Shown here: positions 1 to 64,000 of the stretch, in pieces
How the letters are laid out: each line of letters begins with the position of its first letter
Position numbering within the stretch: the stretch's first letter is position 1
Source of the DNA: Sphagnum compactum
Lineage: Eukaryota
Assembly (NCBI GenBank): GCA_965153455.1
Contig: OZ234493.1
Location: 1,984,001-2,048,000 of the forward strand
Length of the DNA stretch: 64,000 nt
Direction of reading: 5' to 3'
Made by a program: the position numbers and the translations under genes
The notes under the pieces: generated by a model
The model's input: the letters and a program-made list of their open reading frames with translations, nothing else
What the model was told of the DNA's origin: nothing
The model's database searches: none

Positions 1-772
1 TCCTTCCCCCTACCCACCTACAAAGATATGAAAGGACAAACATAACTTTTCATGTTCATGTATTTATTCTGCATGAACATGAAAAGACACAATGTTGAGA
101 ACCATATGGAAATAAACTATTGGGAACCATATGGGAACAGATTAAAAAAAGAGAGAAGATAAGGGTAGAGGGTTGGGAACTTGCTACACATAATAGTAAT
201 AATACAACCCCTCTTGATTCAAAATCAAAAAAAAACTGTTGGAGCCCTTAATTATGAAAGTCCACACCAACCTTCAAAGCAAATAATGTAAGGTAAGGCC
301 CCAAGGTGAGGAGGCCATTCGCCAAATGTGAGGCTTAGGACAAGGCCTTAGGTGTAAGAGGCCTCTTGTAGGCCTAATGGCCCTCTTGTTTTCTAGGAGG
401 TATCTATCATTAATGTTGTATAAGGTGCCTTCCATAATACACTAGAAAATTTCTCAAAAAAGTTGGGGCCATACTCGAATTAAGAAGCCTAAATAAGACA
501 CAACACATATAAGAGGCCTCTAGTTTTTTGAGGAGGCATTTTTTATGTGCCCTCCAAAATACACAAGGAAATTTTTTGTGTCTGGGCAGCTCCAAGATGT
601 ATGTGATCGGCATTTCTTGAAGATTATATTTTTGCATGGTGAAGTATTTGAGTTTCCATAACTCTTCTTTTTTTGCCTTAAGATAAATTTTAATGCAAAT
701 GGCAGGGCCACAGTGTAATTGACACACCCCTTTGTTTAATGTGTATAAGGTATGTTCCAAAAATAAAAAAAG

Positions 773-1203
773 GCAAAATAGTCAACAAAATACACTTAAG
801 AAATCTCTCCAAATACAAAAGGAAATAGTCTACAAAATACACTTAAGAAATCCCTCCAAATACAAAAGGAAATAGTCTACAAAATACACTTAAGAAATCC
901 CTCCAAATACAAAAGGAAATAGTCTACAAAATACACTTAAGAAATCCCTCCAAATACAAAAGGAAATAGTCTACAAAATACACTTAAGAAATCCCTCCAA
1001 ACACAAAAGGAAATAGTCTACAAAATACACTTCAGAAATCCCTCCAAATACAAAAGGAAATAGTCTAAGAAATACACTTGAGAAATCCCTCCAAATACAA
1101 AAGGAAATAGTCTTGGAAAAACACTTAAGAAATTTCTCCAAATACCAAAAGCAAATATTCTAGAAAAAAATACACTTAAGAAACCTCTCCAAATACAAAA
1201 GAT
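773..1203. repeat. 47-bp minisatellite, about 9 tandem units (AAAATACACTTAAGAAATCCCTCCAAATACAAAAGGAAATAGTCTAC)
   Basis: TACACTT recurs at 791, 838, 885, 932, 979, 1026 and 1073, with related motifs near 1120 and 1171. Central units are near-identical, edge units diverged, and there are no spacers. Confidence 0.95.
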
Positions 1204-1594
1204 AGAAATCAAATTTGTAGAGTGCTTTCACTTCTTCATTTCCATCACTTGTTTGCATTTGTTTGTTGTTGGTGCAGCTTTTTTTGTTTTTGGGCAAGCA
1301 ATGAATGAAGTGGAAACAGTAAACTTTGTCCTCTTCTGAATCGTCTCGTGCAAAGCAAAGCTTTAAGCAAACCCTAATTGAGTTGGTAGCTGTAGTTATG
1401 AGGGTGGTGAACTCAAAAGTGGCCACTGTTGCTCATTATGAGCGAGACGGCTGACACACAAGAAAGCAATGCAGTCATCATGTTCAGCAACTGTAGTTAC
1501 CCAGCAGCCAGCCCAGAAGGAGTACACACAAAGGAGAGCGGGAGGAAAGGGGGGGGAAGCCTGGGAGTGTTGTACTCGATCAGCTCCATTATAG

Positions 1595-1600
1595 TATATA
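1595..1600 (+). promoter_or_regulatory. Candidate TATA box of the nsLTP gene
   Basis: TATATA about 175 bp upstream of ATG 1773. A plausible 5'UTR intron AAG|GTCTTT...CTGCAG lies at 1681-1746. Confidence 0.35.
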
Positions 1601-1772
1601 GCAGCACTAGTACATTGCACTCTTCAATCGTCTTCACTGAGCTGCCGCTGCATTCTTTACGTCTTGGGTCTTGTTTGAAGGTCTTTTAAGTGGTTTGTCC
1701 AAGTTTTAAGCTTTGCTTGGATTTGTTTTCTGCTTGGATCCTGCAGAGGTGTTTGTTTGTTTATCGAGTGTG

Positions 1773-2203
1773 ATGGGGAAGCTGTTGCGGATGGGATCTG
1801 TAAGTTCACTTGTAGCTGTGGCTGCAGTTTGCATTGGATTTTTGTTTGTCATGCCTTTGGTGGCTGAAGGCTGCCCAGTTGCTACGTATTACGAGCCTTG
1901 CCTTTCTGCCGCTCTAAACGGGAATGCTAAGCCGGCCCCTGCGTGCTGCAATATCGTTCGTGAAATGGGTCAAACGTACGCCGGCGCAGAGTGCTTGTGT
2001 CAGCAAGCGCATGCACAGACGTTCGGAGCACCGTTCATGAATTCTGTGACCATGCCAGAACGGTGTTTCGGTGCCAATTACCCAAACCCCTCGGGCTACG
2101 TTTGCCGTAAGTCCCTTTTCTATAAGCTGAAAGCACCCTTGTCCGACTTCGCCTTTCAGTAGCTGCTGCTTTTGGATCTGTTGTAAACTGTTTTGCAGCA
2201 TGA
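1773..2203 (+). CDS. Non-specific lipid transfer protein (8-cysteine motif, prolamin superfamily), secreted, about 112 aa
   Basis: The hydrophobic signal peptide MGKLLRMGSVSSLVAVAAVCIGFLFVMPLVAEG is followed by C-X8-C-X14-CC-X14-CLC-X21-C-X12-C. Exon 1 is 1773-2106, the intron is GTAAGT...TTTTGCAG 2107-2198, and exon 2 (2199-2203) gives ...GYVCP-stop. The acceptor choice is inferred. Confidence 0.88.
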
Positions 2204-2968
2204 TGGTTTCCTCGTTGCACGGTTTTGTTTCATGTGCAATGGATCAGTATTTACGTTCTACGCAACTAATGACTTGTGTTCTGGTGTGGGTAACAGACTG
2301 ATCAACCAACTGAGAAGGATTTTGCTCAATGGAGAGGAAAAGAGGTGAATATCCACAACTATATTAGTTTCTCTGCCCCTTGAGACACCTCATTTTCATT
2401 TTTTGTAGTTCCAGCTTGACGACCATCTTATGCATGTCAATCAAATGAGTACAGATATTGCCTGGATATAGCACTTTGCATGGTCGTGGGTATTGCGGCA
2501 TAGGTCAGACTCTTGGCTTAGTTGATCAGCTGAAGCGAGATCAGATCTAGATTGAAATGGTCAGAATGACTGATCTTCGCATCTGTAATAGGCGCACTCC
2601 AGAAATTTGGCTCTAATCCAAAAGCTATTCCAACCATCTAGATATAGATCTGCAGAGCTACCAATGGTTTTCCTGTTCTTGCTCATGATGAATCCTCTGT
2701 AGAAACCGTGCTGTAGAAGTCAGCTATAATATTTCATTGATGTATTACTAGTCTCCCAAGTGCTTTTACCATTTTTTCTTCGACTCTCTGTGGCAGATAA
2801 GAGCAAGGAGCAAATGGGGTTTTCCTCTGCCATCATGTGGCTATTCATCTCAACTCGTCTGCAATATATTCTGCTGTTCCTGAAGAAGAGTAAAGGTTAT
2901 TATTTGTGATAACCTAGATCCAAGTCTCTTTGCAATGACAAAAGAGATAATATTTCCTATAATAAACT

Positions 2969-2972
<4 letters not shown>

Positions 2973-3006
<34 letters not shown>
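2973..3006. repeat. (AT)17 microsatellite
   Basis: Perfect AT run in the sequence. Confidence 0.95.
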
Positions 3007-3008
<2 letters not shown>

Positions 3009-4099
3009 TGTTTCTAGATCCGCTTGATGGCCTTCCAGTTTCCTTGGAAGTATTGGGGATACTGTGTTGGAACTTGGAATATACATGTCCTAAATTTGGA
3101 CCAATTTTCATATTCTATCAGAGCCTAATATGTCCTGAATTTGTGGCAACTTTCATTTTGTTATGTTGCCCTGAATTCATGTGCTATTATCAGTGCTCTG
3201 GATTTTGGATTTAAACAAGGAAATAAAGCCAGGATTAAGATGACACCATCTTGGGACACTGCCACTGCTATTTTCTTTGCTCTTTGCATAATGATTTAAT
3301 ATCATCACAATACCTTCTGAATCAAAACCACGCAGTAATCCAAAAAATACATATATTTAGCAAGCCGAAAGTTTTCAAACAAACTGAATGTTTATTGATG
3401 AGTAACAATTCATTGTCAAAGAGAGTTTGAAGTGGTACAACTCTGGAAACAAACATCGAAGTGCAATACATTACTCTGAATTAAGTACATAAATCTCATA
3501 ATTTTCTAAAATTGCAGAATGAATGTTTTAGAATCTGAAGATGAAAGTCTCCACTGTGGACACTATCAACTCATATTAGTATCAGAGACAGTGTCTTGAG
3601 AACCAATTGATAATTTTACATCATTGGATCTGTTAGCTCAAGAAAGGTAATGGGACATGGTTGAAAATCCTCAAATTTATGTGACCAATTTTGTTAGAAT
3701 TGTGGCCAGATAATGATGGCCACCATTAAATCCCTTTAGCTCCTTTCGCAAATGTTGTTCAATCTTACTTTCATGTACAGCTTTACTTTCTTTGCTTCTC
3801 CAATAGTTACTGTAGAGAGCCGTTAGAGGACAAAATTCTCTTCGATCTACAACTAATGGTAACAAATGCAACGCACTAGAAGATCTCACCTAAAGTGAGA
3901 TTCTTTAGAATGCAATCAAATTAGAAGAGTTTACTAGAGGTAGGCTCTCTAGAAGGCATTCTAATAGTTTGAAATTGAAAATTTAGGTGCCTTACAATAA
4001 AATTGGCACTACAAGTCCCAAAGATACCACGCAAAAATGTTAGGATTCATTTGTAGCAGGCATCAAAGGTAGAGGTTCATTATAACTAGGACTATCAAC

Positions 4100-5335
4100 T
4101 TCTGTATTCACAAGTTCAACAGCACCCTTTCTTCTTGCAATGCCACATCAAAAGTTAACAAATTTATATCATGTAATTCTACTGAAATGATCTCTAACAT
4201 GCATAATCTTGGACCTCTTTGTTGCTTTTACTGTATTTCAACCAAATATGCAAAGAAATGAATCGAAAACGAAATACAAATGTCAAAAATAGATTAAACA
4301 AAAAAACAAATATCATAGCATGTAATTTCATATAAAGTGTAAGAAGAAAGTAAAGTAGTCGTAAGAAGCTTATGACTTTGCATCTCTATGTCCCATAAGT
4401 CATCTCCATGGGCACCAAAATTTCTTTCATTCATGTGATTGTAGTATTCCTCCTTGTGTCATTAGTTATGTTCTTTCATTCAAATTTTGAGAATTACATA
4501 AGAGAAGTGAACTATATACTTTGAATTTTTTTTTATTCCAATAGGAAACTTCATGAACTAGATCCTATCACTTGAATAATAGGTAAACTTCAAAGTAGAA
4601 CAAGGTATAATGGATGAGGGCTGAGTTCATCATCACCAAAGATGGGATGATGGGACATCATCATTTTTGAAGTATTGATAATGGCTTTAAGGAAACAATC
4701 AATTGGTTGTTGGTGATGTGAAGGGACACAATATTTAATATCAATCCAATAGTTCTTGGAGCCACCTTGCTTAAATCAAAATATCTCACTAATGCAAAGT
4801 CTATGAAGATTGAAATTAACATCACTCGTTGTTTGTAACTTAGTGGTTGCTCAAATGATAAAATTTATCACACAAAACCAACTAAATCTCCTGTTCAAAG
4901 CTTGAGAAAGCTTGAGAAGAAGTAGGCTAGTTAGAAACATGATCTAACATCTTCCTCTCTTTTAAGGATGTGACAATTTGTCATTGCTTTTAGCATTCCT
5001 ACCAAGACCAGCTTTCAAGGCTTTATCAATCACTTCATCAACATATTTCATTTTTTTGTGTATTTCTCAAAATGTCAAAAGGTTAAACAAATAATTCATT
5101 AGTTAAAATTTTCTTTCAATTCATGTTCTCCAATTCTACCAATCATTTTGATCATTCCACACACACTACCAAAAGGGTAGAAGCTCCCATCTCTCTTCCT
5201 AACTTGCAAGACAAGTTCATAGAACACATCAACAAGACTTGCCCATTTTTCTTAGACGAATATTTAGTAGAAATGTCAATAACAAACCTCTAAACAACCT
5301 CCAATCTTTATAAACATTTTTTGACCAAATTTTAA
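4100..5335 (-). mobile_element. Degenerate tyrosine-recombinase ORF, Crypton/DUF3504-like transposon fossil
   Basis: Manual minus-strand translation gives, in order: IWSKNVYKDWRLFRG (5330), LVDVFYELVLQVRKRDGSFYPFGSV (about 5236-5162), FDIL, KAGLGRNAK, QALNRRFSWFCVINFII*A (TGA at 4853 where the catalytic Arg is expected), GGSKNY (4766-4749), PLYL, KNITNDTRRNTTIT*M (4475-4428) and GHRDAKS*ASY (4393-4361). Order and spacing match the R-K-HxxR-H-Y catalytic set. Several stops and frameshifts. Confidence 0.72.
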
Positions 5336-7799
5336 ACACCTTGCTCTTGCACTTTCCATCGTAGTTCATGTTGTCAAACTATGTTGCATCGATTAACCAA
5401 AAAAAAAAGGTTAAAAACAATGGCAACATGTCATACAAAAATTTCAAATTCATGAATAATATCTTCATTTATTTCCTCCTTAAAATTGTTAATTGAATTA
5501 TAAATGGTTGACATTAGATTGACAACATTATAGGATGTTGCATCAAAAGGAAGCAATGTACTAGACAACTATGTATTAGCATTATGCATAGGAGCTAGAA
5601 GTGGAGCTCTAATTGTTGGAGACTCTAGAAATAATTACCATGTGAAAGATTGTTGGAATGATTACATGAATAGTTGCATGAGAAATTTCAAAAGGAGTTG
5701 TGTAAGAAGGAACAACAAATGCATGCATAACCACACGAAAAAGTTCAAGATAAGTTACATGAAAATTTTCAAGAAAGATCATGTGATTGAAGAATTGCAA
5801 AAGAAGTTGCATCAACTTAAAAAAATACATTGTGAGAAATTCACAAGTAAAATTATCACAAAAAAAACTGGGGAATGATCTTAGGTAGTTTATCCATAAT
5901 CCATCAAGTTAAAAGGAAGAAAGAACAATTCAAATATATGGAGAAAAGGCTCAATGATCTAAAATCAACCATGAAGAAAAATCAATCATTTAGAAATGAT
6001 CATTAAAAAATGAACAATATAAAAAAACTCAAAGATGTGACCATTTTGGTGGAAGGAGGAACATCTAAAACAAAGAACATCAAAAATGGAATTAAAAAGG
6101 TTTGGGAATTCTTCCCATTCAATTTCACCTTGAAACTTTGCATCAAAAATTTCTATCAACTTTTATTCTACCTTTACACACCTTTTAAATAAATTGATGT
6201 GATCTTGTTCCACATGTTTATTCATGGTTGATATGCAATTAACCTTGTGGTAAACAACCTTTGTGACAACTATTTCATTGCTAACCCGATGCCAACTATT
6301 TCATTGTGACAAACAATCAAATGCATAACTTGATGTTCCCCCAAATCAACATGTTGATTATTTTCACCTTGAAAAATGCCCAAGTGGCCAAAGTTCTATC
6401 ATGAAGTTTCCACAAACTTTTTTTATTTCCTCAAGTCCTCTTAGACTACCTCTTGCATTAGAAGATTTGTAGTGTTGGTGTCAAATGGGGTCTCTTGTTC
6501 TGAAGTGTTCATAAAGCTATAATTGTTACTATATCCAATCAAGCACCCAATAACAATACACATGTTAAATTCAATTTCTGTGCTAACACTATTAGTGTCT
6601 GAAGATGAATTTTCCATGATTAATAGTTGTAGCAAGGGAAGGCCATGAAAGTGCATGGTTGCAAATACGAAAGAATGGCAATTTGAATGTGCAATTGATT
6701 TCAATGAACATGAAGTACAAGCCTATGATGACTTACATTGCATAACAAAGCTTGAACTTCCTACCATGAGGAAAAAAGAAAAAATGGAGTATCACAAGCT
6801 TGAACTCTCTAATACAAGAGGAAAAAAAAACACAACATAAAACAAAAGATATGGAGATTGAGAAAAGGTTTAAGCAATCATCCCCATGTGCCATACTTGA
6901 ATGAAAAATGAATACTCATTGTCAAAAGAAAAGTGGTTGGGGATTGTCATTCTGAAGTCACATTCAAAAGGCTCACAAAATTGTGATGATGCATAGGCTT
7001 TCATTTTTTCCATCACATTGAAATTTCAAACTTGAGAAAATGAAAAACTCTAAACCTATTTCCAAAAACCTTTGATTTTCAAATTCCATATTCACCATTT
7101 TTCATTCAAAAACCATCACAATAATTTTCGTTTTCACATTTTGAGCAAGTCATGTTTCTTACAAATAACTTCCAAAACACAATAAAGTTATCTATAAAGT
7201 ATTCAACATTTGGGCTATTGGGCCCCAATTTTGCTTAAATTGGGGAAGGAATGATAAGTCAAAATGAAACTTTACATAGGAAAAAAAAGACGGGACGAAA
7301 TTAGTTTCCTCACCTAAATTGGTTTGTAATGAATTTCTATTATAGATTAATCACTTGCCTATTAATTATAGTTTGTTGAACTAGTTCAAGTTAATACTTA
7401 CGTACTGCATAGTTAGTTAAGTAACCAGCATTATCACATTTTATTGGAACTTTACATGCATGTTATTTTGAAATATTATATATGTATGTTCAAGCTACAA
7501 TCTTTTAATTTCATTTTAAGTGGTGAGATTACCATTAATCGATGTCAACACGGTATCCAACTTCTTAGTGTTTAAATAAAGTTTTTTTTCTAGTATTATG
7601 AACTTTGTAACATATGTGTAGATTCTTTCTTTATTGTGAACTTTGCTTCATCTAAGGGTTATTGGTAATTAAGTTTGGGCTTTTTAATGTGTCCTCTTTA
7701 CAACATTATGTTTTTTTTCCCTCTTATCTTATCTTGCTCACCAATATGGTGTTAATAAAACCAATTTATGAGGTGAACAAGGTTGTTTAGTGTCATGAA

Positions 7800-10030
7800 C
7801 TATCAACCATGGAAGTTTCAAACCAACTAATTTTCATTAGAACCAAAATTTTAAGATATGTTGATCTAACAATCAACAATTTCACTTAAGGCAAATGAAT
7901 GAGAGGACATAGCTCTTGGAAGAGTGAAAGCTTTAACAATCATTACACTATCTCTTAAAAAGGAAGTTTATATTGTCATTGTAATTACATAGATACTAGA
8001 TAAACATGGTGGCCATTGCAAGAATGCTTTCACAATGCAACCAATTTCATGCTCAAGGATAAGTTGAACACTTTACAAATCGTTGATGGAGTGCATGTGT
8101 CTAAATAGTTTCAATAAATTCAAGAAGTGAAATGTGAACATGTGAGAATTAATTAGGTTGTTTTAAAAATTAAAGTTGTTGAACACATTCTTTTCACACA
8201 AACACCAAGCTTTGAATTAATGTTTCAAAGTATAAATGGTTTATCTTAATTTCCAACTTTTGATTAATTGTTTCTGTGGTTGCTTCAAAAAGTCAAAGTG
8301 AATCACCAATCAAAATCTTAGGCTACTAGTTTGAAGGTTGAAGCTTTGGTAGTGGTCAAGATGTGTAATCTTCTCATGCAAAACCCTTCTTTTGGTGACC
8401 ACCATGACAATTGATCTAGATGCAAAATTGTAAGACCTTGCAATATTTGTGACCTAACAAATTGTATGATGTGACATTGTCACAAACTTGCATGTTAAAT
8501 GGCACATCATATTCAAGAGTGTAACATTTGTTCTTAACCACAATATCGTAAACGTGTTGTGATTAAAAAAATTGAGACATTTAAGCCCAAGTTTTCAATA
8601 GATACCTTTCTATGGATCTATTTGATGTAGTTATTACTAATGTTTTAGAGCTAGAGAAGAACAGAGAATGACTTATTGACTCCAACACTTTTAAGCACGT
8701 GATTGAAAACAAATTTTTTTTGTCGAATTAAACAACTTAAAAGGTTCAATTAGTTTCAAAACAATTGGAGGCCAAAGTCTAGTGGTTAAACGAAAGGGGT
8801 TTGTCAATGTTTCTCCAAATGGTGCAATGAAGATATTTGATGTTATTTATGTGTCTAGGACTCACCAAGAATCTATTGTTTGTTGGTATAATGGTAGAAA
8901 AATGATACATTGCAGTGTTTGATAACACAAAATATTTAATTTTCAATGATTCAAAACACATCATTGGCTAATGGATATGTGACACAAGTGGGTTATGTAC
9001 GTACATTGTGACAAACCCTCCTTTCAAATTTTTGTTGTTGAGGATCCAAAGATGATTACACTTTGGCATTGATGGCTCAGACACTTTGAACAGTCATAGT
9101 ATATGCTTCTCATTTGAATTTTGTGCAACATTAGCATCAAGTATCCTATTGACCCCATGCATTAAAGAAGTTTGCCAAAGCTTCATGCAAGGTAAAAAAC
9201 GTTGGAAAAAAGTTATCAAATCAAAAAGGTGATCCATGCAAGTTTGGGAACTTGTTCATAATGACGTGTAAAATGATAAAGTTGAAGTCTCTTGGGAAGT
9301 CATTATTTTTTTATGATAATGAATGAATGTAGTATGTAAACTTGGGTTTATTTTTTAAATCATAAGTTTCAAACCTTCCATTATTTCAAAATGTTCAAGG
9401 CCCATGTAAAAAACATGTTAAACATAAAACCAAAAGAATTACAAAGTGATAGAAGAGGAGAATATTCATTTGAATGGTTTTATTTTATTTTTTGTTTTTT
9501 GCCAATATCAAGGAATCAAAAGAGAATTCACTCAAGCTTACACCCTTCATCAAAACAGGGTTTCAAAGCATAAGATCCACATTTCCCTTGAAAAGACCAA
9601 ATCTATGGTCTTCAAAGCCAAAACCCTTAGTTACTTTTGGGTAGAGATTGTTTGTACGTCTAATTCCTTCACAAGTTATTCTCTTGCATATACAAACTTA
9701 GCTTGACTACACCATTTAAACATCTCCTAGGCCAAAAATCAAGCATATAACACATTCATGTTTTTGGTTGTATAACATATGTATGCCTTCCCATATTTTA
9801 TTTTTTAAAGAAAGAACCAAAAACTCATAAATGCACTTTGGTAGGATATGATTGGCAAACAAAACAATATAAATGTTTTAATCATGAGAAGAGGTCTATT
9901 GTCAATAATGGGGACGTGAAGTTTGATGAACACCATTTTTGGAAATCCTCAATGGACTCACCTTCAAGACCATCTCGACTCTCCATAGAACCATTGTATG
10001 ATAGTTCAACAACCATCCCAAACTCAAGAT
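7800..10030 (+). mobile_element. Highly degenerate Ty1/copia LTR retrotransposon (gag/protease remnants and integrase; RT and RNase H not seen)
   Basis: Integrase motifs occur in shifting frames: WELVHNDV (about 9245), TWVYFLNHK, FKAHVKNMLNIKPKELQSDRRGEY (9394), GIKREFTQAYTLHQNRVS, SMVFKAKTLSYFWVEIVCTSN, HVFGCITYV and VGYDWQTKQYKCFNHEKRSIVNNGDVKFDE (9841-9930). Gag-like RVKALTIITLS lies at about 7922. Outer boundaries are uncertain. Confidence 0.85.
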
Positions 10031-10990
10031 GAGTCAATTGGGTAACCGTTGATGAACAAGCTAGAACAAAGAAAGAGATAACTTGTAATAGATGGACACC
10101 ATTATTGGAGACCATAGTGAAAACATGCACGTGCAAAGTCATTCAAACCCATCCCCTAAACATAGCTAAGTGATAAAAGAAAACAATCACATGTCTCATT
10201 TTCCAATGCAATTCACTTCAACTAACACATCTAGTTCAATGGACTCACCTTCAAGACCATCTAGACTTGCTTCTTCAGGATTGATCTCGTGGACCTACTT
10301 GTAACACTTTATCAAAGTATGGTTGCTACAAAAGTTGCATTGAGAAGTTCAACTCGCCCCAAAAGTGTTTTCAACCCAACTTGAAGGTCCTTTGTAGCCA
10401 TAATTGAATGCTTTGCAAACATAATAGTAGTGGTGGAAACTCTAGGGAAGCCAACTCATTTCTTTCTCACAAGTTGTCAAAGAGTAGGTGGATATGGTGT
10501 AGCAAGTAGATGATGTCCATTGTCAACAACAAGATCTGGTCATTTCCAGTTGGATGTTCCTTTCATTTTTGTGAAGCGGATTTACAAAATGAAGAGTGGG
10601 CCTAGGTGGAAATGGAATTAGTAGGATGCATCAAATCTCATTCTTCTGCTGAAATGGAGATGATATCGGAGAGTTTAGACGCGTCAAAGCGAGCCAGAGA
10701 CCGTCAGCAGTAGTGGCGATAGTGTGTGTACCTGGTCGACAGTGTGTAAGTTTCCGTCGCTCCCCAACTTTTTATTACTCCAACAAGCGTTGCATTGTAT
10801 TATTTTATGAACCTGTGAGCGTCAGTGTGCATGAAAGGATTTCGCAATAATCTGTCTGCGTATATACGGCTTGGTGACTCTGCAAATAGATTCCAGTTCT
10901 GAACCACACTTTCCAGATCGCAGACCCAAAGGATGAACCCCACCACCCCACCTTCCTTTGTAAGTGTTTAGCAGTAATGTTCCACTCTGG

Positions 10991-11006
10991 TTTAGGGTTT
11001 AGGGTT
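10991..11006 (+). promoter_or_regulatory. Telo-box tandem (TTTAGGGTTTAGGGTT) in the leader of the THO7 pseudogene
   Basis: Two AAACCCTA-type motifs lie downstream of a CpG-rich putative first exon (about 10680-10745, donor GTAAGT at 10746). A site II-like TGGGCC is at about 10597. Confidence 0.45.
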
Positions 11007-11338
11007 CAGCTTGCATGGTCTCTTTGTTCTTAGCTTCTGAAGGTGATGGTCCAAACAGAACCTTATAAGCTTCATTGAAAATTCAAAGAGTCTGAACTGG
11101 TTTGATTGCCCCTTTACAGAAAGAAGTAAGCACAATTGTGATGAGGACCATTAGGGGGTCCAAAGTCCCCAAACTGAACCTAAACCTAGCAAAGTTCTTT
11201 GTGAACTAGAAATTGTTGCTCTGTACAAATCAATCATGCTTTGGACACTTTGTGCAGTGTATCTGGTAGAGAAAGAGAATCATTGATTTAGATTTTTTGT
11301 TGCCCTCAGGCTTTGCACTCACAGCAATCACCACAGCC

Positions 11339-14041
11339 ATGGCTGCATACTATGCCATAAGTCCATTGGAGAATGATGCAGTGATGAGACAACAAGAGGA
11401 GATCCCCCTCTCAAGAAGCTAATCATGAAGTTCATAGCCTTTGCAACAGAGATGGAGAAGGATGGGAACAATTTCAACTATTCGGAGAAGCCTTACAAGT
11501 CATTTCTGCAAGATCTGGCAACTTTTGAGCTCCCACTCCTTAAGACAATGGCCATGATCAATGCAAACAAATGAGAGCAGGAACGCTTCACAAATCTTTC
11601 AAGTGGAACTTAACAACCAAATTTCTCAGGTGAGTGCTATCCTCCCCTTTCCCAATTTGTGGAACTGGGATATTGGAGCCTGTAATTGGATACAATCTAC
11701 ATAATCTGACCAGTTCTTGTTTCTCCAATGGTTCTCATGCAGCTTCACTCTCTACATTTTGGTTTTGAGATATTGAAAGGTGATGGAGAATAGAACACTG
11801 CAGCTGTGTTCTGGAATTTCAGTGTTGATGCTCTTAGGTTTTCAATCTGTGTCATGGGGGATCATCCCTTCATGTTCAGAGCCTTTCGCATTGTGTAGCA
11901 TTCATCTCTGTAGTTGCAGAGCTTTGAGCCTGAGGGTACTAGGAATGAAGAAATGACTGGAAGATGCACCAGTCTGGGCCTTTGGGTTCGCAGCTCTAGG
12001 TTCCAACTTGTTCACTGAAAGAACACCTTTGGACTATTCATAGGTGATCTTTCAGCTGCAGTATGAAGTTTGGAGTGCATGAGATTGTTCAGCAAAGCAC
12101 AAGTGCAATTTTTCAGTTGTCAGCATGCTTTACATTTTGAGATTCCGAATCACAAAATTCAGATTAGTTTGTGATTCACACCTTTTTTTTCCCGTATGGT
12201 TATGGCTGTGGCTACCAGACATTTCTCTCGATGATGATTTTGACTCGTGGCTACCAGACTTTTTTTTGTTTGCTCACTTCAGGTGCACGTTTATCCTGCA
12301 ATTGCGCTTGTTATGGGGTGCTAGCATGTAATGAAGGTAAAATATTGACCAGCCTGCAGATATGTCCCAGATTTTATTCTACCAAACATGCCTCATTTCC
12401 ATGATGGGTATGAGGCCTACAACAGGCACAAAGTGATGTAGAAGGGTTGAAGATGCAGCTTGAAGAGGCAAAGATTGAAAAGCGACACAAAGAAGAGTGT
12501 GAGGCCATCAGAAGATTGATAGCAGCTCAGCCACCTCAGCAGCATCTGAATGATTTTGAGAAAGAAGTTGTTGAATAGGAGCTGAGAATTTTGCAACAAA
12601 CCTCACACTGGAGCTGCACAAGAAGCAATTTGGCCTGCTTCTACATGTGGTAGTGACTTTAGCTTCAGGGGAATGTTTGGCACGGCTAAGGTTCTGAGCA
12701 ATCCTCATACAATGGTATAGGCGTTGGTGGTCAAACTGTATTTAGGGGGGTGGTGAGGTTGGCAAGATGAAGATTGGAGACGGGGAGGGGCAGACTGGTC
12801 GGGAGGGGGCACTGGGCAGCAGGAGAGGGTAGCACGTTTCTTTGCTCAGTACTTCTTTTCATTAGCACTGTTCCTTGATTGGTAGCTGACATTATGACTG
12901 CATCATCCCATTCTCCTAAAAATGTGACAGAAACTGAAGACCCTGATTCTATATAATGATTTGCCCAAAATTTTGGGTGGATGATTATGTACTTGAGCTG
13001 ATGAAGTCAATGGGTAGTAGTCATGGCAGCTCGTCACTGCTGTTCATGATGAAAGTGACAATCCAACACTATGTGAGTGACTCTCATGAGGTTATGACTT
13101 CACTCATTGTTCATACCTTCGATTGTAGTTCTGGAGATTGAACTGTGAAATTTCAATACATATATATGTGTGCGTGACCTGTAGAAATGAAGACTTCAAT
13201 ATGTCACTCGTAACCTGAAGTACAAACTGTGTTGTTAGTTGCTTGAATAAGTACTGGTACAACCCATTTAGTACATCATGTCATTTGTCTTCAACTTGTG
13301 ACTAATGCAGGCACAATGTACACAACATGGGCAAGAGTGAACCAGCCACCCACCAGCACACCATCCACTGGATGCTTGTTATGACTCATTTGTGGATGAA
13401 CCTCAACTGAGTTCATATCTGGTTTCACCTTTGTAACCCAATCTGTCAGAAGTAGGTCCTATAAATAGGTACATAGGTGGAAATGAAAAGGTGGCGGCGT
13501 ATGGTAACGCCCCCCTCTTTATTCCTTCCACTTTTTCCACCATCCTCCCCCCCACTCTCTTTCTTCCATTCCTTTCCATCACTTGTCTCCTTAAAAACCT
13601 CTTCTCTCCTCATCAGAGTGTTTCAATTTCAAGAATTCGAATTAGGTTTCTTTTCATTTCATCTTCTCATACTAACAACCTGCTTGTGGGTTGTTAGCAG
13701 GCAGGCAATAAAAAAAGGCAACTAATCCAACCACCATGATTAGCTAGGGAACTGGAACCCAACAGAAAATTGTTTCCTGACCACTTACCATCCATTGTTC
13801 GCCGTGCTCTGGTTCACTCTAGCCCACAACATGGGGTACCATGAACAATAATTCAACTCTCTCATTTGCACTTTGGATTTGGCCTTTTCCCACTCACTCA
13901 TAGATGAATACTTGGAGGTCACAGGTGGATGAGTTACAGAGTACACTCAACAAGGAGCAGAAAAATCCTGTGGATCTTGATGTGACAGCCTTGGTGGGAG
14001 CTGATGGCAGACCTGCAGAGCTGATGTCTGTTGATACATGA
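11339..14041 (+). pseudogene. THO7: THO complex subunit 7 (THO7/THOC7/Mft1-like) unprocessed pseudogene, 3 coding exons
   Basis: Exon 1 (11339-11629): MAAYYAISPLENDAVMR / TTRGDPPLKKLIMKFIAFATEMEKD...FLQDLATFELPLLKTMAMINANK*EQERF. Exon 2 (12426-12649): [37 protein letters not shown]...LELHKKQFGLLLHV. Exon 3 (13925-14041): VDELQSTLNKEQK...ELMSVDT*. These match plant THO7 as I recall it. GT-AG introns are kept. Lesions: frameshift near 11390, TGA at 11572, +1 near 11598, and TAG plus frameshift near 12576. Confidence 0.9.
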
Positions 14042-15170
14042 TATTTGTTAAGCTCATCCACATTGAAAGGTGCCCAAAAATGCCAATGCCTTCTTTTGGC
14101 ATGAGAGGAATTCTCATTGTGGTCAAAAGGACAGCATGCCCTCTCAAGATGTTTGCAAGAGCAATTGTCAGGTACACTGCCAGGTGTGACTGAGGTTTGA
14201 TTTTAGTTGAACTCACTTAGATATTGTCTCTGATCCTTGTCTACTTTTTGCCTTTACAGATATTTGCACAAGAATCAGATACTTAGATATTGTCTATACT
14301 AGTATTAGTATGGTATCATCACGCTTTTGAGCCTGATCGAGGCATTGGACATTGTTGAGATTTTCATGCAAGCTTGATCCTGGTATTGGGTCCGAGGCCG
14401 ATTTTGGGTATAAAGTATATATAGTATATATTTTACATTGAAATGAATGACACCAGATACTTCACCTCACTCTTGAAAACCAGAAGGAATATTCTAAATT
14501 GCATCTGTCATGAGCCAAGCCCTATTCACGGAGGAAAGACCACATTCTGTTGTAATGATAGAATGGTTAGCCATGGTTAGCATACAAAAATACAAATGAC
14601 ATTGAAGACGTGCAACAATGCAGCCTAGAAATGGGTTATTACTTATCACAAAATCATTAGCAAAAAAATGCATGTCTTGAGGCAAGACATAAGGACAAAA
14701 AAAACTTTTTTTTTTTTTGCTAATGTGACTTTTTTCTTTTTCTTTTTCAAATCAGTCCTTTTATACACAAGCAATGGAAATGAAAATGTTTAAATTCGAG
14801 TTCACATCAAGTTTGAACCAAACCCTTGTTCACACTAAAAGAGTAGCAAACCAAATTTTGACATTTCTCTATGTGCAAGTAACTAGAAACCGAACTTAAT
14901 AGTTATTGCACATATGATTAGCCATGTTTGGCATACAAACGAACACAAATTGCCCCCAATTGGGTAACTTAAGTTCCTTTTAAATAACATAATACAAGAT
15001 ACGATATATTAACATATGAGTTTTTGATAAGATAATTTGTCAGAATATTACACAAAATCTAGCCAAGGTGAGCTTTATACAAATCGCCTATCTATAATTG
15101 ATCTCGTATGGTTCAACCAAGAATTGAGATTTTGGTTAATCTTCTATTGCTTTAACCTATCAATGCTAGC

Positions 15171-15457
15171 CAGGGTTTCTTTTAAGGATTTTGTGACGTA
15201 GTCGTTGTGGCAATCATTTGGAAAATAATTTAGCCAAATTTGGCTACATACTAGATATGAAAGTAAGGAAAAAGGAAAATTTTAGATTCCTAGCTACCTA
15301 TTGGAACTTATCATAAAAAATTGATAATTTGGATTTCCCCCCCCCCTTGAAATATGGCAAATGTGGGCCATTTTTCTCGTGAAAAATCATTGCATAGGTT
15401 GAAATCATAATTTTAAGGTAAAAATTTGGCGAAATTTTGCCATTAAAAGAAATGCTA
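15171..15457. mobile_element. hAT-type MITE, 287 bp, with 8-bp target site duplication
   Basis: TSD ATGCTAGC at 15163-15170 and 15458-15465. Imperfect 15-bp TIRs CAGGGTTTCTTTTAA ... TTAAAAGAAATGCTA. Confidence 0.85.
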
Positions 15458-18400
15458 ATGCTAGCCTTTAGGACTTTGAAGCTTAATACAAGTTCATACA
15501 TAATATGTGTCAATGGTCACATGCAAAACATTTATGTGTAAATGGAAAATCCAAAGCAACTCATATGCTATGTTCTTGAATGGTAACTTTGCATCAACAT
15601 AATTAATTGATATCCTTGCCCTCTAAAGAACATTAAGGATGAATCCTACGATAAGCTCTAACAACTCACAAATGAATGTTGGATAAATTTTGATCCAGCC
15701 ATGCTTTTTGACATGTTGAATATGCCCCTAACTTAACAATCTTCAATTATCCATGTCCAATGGATCACATATCCATGTCTTTGGTCACAAAGTATGAATT
15801 GAAATTCTAGTCACAAGAAACTTAGAGTTGGTATAGCGAGAATCCTCCTTGACAATTCTAGATGGAATGTCAAAGGACCATATGAAGGTTTATGGAAAGG
15901 TATCTTTTTGGATTTATGTTTTGTTTGAAGTTTTTTTTTTCCAACAACATAATTACATTTTTTTTCATTCAAATTTGAATCGAATTGAATCAAATGTAAA
16001 TAAACTTGTATTTCAAATTTGTATTGAATTCATTCAATTCAAATTGCATGTAGTGTCATTCAATAATTTCATTTGAAAGGAACTTAATTTTCACAAAATC
16101 CAATCATTTTTTTCATCATTTCATTGTCGTTAGTAGTGTACAATAGTGTAGAGCTCAAGTGAAAAAAACATGAACATGAACCTTACTAAGTGATGTCAAT
16201 CCATGAATCCATGTAATGACACAATCTTGACCTTTTAATGTGGCAAGACTTAATCTAACGCTTATTTTAGAACGTGATAGTTGTTTGACACATGTAACTT
16301 CTGAAATGTCCCCAAAGGCAATAATGGTTCAAACTTTAAAACCATGGACATGAATACTTGAGGTCCCTCACCATCACAAAATGGTCATCACACATGGAAC
16401 ATCATGATCATGAACATGTCCTTTCAAACATAATCATAAGGCTAATATACTAAGAAAAGTCCACCATCATGGTGAAGTTTTCTAGCTTGCCAACATGGCC
16501 CCTAAAATTCATGTTGGGATCTCATTTTTTGTTCACACTTGGATTGCCACCTAGAGCAATATGGAGTTGAATTATGAAATCCACGAGGAACAACCTAAAT
16601 TCTCCCACATGGGACATAAAAAATGTAGAACAACATGGCTTGCTTAATTAGTGTAATATGTGATTCCTATGTTGTAAATTAATTTTAAGTTAGCATGCAA
16701 AGGATGGTGGTAATTACATCATCAACATTCAAGTGGTCAAGTTAAGACTCATGATTGTAATGTGAAATAAGAGTTTTTATCATCTGTACTTTTTATAACC
16801 ATTTCACCTTGAATTAAAGTTTATCTAGGTCAATCTTGGGTTGGTATTGGATTTAAAAATTCAACATGGTTCTTGTAAAGAAAAATGTTTCGTTTAACAC
16901 AATTGAAGTTTTGAAACCATGTAGGTCCTAATAATGGAACAACACATTATTCCTATTGTATGAAATAATTTTATCATAATTTCTTATGTTTGGCATGAAG
17001 ATCACGATAATTGTAATCTTAATACCATAAGTTAACATCACCCCAAGGCTGCTTGTCTTAAATCATCTTAGAACTTAAGAACATCAATGTTGACCAAGAA
17101 AAACCTTGGACCAATTTAAATTTGATGAAACAAAGTTAAAAGTTTAGAATGTGAAAGTTGGAAACAAAAATATTGTAGGCGTACCAATGTAGCACCAATA
17201 TTCAAATTCATGAATTATGTTAATTAAGGAACACAACATTGAAGGAAGTAGCACATTCTATGATATACAATCCATATTCACAAATTTTTAGTTGTCACTC
17301 ATGAATTGATTTTCATTTCAACTCAAAATTATATTTGATGTATCGCATGGATGCGAAGTGTTTTCGCTTTGGAATTTTTAATATGCTTTAACTTGTGAAG
17401 GTGCACATAGTTGTTGAACCTAGGGTTTGAAAATTGATGGAATTTTGTTGAAGTTCCCTTAACAAACTCATTCACCTTCCTCAAAAATGTTATTGAAGTT
17501 TTGTGACCCAACATTGGAGATACAAAAGTCCACCTTGCTCCAAAATTTCCATAAAGTGTATGGTTCTCATTTTACATATTTTTGTAATGTAACAACCAAC
17601 TATGGGAGCCCAAAAATCGGTTGCATAAGAACTATTAAGTAAGCATTGGGAACATTTGCACACCAATTAGATATGCAACTTCTTTGGTAACTTGTTCATG
17701 TGTCCCTAAAGAGTTGATTGGTTTGGATTTCAAGGTTGTTGGGGGATGAGACTTGATGTAGGAAGGACATTGAGTGTTGGATGGTGAGTTTAGTTTATAA
17801 TTAATTTTGGTGTTTTATTTGAATATTATACAAAGTTTTTCCTAGGTAAGACATGTGGTCATCTATTGGGTCGACTAGTTCCACTTGGACGTGTATCAAT
17901 TGTGTGGAATAATGGAATGATGTGAACCAATGGTGGGGAACTTTGGTATAGCCAAAGTGGACCAGCACCCTTGACCAACACACCATCTCTTGCATCCTTG
18001 TTATTATTTAATTGTGAATAAACATCAAATAATAATACATGGTTTCAACTTGGTAATCCATTCTATGAAATGCAAGTCATACAAAATGATAAATGATTTT
18101 TGGAGCCAAAATGGTGCATGGATGAACATGGGTTAATTTAAATTCATTAGATTCACCCAACCCAAATTTGGGGGGAGGCATTGGGTGAAATCACAATCAA
18201 ATGAGCCAATGGTGACAAAGGACTCAACCATAGATGGACATTTTTCGGACATTTTGATTTTTTCATAGAAAGAAAAATTTGAAGGATTATTTTTTGCAAC
18301 TATTTTCAAAAATATGTACAATGCCCCCAATAAATTACATTATTTTATTAACTCTTTTTGAATAAATATGAATTGTTTAAAAGTGTACAAATATTGTCAG

Positions 18401-18570
18401 ATTTTATGTTTTGTTTTTAAAAATGATCATAATTCAACTGATGCTAAAATATGATGATTATTTTACGCTTTAGTTTTTTGTATCATAAGGCATAACTTTG
18501 TTCATATGTTATACACATTATGACCCATTTACATCTAGTAAATCATTCTTGAAATTTGAACATTTTGAAA

Positions 18571-19360
18571 CCGTGTGCTCCAGGCGAGGACTGCTCAACC
18601 GTCGCTGGGAACGGTTCCTGCGACAACGCACATACACCCGACCCGTCTAGCAGGGGTGAGAGGCTGGGCGGAGAGCCAAGTACTTTGGTGCAATGCGCAC
18701 AACGTATGGGTGGGAGTTCAGATGGCTCAGCTGGCCGTGCTACAACTAGTGCAACCGGTTGGTGCTAGATCTACGACAGGAGGCCCGATCAACTAGGAGG
18801 CTGGGGCCCCACCCCCTCCAGGTTCTCCCCACACAATATTGAGTGTAAAAAGGGTGAAGGATAATATGTGGCTTGCTTACATTGAAAATCTCTTTACCAA
18901 CCGCGAGATCGAGACCAGCGTGCAGACAAGATACTTGCGCTTCAAGGGTATGTTGTACGAAAGCGAAAGCTACTTGTGTGACATCAGATGCGTTCAGCTA
19001 CGGAAAGCTTTGGCCTGGTTTTGATGTGGTAACACGCAACTTGAGGTAATGTTCGGTGCATGGAAAGGTGTGCCATACGCAGAGAGGCTTTGTCGAGTCT
19101 GCGATTTGGGGAAGGTTGAGGATGAAGAGCACTTGGTTTTTGTTTGTCCTAATACATAGAAAGTTAGGGAACGCTCTTGTTCAACCCTGTCCCTCACCCA
19201 CATTAGCACTCTTGCTGAGCTCATGCAGACTACAAACACGGTCGCCCTGGCCAAGCTTGTGGCATGTTGCCAGTACCAGAGGACAATCTGTCCTCCATGA
19301 TCTACCTTTCCTCTAATGGACTCTTTGGTCCCAAACGAACGTAAAATTGTAAACGTAAAC
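18571..19360 (+). mobile_element. 5'-truncated non-LTR retrotransposon (LINE, RTEX-like) 3' end, left copy
   Basis: GC-rich island encoding a LINE ORF2 C-terminus: YLCDIRCVQLRKALAWF*CGNTQLEVMFGAWKGVPYAERLCRVCDLGKVEDEEHLVFVCP, a CCHC finger. It ends in a short GTAAAC-type tandem tail at 19341-19360. The clade assignment is from memory of RTEX features. Confidence 0.85.
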
Positions 19361-20164
19361 GGTTATACATAATTAATGATATAATCATTATTTTGAATTA
19401 TGTGAATTTAAATTGAGCAAATTAAACTAATATTACACAAAAGATGTATGTTTAGTGTGTAAGGGAAATGAAATTTGATCTAATTTTTAATTGGGTTGGG
19501 TTCTAATTTTATCAAGGAATGACCAAAACTAAATATTTTTTAAATAGAAAATCAATTTTAGGACCAAAAAAAATGTTCTTTTTAAACTTAAGATCAAATG
19601 ACAATAATTAAAAATTTGAATGCTAAAAACAACACCCAAACATTGGAATAATTCACATTAAAAAACTACAAAAAATCATTAACAACAACAAGAATAAGGG
19701 AATGCATTGGTGGATGTGATGATGGGAACAATGCCAAGATAACAAGAATTCATAATTTGGTTGCGAAAAACATTGTTGTTAACCTTGTCACCCCTAACAT
19801 TTATCTTGGCACCCCCCATCATCCACCTTGTCATACCCATCAAATTGTCCATCATAACTAAATTACTGAAATAAAATAATATAAAATGAACTCTACATCA
19901 TCCACCTTGGCACCTTTGCTTTCTTGCCCAACATTCCTTGTTGTCCACCATGTCATCCCAAGTAATTATCCATGGCTTCAAAAGAAATTTTGTTCTTTAT
20001 TGGTGATGTCCACCTTGATGCTTCCATTGTCCTTATTGACAACCTACATTGTCCATTCACCATCCTATCATTTGTACATCGTCCCTAAAGAAAAATAAAT
20101 CAACAATGGCATTATCTGAATGCTCGATCATCCACATATCATCTTAGTTGTTAATTTATCATTG

Positions 20165-20167
<3 letters not shown>

Positions 20168-20222
<55 letters not shown>
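20168..20222. repeat. (AT)~27 microsatellite
   Basis: Perfect run. The homologous site in the right arm (about 55124-55135) has only about 6 units. Confidence 0.95.
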
Positions 20223-20224
<2 letters not shown>

Positions 20225-23200
20225 CAATATCAATTCCAATGACGTTATTAATGTCCTTCCCATCATCCACCTATCATTTATCACCTAAAAAATTTATTGA
20301 TTTCATCCATCTAAACACCCCCATCATCATTCCAAACAACCATTGTTGTCCACTTATTGTCCATGCTAATCATTTTGATTGAATAAATAAATATATTTAA
20401 AAAGAAAACAATACCAACCCATATGTCCCCCTTTGCTTCATCGTCCTCATTGTTTGTCCACAACCAAATCATTGGGAGGAAAAAACATTGTTGTCCACAC
20501 ATGCACATGTCATCCTTCCTAGCATGTTTTGTCAAGATCCTAGTCATATTGTTGTTGTACATGTCATCACCCCGATAACCATTCATGATCCCCCATTGTC
20601 CACCATGGCTAATCATCCTTCAACCATCCTCATCATTTGAACCTATTGTCCTTATCACTATTCAAGGATATTATCTCATTGTCATTCAAGCCAAAATGAA
20701 AAATCTTCCTATTTATGATCTAGATTCTTTTATTGAAATGACTAAATTTAATGTTTAGTAGGTCAATTTCCCAACTTGAGACTTTTATGGGATGTTCTTT
20801 TGGGTTGTGGGGTTAACAACGTTTTTTTTTCATTGTTTTTTGTTTTCCATTAATTGTCATGTTCATGTTCAGACAAGTTGGGGATTCTTATTTTTATTTT
20901 TTCATTCTTTTAAAAATTTATAGTAGCCTTACGCAGACATAGGGATTTATATTTGTGTTTGTGTTCGTTCATTATTTTTAATTTTTCATTATCAACCTTG
21001 TTCTACTTAAGTGATTTTATTTTTCATTACTTATTCTTCTTTGTTGTTTAATTTTCCACTTGCAACCTTGTTCATTGATAATATTTTATTGTTATTTATT
21101 ATTTTCATGGGACTATAATCATGATTTGAATAATATACCTACTTCATTTTTTAAAGAAGTAATGTTGCAGAAGTAGGATGGTTTGAATAGGTTTGGAGTT
21201 ATGGTATTGGTTTTTACAATAATGAATTTAGAAGATATTAATGATTGTATAGACCATATGTTTTGGCCTAAAGAACAATTACATAAAAGGTAAAATTCAT
21301 GTTTCTATTTGTGTTATGTGAAAAAAAATGGCCACCTTTGGATTTGATATGAGTCATCCAAGGTGGGCATTTGATTTTATGTTTTTTTAAAGAAAATCCA
21401 AAAGAATAGCAATTTCACTTGCAAATTAACCTTGTTGTCAACACCTAGAACCAACAATTTTAATTCCACAACACAAAACATCAACAAAAAAATATTTTCA
21501 AAATAACATTATTACGATTATTACAAGCACACAACCAACACTTTTAATAAAAAAATTGTGATGGATTATTCATATCACAATGCCTACGTATTAAAATTCA
21601 TCACTTTTGTTGAGAAGATATATGAAAATGTTTATTATTGTGTTGAAACATTTTATAATGCCACACCACAATTTTTCTTTGGTTTAATTATAGATTCCAA
21701 AACCATGGCAACATCATTGGTAAAAACTCACCTTTGCCATTACTATCAACAAGCAACATGCTTAAACTTTCGAAAACACATAGCTTTAACAAATACCTTC
21801 CTTCAAAACAACTTGCAAATTGACTTTTGAATGTGATTGATTATTCACATCAAAATTAAAAAATCAATCCTTGAGCCATTTACTGAATTTTGCAGGTAAG
21901 AAAATAAATATAAACAAATTTTTGTTATTCTCTGAATAATTTTGTGGTGTAATTTTCACCTTTTTTTCTTTGTCTTGCTTTAGCTACAACTATATTTTTA
22001 AATCCAAAGCCATGGTGGTGTCACTTATAAAAAATTCACCTTCATGCCACCAACACTAACAAACATCTTTGAATAATGCAAATAACAACTCCAACATAAA
22101 AACATTAAAGAAACATAAAACTTTTGGAGAAAAAAACACAAAAGCCTTGTATTTCAATAAGATTTGAAAGCAACATAACCATTATTATTATCGAGAAAAA
22201 AAAGGAAGAACACCACTTCACTTACAAAACCACAAAAACAACAAAAGACACAAAGGTGCATCCCCAAGCTAATTTTAGAAAGTTAAAAAATAAGGAAAAC
22301 GGACAAAAGATGAACATGAACAAAAACAAAAAGTTCACGAGTCTTATTCTTGCCACATGATTTGAAAATAAATGAATTAAAAACTAACTTTATTTCCCAA
22401 GACTTACTAGAACAAAACATTTTATTGAAGGACAACAAATTAGTCCTATTGGGAAATGCAACTTGTCAAAATAAAGGTAATTAATTTGCCTATTGTATAT
22501 ACTAACCCAATAAACATCACTAGTTTTAAAGTTATTGTTTAAGGGTTCTCAAGTGCCAAAATAATCTAGTAGTTGTAGAGTTATTGTGTATGTAAATAAC
22601 ATAATATGTCTACAAGTAGATCTCCAAGGGTTAACTCTTTCATTAGTTAGCTAACTAAACTAAGAACCTAGTGGAACAAACAATACTTTGTTTCAATGTA
22701 CAATGAAACAATTATGTGCTCTAGAAGTGACTATTATAGTTTGTGAAAGAAAATCCAACAAGATAACGACTTCCTACAACAATAAAGAAACATTTAAAAT
22801 AAAAAACACTAGATACCAAAAAATCTAATAGGGGGTGAAAAGAAAATGTCTTTCCATCCAAGTTCAAACAAAACCATGACTTAAACCAAATTCAAGTACC
22901 AGTAACTTTAGCTATTATAATACATTCTCCTACTGGAACTACCTTACTACGACTTTGCTCTACTTATCTCTTCTTCTTCACACACACACACACCTCTTTC
23001 CACGCATTTGGAATTAGCCCCTAAAATAGGTGAGGTGATCTTACTTACCTTCTACCCAAAATGGCCATCATAACAAGTTTAAATCCATCAAATTTTTCCC
23101 TAATTTATATACCCCATTGACTTTCTTACCTACCTTCTAAATTTATGGCAACATTTCCTTAATTAAAAAAGGTAGTTGAGCAAGGTAATCAACAACCTAA

Positions 23201-25489
23201 CATTCCTTAAAGTAGTGAAGGTAAAAGTCAACTAAACATTTTAAAATAATGGATTAGGTAGGCGGCTTACCTTATAACCACTCCTATTGATCCCTGATAA
23301 TTTTGGATTATTGTATTGATGCAATAAAATGTAACTATTAGCCAAGCGTTTGTTAATTTTACCTTTAACAAAAACACGACATGGCTATCTTTAAAACTTG
23401 AATGAAAAAACAATTACTAGATTTAATATCTCCATGCAAAAATGCTCAAATCATTTGAAATTACAAGAAATTAAATCTTCCTATTTTAAAAATGTGTTAA
23501 AACTATGTACATAGTTGTTTCCCAATTATTTGAACTAATTACAAGGACTTCAAATGCAAGACAAAAGGACTATAGGGTGGTTGATAAGGACTAACAATTG
23601 TTTGCCCATTGATATCAACTACTTGGTCCAAAGTGTTATCACCCATGTATGAAAGCCAATTCAAGGATGCATGGGTGCTAAAATGCAAAAACCTTGATGC
23701 CAATCATAGGTTTTGCAATTGTTTGTGCAAGCCTTCCCTCCACCTTAAAATGTCATAATTACACCAACATGAGATTCAATTTTCATTTTGATGAAATGTT
23801 GTCAATTTTATAAAAACATACACGTCTCAAACATTATTTCAATTCTTAGAGGTGAAAAATTGATCAAATGCAATTATGGTGGGCATGTTACACTAATGTA
23901 AGCTAAATTCAAAGTCAACTAGAATTGATTATGGCTTTTGTGGGCAATTGTTTGGATATGATGAAGGTTGACATGCCAATCTAATTAAATTTCATCATCT
24001 AAGGTTGATTGGAATTGATTGTGGCCATTTTTTTGGCCTAGGTTATTGACTAATGTGATGGGGATGGGTAAATTGAACTATTAGATTTTATATGGGTTGT
24101 CCAAGGTTAACTAAAATTGAACATGGACATTCTAATTTTTTTTTTTTCAAATGACCAATCAAAATTGAATGTGGTGGACAAGTCAAGCCAACTAAATTTG
24201 ATATGGATCATGCAAGGTGGACTAGAATTCATCTTGACTAGTTTTGTCTTGTTGGTTGATAACTAGCCAAAAGCAATTGGGTTGGACAAATCAACTTGAT
24301 CTAAAAATGATGTTTTCACTCATTCAAGTCAAGATGTAAACATTTTTCTTACAACGGAATTCAGTGATCTAGTTGAAATTCAAATTTAAACAATAACACA
24401 TCATTCAAGAATCATGTAAATGCTAACTATAATGCAACTACATAATAACTAATGAGAGAGTATTTTTAATATTCGAACATGCAATCAAAATTATGTTGAT
24501 TATGACATATTCATAGTCACAACTATCTTCTTAATGTGGAATTTCAAAAATAAAATAAAATGGTTTAGTTGCAATTTAAAAGCATGTGACAACTAGTTGC
24601 AAAACATAGATCGAGTTGGAAAAAGGGCCATTTCTTGTAATGCCAATAAGGATGGGAAAAAATAATCTTTTTGGGGGGGAAAGGTATTTTGCTTTTGGTT
24701 TTCCTTTTTAAGGTCTTTGTCCAAAGCTTAAACATAGTCTTAGGCTACTATTACACTAAAACCTAAAAGCCCATGACCATCAAAATTGAATTTTTTAAAA
24801 GGGAGCAAAAGACTGTCAAGGTAGAATTTAATTTTACACAAGGATTGAAGGATGAAAGAACCAAGGAAATGTGAATGGATATTAAATGCATTTTGAATAA
24901 TGTTTCATGGCTATTAGACTTTGTGCTATGTCCATATATTTGAAATGGGCCAAGGTTGGCACAAATAGGTGGGCCTTGGACAAGGTCCATTAAAACATGA
25001 GCCCAAAAAATGATTGTTGGTCTAAATTCTACCCCCCAATACCCCGATGCTTACATTGGATTTTTTTGGTTTTCAATTCAATCTAAACTTGACACCTTTT
25101 GGGGGGGAAGGAATGTTTTTTCATGTGAAATGGAATCTTTTGAACAAATTTTTGGGGAGTTATTACACAAATATGTAATTTAATTCATTTTTTATTTCAC
25201 TAGATTTTGAGTGAATTTGGAAAATTTATCATGGCAAAAGTGGCCAACCCCTTAGTAGACGGGGACAAATTGCTATGGATAAGTGAATTCATTAATATCT
25301 AATCAAATTGATCAATAATTGATTCAAAAATATTTCAACAAATTTAGTAATAATTCATTCACTAATTAACCTCCTTGTTCACAACTAGACTAAGTTAAAA
25401 ACCTATATTAAGCACCTAAGAACATAAGTTACCTTAGGTCACCAAGTCCATCAAATTTCGGGTGCAAGTGTGAAGGTTTGAACCAATGT

Positions 25490-26165
25490 TGTGCATGTAA
25501 GTGTCAATAGCCGTATGTATGGCATGTAAATCTAGTGTAAATGTAAATCATTTACATTTACACATCCAAATTTTTTACACATCCAAATCTTGTTGCAATG
25601 TACATATATGTTTATACACTTACACTTACATGAAGCTAGTGTAAATATTTGTCACATACATTTACACATCCCCATGGAAATGTTTTGGGATGTGTAAGTG
25701 CAAGTATAAATATTAAAATTATTTATAAAATTGTCCTATCTTTGGGCCTCCTTTCACCCCAAACCTTTCTTTCAAGGGTATCCATAATGTAAGGGAATTT
25801 ATTAGATTTGGGAATGAAATGCTGAAAATCATCATTTCATGCACAAGGTTCAAGATTAACATAGTGGATTTACAAGTAGGAAAAATAATGGAGGTGCTAA
25901 GAAAAAGGAGAAACATGGTGAAACTTAGTTCACCACAAAAATTAAAGTCCCCCCACCCTTGAATGTTGATTTTTTTTATTTTTTGAATATCCTCAAGTAA
26001 AATCACATTTATTAATATTGTTATGTATTTACATTGTTTTATTAGACTACATAAAACTATATAAAAATTTATTTTTACACTTACACTTGCATGGAATGTA
26101 AATAAATTTCATCATGGGATTTACACTTACACAAAATGAAGTCCCACACCATTTTACAAACACAA
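25490..26165. repeat. Degenerate TGTAA(G/A)TG / (T)TTACAC-motif element, likely a decayed DNA-transposon derivative
   Basis: Dense TGTAAG/TGTAAA and TTACAC/TTACAT motifs on both strands at 25496-25710 and 26025-26165. Confidence 0.4.
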
Positions 26166-26994
26166 AGGCAACCTTAAGTGAAAAATCAACCCAAAATACA
26201 ATACCCACATCAGAGTCCTGCATTGGGCTTGACAACGTTTTGCATATGCACAACGATTAAAAATGGCATGGGATGTCAAAATTTGGGATCAAAAGTCTAT
26301 TAAAACAAGTCGGACATAAGAGTTGACAGTTGTGTTGAATTTCCATGAATCTAAAATAATTCATGCATGGTAAGAAAAAATAATAATCAATGTTTGTTGT
26401 TTTTTTATAATTATGTTTCATCCAAAGTGTGTTAGGGTTTAATTTGGTGGTTTTGGGTGTTTGTAGGGATCAAGGCAAAATAAAGGAGAAGTTTGTTGCA
26501 AATGCAGTTCATGTTGAAATGTAATGTCACCATTTGTATGTTGCTCGTCATGTAATAAAGGCTATAAATGTAGCAACTGCTTACCAAGTTAAACATGACA
26601 TTATAGATAGTGATATGGTTTTAGGTTCCCACATTATATAGTTAGTTAATTCAGTTTTTGGACTACCCATTTTTTGAACTTTGGTCCTTTGATATATTAT
26701 AGAGAACTTTTTTTTTCATTGGGTTTTTTAACATTTTTTTATCCACCCATTTTTGTACATCTTTTATTAATATTATATTTTCTTCTAATCACATTATTTT
26801 GATAGCTATATGGTTAATCATATATGTTTTTTTTTTAATCATTGTCTTAATGTTTTAGGTGTAATAATCAAAACTTAAATAATCCCATAGGCACATTTTA
26901 TAATTAATTTGTGTAAGGTTTACAAAGATCAAAATGAACATTGTGCAATACCTACATCCTTTCTATTCTAATTCCATAAGGCCATTTCAAATAT

Positions 26995-27170
26995 GCAATA
27001 CCCACATATAGGTTTCGTAAATAGTTGTTGGTTTTTAATATCCATTGCAATACCCGCTTTTAAATATTATAAATAGTAGCTGATTTTTTTAACATCCATT
27101 GCAATACCCACATATAGGTTCGTAAATAGTTGTTGATTTTTAACATCTTTTGTAATACCTGCATATTGGT
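26995..27170. repeat. Diverged ~52-bp tandem repeat, about 3.5 units
   Basis: GCAATACCC...TAAATAGT...TTTTTAA(T/C)ATC recurs at about 26995, 27047, 27101 and 27152. Confidence 0.8.
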
Positions 27171-27587
27171 CTCCATTGCAACATTTATGGGATTCATGTG
27201 ACTTAATAAATCTAGTCTAAGTATCAACAAATAATGTCATAATTAAGGAATTACTAAAAAAATATTTCAAATAATGTAAATGATTGATTATCATATTTAG
27301 ACAATCATTTATTTTTTAATATTAATTAATTGATTATTTGGTTGAACCTTAATTATTCACATAATTAAAATTTAGATCTAAATATCAAATTGATAAATCG
27401 ATATTTAATTTATTATCTTAATTAAATTTTTTTATGTTGATAAATTATTCAAATCATTATTTTAGATAATTATTCATGATAATTAATTGTCATAAAATTA
27501 ATTTAGGTATATAAAGAGACATATTTTGGATACCAAAACCACTTATTGAATATTTTGAAATGACCTTACATGTGGGTTAGAGTCCTC

Positions 27588-27935
27588 CAATGGGTACCCA
27601 TACCCCTGGGTACCCAATACCCACCCATACCCATGGGTAAATGGGTGGGTAATGGGTATGGGTTTGGACGCATGGGTGGGTAATGGGTGGGTACGAGGGA
27701 CCCGGGCTTTACAACGACTGAGTTAACAGATTATAGGGCGACTCGTCATATAGTAGTCAGTACTATTTACAATAAATCATTGGCACGTCCCTCCTTTTAA
27801 AAACACTTCAAAGTATTCTTAAGTAGCTTTATTTTGATGATGGACTGATGGGTATGAGTTGGGTGGGTAATGGGCATGGACAAGGTGCCATGGGTGGGTA
27901 CAGTTGACCCACGCGCAGCTGTGGGTCGGGTATGG
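27588..27935. repeat. ACCCAT/ATGGGT motif cluster, resembling DNA transposon subterminal repeats; G-quadruplex-capable
   Basis: TACCCATACCC...TACCCACCCATACCCATGGGTAAATGGGTGGGTAATGGGTATGGG, with a second GGGT cluster at 27850-27930. Confidence 0.6.
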
Positions 27936-28304
27936 TAGTTTGAACTTTTCACATTTGTTCACCTCCATGTTTAAGGAACAAGTCTTTGGACCACTATTAA
28001 AATAATTGAAATGATTTGTCATCATATGTGATTAAAATAATTGAAATGATTTGTCAAATTCCTTATATGTTAATCGTAAATTATTCCTAGGTTAATTCAT
28101 TGGAAGAAATCTTTGTATTATACAACCATTCAATTTGAATCGATATGCAATTAATTTTCATTTGCATCCATGTTTTGTCATTTTGCCAACTAGTCTCCAT
28201 CCTTTTCAATCTATTCAATTTTTTATAATTATGATGCAATTACTTTGTAACTATTAAAAATTTCATCCTTCCATGTTGATTAACTTTTGAACTTTTCATC
28301 GAAG

Positions 28305-28923
28305 AATAGGCCTCCATATCAAATTAGTTGCAAAAGTTGTTCCAACATGGTTATCTATATGCGGTGTACTTATACTTTTGATGTACATTACAATGTTTTA
28401 AAATATATTAGGGTATATTTATAAACAATGTTATGTTTAAAGCATGTCAAATATACATTTTGCATATATTTTGGGTGGGCTAAGTAGGCTAAGAAAATAA
28501 TTAAATAAATAGTAGATGAATAGGTAAATGTGTACATGAATACGTAAGTAAGTAGTTAAATTAGGTTAATTATTTGATAAACAAGTGAAGTCATAATGAA
28601 GTAAGAGTATAAAGGTGCAGTCATAATCCAACAAGGTAAAAAAGGTGTCAGACTATAAAGAAAATAATCCAAATTAAAAAAATATTTGTGTTTTACCATT
28701 TAAAACCATGGAAATCATGGCAAGTTGTTTTTTATTCATATGAATGTCAAGGAATTCAAATTAAAAATCCATTTGATGAAATTTTAAATTTAAATTTATA
28801 TTAAAAACCTTTGAAAGTGAACACTTATTGCATCAGAAAAAAATAATTTTGCAAAGGACTATCAAAAGGACTCATATAATAAAAACATTTTGATGGGAAA
28901 AAAATTAAGAAGATAAAAACATA
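28305..28923 (+). repeat. Left arm, part 2, of the large inverted duplication (pairs with 53133-53751)
   Basis: AATAGGCCTCCATATCAAATTAGTTGC at 28305 is the reverse complement of 53725-53751. GAAGATAAAAACATA ending at 28923 is the reverse complement of 53133-53147. Confidence 0.95.
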
Positions 28924-28928
28924 CAGTT

Positions 28929-29174
28929 TGTCGCACTTTACCTGCATGCACTGGGACCATAACTTGTCCTACATATGTCCAAATGACTCATGCGAGCTCA
29001 TTTTCGACATCTACACTTCAATAGCTTTCCAATGATATAAAGAACTCCTCAATGCTAGGTGTTTTGACCCCTACAATCGAACTCTGGATTTTTGGAGTCC
29101 CGAAGGACTCTCAAATCCCCATTTCGGGAGTGTGAATCTCGTCCTCACACTCTCTTCAAAGTAGGGTTGCAACA
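28929..29174 (-). mobile_element. Short LTR-like remnant (internally deleted solo LTR)
   Basis: Inverted termini TGTCGCA...TGCAACA (TG..CA). The minus-strand start TGTTGCAACCCTACTTTGAAGAGAGTGTGAGG resembles abundant moss LTR ends as I recall them. No TSD was seen. Confidence 0.6.
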
Positions 29175-30821
29175 AAAAATGACAAAAATATAGCCCCCCA
29201 AAGTAAAAAGGGTCAAGAATTGAAAAAAACAAAGCCATCGAACATCACAAAGGCCAATTTTTTAACACCAAAAATATTCTTTGTATGTTGTTCTCTTGTT
29301 ATTAGAGTTTCAAAGGTGATTTGTAGAATTTCATTTGGCATTCCTATAACACTTTAAATTGTTTAAAATGAATATGAAATAAGGAAATTATGAGGTTTGA
29401 AAGTAGGAGGAGTCCAAAGAAAAGAAAAGAAAAGAAAAAATCTTTTGTAAGTTGAAAAAGCTTATTTTCCTTCTTGTTATTCTATTTCATTAATCCTTTT
29501 TCCTTTGCACTTCCAAGATGATTTCTACAAAGCTTGAGGTAGTGCTTTGATAACATTTTAAATTGCTCAAAATGAAGCACATATGATGTACATATAAATA
29601 AGTGTTTGGTCATAGGTAGGAGTTTGGTGATGGGGCCAATCTACCTTACCCGTAGAAAAATTGATTTTAATTTTCTTGTCCTGTCATACCCGGCAAATAT
29701 AACAAGAAATATATAAAATCAAAATGCCCATCAAAGGAAGCATTTTTTTGCTTTTCAAAATGGCCTGCCCTTTTCCAAGCAAAAAAATCCACGAGATAGA
29801 ATGCCTTCCACATACACTAGTTTTTTTTTTTGGGGGCCAATGTGCCGTTACGGAAGTAAAGAACGAGTGCCAACCCTTGATTCACAATTCTCAAAAACAA
29901 TAGAACTGATCAAAATACCCTACCTTGCTATTTCCTGACTTTCACCCTTTCAAAACACACCTCATATCACCATGGTCGACCTTTTGCAGGCGACGATCGA
30001 TTTTTGACATAGTGAAATATATGATCAACCTAATACAAGTGGTCGATTTTTGACATGGAGAGATTTTGACATCTAGTTAGTTTGAGCTAATTTAATGTCC
30101 TATAATTTCTCTCTTTTTGCATTTTTTTCAATTCCTTTGTACATTTTCCAAATCTATGGTGTGTTTTATGAATAAAGTTTTGATAAAGTTTTGGTGGGTT
30201 TCATCATCTTAAATTTCTCAAAGAATGATGTTTTACATCTTAAAAGTTTAAGAGGATTCATGGCCAAAGAACATTCATTCGGTCATGGATGTCATTTTTA
30301 AATAATACTCAACATTGTGTGTCATATATATATATTCTTAAGTTAATTTTCAAGTTCCATTAGGAAAAGTCCCAAAATAATCCCAAAAAAAGTAAATCCA
30401 AACCATTCTTCATTTTCCTTTCACTAAAAGTATTGTTGTTTCACTCAAGAAAAAGAGTATTTTTCTGGAAAATTTCATCATTTCTGAAGAACAATAATGT
30501 AATTTGTGCTGAAGCCACCCAAGGTAGTAAGTAGTAAGTAGTAGGTAAGTAGTAAGGTACTATGGTAATGGTCCCCAAAAAATTTTAGACTACTAATGAA
30601 CATGTTGTGTTCTTTTATTTCCATGTCAATTATTTCCCACCCATAAATAAATTAGTACTCTGGAACCAATAAACTTATTAAATTTGAGATCCTTTAAAAA
30701 CCCCACCCCAAAATAATCACTTCCTTGTTTTTCAAATTACACTTTAATTGGCCGTTCTAAGTAGGCCAAGGACATATTAATTTGGTAGGAGGGGGGGGGG
30801 GAGGGAATCAATAACATCAAC

Positions 30822-31043
30822 GCCACATCAACGCCACATCAGGGCCATGTCAGCGCCACATCAGCAATTAAAAAAAAAGCATTGAAGATGCTGATTTAAA
30901 GTGGCCATTTAATGAGAGGTGACGTCACCTGGTTTAAATATGATTAGATTTTATCTTGAGAGCCTGTGTGGAAGGAAGTCAGTAAATCGGCGGACGGAAG
31001 TGTGGGGGGGGGGGGGCCCCAACCTCACAGTTTACCACGTGGC
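30822..31043 (+). promoter_or_regulatory. bZIP-type cis-element cluster upstream of the DUF630/632 gene
   Basis: Perfect palindrome GTGACGTCAC at 30919-30928 and G-box CCACGTGGC at 31035-31043. Three GCCACATCA and one GCCATGTCA at 30822-30864 look like deaminated GCCACGTCA. Confidence 0.45.
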
Positions 31044-31555
31044 AATACCGGATTTGCCACTCTCGTTTGGCGGCTGTACTGAAGATACACACTGTCATCA
31101 GAATTTACTTGTGTTGAGAATAATTTATTATTATTATTATGTACGATAAATAATTTTTTTTTGTGACCAGTAAAATAAATGGCTTCTTGTCGTTATGCTG
31201 TCTTTTGAAAAGCGGGAGAGGGGAAAAAAAAAAAAAAAAAGAGAAAAAAAAAGAGGAAAAATCCATTTTAGCTTCTTCCATTGGTTGCTCTGGAAATCAG
31301 CTTATTTGATTGGCTAATTTGGGGCCCCCAAAAAACCAAAAAGAAAAAGAACCCCCCAAAAAAAACAAAAAAACAAAAAAAAAAGCTAAACCGAACTCCA
31401 AAGTTACCTTTGGGAACGAGGGAACGAGGGAGTTGCAGTGAGCGCGAGCTTGCTCTGCGTCGTTTGCAAGGTGTCCGTGTTTTTCGAAGATGCCGGATTT
31501 TGCAGTCTTGTGTCTGTTTCGCTAACACCTTTCAGCTTGCTACGCAGTCGATTCT

Positions 31556-31558
<3 letters not shown>

Positions 31559-31594
<36 letters not shown>
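31559..31594 (+). repeat. (AG)~18 microsatellite in the predicted 5'UTR exon of the DUF630/632 gene
   Basis: Perfect AG run, followed by donor AAG|GTAAGG at 31687. Confidence 0.9.
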
Positions 31595-31595
<1 letters not shown>

Positions 31596-32653
31596 ACAAG
31601 GGACGGTGTGCAAGCTTAGCTCAATGCTTAATAGCACCAGTCGGTGTGGGGAAAAGTTCAGAGAAACGACTTCTCTGATTTACAAGGTAAGGTTTCTGCT
31701 ATGTAACTTACGTATGCGTCCGTGCTCAAGTAGCTTTGATTTTTTTTACGTTTATTGTGGCTGAGTGTACTCGGTGTTGGAGTGGAAAGTATGTTTTCCG
31801 AGAAGGGTAGGTAGGCTCGTGTGCATTAGTGTGCAGAGTGAAGGTGTCTTGTTCAGCTTTTGCTTATGTTTGATTCTTTTGCTCACGTCTAGATCTTCAT
31901 TTTCTTTTATGAGTCCGTAGAATCCCTGTAACACGCCTGTGGCGAAGCCTGCCGTGAGAAAAAAAACTTGAAGTTGAAGTATTCATTACGTAAAAGTTGG
32001 AAACACATTGTGGAACTTTTCGTTGTCATCTTCTTCAACCTGTTTTTTTGTTGAGAGTAACAACATATCACGCTTGATTACACTGTATTTCGAGCTGCGG
32101 ATGTCGCTTAGTGTTGGGTTTTGAGGATTATTGGCACCAATGCATCAGACTAAAAATGTCTCTATCCATTAGGCTGCTCTGATCACAGTTGTGGCTCTCT
32201 CATTAGAGCAACTTAATAGAAAACCAGTGATACAGGGCTTTGTTTGTATGAACTGGGCACTGCCCATTAGAGAGCTGCAACTGCATTGAAATGATGTATG
32301 TGATCAATATTAGGAACTCCGAGAATTCTTTCTCACTGTGAGATTAGGGGTCCGTTTTTGGTTGCTAAACGGAACCTCGTTCATGAAGCAATGCGTTCTA
32401 CAATGTGTTTGACATGTAATCCATTTTTCACTGCAAGAACTGAGCATAGTTGTGATGGAAAAAAACAATGCTACCAAGGAAAGGGAGTTGAGGAACAAGA
32501 ACATTAAGCTATCTTTGATCGTTTCCAATAATGACTTGAAAATTTATGCTGAAGTATTTGTGAAGTTTGGAGTTGTGCAGTAGGAGGCAGTTGAGCGACT
32601 GTGGCATTCTTACAAGAGATATCAGGGACCAACTTTTCTGTTGGTTTGAAAGC

Positions 32654-35600
32654 ATGGGGTGCAACAATTCTAAAATTCACAGTGATGAGGCAGTGGCGCG
32701 ATGCAAGGCACGGAGGCGCTTTATGAAGCAGGCAGTGGATTCTCGACATGCTTTTGCTGCCTCACATGCTAATTATGTCATAGCTCTCAAAGGTGTCGGC
32801 TCTGCATTAAGGCAATTTGCAGAAGGGGAGGTGAAGGATCCGGCAGCTGCAGGGACACCCTCGGATGCTCCATCCTCTTTTCTTTTGAAGCCTCCACCAC
32901 TCCCACCTATGTCTCTTAATCGTCGATCTTCCTCCCTTTCTTCATCCCCACATCTCCTTCGACATAGGAAAACATCTTCTTCATTTCAATCTCCAGAAAT
33001 TGAAGAAGTCTCATCTGCTCCCCCACCTCTCATCACTCCAATTGGTTATGACGAGGACTGGAAATACTCAATTCAAACTCCTCCATCCCGTCAAGGGCAG
33101 CCTCCTCCCCCTCCACCCATTTCCCAAAGCAGCTGGCGTGACCTATTTTTGGACCCGTTTCGCCCATCCCCAGGACCTTATCAGTACAGTATGAGTACAC
33201 AGGGGGAATCTTCACTTCATGACACTTTTGACACCAATTACCAGCATGGTGAAGAAGACCATGACATACCAGACCTTGAAGATGTGGATACTGATGGACC
33301 TGCTGCAAAGGTAGCTTGTCCCCCAATGTCTCCTTTATGTTTGAAATTGATAATGCACCTGTAAGATCTTATAGAGACCTATACATTGTGTTCTTTCTGC
33401 AGCAAATCAATCATATGGTGATGGATGTGATCAACTGCAACCGCGAGGATGGTGTTTCCTTCATATGTTTTTCAAATTCATTTTGTTCACATGTGATCCC
33501 TGCTGACGATAGTGGTGTTCAGTTTATGCGATTTATTCTGAATTCAGTTGGGTCAATTGTTTACAGTTTACTTTACCCAGGCAAGGTGTGCGAGAATCCT
33601 CTTTGTGGGAAGCATGATGTAGATTGACCTTCCACTATTTTCATGAGGAGTAAAGTAGTGGTGTGAGCCTTGTATATCTCAGGATTCTGATTATTACCAG
33701 AAAGAGGACAATGCAAGAGCCATCACAAAGTTTGAGCAAGAGCCAAGTGCAAGAAAGGAGAATATACTGAAAGGCGCTGTAACAGTAAACCGGGAGCTGG
33801 CCATGGTTATTCAAGAGCAGGGAGGTCGAGACTTGGTTGATGTGCTCAAGGAGGTTGATGAGTTGTTCTTGAAGGCTGCTGACAGTGCTGAAAAAGTTTC
33901 CCGCATACTTGAGACCAAGAAAGTTCATTACCACTCCAGCTTTTCAGAGAGCTTACAAGGTCAGCTTGTATGGACCCTTAGGTGTAGTGGTGACAGCTTA
34001 CCTTTTATGGGTCACTCTATAAGGAAAGTTCACCTTTTCTCTTAACAAGATTTTATTGCTTACAGATTTTCCTGGTTGTTTTGCCATCAGATTTGTTTTT
34101 CTAATCCATGGTGCATAGTTTCTTCTGGAATGAACAGGGGTTGGAGAGTTAGCAAGGATGTCATTCTGGAAGCTGTCTGGACCTTTTGTTCATCAACGGG
34201 CTCCTAGCAACATGAGCATCATAAGTGAAGACTCTGCCAGCATAGGTAGTAGCATGCGAAGCCTTGGTAGCTTCCGCAGTACTGCCTGGGCAGAGGACTG
34301 TGGCATGGCTGGCAGTCTTGTGTCTACTTTTGACAGATTGTATGTGTGGGAAAAGAAGTTATACTTGGAAGTCAAGGTTTGTCTTTCGAAAACTACCATC
34401 TTGCAGCTTCTGAGAGGTGTATTTTTTTGGTCTCATAGTTGCATATATGTGAATTTTGGTTTTCAATTGCGTTTTGAGAAATAAAGATGTCTCTTCTTTC
34501 ATGTTTCTTATGGAGTGCATGGGGCATGTGCAATCAAAGCTGCTGAAGACATTGATTCAGTTCTGTATTTCTCTTAATACAGAACTGTTGCTGGCAGGCT
34601 GAAATCTAACTCTTGTGCTTTATGGTTTCCTTCTTCTGAGAAACAGGGAGCAGAGCATCTTAGAACAGAGCTGGAGAAAAAGTATCAATTGTCCAGAACC
34701 CAGGATGCCAAGGGGGAAGATCAAGTAGGTGTTGAAAAAACACAGGCTAGCATTAAGATGCTGCAGACATCTATGGCGGTTGCGATCCAAGCTGTAGATG
34801 GTGCTGCAATTGAAATTCAGAAGTTGAGGGATGATGAACTCTACCCACAGCTCTTGGATTTACTTGAAGCGTAAGGAAGTTCCTCCTCTTTTTGTTGAAC
34901 TCTCTAGGCTTTTCACCCTAAAGCAAGTACTATTTCATGAAGATCATTTGACTTTGGTATCCTATTCTGTACTTACGATGTGAAATTTCTTTCTTAAACA
35001 GGATGATGATTATGTGGAACGATATGGCCATTACTCACGAAGCCCAAATCAAATCTGTTGAAGCCTTTAAGAGGCTTGGTAATGCAGCTGCCTCTGAGCC
35101 AACAACCAGCTTTCACCGGCACTCTACTGTTGAGCTGGAAACTGCTCTGAACAAGTAAGGTTTCATTTCTCAAGTTACTTACCCTTGGTACACAAAAATC
35201 TCATTCAAAGAGTCATTTTCCATATCACTGAACTTGAGGTTGTTCTCAGTGTCTTCTTTCTAAAATTGTTAGGGCAGGTTTACCTTTGGCATTCTACTGA
35301 TTTTGAATGGTTAATCTAGGTGGACTGTAGGACTGGAGAGAGTGGTGAGCACTCAGAGAGACCTCCTGAAGAACTTGACAGGATGGTTGAGGATAAGCCT
35401 GATGCAGTTCCCTGAGGAGATGGATCGGGCAGGATCATGTTCACCAACCCAATCCTCTGCTCCTGCACTACATAGTGTTGGTGCTAGCCCAATTTATTCT
35501 CTGTGCCAACAATGGCAAGCTTCAATGCATCAGTTACCAGATCGTGTTGCTTTGGAGGGAATAGCTGGGTTTGCAGCAGTAGTTCGTGAGATGTTGAGAC

Positions 35601-36052
35601 TCCAGTGGGAGGAGCTGAAAATCAAGAAACGGGTGGAAACTTTTGCAAGAGAGCTGGAAAAGCGAGAATTCTCTCTATTCAGTACTTCTACAAGAGAATC
35701 ACCTTCACTACCACTACCTACTCATCCTCCTCGGTCTCCAGTGTCCTCGAGCGAAAGTGAGGATCATGAGTATGCTCTGAGCATGACTGTCAGAGAGGGG
35801 CTAACTGAGCGAGCAGACATTGTTGAGCGAAGACAGCGCGTGGAGGCTTCTAAGAGGAAACTTGAAGAGGAACAGGAAGCAGAGAGGAAGGCATATTTGA
35901 ATACTAGGGCCTACACTCTCAACAGCTTACAAACAGGTCTTCCATACCTGTTTCAAGCTGTGTTTAACTTCAGTATTGTTCAAGCTGACATCTATGAGGG
36001 ACTGTATGCCCTTGAAGCCAACAGTAAGATTGCTAGAATCACTGACAAGTGA
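32654..36052 (+). CDS. DUF630/DUF632 family protein (NRG2/APSR1/REL2-like), 6 coding exons, about 760 aa
   Basis: The DUF630 N-terminus MGCNNSKIHSDEAVARCKARRRFMKQAVDSRHAFAASHANYVIALKGVGSALRQFAEGE is followed by a Pro-rich linker. DUF632 motifs include LKEVDELFLKAADSAEKVSRILET, STFDRLYVWEKKLYLEVK, KLRDDELYPQLLDL and LNSLQTGLPYLFQAVFNFS. Exons 32654-33310, 33683-33959, 34138-34376, 34647-34870, 35002-35154 and 35320-36052 are all GT-AG, phase-compatible, and total 2283 nt. Confidence 0.95.
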
Positions 36053-38302
36053 CGGTCTTTCTGTGACCCCACCCACACTGCCCTTTTTGCTTACCTTTGC
36101 TCTCTAAATAAGAGAACAATGTTAGGTGTTAGCAGCTCTTATTTATGTGGAAATGCTTGGATTCTTTTCCAATCCTATCCTCACATCGGCAATGTACTTC
36201 AAGTTCCTGCAGAGGATGATCAGTAGGTTACATGTTAGTCTGGATTTGACCTTCAGATTTCAGTACTCGTGTGGTCTTTGGCAAGACAAATGTTATTGTC
36301 ATGCTCAATGCAGAGGACTTTGATAAGGTTTTGTGCGGTATATAGGTTGTTAAGTTGCTGGGGCAGGTTTAGGATGGGATATGTTCCTCAAGGGCTATGG
36401 CTGTTCCTTGCGGGAAGCAATTGAAAGCCTTTTTGTATGGTGAGGCTGTTGATAAAATCATGGCCTTATTTTCCTGTAAAGTCAAGTTATCTCTTTCTAA
36501 TTTCCTTCATTGCAAGACCCATGACTCTTATGAAATCCTGTTTTCACTCATTGTTTTGAGCTTATTCCTTCACAATTTGAAAAGTCTATTGTTTAAGAAA
36601 TTAATTGAATTTTCTGCAACTTTTGAGGGAGGCCTCAAGGCTCAAAGAGGAGGCTTGTCTTGAATTCTTATAACACCCAACATCACATTTATCATCTATT
36701 TTTTGAAATGCTTGATCCTTGACAAGATCATCCTTGGAATTTTATCATGTATCATCATTTTCACCAAAATTAGACAATCTTTTATGCCTGGCTCTTATGA
36801 ATGTAATATAGTGTATAACATGTACTGGTGCCCTTCACAACCAAGTGAATATGTACAGTATATACTACATCTTCCCCATGTGTACTCATAGGTTGCAACA
36901 AATGTAGAGTAGGTGGGTTGTGATTTTGCACTTCTTCCAAAGAAAAAGTGTTAGACAATTTCTATTTTGACAATATTATATATGTCAAGGAATCTAGGTT
37001 AAACCGATCACAACCCGAATTGGCACTTAGTTATCCCCACAACATATCTTGCAACAAGTTACCAAACCCAACATGTGAGATCAACTAATGTGGAAAGACC
37101 CAACAAAATGTCATACATTTGATGTGTGAACCATTGGTCAAACATGTAGCTCGACTAGGTGAAATCTGGACCTCCTATTATTATTAGATCTCAAGAGTTG
37201 CATGCAAGTGTCAGTAGAGGGGCTGTGGGTGAGATAGCCTCCTACCATGAGAGGGACTTGCTCTCTCTCCTTTAGTTCCTGTGGGCTGTGTGTCTTTTGG
37301 CCTTTCTCTGGCCTTCCATGTGATGATGGTTCCAGCCATTGATTTTTTATTGGATTTTTTTTGATCTGTTGAAATCTGGCCCATTAGTTTCATATGTGTA
37401 CACATGATCTACACAAGGCCGATCCAACAATCCTTTACCTCGTAGGGTGGCTACCATGTGATCTACCCATCATCATGGGTCTTGGGGTCTCCAAGTGCCT
37501 AACAATGCAAGAGTCATGAAGATGAGGAAGAACACGGGGAAAACTCTCAAAGACTCTAAGTTTGGTAGAGAATGAAGAGAAACAAAGCTCCTTGGGCAAG
37601 TCCTTTGCAAGCTTTAACAGTTCATAAAGACCTCCTCTGATTTCTCTAGAGTATCTAGAGAGTGCCTGGCAATGCACGAAATCTCAACAAAGTCAGGTAT
37701 CGCAGGAAAAAACTACAAAAACAAAATGTGAGGTTGCTATTTACAACTTCGTAAAGCAAATGATCAAAATCAGGCTGTGTTCTTATTTCAGCAATGGCCT
37801 CACCCTTGTGCTTTACCTTACACTAAATGCACTGAGCACAAATTTGATTTGACAGTAAGTATATTGTAAAATCTTTGCTCAAATCACATCCCCAACTTAT
37901 ACTAGTCACTTGCATTTCATACATACAAAAAACAGAAGACCTGCTTCTGGTACATACTAAAAACAAACGATCGACAGTTCTTAAGTACATTGCGCAATCA
38001 AAGTAGCTCGTGTACCCACAACCAATATTTCCTTCAAGCTCCAAGCTTGGAACTGTTACAAGAAATTCTTTTGTCAGTCAATCTCTCACTCAGAATGCTG
38101 CTGTACTGAAGAACAATTTTCTCATATCTCCACTTGGTACAACACCATACCCCAGCTGCTCTAAGTGGGAGAGAGACACAATGTCCACTAGGACTGAAAC
38201 TGGTCCAAACTTGATACAAAGCTTGCACTTGGACACCCCTGCCCACCCATCCTGTTTACAACAAATCTGCTGCTACTACTCTCAAGACCAATAGCTTGGC
38301 AA

Positions 38303-39031
38303 CTAGTGGGATAAGTGGACTCTCCAGTGGAAGGAATAGGCAGGTGGGTGGGGTGGACAATTCTCCACTATAGCATAGCCTTTTGCACCACGGAAGTTGC
38401 CAGTTCCACCAAGCACAATGAGCTCATAGGGAGCCACAGCTCCACCCACGTTGCCAGAGAAAGTGAGGCTTCCAGGTCCAAACTGGGAGTCTTCATTGAA
38501 AGTGATTTTGCTCATGAGCTGAAGCCCTTCCTTGAACTTCTCATCAGTGATAGATCCATGGCCTCTCTCTCTCCCAACAAGCTTACTGTCTCTGCTTCCA
38601 CCTTCACGCACATCGTTGTCGAAAACAAACATAGACCCATATCCTGGCAACTTCAGCTCGTGATGCCCAGTGCCTGCGTTCAGCATTACAGTAGTCCCTG
38701 GCCCAATCCGAACTTCATGCACATAAAACTCCAACACTGTCTCTTTGGAAGTATCCGTTTTCTGCTCCAGTGAGACGAAATACTCCTTCAGGTCTGCTCC
38801 TACCCCAGCCATTGCAGACACTTTCTTTCCTGGAGCTGAATCCAGCTGCTGAAGCTTTTTCTTCTGTACTGAACTCAGACTTCGAGAGACTCCGCGACAT
38901 GGTGAACCCAAAAACTCCTTTTGGATACAAGCTCGACTCGGCTTGCTGCTGCTGCCAAGCTGCTGGTTTGGGAATGCAAACGAGCTCTTATGTGCGACAA
39001 GCGTCGTCGTCCCAGCCATGACAGTCGCCAT
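38303..39031 (-). CDS. Dirigent-domain protein with an N-terminal plastid transit peptide-like extension, 242 aa, intronless CDS
   Basis: Dirigent motifs LEFYVHE, YGSMFVFDNDVREG, SKLVGRERG and ELIVLGGTGNFRGAKGYA. ATG is at 39031. A 5'UTR intron is predicted at 39092-39758 (CAG|GTATGA ... TTTCCAG|G), with TATATA at about 39950 on the minus strand. Confidence 0.88.
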   Translation of the reverse strand: MATVMAGTTTLVAHKSSFAFPNQQLGSSSKPSRACIQKEFLGSPCRGVSRSLSSVQKKKLQQLDSAPGKKVSAMAGVGADLKEYFVSLEQKTDTSKETVLEFYVHEVRIGPGTTVMLNAGTGHHELKLPGYGSMFVFDNDVREGGSRDSKLVGRERGHGSITDEKFKEGLQLMSKITFNEDSQFGPGSLTFSGNVGGAVAPYELIVLGGTGNFRGAKGYAIVENCPPHPPAYSFHWRVHLSH

Positions 39032-40676
39032 GAGCTCCGATGCCAACCTCACCAAATGCAAAGAACTCCACAACCAAAACACCCACAATACCTGGAAATC
39101 GAACCATGTACGAATTGGTTAGGATTATATCCTTGGATCTGGTGGAGAGATGAGCTCACAAAACTATAATGGTTCCAAATTCTCTGGACAAAATTCAAAC
39201 AAGCTCTTTCCTGCAGGAGCTCAAGCTGCTCAAAAACCATTATGATCCAAAACTAATTTCCAAACTCAGCTCTTTCCTGCAGGAGCTCAAGCAAATCTGC
39301 TCAAAAGAAGCAACAATATTGAAAAAAAATCTGATCCCACCAACCCAGCAAAGTTCAATACCGAAGAGTTTCGCAAAATCAAAAAGAGTGACAGTGATGA
39401 TGCAAACCAAGAAGCTTCAACATAACCAGTTCAGTAGATCCATCTGTATTGCACCTTGACAGCAAACAGCCATGGAAGCACAGATGCACAAAAGACTGCA
39501 ACCCATTCATAAAAAACTTCACCAAATCTCATGCACTAATCATCAAAACTCCTTCACCAAATCTAATGCACTAATCATCAAAACTGATTCATAAAATCTA
39601 ATGCACCAATCATCAACACTTTGAAGCATATGATATCATGATCTCTAAGGTTCATGAGATAGATATGTACAACACCCAAGAAAACCCATTTGCAAAAAAA
39701 AAAAAAAAACACAGAAAGAAAACTTTTGGTGAAGTAGTAGCAGTAGTAAAACTCATACCTGAGCAACAAGAAGAGCAATTTGAGGCCACTGGGCCTGGCT
39801 AATGAAGCAAAACTCTTTCAAATCACAAAATCTGTTTCACTCTCTACTTGATGTACTTTCTTTTGTGTGTCTGTCTTCAACCAAAAAGAGTGTGAGAAAG
39901 AACAGAAATGAAGAAGAATGGTGATACACTTTTGCACTAAATACATACATATAATACCTTTTCTTATACTTGACACTTTCTACTCCCATTGCTCTAACTC
40001 AGTATCTAGAGATGTATTAGTAGTACCTTGTTGTTGTTTTTTTTTTTTCTTTCACCCCCCCTTTTCTTTTGGGGAGGAAAGCTTTGAAATTTGCACCCAT
40101 TTGCTCAACTACACTAAAGTTAATCACTCGTGATGCACACTTTTTTTGTACCATTTGAAGAATTCCAATGGATAAGATTGACACTTGTATTAGTTATTGG
40201 GAGGAGTGCTCTTGTATCAAGATATGTAAAAAAAACCTTTGCCTCTATGATTTTTTGGCCTTGCCTTGGTAGGCAAGGATATTGTGTTCAGATTCATTAT
40301 AGAGTATACCTAGTAGCTTGAATAATGGATTTTGGCCCCTACTAGGTAATAATAATAGGTCTATTTTTATTATATGAGGATTTTTGAAAGATGATATATT
40401 TTGGCTTGTGTTGAAACTTGAGATTTGTTATAATAGAGTTATAATAGCTTGAAGGATTTTGGTTTCTTTTAGAGGAATTTTTGAAGGTTATAACTTTTGT
40501 ATGGTGAAATATTTGAGTTTCCATAATTCTTCTTTTACCTTAAGATACTTTTAAATGTAAATGGCAAGGCCACAGTGTGTGACAAACCCCTGGTTTACAA
40601 TTGTGGGAGGTAATTTGGGCTCTTTGTGCCTTAACATCTATACCAATATATCAAAGTTATCCATAAAGTCACTCTC

Positions 40677-40878
40677 TTTCACACCCTATCCCCTCTTTCA
40701 GTGGTATCTGCAAAGTAAGGAAATTTTATTAAATCTCAGTATGAAATGCTGAAACCCAGCATTTAATGCACGAGATTCGAGAGTAATTATAGTAATTGTA
40801 CAGGTAGGAGTACTGAAGATATGCAGGAGCAGTGGAGGCTATCAGGAAAAATGAAAGAGGGGATGAAACTCAGTTTAC
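40677..40878 (+). repeat. Diverged ~200-bp direct repeat, copy 1 (copy 2 at 42076-42293)
   Basis: CCCTATCCCCTCTTTCAGTG...GTATCTGCAAAG...TATGAAATGCT...CAGCATTTAATGCAC...AACTCAGTTTA is shared with 42076-42293. Confidence 0.85.
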
Positions 40879-41119
40879 TACCAAAATTAGTGGAAAAACT
40901 AGTTAGATAATAATAATGCCCATAATTGTTAATGTAGTCAGTACAAGAGTGGAATGTTGCGATTCCTTTTCCCCGAGTCTGCCCTTTCCTCCCTTTTTTT
41001 TTTTTTCCCCACCTCGGCATTTCTAAACATGTTTTTGATCCATGTTAATACATGTTTTAAGTATGTTAGGGGTGCAAAGGGTTTGTTCTCTCCATTTTTC
41101 TATGGTTTCAAGTGGTTCA

Positions 41120-41154
<35 letters not shown>

Positions 41155-42075
41155 CAACTAATTATTATTCAAAATAATTATATTTCAACACCTTTTCAAG
41201 TTATGTAGTAAAATCAAATTTGAGAATTACATAAATAATGATGAACTATTGGAAAACCATATGAGATCATATGAGGGAGATTAAGGGAGGGGGGCCAGGG
41301 GTATATTATTAAATTGATAAACCTATATCTCCATTATCAGTATTCTTATTTTTTTAGGGTTTCAATATAGAAATGTTGAACTTATCATGGTCTTACAATA
41401 AGAACCTAACTTGACATACTGTAAATTCTCCCTTTTGCTTATTCCCTCGTGCATTTTTCAAATCTACAATGTGTTTATAAAGAAAGTTTTGCAAGGTTAC
41501 ATCTAACTTGTTTGTTTCACACTTTTCAAGAATAACCTCAAGCAACTTAATCTATCTTCCTCATAGCTTTCCATGCATCTTACAAATTTGTAAGGTCCTG
41601 ACTCCTGACTATGTAATAGCAAAAAAAAAAAATTTGGTTTGCTTTACATCACTACTGGGCATAAACAACCTTCGAGAAAATCTCTAGTGTATTTGGAGGG
41701 TGGATTATGTTTTGTAATCAGGCTTACGAAATGTTCCTTAAAGGAGATAGCGTAATTTCGTAAGATCTCTAGGGTGAAAGACGTAACTTAATCAAATTGC
41801 TGAAAGGAAAGCGAATTTTTTCATAAGGCGTTATAGATTACTTCAGTTGTTACGCAGCGTAAGTAGGGAATTATCATGTCCACCCTCTGTGCTCACACAG
41901 TAATTCTCTGACAGAAAGGACTTACCGTATACGTAACTCTTGATGTAAAATATTCCATAACCAGATTCCCAAGGAATATTTTCATTGTAAAAAAAAAAAA
42001 AAGGAATTTCTATTAGGGCATATTATATTGTCAAAAGTCTCAAGCCTCTTTGGACCTGGTCATGAAAATTGACCT

Positions 42076-42293
42076 TTCACCCCTATCCCCTCTTTCAGTG
42101 CCAAGTGCCAAGTGGTATCTGCAAAGCAAGGAAATTTTTTTAAATCTCAATATGAAATGCTAAAACTCAGCATTTAATGCACAAAGTTCAGACTACTTAT
42201 AGTAGTTGTACACGTACGAGCAGTGAAAATATATGCAGCAGGATATGAGTGGAGGCGCTCAAGAAAAAGGAAAGACAGGATGCAACTCAGTTT
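42076..42293 (+). repeat. Diverged ~200-bp direct repeat, copy 2
   Basis: Same blocks as 40677-40878, plus a local GTGCCAA duplication near 42099-42112. Confidence 0.85.
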
Positions 42294-43260
42294 ATCGCAA
42301 AAAAAAATGATGGATTTCTGAGTTTCACCCCTCATTGAATGCTAATGTATTTTGTTGTAAGTTTTTTTTTGAAACCTTACACCCCATCTACGACCAAACT
42401 CAGGGTGCTCGTGCTGCGTTTTCCTTACTCCATGAATAACTTCATTATACTAGTCTGATCTTGGTGCAAAAATGAAACACCAAATTGAAATTGGGTCCTC
42501 GAGAAGAACTGAACCTGTAGCTACTGCAGTTGTCAAAAGGTTGGCAGTAAATGGAATCATGAAATCTCTACTAATGCAGATCAGAGATGGGTTTAGAGTT
42601 TAGAAGATATGTAAGTAGGTGGTGCAGATGCACTGACCACTATCCTCTATCTAATTTCCTCTATGCCGCAAACGACAAGCTAAAAATGAAATGAAGCTGG
42701 GTACCTCACATGGCAGAAGCTTTGTGGCAGCTTGAATGAATATACTAGGCTAGTGACCTTCTTCAATTCATATATATATATATATATCTTGAGTGCTAGG
42801 CACCATCATGACTCAGTCTTTCTGTTGCTTCTAGAAAATAAAATTTCCAGACTGATCTAAGTAATCCATGCATTGTAAGATTGCATTACATTGATGAACT
42901 GGTATCAAAAGATGTGTGTATGATCCTTTATGTCTTTCAACTAGTATATATATAATCATTATGGATATATTAATGTAATAACTAATATGTCTGAGCCGTG
43001 GCCGGGCAGTCCCAATTCAAATTTTCTATAGTTAAGGATAATTATATAGAGAGTGCACTTTGTGTTGTGAACCTATTGCAATAATACCTATCGGTTGTGA
43101 GTTCTATTGTTTGGTAAATGCTATTCTTTTTCTTTTTCTCTTTTTTTGTGGCCAATTTTTTTTGAAAATTAATTAAACATTGAACATCATCAATCAGAGG
43201 TAAATGGTATTGAGGTAAAATTTGACACTAAGTTGAGTATCTATTTAATACTGTAGTTGA

Positions 43261-43410
43261 TATCATTGTCAACACCAGAGCTAATGGTCCTTACCGGTGT
43301 TGTTGCCTCGACTTTATTTTAGCGACAAGTCTGTAATTATCAACACCAGAACGTCACCAGAACTAATGGTTCTGACTCATGTTGCTTTGAAGTTATTTCA
43401 GTGACAAGTC
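43261..43410. repeat. Two diverged ~75-bp tandem copies
   Basis: CACCAGA..CTAATGGT...TGTTGC...TTATTT.AG.GACAAGTC occurs twice (43261-43330 and 43338-43410). Confidence 0.7.
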
Positions 43411-44641
43411 GTAAATGCCACGCAAATGCCACACAAACTGGCCAGTGTTGAGTGGTTATTAGAAACAGGAACAGACCCATCCCCTATCTATCTATCCCCC
43501 CACCCCCTTTATAGAAGGTGGCAATCAGAGAGGCCTATGAAAAAACAGTTGAACACTGAGGTATAGCCTCCCACACAAAACACGCCTTCACACACAAAAC
43601 AAAGCATCGGCTAACTTTTTTGATTCCTATTGGGGTTAATTTGACACTTGTGTCAGTGGCATTGTGTCTATCACTGACACAGACTCACACTCAATTGTGT
43701 CCAAAACATTTATGCAAAGCTTCAGAAGGCAACAATTGAAGTGTGAAGCCAATTGTGGGAAGCTGAAGTTTGACACAGTTCCAGGACAAAGACCAAAAGT
43801 AACATAAGTGGGTGCGCAATAGTGCGGCACGCTTTGCTTGCTTGCTTGCTTGCAGTTTTGTCTTAACCACCATCCCCAAGCAGTGTTTTCTTCCCTTGGG
43901 ACATGTGAAATGCAACTAAGGGCAAAATGCATGGAACTATGTCAATTGTTGTGACATGAAGGTAAGCAAACAATTAAATTATAATGGAATTCAAATGTTG
44001 TGGGGGAATAGCTTGGTTGACATGTATGTATGCAAAATGTGGGAACACGTTGGATGCTTGGAGAGTGTTTAATAAGATGCCATCTAGAAATGTGGTAACA
44101 TGGACTAGATGCATGAGCTAGGCCCTTAGTTTTCCATTCCAAAACCCTAATGTCTTATTGTTATGCAATCATGCAAAAAGGGTAGGCTTTTGTTGCTTTT
44201 GAGAAACTAGAAGGAGCTTATTCTCCAGGGAAATTCTAAAACATTGACATATTATATTAAGGAGGTCAAGTGCCTTCATAGACATGCACGTAATGTTGAG
44301 CCACAATCAAAATCATTGGGTCTTTGGGAATGCAAAAAAAAAACATTGATTTTTTTGGATGAAAATTAACAACTTGTAGGACATGAGGGTGATAAATATT
44401 TGTTGAGTTTTAGTTCAAATTTGGGATGGTCCAATTTTGGCAACAAATTTCAACAAACACTTCCAAATTTTGCAAGCACATCTAGCCTTTGCATTTTTAT
44501 GTTTGTGTTTTTGTCAAGTTTAAAATGTTAACTAGAAGAAGAAGGTTATAATCCATATGAATATCAATTGCAGGACTTATAGGTGTGATTAGAATTTAAG
44601 GTGATTGTTTTCATTTTAAATCTCCCTTGTTTGAACTTGGT

Positions 44642-44840
44642 CATAAGGAGGTGAAGCTATTAATTTATGTAATGACCTTTTTATTACACCTTCTTTATTG
44701 ATGTCCTTTTTTATTTTATACCTTGGGTGAACTAGTGCACTTACATAAGGGGGTGAAGTTATTAACTTATGTAACGACCCTCTTATTACACCTTTATTGA
44801 AGCCCTTTTTGACACATTGAGTGAACTAATGCACTTACAT
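44642..44840. repeat. Tandem duplication of ~100 bp, 2 copies
   Basis: CATAAGG.GGTGAAG.TATTAA.TTATGTAA.GACC...GTGAACTA.TGCACTTACAT at 44642 and 44743. Confidence 0.85.
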
Positions 44841-47800
44841 TAATACCATGTTAAAAACCTTGAATTTGAAGAAAATAATTCTAACCATGGTAAATATCTT
44901 GTTCTAGAAATAAAACAAGGTTTGCAAGTTCAAATTTAACATGTCTTGAATTAAATATGGTCATTAAAAAGCCTTTGTAGAATTCTTTTTCAATTTTTTG
45001 AAGGGGTTAAGGGCTTAAAGTTTAAAATTTTGTCACTTGCAACAGTTAAGGAACATATAACCCAGTTCATAACTTCCTAGTCCTAGCCATCTCCACTTGA
45101 TCTTGCAGCTTGCGCAACAAAATCAACAAAGAATATGAACCTTCAAACACATATCCTTCCTAGAAGGAAAAACACAAGTACTTATCTCATAACAACAACC
45201 TCCACTCATCACAATCCCCTGACACCATTTATCTCTTCCACTTGTCCTTATCTCCATTGCCGTATCCTTGACACCAACATCATCACCAAATTTTCAAGCA
45301 CAAACAACAACCTAGAAAAAGAAAGACACAACTTAGCCTACATCATTCTTAAAACTTATCAAATGGCATAGGACCACCATCCTTGTTGTTTTTTCAAGAG
45401 TGCAAAGACAAAAAAATCAAGAGTAGGTGATTATGCCTGCTGGGTGAAGAGGGTTTTACTTATTGACAGGTACTTCTCATGAGTGTCTTTGGATCGTCAA
45501 TTTGTATAGAACTAAGTTAGGCATTTAAATACTTTTTATGAAAATTACATTATAAGGCATTAGTAATTTTTGTCTAGTGTTGACTATCAACGTCCAATTT
45601 GAAAATAATTCATTTCAAAATGAAGTCAAATAATTGCAATTTTGTGTTAATCATTTGGATATTCGATGATTTTGGGCCTCAAAAAATGTTGAGTTAAGTA
45701 TAAATATAACATTTAAGTCCAAATTTAATTAAATATTTATTACATATGAATCTCCTTTTATACACCTTAATGTTTTACACCCTAAAATGATTAATTGTTT
45801 CATTGACAAAGGTCGATTCCTTCATGGCAATCATCCAATTATGTTCATTATCATGAATTCAAAATGAATTACAAAATTATTCTTACTTCATTTTTAACAA
45901 TTAACATTTAATAAATATGTAAGCCAAAGCAACTAAATTAACCAAGCCAACATGTGGACACATTAGTCAAATTAACCAAATCAAAGTCACATTATTACTA
46001 TGAATAACTACTACCATAGTATTTTTACCACTTCAGCAATAAATTGTTGAACATTTATTTAAATTTGAAATTTTAATGTCGACACTTTGTTTTTTACTTC
46101 TAAGATTTTTGGTAGGTAATGGTTATAGGAAATAATAAAAAGGGTTTCAATAATGTTATGGAATAACTTTGTGTGTCTAGATTGCTTTAGTTTTAAATCA
46201 TTGTTATGGAAGGTTTACAATTCAAAACCTAATAGTTGAACTTTTAAATTTATTAAAATTTCAACACAAATAATGAATATTTTTTCATAAGTTCAACAAT
46301 TTTTTTTTAAAAAAATTTATGCTGAAATGATAAAGGTACTATGGTATGTAACTAAATTTCAACTTGGAATTTGAAATTTGAAAATACGAAATTTGAATGA
46401 AAAACGCCTAAGTAGGTGACATATGGTAGTGCAACAAATCTCCCCCTTGGCATCAACTACCTTCATGCACCTACGCATTTTGTCAAGAAATTCAAAATGA
46501 ACTAGAAAGGAAAATGTCTTTTTCTATAAGCATTTTGTGCATTTCAAAGTCTTTTGGCAATGCAATTATCATATCATTTGTTACATAACTAAGAACTTTT
46601 TTTTCTATTTTAAAAGTAAAGCAAAAAGGTTGTTACAAGTATTTTTATTTATTGAAAAAACTTGACGGCATTTATGATGATTTTTTTTGTTATTGTGCTA
46701 CAAGGTCGAACTTTGATAATGTTTAAATCCGTCAAAATCAAAGTTGTGCATTTAAGATAGATTAAACAAATAAAATGGTGGTTTTATTTGAAAAAATATA
46801 GTCTCAAATAAAAAAACATATGCATGTGATGTTGTATAATTTGTTCACATTGTTAATAATTATGTTTTTGAATTTGTGTTGTTTATTGTGTAGTAATCCA
46901 AACCAATATATGCAATGACGCAAATTCCAAAACAACAAAGTTGAAGTAATAAACCAACTATGGTGAATTATAATTTCAATACTCCAAATATGTGATGCAT
47001 TTTATTTTGAAAACAATCATTGTATGCTTAAGTATTAAGCTAATTATAGTTTAATTTGTATCAATGTTATGTACGTTGCATTTTAGTGAAATCAAATAAG
47101 TTATATTAGTGGCATTACAATTGTAAACTAATTTTATTTAAATTGAAAGGATGAACATCTAGATATTTTTTACATTAAAATTTTATTGATCTCATTTCAT
47201 ATGTGACATTGAATATTGTAATACAACAGATTCCAAACAAACAAAATAGAATGAAAAATCATTGTTCAAGTTCCGTTTCAACAAAAAGAAAATAAAAAAT
47301 ATTAATTTATTTAAATATAATGTTTTACATAATAATATTTGATTGTTGTAGTTTACCATTTTTGTGATGACCTTTTGTTTAAGCAAAGGAATATTTTTGT
47401 ATAAATATTTTGGGTAATATTTATAAATTTATAGTCAAATTATATTTTAGTAAAATTGAACGTGGGTTTTTTGTAATCAATTTCCAACCTCAAATGCCAA
47501 TGCACATATTTCAAATTCATTTCATGTTTATAAACAGTGATGGAATGTAATTTTGCATTGTTTATCATAATTTGGATAATGATAATGTGTGTGCAAGGTT
47601 TACACATTTGTACTAATAGTTGCAATTTAGTTATCTAGTACAACTAAAATCAACTACCATACAACTACATTGGAACCCACAATTAAACACTTAGTTATAA
47701 AGGATATCAATAGACTTTGTTTGTTAAAGTATGAATGATAAATCATGTAAAAGGTTTGTTGATGGATGATTGAAACAAACAAAATCATTCAACATTAAGT

Positions 47801-48569
47801 TTGTCAATGGAAGAATAAAAAATCATACAAACATTAAGTTCATCAATGGATGAACCTACCTATTAGTTATTCCATAATAGTCATTAGTTGCCATTTGCAA
47901 ATTTTATAACTTTGAGGCAACTACAGTGAAGTTGCCAAATTTTTCCCAATTTTTTTGGGGAAAATGTTGCCATAGGCTTGTTTATTAGTTATGATTTTAA
48001 TGGTCATGTATAAAATTGTTGTCAATGAAGTCAAAATTTGTCTTGGAGGCTTACTACTATTGTTACACTACAAGATTGAAGGAAAAAAAAATCAATCCAT
48101 GTTCCAATATAAGGTCAATTGTGTTGCACATGTTTTTTTGTTTTGGAGCTTTCATTCTTTTGGGCAAGGTTATTTGAATAGCCATTTCATAGATGAATAA
48201 TGAAAATTTCCTTGAATGGCAATTTGACACCATGACATGTTTGGTAGATCGATTTGGATAAAATAAGGATAATATAAGATATTGTGTATTGCAATTATTA
48301 TCAAAATTGACAATTATATTGACAACAATGTCAATTGATTAAGATTAATCACGACAACAAATCATGGCTTATTTGACTGGAAAACTAATCATTTTGACAT
48401 TTGACCAATTTGACCATTTAGTCATACTGGATAAGTCGATTTGAACATGTCCAACTTGACTAATGATTTTTTAAACTAACCATAAGATGATCTTTTTGAT
48501 TAATCAAATTGGACGAAAATTTGGGTAATTCAAATTTTAAATATAAAAATGTAATAAATAAATTTAAAA

Positions 48570-49075
48570 TACCTACCCACCCACCATGGCTTCCTACCTA
48601 CCTACCTATCCACAACCCACCTAAATATTATACATTTACACACATGTACAAGGTATATATATGAATATACATATTCCACATAATATATGTTTGGTTCCAC
48701 ACCAATGTCTTAACCATCAAATCATCACACCACTTTATAAAACAATACAATACCAAATGCATGTAATATGTTTCCTTAAACCTCAATGGATTTTTTTGTC
48801 ATTGTGTACATCTATGTAGATAGGTAGGTAGACATGCCTACCTACCTATGTTTTTAGATGTACATACCTACTCATGTAAAATATAGGTAGGTATGTAGGT
48901 AGATAAATAAGTAACTTTGGTAGATGGTAGGTAGGTAGATGGTAGGTAGGACATAGATAGATAGGTAGGTATAGGTAAAACATATTTTGGTAAGTAGGTA
49001 GGAAAGATGTAGGTAAATATATGTTAGGTAAGTAGGTAGGTAGGTAACTTAGTAGGCATAATAAGTAGGTTAGCT
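48570..49075. repeat. Degenerate (CCTA)n / (TAGG)n simple-sequence tract
   Basis: CCTA-rich 48570-48620 followed by TAGG-rich 48815-49070. A similar tract with the polarity reversed is at 52005-52560. Confidence 0.7.
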
Positions 49076-50191
49076 AACTAAATTAATTTGGCCAATTTTA
49101 TTAAACATGGTCATTCAATATGGCTAATTTGATTAAGCCATGGGCATTTTGATGGACCATTTAAAAAAAATTCTCTCCTAATTAAAGGTACAATTTAACA
49201 CTTGGTCAAAACCATCATTTTAACAAAAAAACCAAGCAAAAGAACCATGTGCCCTTCATGCCCCATGTGTTTAATCAAAACATACATCCTTTTGGTCAAT
49301 GCAGACATTTTAGTTAAGTTGAACCTTTTGAAAAACTATAATTTATTATAGTGAATCTTTTAAAATCATTGTGCAACTAAAATGAAGTTTAAGCCATTTT
49401 TATATTCATTTGCATTTCAGTTATATTGTGATGAATAAACAATTGAGAAATTCTTGTGTTTAATCATGTTGTAATATAAATAAAATTAATCTTAATCATT
49501 AACCATAAAAACAAATTGCAACATTGACCACCTATTCTTTAAACGATGAAAACCCATATATTCAAAACTAATATGTTTTGGGTAGGAACTTCATTAATAA
49601 CCTTAATCAAAGGTTCTAATTTTTCTTGCAATGAAATGATATCAAGTTGTGTTAGAATTTGACATCATCACTTCATGCACATGTTTTTTTAAATGTTAAT
49701 GCATCACACTACACATGTTGAATCTTGAATGGAATTGGATCAATATTTATTTATTATAGTTATTTTTTGGTTAAATATTTATTTTAACCTTTGGTTCTAA
49801 CATTTTTTCAAACATCAACACTCCTCCTTATTACATGTTCAATTATTAAAGAACACAAAAAAACCAAAAGTTGTGATGGATTAAGCAACTAGAGTTAAAT
49901 AACTATAATTCATCAATGTTTTTCATCTTCAATCAAACCAACCTAAAATAAGCAAAACCATAACAACATGCCTCAGCAATACCTACACAACATATCCCAA
50001 TAGTCATGGATAAAACATAATCCATATTGTCATGTAACATGTTTATATACTTGTCAAAGTCCTTAATTGTGGGATAATTCTTATATTGTTCTACCACAAT
50101 CCATCCCACTTGTTGTATTTACTTAGGTCAAATATACAATTCATAAATAAATCAGTTTTTAGACAATCAAATTCCTATAATTGCCAGTTGT

Positions 50192-50225
<34 letters not shown>

Positions 50226-50989
50226 TTATATCAAATTATAATTTCATTGTTTGGATATGCATAAAACTTGCCAGTTTGGGTTTTAAATTACCAATTTCTT
50301 CACAATAGCCCACAAAATTTAACCAAAATGGAATGGAGAAAAACACTACTTTTGTTTAAACCAAAAATGAAAAACCATAATTTCCTTTTCAAATGGAATT
50401 TGTTAAATATTAAACATAGAGAATGGCACATATGCCAAATGGTAAATAAAATCCTCTTTCCTTATAGGTCTATGGAATGAAACACATTTAAAATTTATTT
50501 ACATTCAATAAATTTCTTATTAATGATTTTTTAATTTCATAAATAGTTTTAATAACAAAAAATGAACATTAATGAATTAGGCGTAATGATTTTACCCATG
50601 GTGAAATCACACCAAGTTAAAACACTAGCTAGGGAACCCATTCCAATTTAAAAACCTTGTAGTAAAATGGGTTAATGAACTTGACCCATGTTTCCTAATA
50701 ATTTTGATTGTTTTCTTTCAATTTGAATTTTGAATGTTATCAACAACTTACACATCATCCATTCACCATGTTAATAGAAAATTCACATTGTAACTTGGGG
50801 AATAGCTATTTTACATGTTTCAACCAACATGTAAGTAAAGTATTTTTTTTGTCGAAGTAATATCCTACTATCAAGGTATTTTTTAATATCAATTTATATA
50901 TTATCTACGTAATCATCTTGTTCCACTTACTAATTGAAATAATTCAATAAAGTAAATATTTAAATGATACTGTTTTAAATACCTTATAA

Positions 50990-51690
50990 TACCCTAAACA
51001 ATTATAGGTTATTATACCTTAGATAATTTTAAATTATTCCACCTTATGTTATTTTCAACTATTTTTATTTGTTTCATTTTAAGCAATTGTAGTATAGGTT
51101 ATTTTTTGTTATTCCACCTTAGGTTATTTTAATTTATTCCAACTTAAGTTGTTTTCAATTATTATAGGTTATTTTAATATATTTTAGATTAATGCATCAT
51201 GAGTAATTTTTAAAAATTCCAACATAGGCTATTTTAAGTTGTCTTAAGGCTATTTACTTTAGGCTTATTTTTTGGTTATTTTATGTTATTCCGATTTTTT
51301 TTATTTTAATTTAATCCACCCTAAGTTATTATAAGTTATTTTACCTTAAGATATTATTGACTGTTATAAGTTATTTAAAATTATTAGGCCTCAAATTAAT
51401 TTGAGTTTTATAGACTATTTCACCTTATATTATTTTAGGTTATTATACCCAAAAATAAACTAAAATGGATTAAGGTGGAATAGGCTAGAATTTTTATAAA
51501 AAAGATAAAATAACCTAGAATACCCAACAATAGCCTAAATATAGTAGAATAATATAAGGTACATAATTTAAAACAATAATAATAAACCTAAAATAATTTC
51601 GATATAAACCTACAATTTTAAGGTATGGTATTTTAAGAACAAAGTAAGATAACGTTCATTAACCTAGGAATAGCTTAGAATAACTTTTAT
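50990..51690. repeat. AT-rich foldback-like element built from TAGGTTATT / AATAACCTA motifs
   Basis: TAGGTTATT and TAAGTTATT motifs dominate 51000-51445. The complementary AATAACCTA and TAAACCTA motifs dominate 51450-51690. Confidence 0.55.
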
Positions 51691-53132
51691 CATTAAAATA
51701 AAATAAATTTTATGACTGTTATTTCCAACAATAAATAAATTTCAATCAACACTTATGATTAAAAATCTATTAATTGAAGTCGCATCTACTGTTTAGTCAC
51801 AAATGATGATTCATCACACTGTTAGTCAATTAACATATATGATTTCATTCGTTGACCATTCATATGCAATTTGCAATTAAACCTTATTTTTGTAATTAAA
51901 ATATAGCCCATTCACATATTGTCACTTGGTGCAATCAAAATTTGTCTTTTGGCATAATTGAAAATTGCCCCATGGCATTTAAACAAATTAAAAATTAGTC
52001 TATGGTGGTAGGTGGGTGGATAAGTAAAAGGTATGTAGGTAAGTAGATAGGTAAATTGATAAATAGGTAGGTAATGTAGGTAAGTATGTTGGTAGACAAG
52101 GAGCAAGTAGGTAAATACATTTTTTAATTTAATTTTATGTTTACTTTTTTGAGTCAAGCCTTTTTATTGGTTCATCCCAAACGACGTTTTAAAAAAATGT
52201 CATTTTTGTGTTTTCAATGCTTCAAATGCACCTTTTTATATAGTCTACAAGATTGAAATGGAGGACAAAATATATGCAATAAGTTTTATAATCAAAACCT
52301 AGTTGTAAATTATATAATTAAATGTGCAAAAAAAAAATTTAATCCCAAATTAAAATTTAATCACCTTAAAAAAAAAACCTACTTACCTTGACCTTACCTA
52401 CCTACCTACTCTAAGCCTATTTTATTAACTATTTACTTACTTAATACAAACATAGTTACCTACATATTTATTTACATACCAATGTATGCACCCAACCTAT
52501 TAACTTACCTTCCTAACTTACTACCTATTAACCTAACTTACTACTTATTAATTAACCTTAATTTATTAATGAAAGTAACTTATGTCACACCTAAATTAGG
52601 CCCACCTAATTATTAACGTATAATTAAATACAATTATTACCTATTAAATATATAGTTAATTACTAATGGGTGCAAATGAAATACAATGAACCAATGGGAT
52701 TACTTTAGAAAAAACATTATATGTTGTTTTGCCCAAAATTAACTTTTTCTACGAATGAATTTTGGAACATTTTTTATGCAATTTGTTATAATAAATGCTT
52801 ATAGTTGTCTTAGTATGTGACATGTTTTTAAGTTTATCATTTTTTAATAAATATGAAAATTTGAGAGTGTGCTAATTCCTTGTAAATCCAATGTTTCATT
52901 TTTTTAAATGGTAACAATTTCAAATCATAACCAAAAATTTAGATTTTTATGTTTTCTTTTATAATAAGCCAAAAATTTTCTTAACACATCATGTTAATTA
53001 TACCCCATTTATATGTGGTAAAGGAATTTTGAAATTAAAAAAAATTGGATCAATTTTGAAAATTTATTTGAAGTTTTAAAGTTTTAAAATTCCACACATT
53101 TTAGGGTATGAGTCCTTTTTGAGTTTTGTTCA

Positions 53133-56100
53133 TATGTTTTTATCTTCTTAATTTTTTTCCCATCAAAATGTTTTTACTATGTGAGTCCTTTTGATAGTCC
53201 TTTGCAAAATTACTTTTTTCTGATGCAATAAGTGTTCACTTTCAAAGGTTTTTAATATAAATTTAAATTAAAAATTTCATCAAATGGATTTTTAATTTGA
53301 ATTCCTTGACATTCATATGAATAAAAAACAACTTGCCATGATTTCCATGGTTTTAAATAGTAAAACATTTTATTTTTTTAGTTTAGATTATTTTTCTTTA
53401 TAGTCTGACACCTTTTTTAGCTTGTTGGATTATGACTGCACCTTTATACTCTTATTTCATCATGACTTCACTTGTTTATCAAATAATTAACCTAATTTAA
53501 CTACTTACTTACGTATTCAGGTACACATTTACCTATTCATCTACTATTTATTTAACTATTTTCTTAGCCTATTTAGCCCACCCACAATATATGCAAAATG
53601 TATATTTAACATGCTTTAAACATAACATTGTTTATAAATATACCCTAATATATTTAAAAACATTGTAATGTACATCAAAAGTATAAATACACCACATATA
53701 GATAACCATGTTGGAACAACTTTTGCAACTAATTTGATATGGAGGCCTATTTGATATAGGCATTGTGATATGAATAATCCATCACAAATTTTTTATTAAA
53801 ATGTGTTAGTTGTGTGTTTGTAATAACCGTAATAATGTTATTTTGAAAATATTTCTTTGTCGATGTTTTGTGTTGTGGAATTAAAATTGTTGGTTCTAGG
53901 TGTTGACAACAAGGTTAATTTGCAAGTGAAATTGCTATTCTTTTGGATTTTCTTAAAAAAACATAAAATCAAATGCCCACCTTGGATGACTCATATCAAA
54001 TCCAAAGGTGGCCATTGTTTTTCACATAACACAAATAGAAACATGAATTTTACCTTTTATGTAATTGTTCTTTAAGCCAAAACATATGGTCTATACAATC
54101 ATTAATATCTTCTAAATTCATTATTGTAAAAACCAATACCATAACTCCAAACCTATTCAAACCAACCTACTTCTGCAACATTACTTCTTTAAAAAAATGA
54201 ATTAGGTATATTATTCAAATCATGATTATAGTACCATGAAAATAATAAATAAAAATAAAATATTATCAATAAACAAGGTTGCAAGTGGAAAATTAAACAA
54301 CAAAGAATAATAAGTAAAGAAAAATTAAATCACTTAAAGTATAACAAGGTTGATAATGAAAAATTAAAAATAATGAACCAACACAAACACAAATAGAAAT
54401 CCCTATGTTTGCGTAAGGCTACTATAAATTTAAAAAGAATGAAAAAATAAAAATAAAAATCCTTAATTTATCTGAACATGAACATGACAATTAATGGAAA
54501 TCAAAAAACAATGAAAAAAAAAGGTTGTTAACCCCACATCCCAAAAGAACATCCCATAAAAGTCTCAAGATGGGAAATTGACCTTCTAAACATTAAATTT
54601 AATCATTTCAATAAAAGAATCTAGATCATAAATAGGAAGATTTTTCATTTTGGCTTGAATGACAATGAGATAATATCCTTGAATAGTAATAAGGACAATA
54701 GGTTCAAATGATGAGGATGGTTGAAGGATGATTAGCCATGGTGGACAATGGGGGATCATGAATGGTTATCGGGGTGATGACATGTACAACAACAATATGA
54801 CTAGGATCTTGACAAAACATGCTAGGAAGGATGACATGTGCATGTGTGGACAACAATGTTTTTTCCTCCCAATGATTTGGTTGTGGACAAACAATGAGAA
54901 AGATGAAGCAAAGGGGGACATATGGGTTGGTATTGTTTTCTTTTTAAATATATTTATTTATTCAATCAAAATGATCAGCATGGACAATAAGTGGACAACA
55001 ATGGTTGTTTGGAATGATGATGGGGGTGTTTAGATGGATGAAATCAATAATTCTTTTAGGTGATAAATGATAGGTGGATGATGGGAAGGACATTAATAAC
55101 ATCATTGGGGTTGATATTGTTTCATATATATATATTCCAGTGATAAATTAACAACTAAGATGATATGTGGATGATCGAGCATTCAGATAATGCCATTGTT
55201 GATTTTTTTCTTTAGGGACGATGTACAAATGATAGGATGGTGAATGGACAATGTAGGTTGTCAATAAGGACAATGGAAGCATCAAGGTGGACACCACCAA
55301 TAAAGAACAAAATTTCTTTTGAAGCCATGGATAATTACTTGGGATGACATGGTGGACAACAAGGAATGTTGGGCAAGAAAGCAAAGGTGCCAAGGTGGAT
55401 AATGTAGAGTTCATTTTATTTTATTTTATTTCAGTAATTTAGTTATGATGGACAATTTGATGGGTATGACAAGGTGGATGATGGGGGGTGCCAAGATAAA
55501 TGCTAGGGGTGACAAGGTTAACAACAATGTTTTTTGCAACCAAATTATGAATTCTTGTTATCTTGGCATTCACCATCATCACATCCACCAATGCATTCCC
55601 TTATTCTTGTTGTTGTTCATATTTTTTGTAGTTTTTTTATGTGAATTATTCCAATGTTAGGGTGTTGTTGTTAACATTCAAATTTTTAATTATTGTTATT
55701 TGATCTTAAGTTTAAAAAGAACATTTTTTTTGGTCCTAAAATTGATTTTATGATTTAAAAAATATTTAGTTTTGGTCATTCCTTGATAAAATAAAAACCC
55801 AATCCAATTAAAAGTTAGATCAAATTTCATTTCCCTTACACACTAAACATACATCTTTTATGTAATATTAGTTTAATTTGCTCAATTGATTCACATTATT
55901 CAAAATAATGAGTATATCATTAATTATGTATAACCGTTTACTGTTTACAATTTTACGTCCGTTTGGGACCAGAGAGTCCACTAGAGGAAAGGTAGATCAT
56001 GGAGGACAGATTATCCTCTAGTACTGGCAGCATGCCACAAATTTGGCCAGGGCGACCGTGTTTGTAGTCTGCATCAGCTCAACAAGAGTGCTAGTGTGGG

Positions 56101-56725
56101 TGAGGGGCAAGGTCGAACAAAAGCGTTCCCTAACTTTCTGTGTATTAGGACAAACAAGAAGCAAGTGCTCTTCATCCTCAACCTTCCCCAAATCGCAGCC
56201 TCGACAAAGCCTTTCTGCGTATGGCACACCCTTCCACGCACCGAACACTACCTCAAGCTGCGTGTTACCACATCGAAACCGGGCCAGAGCTTTCCATAGC
56301 TAAACGCAGCTGATGTCACACAAGTAGCTTTTGCTTTCGTACAACATACCCTTGAAGCGCAAGTATCTTGTCTGCACGTTGGTCTCGATCTCGCGGTTGG
56401 TAAAGAGATTTTCAATGTAAGCCAGCCGCATATTATCCTTCACCCTTTTTACACTCAATATTGTGTGGGGAGAACCTGGAGGGGGTGGGCCCCAGCCTCT
56501 TAATTGATTGGGCTTCTTGTCGTAGATCTAGCACCAACTGGTTGCACTAGTTGTAGCGCGGCTAGCTGAGCCATCTGAACTCCCACCCATACGTTGTGCT
56601 CATTGCACCAAAGTACTTGGCTCTTCGCCCAACCTCTCACCCCTGCTAGACGGGTCGGGTGTATGTGCGTTATCGCAGGAACCGTTCCCAGTGACTGTTG
56701 AACAGTCCTTGCCTGGAGCACACGG
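53133..56725 (-). repeat. Right arm of the large inverted duplication (reverse complement of 18571-21586 joined to 28305-28923)
   Basis: Continuous reverse-complement match by eye, about 94-97% identical (for example 7 differences in the first 110 nt, mostly transitions). The junction of the two left segments is at 53751-53757. Confidence 0.95.
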
Positions 56726-57000
56726 GTCGTTGCAGGCTTAGGTGTCGTTTCCAACTACGATTGAACCGGAGGCAGAAAACTTGCCACCTCCTAGGGTTGA
56801 TTCTTGAGTAGCCATCTTTTCACGGATCTAGTCCAACAGTTTTTTTCCGCAGCAAGCATAGCGAGTTGGGCTTCCCATGCCTTGCCCAAGATGCGGTCTT
56901 TAGTGACCGCGCTCACACGGTTATAATACAACAGCGCTTGTCCCCATGCAAAGTGTTCAAAGGGGAATTTGCCAAATTCTGCCAGCACGATGGACGTGCT
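55936..57000 (-). mobile_element. 5'-truncated LINE (RTEX-like) 3' end, right copy, about 275 bp longer than the left copy
   Basis: STSIVLAEFGKFPFEHFAWGQALLYYNRVSAVTKDRILGKAW ... RLCRGCDLGKVEDEEHLLLVCP. The GTAAAC-type tail ends at 55936, and the 3' flank GGTTATACATAATTAATG is the same as in the left copy. Confidence 0.87.
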
Positions 57001-57879
57001 AGTTGCTAATTTTAACTAATTAAAATTATTGACACAAAAAATAAAAATTTAAAAATTTAAATTGTACATATTTAATTAGAAAACTTAAACTTGTTTAAAA
57101 ATCTTGGGGAGGTCATTTCCATTTTATTCCACAATGCGTTAAAAATGGTGCACCTTGTTAAAAAATAATAAATTTCAATTTAATTAAATGTAAATAAGGT
57201 GGGTATAATTAATTATTAAAATATATTTGAAAATTACCTAAAATATATCATCATTTCATAAGATATTAGAAAATGCCTTCTATTTCATGTGGTTTAAAAA
57301 ATAAACAAAAAAGTCCTCCAAGAAAAATAACACCCATGATTTAGGTTTCAAATCAATTATTTTAAAATGTCAATTGTTTAATCCACATCTAATGGTAGTT
57401 TTAGCATAACATTTACCCTCCAATTTGGATACCCTAGAACTTGATTTGGAAAGTAAACCTAAACATGCCTAAAATCAAATACTTGCTAATAATAGTCCAA
57501 ACTTTCACCTAAATGTATATACTAAAACAAAAAAAATAATTAAAAAAAGGAAATATAATTTGTTCCTACACTTTTGAATGATCATTAGAGTGAAACTTAA
57601 GGACGTCCTTCAAATGCCAATTTTAATTATTTGACTCACAAATTCAATGTTCATCGTTTTAAAAGAATGTGATAAGATTGTTGCTTTTCACTTCAAGGTT
57701 TTTTAAAATTAATAAACACAAATTAAAGGGGTCATTTCAAACATTTGAAGTATTTTCAAAATATTGGCTCCAAAAGTTTAGTCTTCATTTAATCTTTTAA
57801 TTTGTTGGGTCTAATGATATTCAACATATGGTCTTTACACTACCAATGACAATGAATTATTATTTTTCCTCTTCTTATG

Positions 57880-58610
57880 TTCACATGTATGGTTTCTAAT
57901 AGTTCATCATTATTTGTGTCAAAAAATTTCAATTTTAATTTAATTTGATTTAACATAAGTATAATGTACAATGAAAAAAATGTCAGTTTGTTTTTTCACA
58001 TCCATGTTGGTGGGTGGTGGAAAAGAGTTATGGAGTTATTAAGATAATAATACTTATTACGAGGAATGAGATAACTAGGGTTGAAAATGAAGCAAGCCTG
58101 ACTTGTATTTGGAATTATACAAGAATGATTGTACGATAGGAATTATTTTTGGAATTGTTTAGGGATGACCATATTATAAAATCCAAAATATGACCCATTT
58201 ATTATTTTTTTGAAATTTATTATGGTTGTAATAAAAATAATTGTGCGAATAATTTCAACTTGGGCTTTGTGTTGCTACACACTACTAGTGACAAAATTCC
58301 TTTTATTACGTTCCCATATGATTATTAATAATTCATCATTATTTATGTCAATGTCAAATTTAATTTTAATTAACATAAATATCATGGATATGAAAAGACA
58401 CATGTTAATTTGCCTTTTCATATCCATGTTGGTGGGTACGGAAAGGGGTGAAATAGTTAGAAGGATCTAAAAGATAGTTATTAAGAAAGAAGTGATGTAG
58501 TTATAAACATAAAAGATAGTTAATGGGAAGGAAATGAAGTAATTAAGCTTAGAAATGAGGTAGTTATGTTTGGAAATATTTTTGGAATTGTCTAGGGACA
58601 ACCATATGAA
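57880..58610. repeat. Old tandem duplication, period about 430 bp
   Basis: TTCATCATTATTT.TGTCAA, ATCCATGTTGGTGGGT and TTTTGGAATTGT.TAGGGA..ACCATAT each occur twice (about 57903/58332, 58000/58422 and 58147/58580). Confidence 0.7.
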
Positions 58611-59869
58611 GGATTATGCAAAATCAATGAGGAGTCTACAAAAGATTATAGAAGATCACCCATATACCATTTCTTCATAATTCTCGTCATTGGAATTATA
58701 AGTACAACAAAAAAATATTAAACCATAATCATTGATTTCATCAACTCCCAACAATGGTGTAAAGAAGTATATGATAATATAAGATGAAAACAAGATATAG
58801 GAAGACATGGATAAAATTGGGCACCATACATGATTTGAAGTCTTACCAAGAGTAAGTTGTAATGCTTTGAATGATGTACATCATTGAATCTTGTATTATT
58901 TTATTTTGCTATTTTGTTTGATTTGAAATATTTTTTTCTTACCTTTTGATGCAAACTTCATCCAATCATTATCAAGGTTTGAACAAATAATCATCAAGTG
59001 TTTCCAAAATTAGTGCAAGTTTCATCCATTTTCAATTAGCATAAATTGTTTTTGAAAGAATGCAATTATCATTTTCATTTTTCATCACTTTCTTAAATTA
59101 ATAAAATCAATTTCTATCTAGACGATGCAAATATCATATTCAACATTTATGAAAGTTTGAAGCAAGTGATCATCAATTGTTTTTCAAAAATAAAAATTTC
59201 ATACATTCCCAACTAAAATCAATTGTTTTCCAAAAAATGCAAATGTCATTGATTTTCATGTTTCATCATTTTTTTGATTAAGAACATTAGGTTTTGTCCA
59301 AATCATGTATTCATAATATTTGAAGCAAATGATCAGCAATTGCTTTCCCAAAGTTGTAAATAAAACCCATGGATAGGGACCTTATTTAGAGTAAAGTATC
59401 TATGCAAAGCAATAGCGAAAGGCATGCATTAAATTTTGGTATCACCCCATTCAAGGGCGTTATCGTGTGTAATGATCTGTCAACCTTTGTTTTTTGCATT
59501 TAACGACCAACAATCTATTGATTATGCAAAGAAAAAAACTACAACCCCTTACAAAATGTAAGAGCTCACCTATGCAAAATAACCTCTAGTGCTAGGAGGG
59601 AACCTTATGAATTGAAGGCACCTTCCAAATATGTTGGGAAATTTTTGCTAAGTCATTTCATACCTTTTTCATATGCTTTCAACTAGCATCAACTACTCTC
59701 CAAAAAATGCATTCTCAATCATCATTACTTTTGTCAAATGAACATCAATTTCTATCCAAATGATGCAAATCTCATGTATGCATAATATGTAAGGCTTCAA
59801 ACAAATGATCATCTAATTGTTTTGTTAAAGTACAAATTTCACCATTCTCAACTCGCATTAGAGTTTCAA

Positions 59870-60225
59870 CTCACATCAATTGCCTCTCTAAAAGATGCAA
59901 GCCTCATCCATTCTCCAAAAGTACAAATTTCAACCATTCTCAACTAGCATCAATTTCCTCTCTAAAGATGCAAAGATGCAAACATCCATTCTCCAAAAGT
60001 ACAAGTTTCAACCATTCTCAACTAGCATCAATTTCCTCTCTAAAGATGCAAAGATGCAAACACCCTTCTCCAAAAATACAAGTTTCAACCATTCTCAACT
60101 AGCATCAATTTCCTCTCTAAAGATGCAAAGATGCAAAACATCCATCCTCCAAAAGTACAAGTTTCAACCGTTCTCAACTAGCATCAAATTTCCTCTCTCA
60201 AAGATGCAAGCATCCTCCATTCTCT
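59870..60225. repeat. 78-bp minisatellite, about 4.5 units
   Basis: TTTCAACC at 59928, 60006, 60083 and 60162. Unit: TTTCAACCATTCTCAACTAGCATCAATTTCCTCTCTAAAGATGCAAAGATGCAAACATCCATTCTCCAAAAGTACAAG. More diverged relatives lie at 58950-59870. Confidence 0.93.
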
Positions 60226-61080
60226 TTGCCACATATTTTTCATTTATTTTAGTAAGTTTCAAATTGAATTTTCCAGAATTTCAACAATTGAGGAATGGAA
60301 GTTGTAGGGGAGGTCCCCGTATGACTGGGTTCTCCTTAGGGAGGGTCGCACGAGGGTGGTAGCCAAGGGCGTTCCAACCCATGGAGAACAAAAAGAGTAT
60401 GGGAACTTCTAGGTAAGTTTTGAAAAGAGAAAAATCTCTTCTTTTTCTTTTCTCCATTCTTTCCTTGTTTATTTGGAATTTTCCTGTCCCTTTTCTCCTT
60501 GTGTTTTTGAATTTTCCTGATCTATCAAAAAATCTTTCCATGGGAACATGGGAACGTAGAAATATAGGGGGGATCTCCCCCACTGCATAACTCAAGAGGG
60601 ATCTTCTGCTGGGGGAGATCCCTCAAAATACAAAGAGAAATAAGAAGAGAGGTTTTGACGTACACAAAATACATCTTGTGCTGTGCATTTGTAATAGTAA
60701 CCCAATGGTTTTTCAAATTTCAACAATTTCGAGAAAGATCAATAAGTTTTTCTCCTCTGTTTTGGCTGCACTTTTGTGAATTATTTTGTGCCTAATTACA
60801 TCGATTGTAAGAAGGTACGAGTATGTCACTTGCAATTCATAATCGAGCCAAAAAAGCAAGTTCTTTCTTTGCTTTCCTTCAGGGATATCGTCGAAAGACA
60901 ATTTTTTTTTTTAGCATTCTGCCATCAAAAGTTAGCTAAAACGATGAAATGCCGGTCGCGACTCGCAAGTTGTAACAAAGGACGCAATGGTGGACCCGCA
61001 GTGCGCAGGAAAGAATGGAAGAAAGTCAAGGAGGCAGTAATGATGCAGTGAAAAAAAACAAGGCTGGAAGGATCCTAAGT

Positions 61081-61088
61081 GGATATTC
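61081..61088 (+). promoter_or_regulatory. P1BS (PHR1-binding site, GNATATNC) upstream of GDPD
   Basis: GGATATTC fits the consensus and sits just 5' of the CpG-rich leader of a GDPD1-like gene. That family is known to be phosphate-starvation induced. Confidence 0.55.
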
Positions 61089-61508
61089 TAAGCAGCGGAT
61101 CACGGAATAATTAATAATATGCTGATGCTTACACGCGATTCTGCTCTGTGATTCGAAAATTTCTCCAGTTGTTTTTTGTGTTTTTTTGTTTTTGCATCAA
61201 TCTTCTTCTTGTGTTGTGCATGTCTCTCATCTGCGGGCTTTTTGTTCCGGTATTGGATCACTTTTGCATAGCATCATAATAGTAGCCTTGGATTCAAGGT
61301 TGGATTTGTTGGCTTGTGAGCGCGCATTTCGAATTTGTCTGTGGCGGATTAATGCTTCTCGTCGTCGTGGTGGTGGTGCCGTGATTCCGTGACCAGCGTC
61401 GACAGGAGGAGGACCAGCACCTCTGGCTTGAGCAGGCGTTGTAGCGGGAGGACGGTTGCGACGTCCGTCAAGGCAAATCTACGTTTTTTGATTGCGATCG
61501 GAGCGGGA

Positions 61509-63975
61509 ATGCCGACTTCTTTTGAATCTGGTAAGACTCTACTGGTATGAAGTTCGTTGCATTTTGTTTTGTTTGTCGACGGCGCACACAATTGCAGCGC
61601 GCTCTCGTCGAGAGCAGGCAGGCTTGAGAGCTCGAATGCAGCATCTGATGCCAACGTTCCGTTGAAATTCCGGACGAAACCTATTGATTCTTTGCGGAGT
61701 AGCCTGGACGATAGAGTCAGAAAAAATGCCACATCCACAGCTGTTATCTGTTGCTTTCTTTTGTCGGAGAAGAGATCCGGGAGTGAGACGAGTTGTTGTT
61801 GACTCCGCATTTTCGGTGTACTTAGCATTTCATGACTGATTTCTGGCTGTGCTATTGTGGTAAGCAATGTGTGCGTATTCGTAGCAGTTTCACGATTGCT
61901 CGCGACGCTTTACTGACGGGTGATTGTATACGCGCAACTGTTTTTCTTTGCAGATTCGATGGGGCTTAGAACACCTCCAGTGCAGGTGTCAAATTCTTTA
62001 GGAGATTCTTCACCATCGGCCAGACAGATTGATTTTGAAAACCAACTGAATGGTACGTGTCTAATAATTCAGGATTCCCAGTTTCTTTGTCTACAATTTT
62101 GAAACTCCTGGTTTGCTATAATTGCCTTTCCTACCAGAAGCAAAATAGTTCAAATGCACTCATGGAATTGGGAAGGGTTTAGGGTTTAGGAATTTCTGAA
62201 TCCATGATGTGTTTTGTGAACAGGATCAAGAGCGGGTGTATTTAATCCAAAAGTGTTGGTCATTGGACATCGTGGTTGCGGGAAAAATAATGCTACATCA
62301 AGTCAGGGAGAGGCAGTAGCAACAAGGCGGCCCTCCATCAGAGAAAACACCATTGCTTCTTTCAATGAGGCTGCCAGAAATGGAGTTGATTTTGTTGAAT
62401 TTGATGTCCAGGTAAAGCTCCCTACATATTTCCTTGTATAGCACATTTGTTTTGTGTGTCACTTGGCACTGGGAGATGGTTCCATGAGCAAATCTAAACT
62501 TTATGTGTTATTATTCTCATAACTGGCTTCATTCAACAGGTGACAAAGGATGGGCATCCTATCATTTTCCATGATACTCATATAATTGCGGAAGATATGG
62601 TATTTTTCTCCCTCCTGCTTGTAGTGGGTTAAGCATATATACTTTGTTTTCTTATCTTGAGTCATGACTGATGTGAGATTGTACCTCACATTATTGTAAG
62701 CTAATGCTACTAATTGGGGACTGATAATTAGACTGGAGAATTGGTGGGATTATAGTGTCAATCTTTTGGTAAATGTCTGACCATGGTGTTTTGCAGGTTC
62801 CCAGGAAAATTGGAGATATTACATTGCAGGAGTTTCTTGGCATGGGACCTCAAAAGGGATCTGATAAGGTATTGGAGTTTTCTGAACAAATCTCAAAGGA
62901 GTGCTGCAGGAGTTAATTAGGAGCTACAGCTAAAGATTGTAATGGAACAGCACTAGGGAGAGCAATCTTGCTTCACGACTTGGAGTAATGTGTTGTGTTT
63001 CAGATGAATTCTCTCATGCCTATGAATGTGCTTTTCTTGTTGAGTATAGATAAAAACTAAGAATTTTGTGGGTGCAGTACCAGGATACTGAAATTGTGTT
63101 GCTGGCACTTGTGCATAGGCAGAGAGAAGTCTTTACAGGAAGGCCAGGGATGGAACTGTGAGTCAATGGACTGCAACTACAGAGGATCCCCTTTGCACAC
63201 TTGAGGAGGCATTTAAGTGTGTGGATCCCTCTGTTGGCTTCAACATAGAAGTGAAATTTGATTACATTGAAGAAACTTCTGACCTGGAGTTACAGCGTGT
63301 GATTCATTGCACTGTGGAAGTAAGTATAATCCATCAACCTTGCAACTGCTATAGCTGTAAGTTTTTTCCTTTTCGTACTTTGTTTGCTTACATCACTAAT
63401 TGTTGAAGGCTTGAATCACTTGCTGTGCTGTTTTTGGGGTTCACAGACATGGAGAAAATGTTTTGATGTTTTGACTAAATAGTTTGTTTGATGGTTTCAA
63501 TTGCAGGGCATAGTGACAGAAGTGAATGCAGTCAGAACCATAAAATGTTTCACCAAAATGGTTTCACCACCAGACCAAATTAAACAGTAGAGAAATTCAG
63601 CTTTCTATGTGCAGCAGATATAAATTGTTTGTTGTGAATATGCAGATTGTCAGGCAGCATTCAAATGGACGAAAGATTTACCTTTCCAGCTTTCATCCTG
63701 ATGCTGTCCATCTCTTGGGGAGTTTGCAATCCACATATCCGGTATAGAAACAGTACTTGCATCCTTGGTTTATTACAAGCAATGATCCGCAATTACTGCC
63801 GCCGTTTTCCTTTCGATGCATTACTGTACCTGGTCTACAATTTAGTCAGGATAGTATATCCATATTTGTGGGTCTCTGTGTCTGCAGGTGTTTTTCTTGA
63901 CTCTTGGAGGCCTCTACAGATTTAATGATGAAAGAAGAAACTCAATTCAAGCTGCTATTACAGTTTGTCAACAAA
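61509..63975 (+). CDS. GDPD1: Glycerophosphodiester phosphodiesterase, GDPD1/SRG3-like; 3' end lies beyond the window
   Basis: Motifs VLVIGHRGCG, IRENTIASFNEA, VDFVEFDVQVTKDGHPIIFHD, LCTLEEAF, GFNIEVKF, SSFHPDA and YPVFFLT. Exons 61509-61530, 61954-62052, 62224-62411, 62540-62599, 62797-62868, 63119-63319, 63646-63741 and 63888-63975 are GT-AG and phase-compatible. An alternative start is ATG 61959. Confidence 0.93.
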
Positions 63976-64000
63976 GTATGTTATTTTTGTTCTTGCTGTT

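Follow-up and report, generated by a model that had tools for sequence, protein, structure and literature searches.

On the minus strand of the window (the whole 64-kb stretch of DNA analysed here), positions 4111-5432 are, with near certainty, the decayed gene of a DUF3504-type tyrosine recombinase. The gene is colinear with proteins of 520-551 aa from the liverwort Riccia sorocarpa, and its extent as delimited by tblastn (approximately 4111-5432) is slightly greater than the 4100-5335 given in the initial annotation. What is left of this one protein-coding gene is spread over three reading frames and interrupted by many stops; 14 in-frame stops lie in the aligned frames, and the profile alignment passes through at least three frame changes. 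It is owing to these stops and frameshifts, as had been supposed, that the open reading frame track is blind to the gene. Judged from its sequence, the fossil is by descent a member of the tyrosine recombinase superfamily and is not functional. We consider it moderately probable that a Crypton-like DNA transposon, inserted in the genome of a forebear of this plant and its close relatives, left this relic, in which case the gene for a two-domain, DUF3504/CryptonA-like recombinase would be all that remains of a Crypton-type element.

The homology is evident from several kinds of search. A single-frame read-through of 4389-5378, with X at the stops, was used as a phmmer query against 1.84 billion representative proteins and returned 20 matches at E<=1e-3, four of them at E<=1e-10. 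The best long matches were P0002 (E 2e-16) and P0003 (E 1.6e-14), over approximately 210 residues, and the longer matches as a group (P0002, P0003, P0004, P0006 and P0008) showed 27-29% identity over up to ~210 residues. Four short fragments (P0001, P0009, P0012 and P0017) were 66-100% identical to the read-through query over the matched stretch. When an HMM built from an alignment of 15 relatives (A1) was run unfiltered on all six frames of the 64-kb window, the fossil was the sole locus matched, colinear over profile positions 32-421, and the only other row above threshold lay at 53014-53160 with an i-E of 1.8. Searches with tblastn using all 26 retrieved proteins gave matches to the window solely at 4392-5432 on the minus strand, and the identity of the fossil to the Riccia proteins was just 25-30%.

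Direct Pfam scans of the window, both as eight stop-free pieces and as three whole frames with X at the stops, yielded no DUF3504 or integrase match. The fossil is thus too decayed for direct recognition, and its family assignment rests on its relatives. The comparison with the Pfam profiles DUF3504 and Phage_integrase, by which the initial annotation had meant the gene to be recognised, accordingly gave a divided answer, in that the window itself has no match while the relatives do match DUF3504. The lack of a Pfam match in the window's own frames is what would be expected of a chance resemblance or of contaminant DNA, a reading to which we attach practically no credence. It is refuted by the two phmmer E-values given above for a database of 1.84 billion proteins, by a profile i-E of 6e-34, by the position of the locus between plant genes, and by synteny that extends to five contigs from metagenomes and to those of two related species.

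All of the motifs first read by eye, the ordered recombinase signature as well as the N-terminal WSKNVYKDW and VLQVRKRDGSFYP, were located on the minus strand in the order described. The N-terminal remnant (5286..5432), which includes WSKNVYKDW at 5301-5327, aligns with profile positions 32-70 ('WakkrFqeW'); its i-E of 0.055 is weak alone, but the segment is colinear with the remainder. The same region is supported by tblastn, with residues 12-61 of P0022 placed at 5283-5432 and residues 31-73 of P0023 at 5274-5402, both on the minus strand. A different frame of the minus strand holds part of the N-terminal, core-binding-like domain at 5129..5242 (i-E 1.5e-5, profile positions 87-124), with 44% identity to P0023 over 36 aa, and VLQVRKRDGSFYP (5174-5212, minus strand) matches 'ilqvrkkdgklyp' in the relatives. 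The main body, comprising the linker and the catalytic domain, extends over 4401..5087 of the minus strand from KAGLGRNAK (4989-5015) to ITNDTRRN and carries the strongest signal (i-E 6.1e-34, 106 bits, profile positions 142-364).

The catalytic positions are all recognisable, and they lie where the initial annotation placed them, which together with the DUF3504 matches of the relatives bears out its assignment of a decayed DUF3504-type recombinase gene. On the minus strand, NFII*A (4848-4865) contains a TGA at 4851-4853 in the place held by the first catalytic Arg in the relatives ('FvIRG'), and the stop suspected at this Arg is thereby confirmed. The Lys codon at 4755..4757, within GGSKNYW (4746-4766, minus strand), corresponds to the catalytic Lys of the relatives ('SKN'). 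ITNDTRRN (4446-4469, minus strand) aligns with 'ITNKSGRG' and provides the second catalytic Arg at 4449-4451; three codons upstream, an Asp (4458-4460) stands where the relatives have Lys, at what we take to be the position of His289 in the Cre recombinase. The third frame of the minus strand reads MGHRDAKS*ASYDY at 4355..4396, which was aligned by eye to 'TGHRDPKSFIKYDQ', with the His at 4388-4390, a stop at 4370-4372 and the position of the Tyr nucleophile at 4361-4363. Hence the codons for Lys, the second Arg, His and Tyr survive, the first Arg is a TGA, and Asp occupies the His/Lys position. In P0017, a fragment from a close relative, ...NTRR...GHRDAKS can be read in one frame.

Beyond the Tyr region, a C-terminal remnant, MLEIISVELHDINLLTFDVALQEERVLLNL (4111..4200, minus strand), was aligned to 'iqriisgevedgkrltysevlkee' at profile positions 392-421. 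Its i-E of 2.8 is not significant alone, and the segment is colinear with the rest of the gene; a stop (4108-4110) follows it directly, and the relatives read ...QRIISGEV.DG..LTFDEAL. Between the Tyr region and this remnant lies an extra T-rich stretch of ~124 nt (4231..4354, minus strand) that ends in ...ACAG; the relatives have approximately 12 residues there. The stretch is present in all orthologs. For the intron proposed at about 4232-4360, the additional length and the terminal AG are as expected, whereas a 5' GT is absent from the window and was found in ortholog L001 only. On this sequence a former intron is plausible, as is a mere insertion.

The intact proteins most closely related to the fossil come from Riccia sorocarpa, where they are multi-copy, dispersed and uncharacterised. 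The set consists of eight hypothetical proteins (P0003, P0006, P0008, P0015 and P0021-P0024), one of which bears the UniRef name 'DUF3504 domain-containing protein'. They are distributed over five different chromosome-sized contigs and several are truncated, a transposon-like spread for a family that is catalytically complete. The Pfam scores of the relatives for DUF3504 (PF12012) are borderline: the gathering threshold of 29.7 bits was passed by two of 19, namely P0002 and P0003 (30.1 and 31.7 bits), and E<=0.01 was reached by seven of the 19 relatives scanned and by eight of the 17 members of a second alignment (A2). Phage_integrase was matched by only one of 17, at E 0.007. None of the 17 relatives in A2 had an ALOG, zf-MYM, BTB, reverse transcriptase or other Pfam domain.

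An AlphaFold model of P0021, made from a 17-row alignment, had a mean pLDDT of 70.7. Its best structural match in Foldseek was Cre of phage P1 (E 8.3e-9), which it matched across both domains over ~370 columns, with a TM score of 0.56 on the length of Cre and 12-15% identity. Tn1549 Int, IntI, XerA and XerH were matched as well, as was the structure of QRICH1 (9hjt_H, E 2.9e-6). The two-domain Cre/integrase fold is thus predicted for an intact relative rather than for the fossil itself. In the ESM Atlas, P0021 and P0018 have neighbours that include animal clusters of DUF3504, Phage_integrase, QRICH1 and KCTD1 (scores 0.97-0.98), which we treat as a lead only, and also ALOG/Phage_integrase clusters (0.96-0.97).

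The catalytic set in P0021 comprises R210, K242, K339, R342, H365 and Y374, and the relatives retain R, K, K/R, H and Y. The order of these residues is that of Cre, and the spacings of the last four (3, 23 and 9, for K339-R342-H365-Y374) are identical to those of H289-R292-W315-Y324 in Cre. The likeness to Cre is otherwise limited: profile A1 found no match among the PDB sequences searched (0 at E<=1), the relatives have Lys in place of His289 and His in place of Trp315, and P0021 is a eukaryotic protein with additional disordered tails at its N- and C-termini. The positions of H289 and Y324 in Cre follow the part of the Glomhopper paper available to us (PMC13465315).

The age of the fossil can be gauged from orthologous loci. 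A metagenome scan with a 61-aa ORF of the window as query returned six loci, of which L001-L005 are syntenic with the window, at 86-95% identity and for as much as ~14 kb. They are therefore orthologous loci, from close relatives, and not paralogs; the locus is also found on contigs of two related species. The sixth, L006 (47% identity over 30 residues, GC 48.5%), had no profile match at E<=1 and weak tblastn rows, and is either unrelated or undecidable. In all of L001-L005 the fossil is broken. Stops of the window are shared to a large extent, with 12 of 14 also found in L001, 10 of 14 in L003, 10 of 14 in L004 and six of the nine covered in L005. The TGA at the first catalytic Arg (4851-4853) is present in all three orthologs that cover the site (L001, L003 and L004; L005 ends short). 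At 4431-4433 the window has TGA and L005 has CGA, so that a change of the CGA-to-TGA type is documented at another Arg position.

Since most stops are shared with the orthologs, the gene was dead before these taxa split. By its sequence the fossil would have drifted ever since as a neutral, decaying remnant. In one related species (X9) the 3' end of the fossil is gone altogether, owing to a 612-base skip of 3704-4315 (joint 3703/4316). There are also no credible transcripts, as sampled in approximately 12/100 of one polyA RNA run. The 39 RNA reads on the 6 kb stretch in this sample were all less than 90% alike and all only partly aligned, and those at 4201-4400 continue into a simple repeat. 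Five further RNA runs, labelled as moss or plant metagenome, contain 0.05 of the sequence words, and we draw no conclusion from them on habitat or host. The window copy is dead and has no detectable activity now. Itself without function, it is of value as a dated marker of the family's presence in this lineage prior to the divergence of the related taxa.

Whether the gene once belonged to a mobile element has to be judged from copies, termini and insertion sites. No second copy lies within the 64-kb window. Contig depth of the related species on the fossil is close to that of its unique flanks (~40 for X9 and ~25 for X11) and reaches 100-226 at the repeats at 6001-6400 and 7201-7400, although such depth is not a copy number; raw DNA reads were sparse, with 115 on 6 kb from approximately 2/100 of the run. 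The search for terminal repeats gave only matches of 18-35 nt at 64-89% identity in AT-rich DNA, which is the level of chance, and the short direct repeats that had been anticipated as element termini were thus not borne out. No empty site was seen either, as the fossil is present in five of five orthologous loci and in the contigs of the two related species; with all orthologous loci occupied, there is no empty site for comparison. The proposal of a Crypton transposon therefore stands in part: the fossil of a DUF3504-type recombinase is there, whereas termini and an empty site were not found and the 64 kb hold a single copy.

These same observations would also suit a pseudogene of a host gene, that is, of a domesticated or cellular DUF3504 recombinase-like gene that was lost in this lineage, with no transposon relic involved. 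The copy is single in the window, its locus is syntenic across several related taxa, no termini were found, and an intron is possible. In animals, moreover, domesticated genes are the best-known carriers of DUF3504, according to the available text of PMC3212892. The products of KCTD1, KIAA1958, ZMYM2/3/4, QRICH1 and WOC belong to the same Pfam family as the relatives of the fossil, and that of QRICH1 (9hjt_H) is also a match in fold to the P0021 model. We nevertheless consider a host gene unlikely. The orthologs seen are without exception equally broken, with most stops held in common, so that a working gene at the locus has been seen in no lineage. In the Riccia relatives the catalytic set is complete, whereas the domesticated animal genes, which are conserved and fused to other host sequence, have lost most of the R-H-R-Y tetrad (as described in the accessible sections of PMC3212892). 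The plant relatives are also dispersed over five chromosome-sized contigs with truncated members among them, and Pfam found no fused host domain of the zf-MYM or BTB type in 17 of them; the copy in the window is itself a pseudogene. Neither an intact ortholog, nor loss of the tetrad, nor fusion to a host domain, as a domesticated host gene would lead one to expect, was found among the orthologs and relatives seen.

The fossil lies between plant genes. G+C makes up 34.7% of the window, in which no N occurs. The window contains exons of a DUF630/DUF632 gene (32.5-36 kb), a Dirigent ORF (38.3-39.1 kb), an LTP-like ORF (1.7-2.2 kb) and pieces of THOC7 (~11.4-12.5 kb), families that we take to be land-plant markers. 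The land-plant host recognised at the outset is supported by these genes. Reverse transcriptase, RNase H and methylase had no Pfam match on the minus strand at 499-9000 or on the plus strand at 5401-14102 (plus strand 1-5400 was scanned solely as ORFs of at least 90 aa), which agrees with the earlier statement that no reverse transcriptase or RNase H lies next to the gene; since the fossil itself escapes Pfam, a decayed reverse transcriptase could do so too, and the absence is weak evidence. At ~9.7-9.95 kb the opposite strand carries the only nearby trace of a retroelement, an integrase SH3-like fragment.

The composition of this neighbourhood bears on a further reading, in which the fossil is the recombinase module of a DIRS, Ngaro, PAT-like or composite element whose other genes were deleted or have decayed. 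DIRS1 and Ngaro elements, including the DIRS1 elements that bear ALOG, likewise encode a eukaryotic tyrosine recombinase with an N-terminal domain of the core-binding type. The plant ALOG domain has been traced to DIRS1-type recombinases, from which it follows that streptophyte ancestors met such elements (PMC3537659, in the part available), and ALOG/Phage_integrase clusters are among the Atlas neighbours mentioned above. A decayed reverse transcriptase may evade Pfam as the fossil does, and one may yet lie beside the intact Riccia genes. The evidence at hand nonetheless makes an origin of this kind distinctly improbable. Apart from the integrase SH3-like fragment on the opposite strand, neither side of the fossil yielded reverse transcriptase, RNase H or methylase in the Pfam scans of 499-9000 (minus strand) and 5401-14102 (plus strand); the 17 relatives lack ALOG; and the repeat search found no inverted or split direct terminal repeats. 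In addition, DIRS and Ngaro recombinases reportedly have no DUF3504 match (available text of PMC3212892), whereas the relatives do, and a 2022 review, as far as its text was accessible, knows DIRS among plants only from green algae (PMC9033089).

A Crypton-type origin is therefore the reading we prefer. By analogy with known tyrosine recombinases and Cryptons, a live element would excise as a circle and then reintegrate; cleavage and rejoining of the DNA would fall to the Tyr nucleophile, aided by Arg-Lys-(His/Lys)-Arg-His, and the element would have neither reverse transcriptase nor terminal inverted repeats. Several features of the fossil and its relatives are shared with CryptonA and Glomhopper elements: the relatives match Pfam DUF3504, the P0021 model has a Cre-like two-domain fold, and the recombinase is the only recognisable domain, with no reverse transcriptase nearby. 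The full catalytic set is retained in Glomhoppers and some animal Cryptons, as it is in the relatives, and introns are reported for Glomhoppers (both from the available part of PMC13465315), as is possible for the fossil. Animal Cryptons are described as lacking terminal repeats in the portion of PMC3212892 available, and none were found at the fossil. Against these similarities, the host here is a land plant and the nearest intact relatives are those of a liverwort, while DUF3504 is called 'widespread in Opisthokonta' in the accessible text of PMC13465315. The Pfam scores of the relatives are also borderline and the identity is low, and the relatives have Lys at the position of His289 in Cre.

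The published record that we could consult is silent on such elements in land plants. Kojima and Jurka, in the text available, derive DUF3504 from the CryptonA recombinase and find no match to it in DIRS and Ngaro recombinases (PMC3212892). The Glomhopper paper of 2026 describes DUF3504 elements in animals and in Glomeromycota, and its accessible part leaves plant copies unmentioned (PMC13465315). In the sections seen of the 2022 review of land-plant transposable elements the word 'Crypton' does not occur and DIRS elements are excluded from land plants (PMC9033089), and the available text of the Riccia genome paper mentions neither Crypton, DIRS nor recombinase (PMC11735767). By title and abstract, no report of Crypton or DUF3504 elements in land plants was found in the literature searched, outside of which lie Repbase and the subscription journals. 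The initial remark that Cryptons are not known as characterised land-plant elements is, to that extent, in keeping with this literature, which describes none. We add two points of general background. Cryptons are reported from the green alga Chlamydomonas, and Glomhoppers are, to our knowledge, the only described non-animal DUF3504 elements.

The fossil is thus a very old remnant of a known kind of enzyme in an unexpected host group, and its intact liverwort relatives hint, by their sequences, at a kind of mobile element that is undescribed for land plants. A serious possibility, which we stop short of calling probable, is that bryophytes carry, or carried until recently, a DUF3504-type (CryptonA-like) DNA transposon lineage of their own, catalytically intact and dispersed in Riccia sorocarpa and preserved as an ancient fossil here; land plants would thereby gain their first family of tyrosine-recombinase transposons. 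Such a lineage may be an ancient streptophyte legacy; alternatively, it may have entered by horizontal transfer, either from animals or from arbuscular-mycorrhizal fungi, which colonise bryophyte thalli. With this finding, transfer between bryophytes and either mycorrhizal fungi or animals becomes a question that can be tested. There is also a link to the origin of the plant ALOG transcription factors, which Iyer and Aravind, in the part of their paper available, derived from a recombinase's DNA-binding domain (PMC3537659). The element itself is inert, and its interest is as a pointer to an uncharacterised bryophyte family, for which the Riccia sorocarpa genes offer a concrete set for testing mobility. 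Taken with the catalytically complete Riccia paralogs on five chromosomes, the fossil would extend tyrosine-recombinase elements to the embryophytes.

The window carries ordinary plant genes, among them a multi-exon DUF630/DUF632 gene on the plus strand (32564-36049) and a Dirigent-family ORF on the minus strand (38306-39118), which help to place it in a land plant. It also contains a decayed retroelement integrase relic on the plus strand (~9200-9950), recognised from a Pfam SH3_retrovirus match (9751-10029, E 6e-16) that recurred in a second Pfam scan, together with an rve-like stretch upstream of this match that was spotted by eye in the printed sequence. No reverse transcriptase was detected downstream of the relic by Pfam on the plus strand (5401-14102), and a THOC7-like host gene lies downstream of it at ~11.4-12.5 kb.

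Several repeats were also identified. A tandem array of nine copies of a 47-bp unit (776-1201, 92% matches) was found in the orthologous metagenome loci too. An (AT)17 microsatellite (2973-3006) was left out of read mapping as a repeat. Short multi-copy repeats lie at 6001-6400 and 7201-7400, with summed contig depths of 100-226 against ~25-40 in the flanks across two related species. RNA reads less than 90% alike piled up on the 7201-7400 repeat.

The decayed DUF3504-type tyrosine-recombinase gene (4111-5432, minus strand) differs among related taxa. In Organism B, one of two related species whose contigs carry this locus, 612 bases (3704-4315) are absent from the contig, with the joint at 3703/4316, and the 3′ end of the gene is gone with them; this difference could be either a deletion in Organism B or an insertion in the window species. 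Two of the orthologous metagenome loci, L003 and L004, lack ~64 bases (columns ~358-421 of A3, the alignment containing them; window ~5130-5193), a gap in the N-terminal domain that covers its RKRDGSFYP...MIGRI segment. This loss is further independent decay of the recombinase gene.
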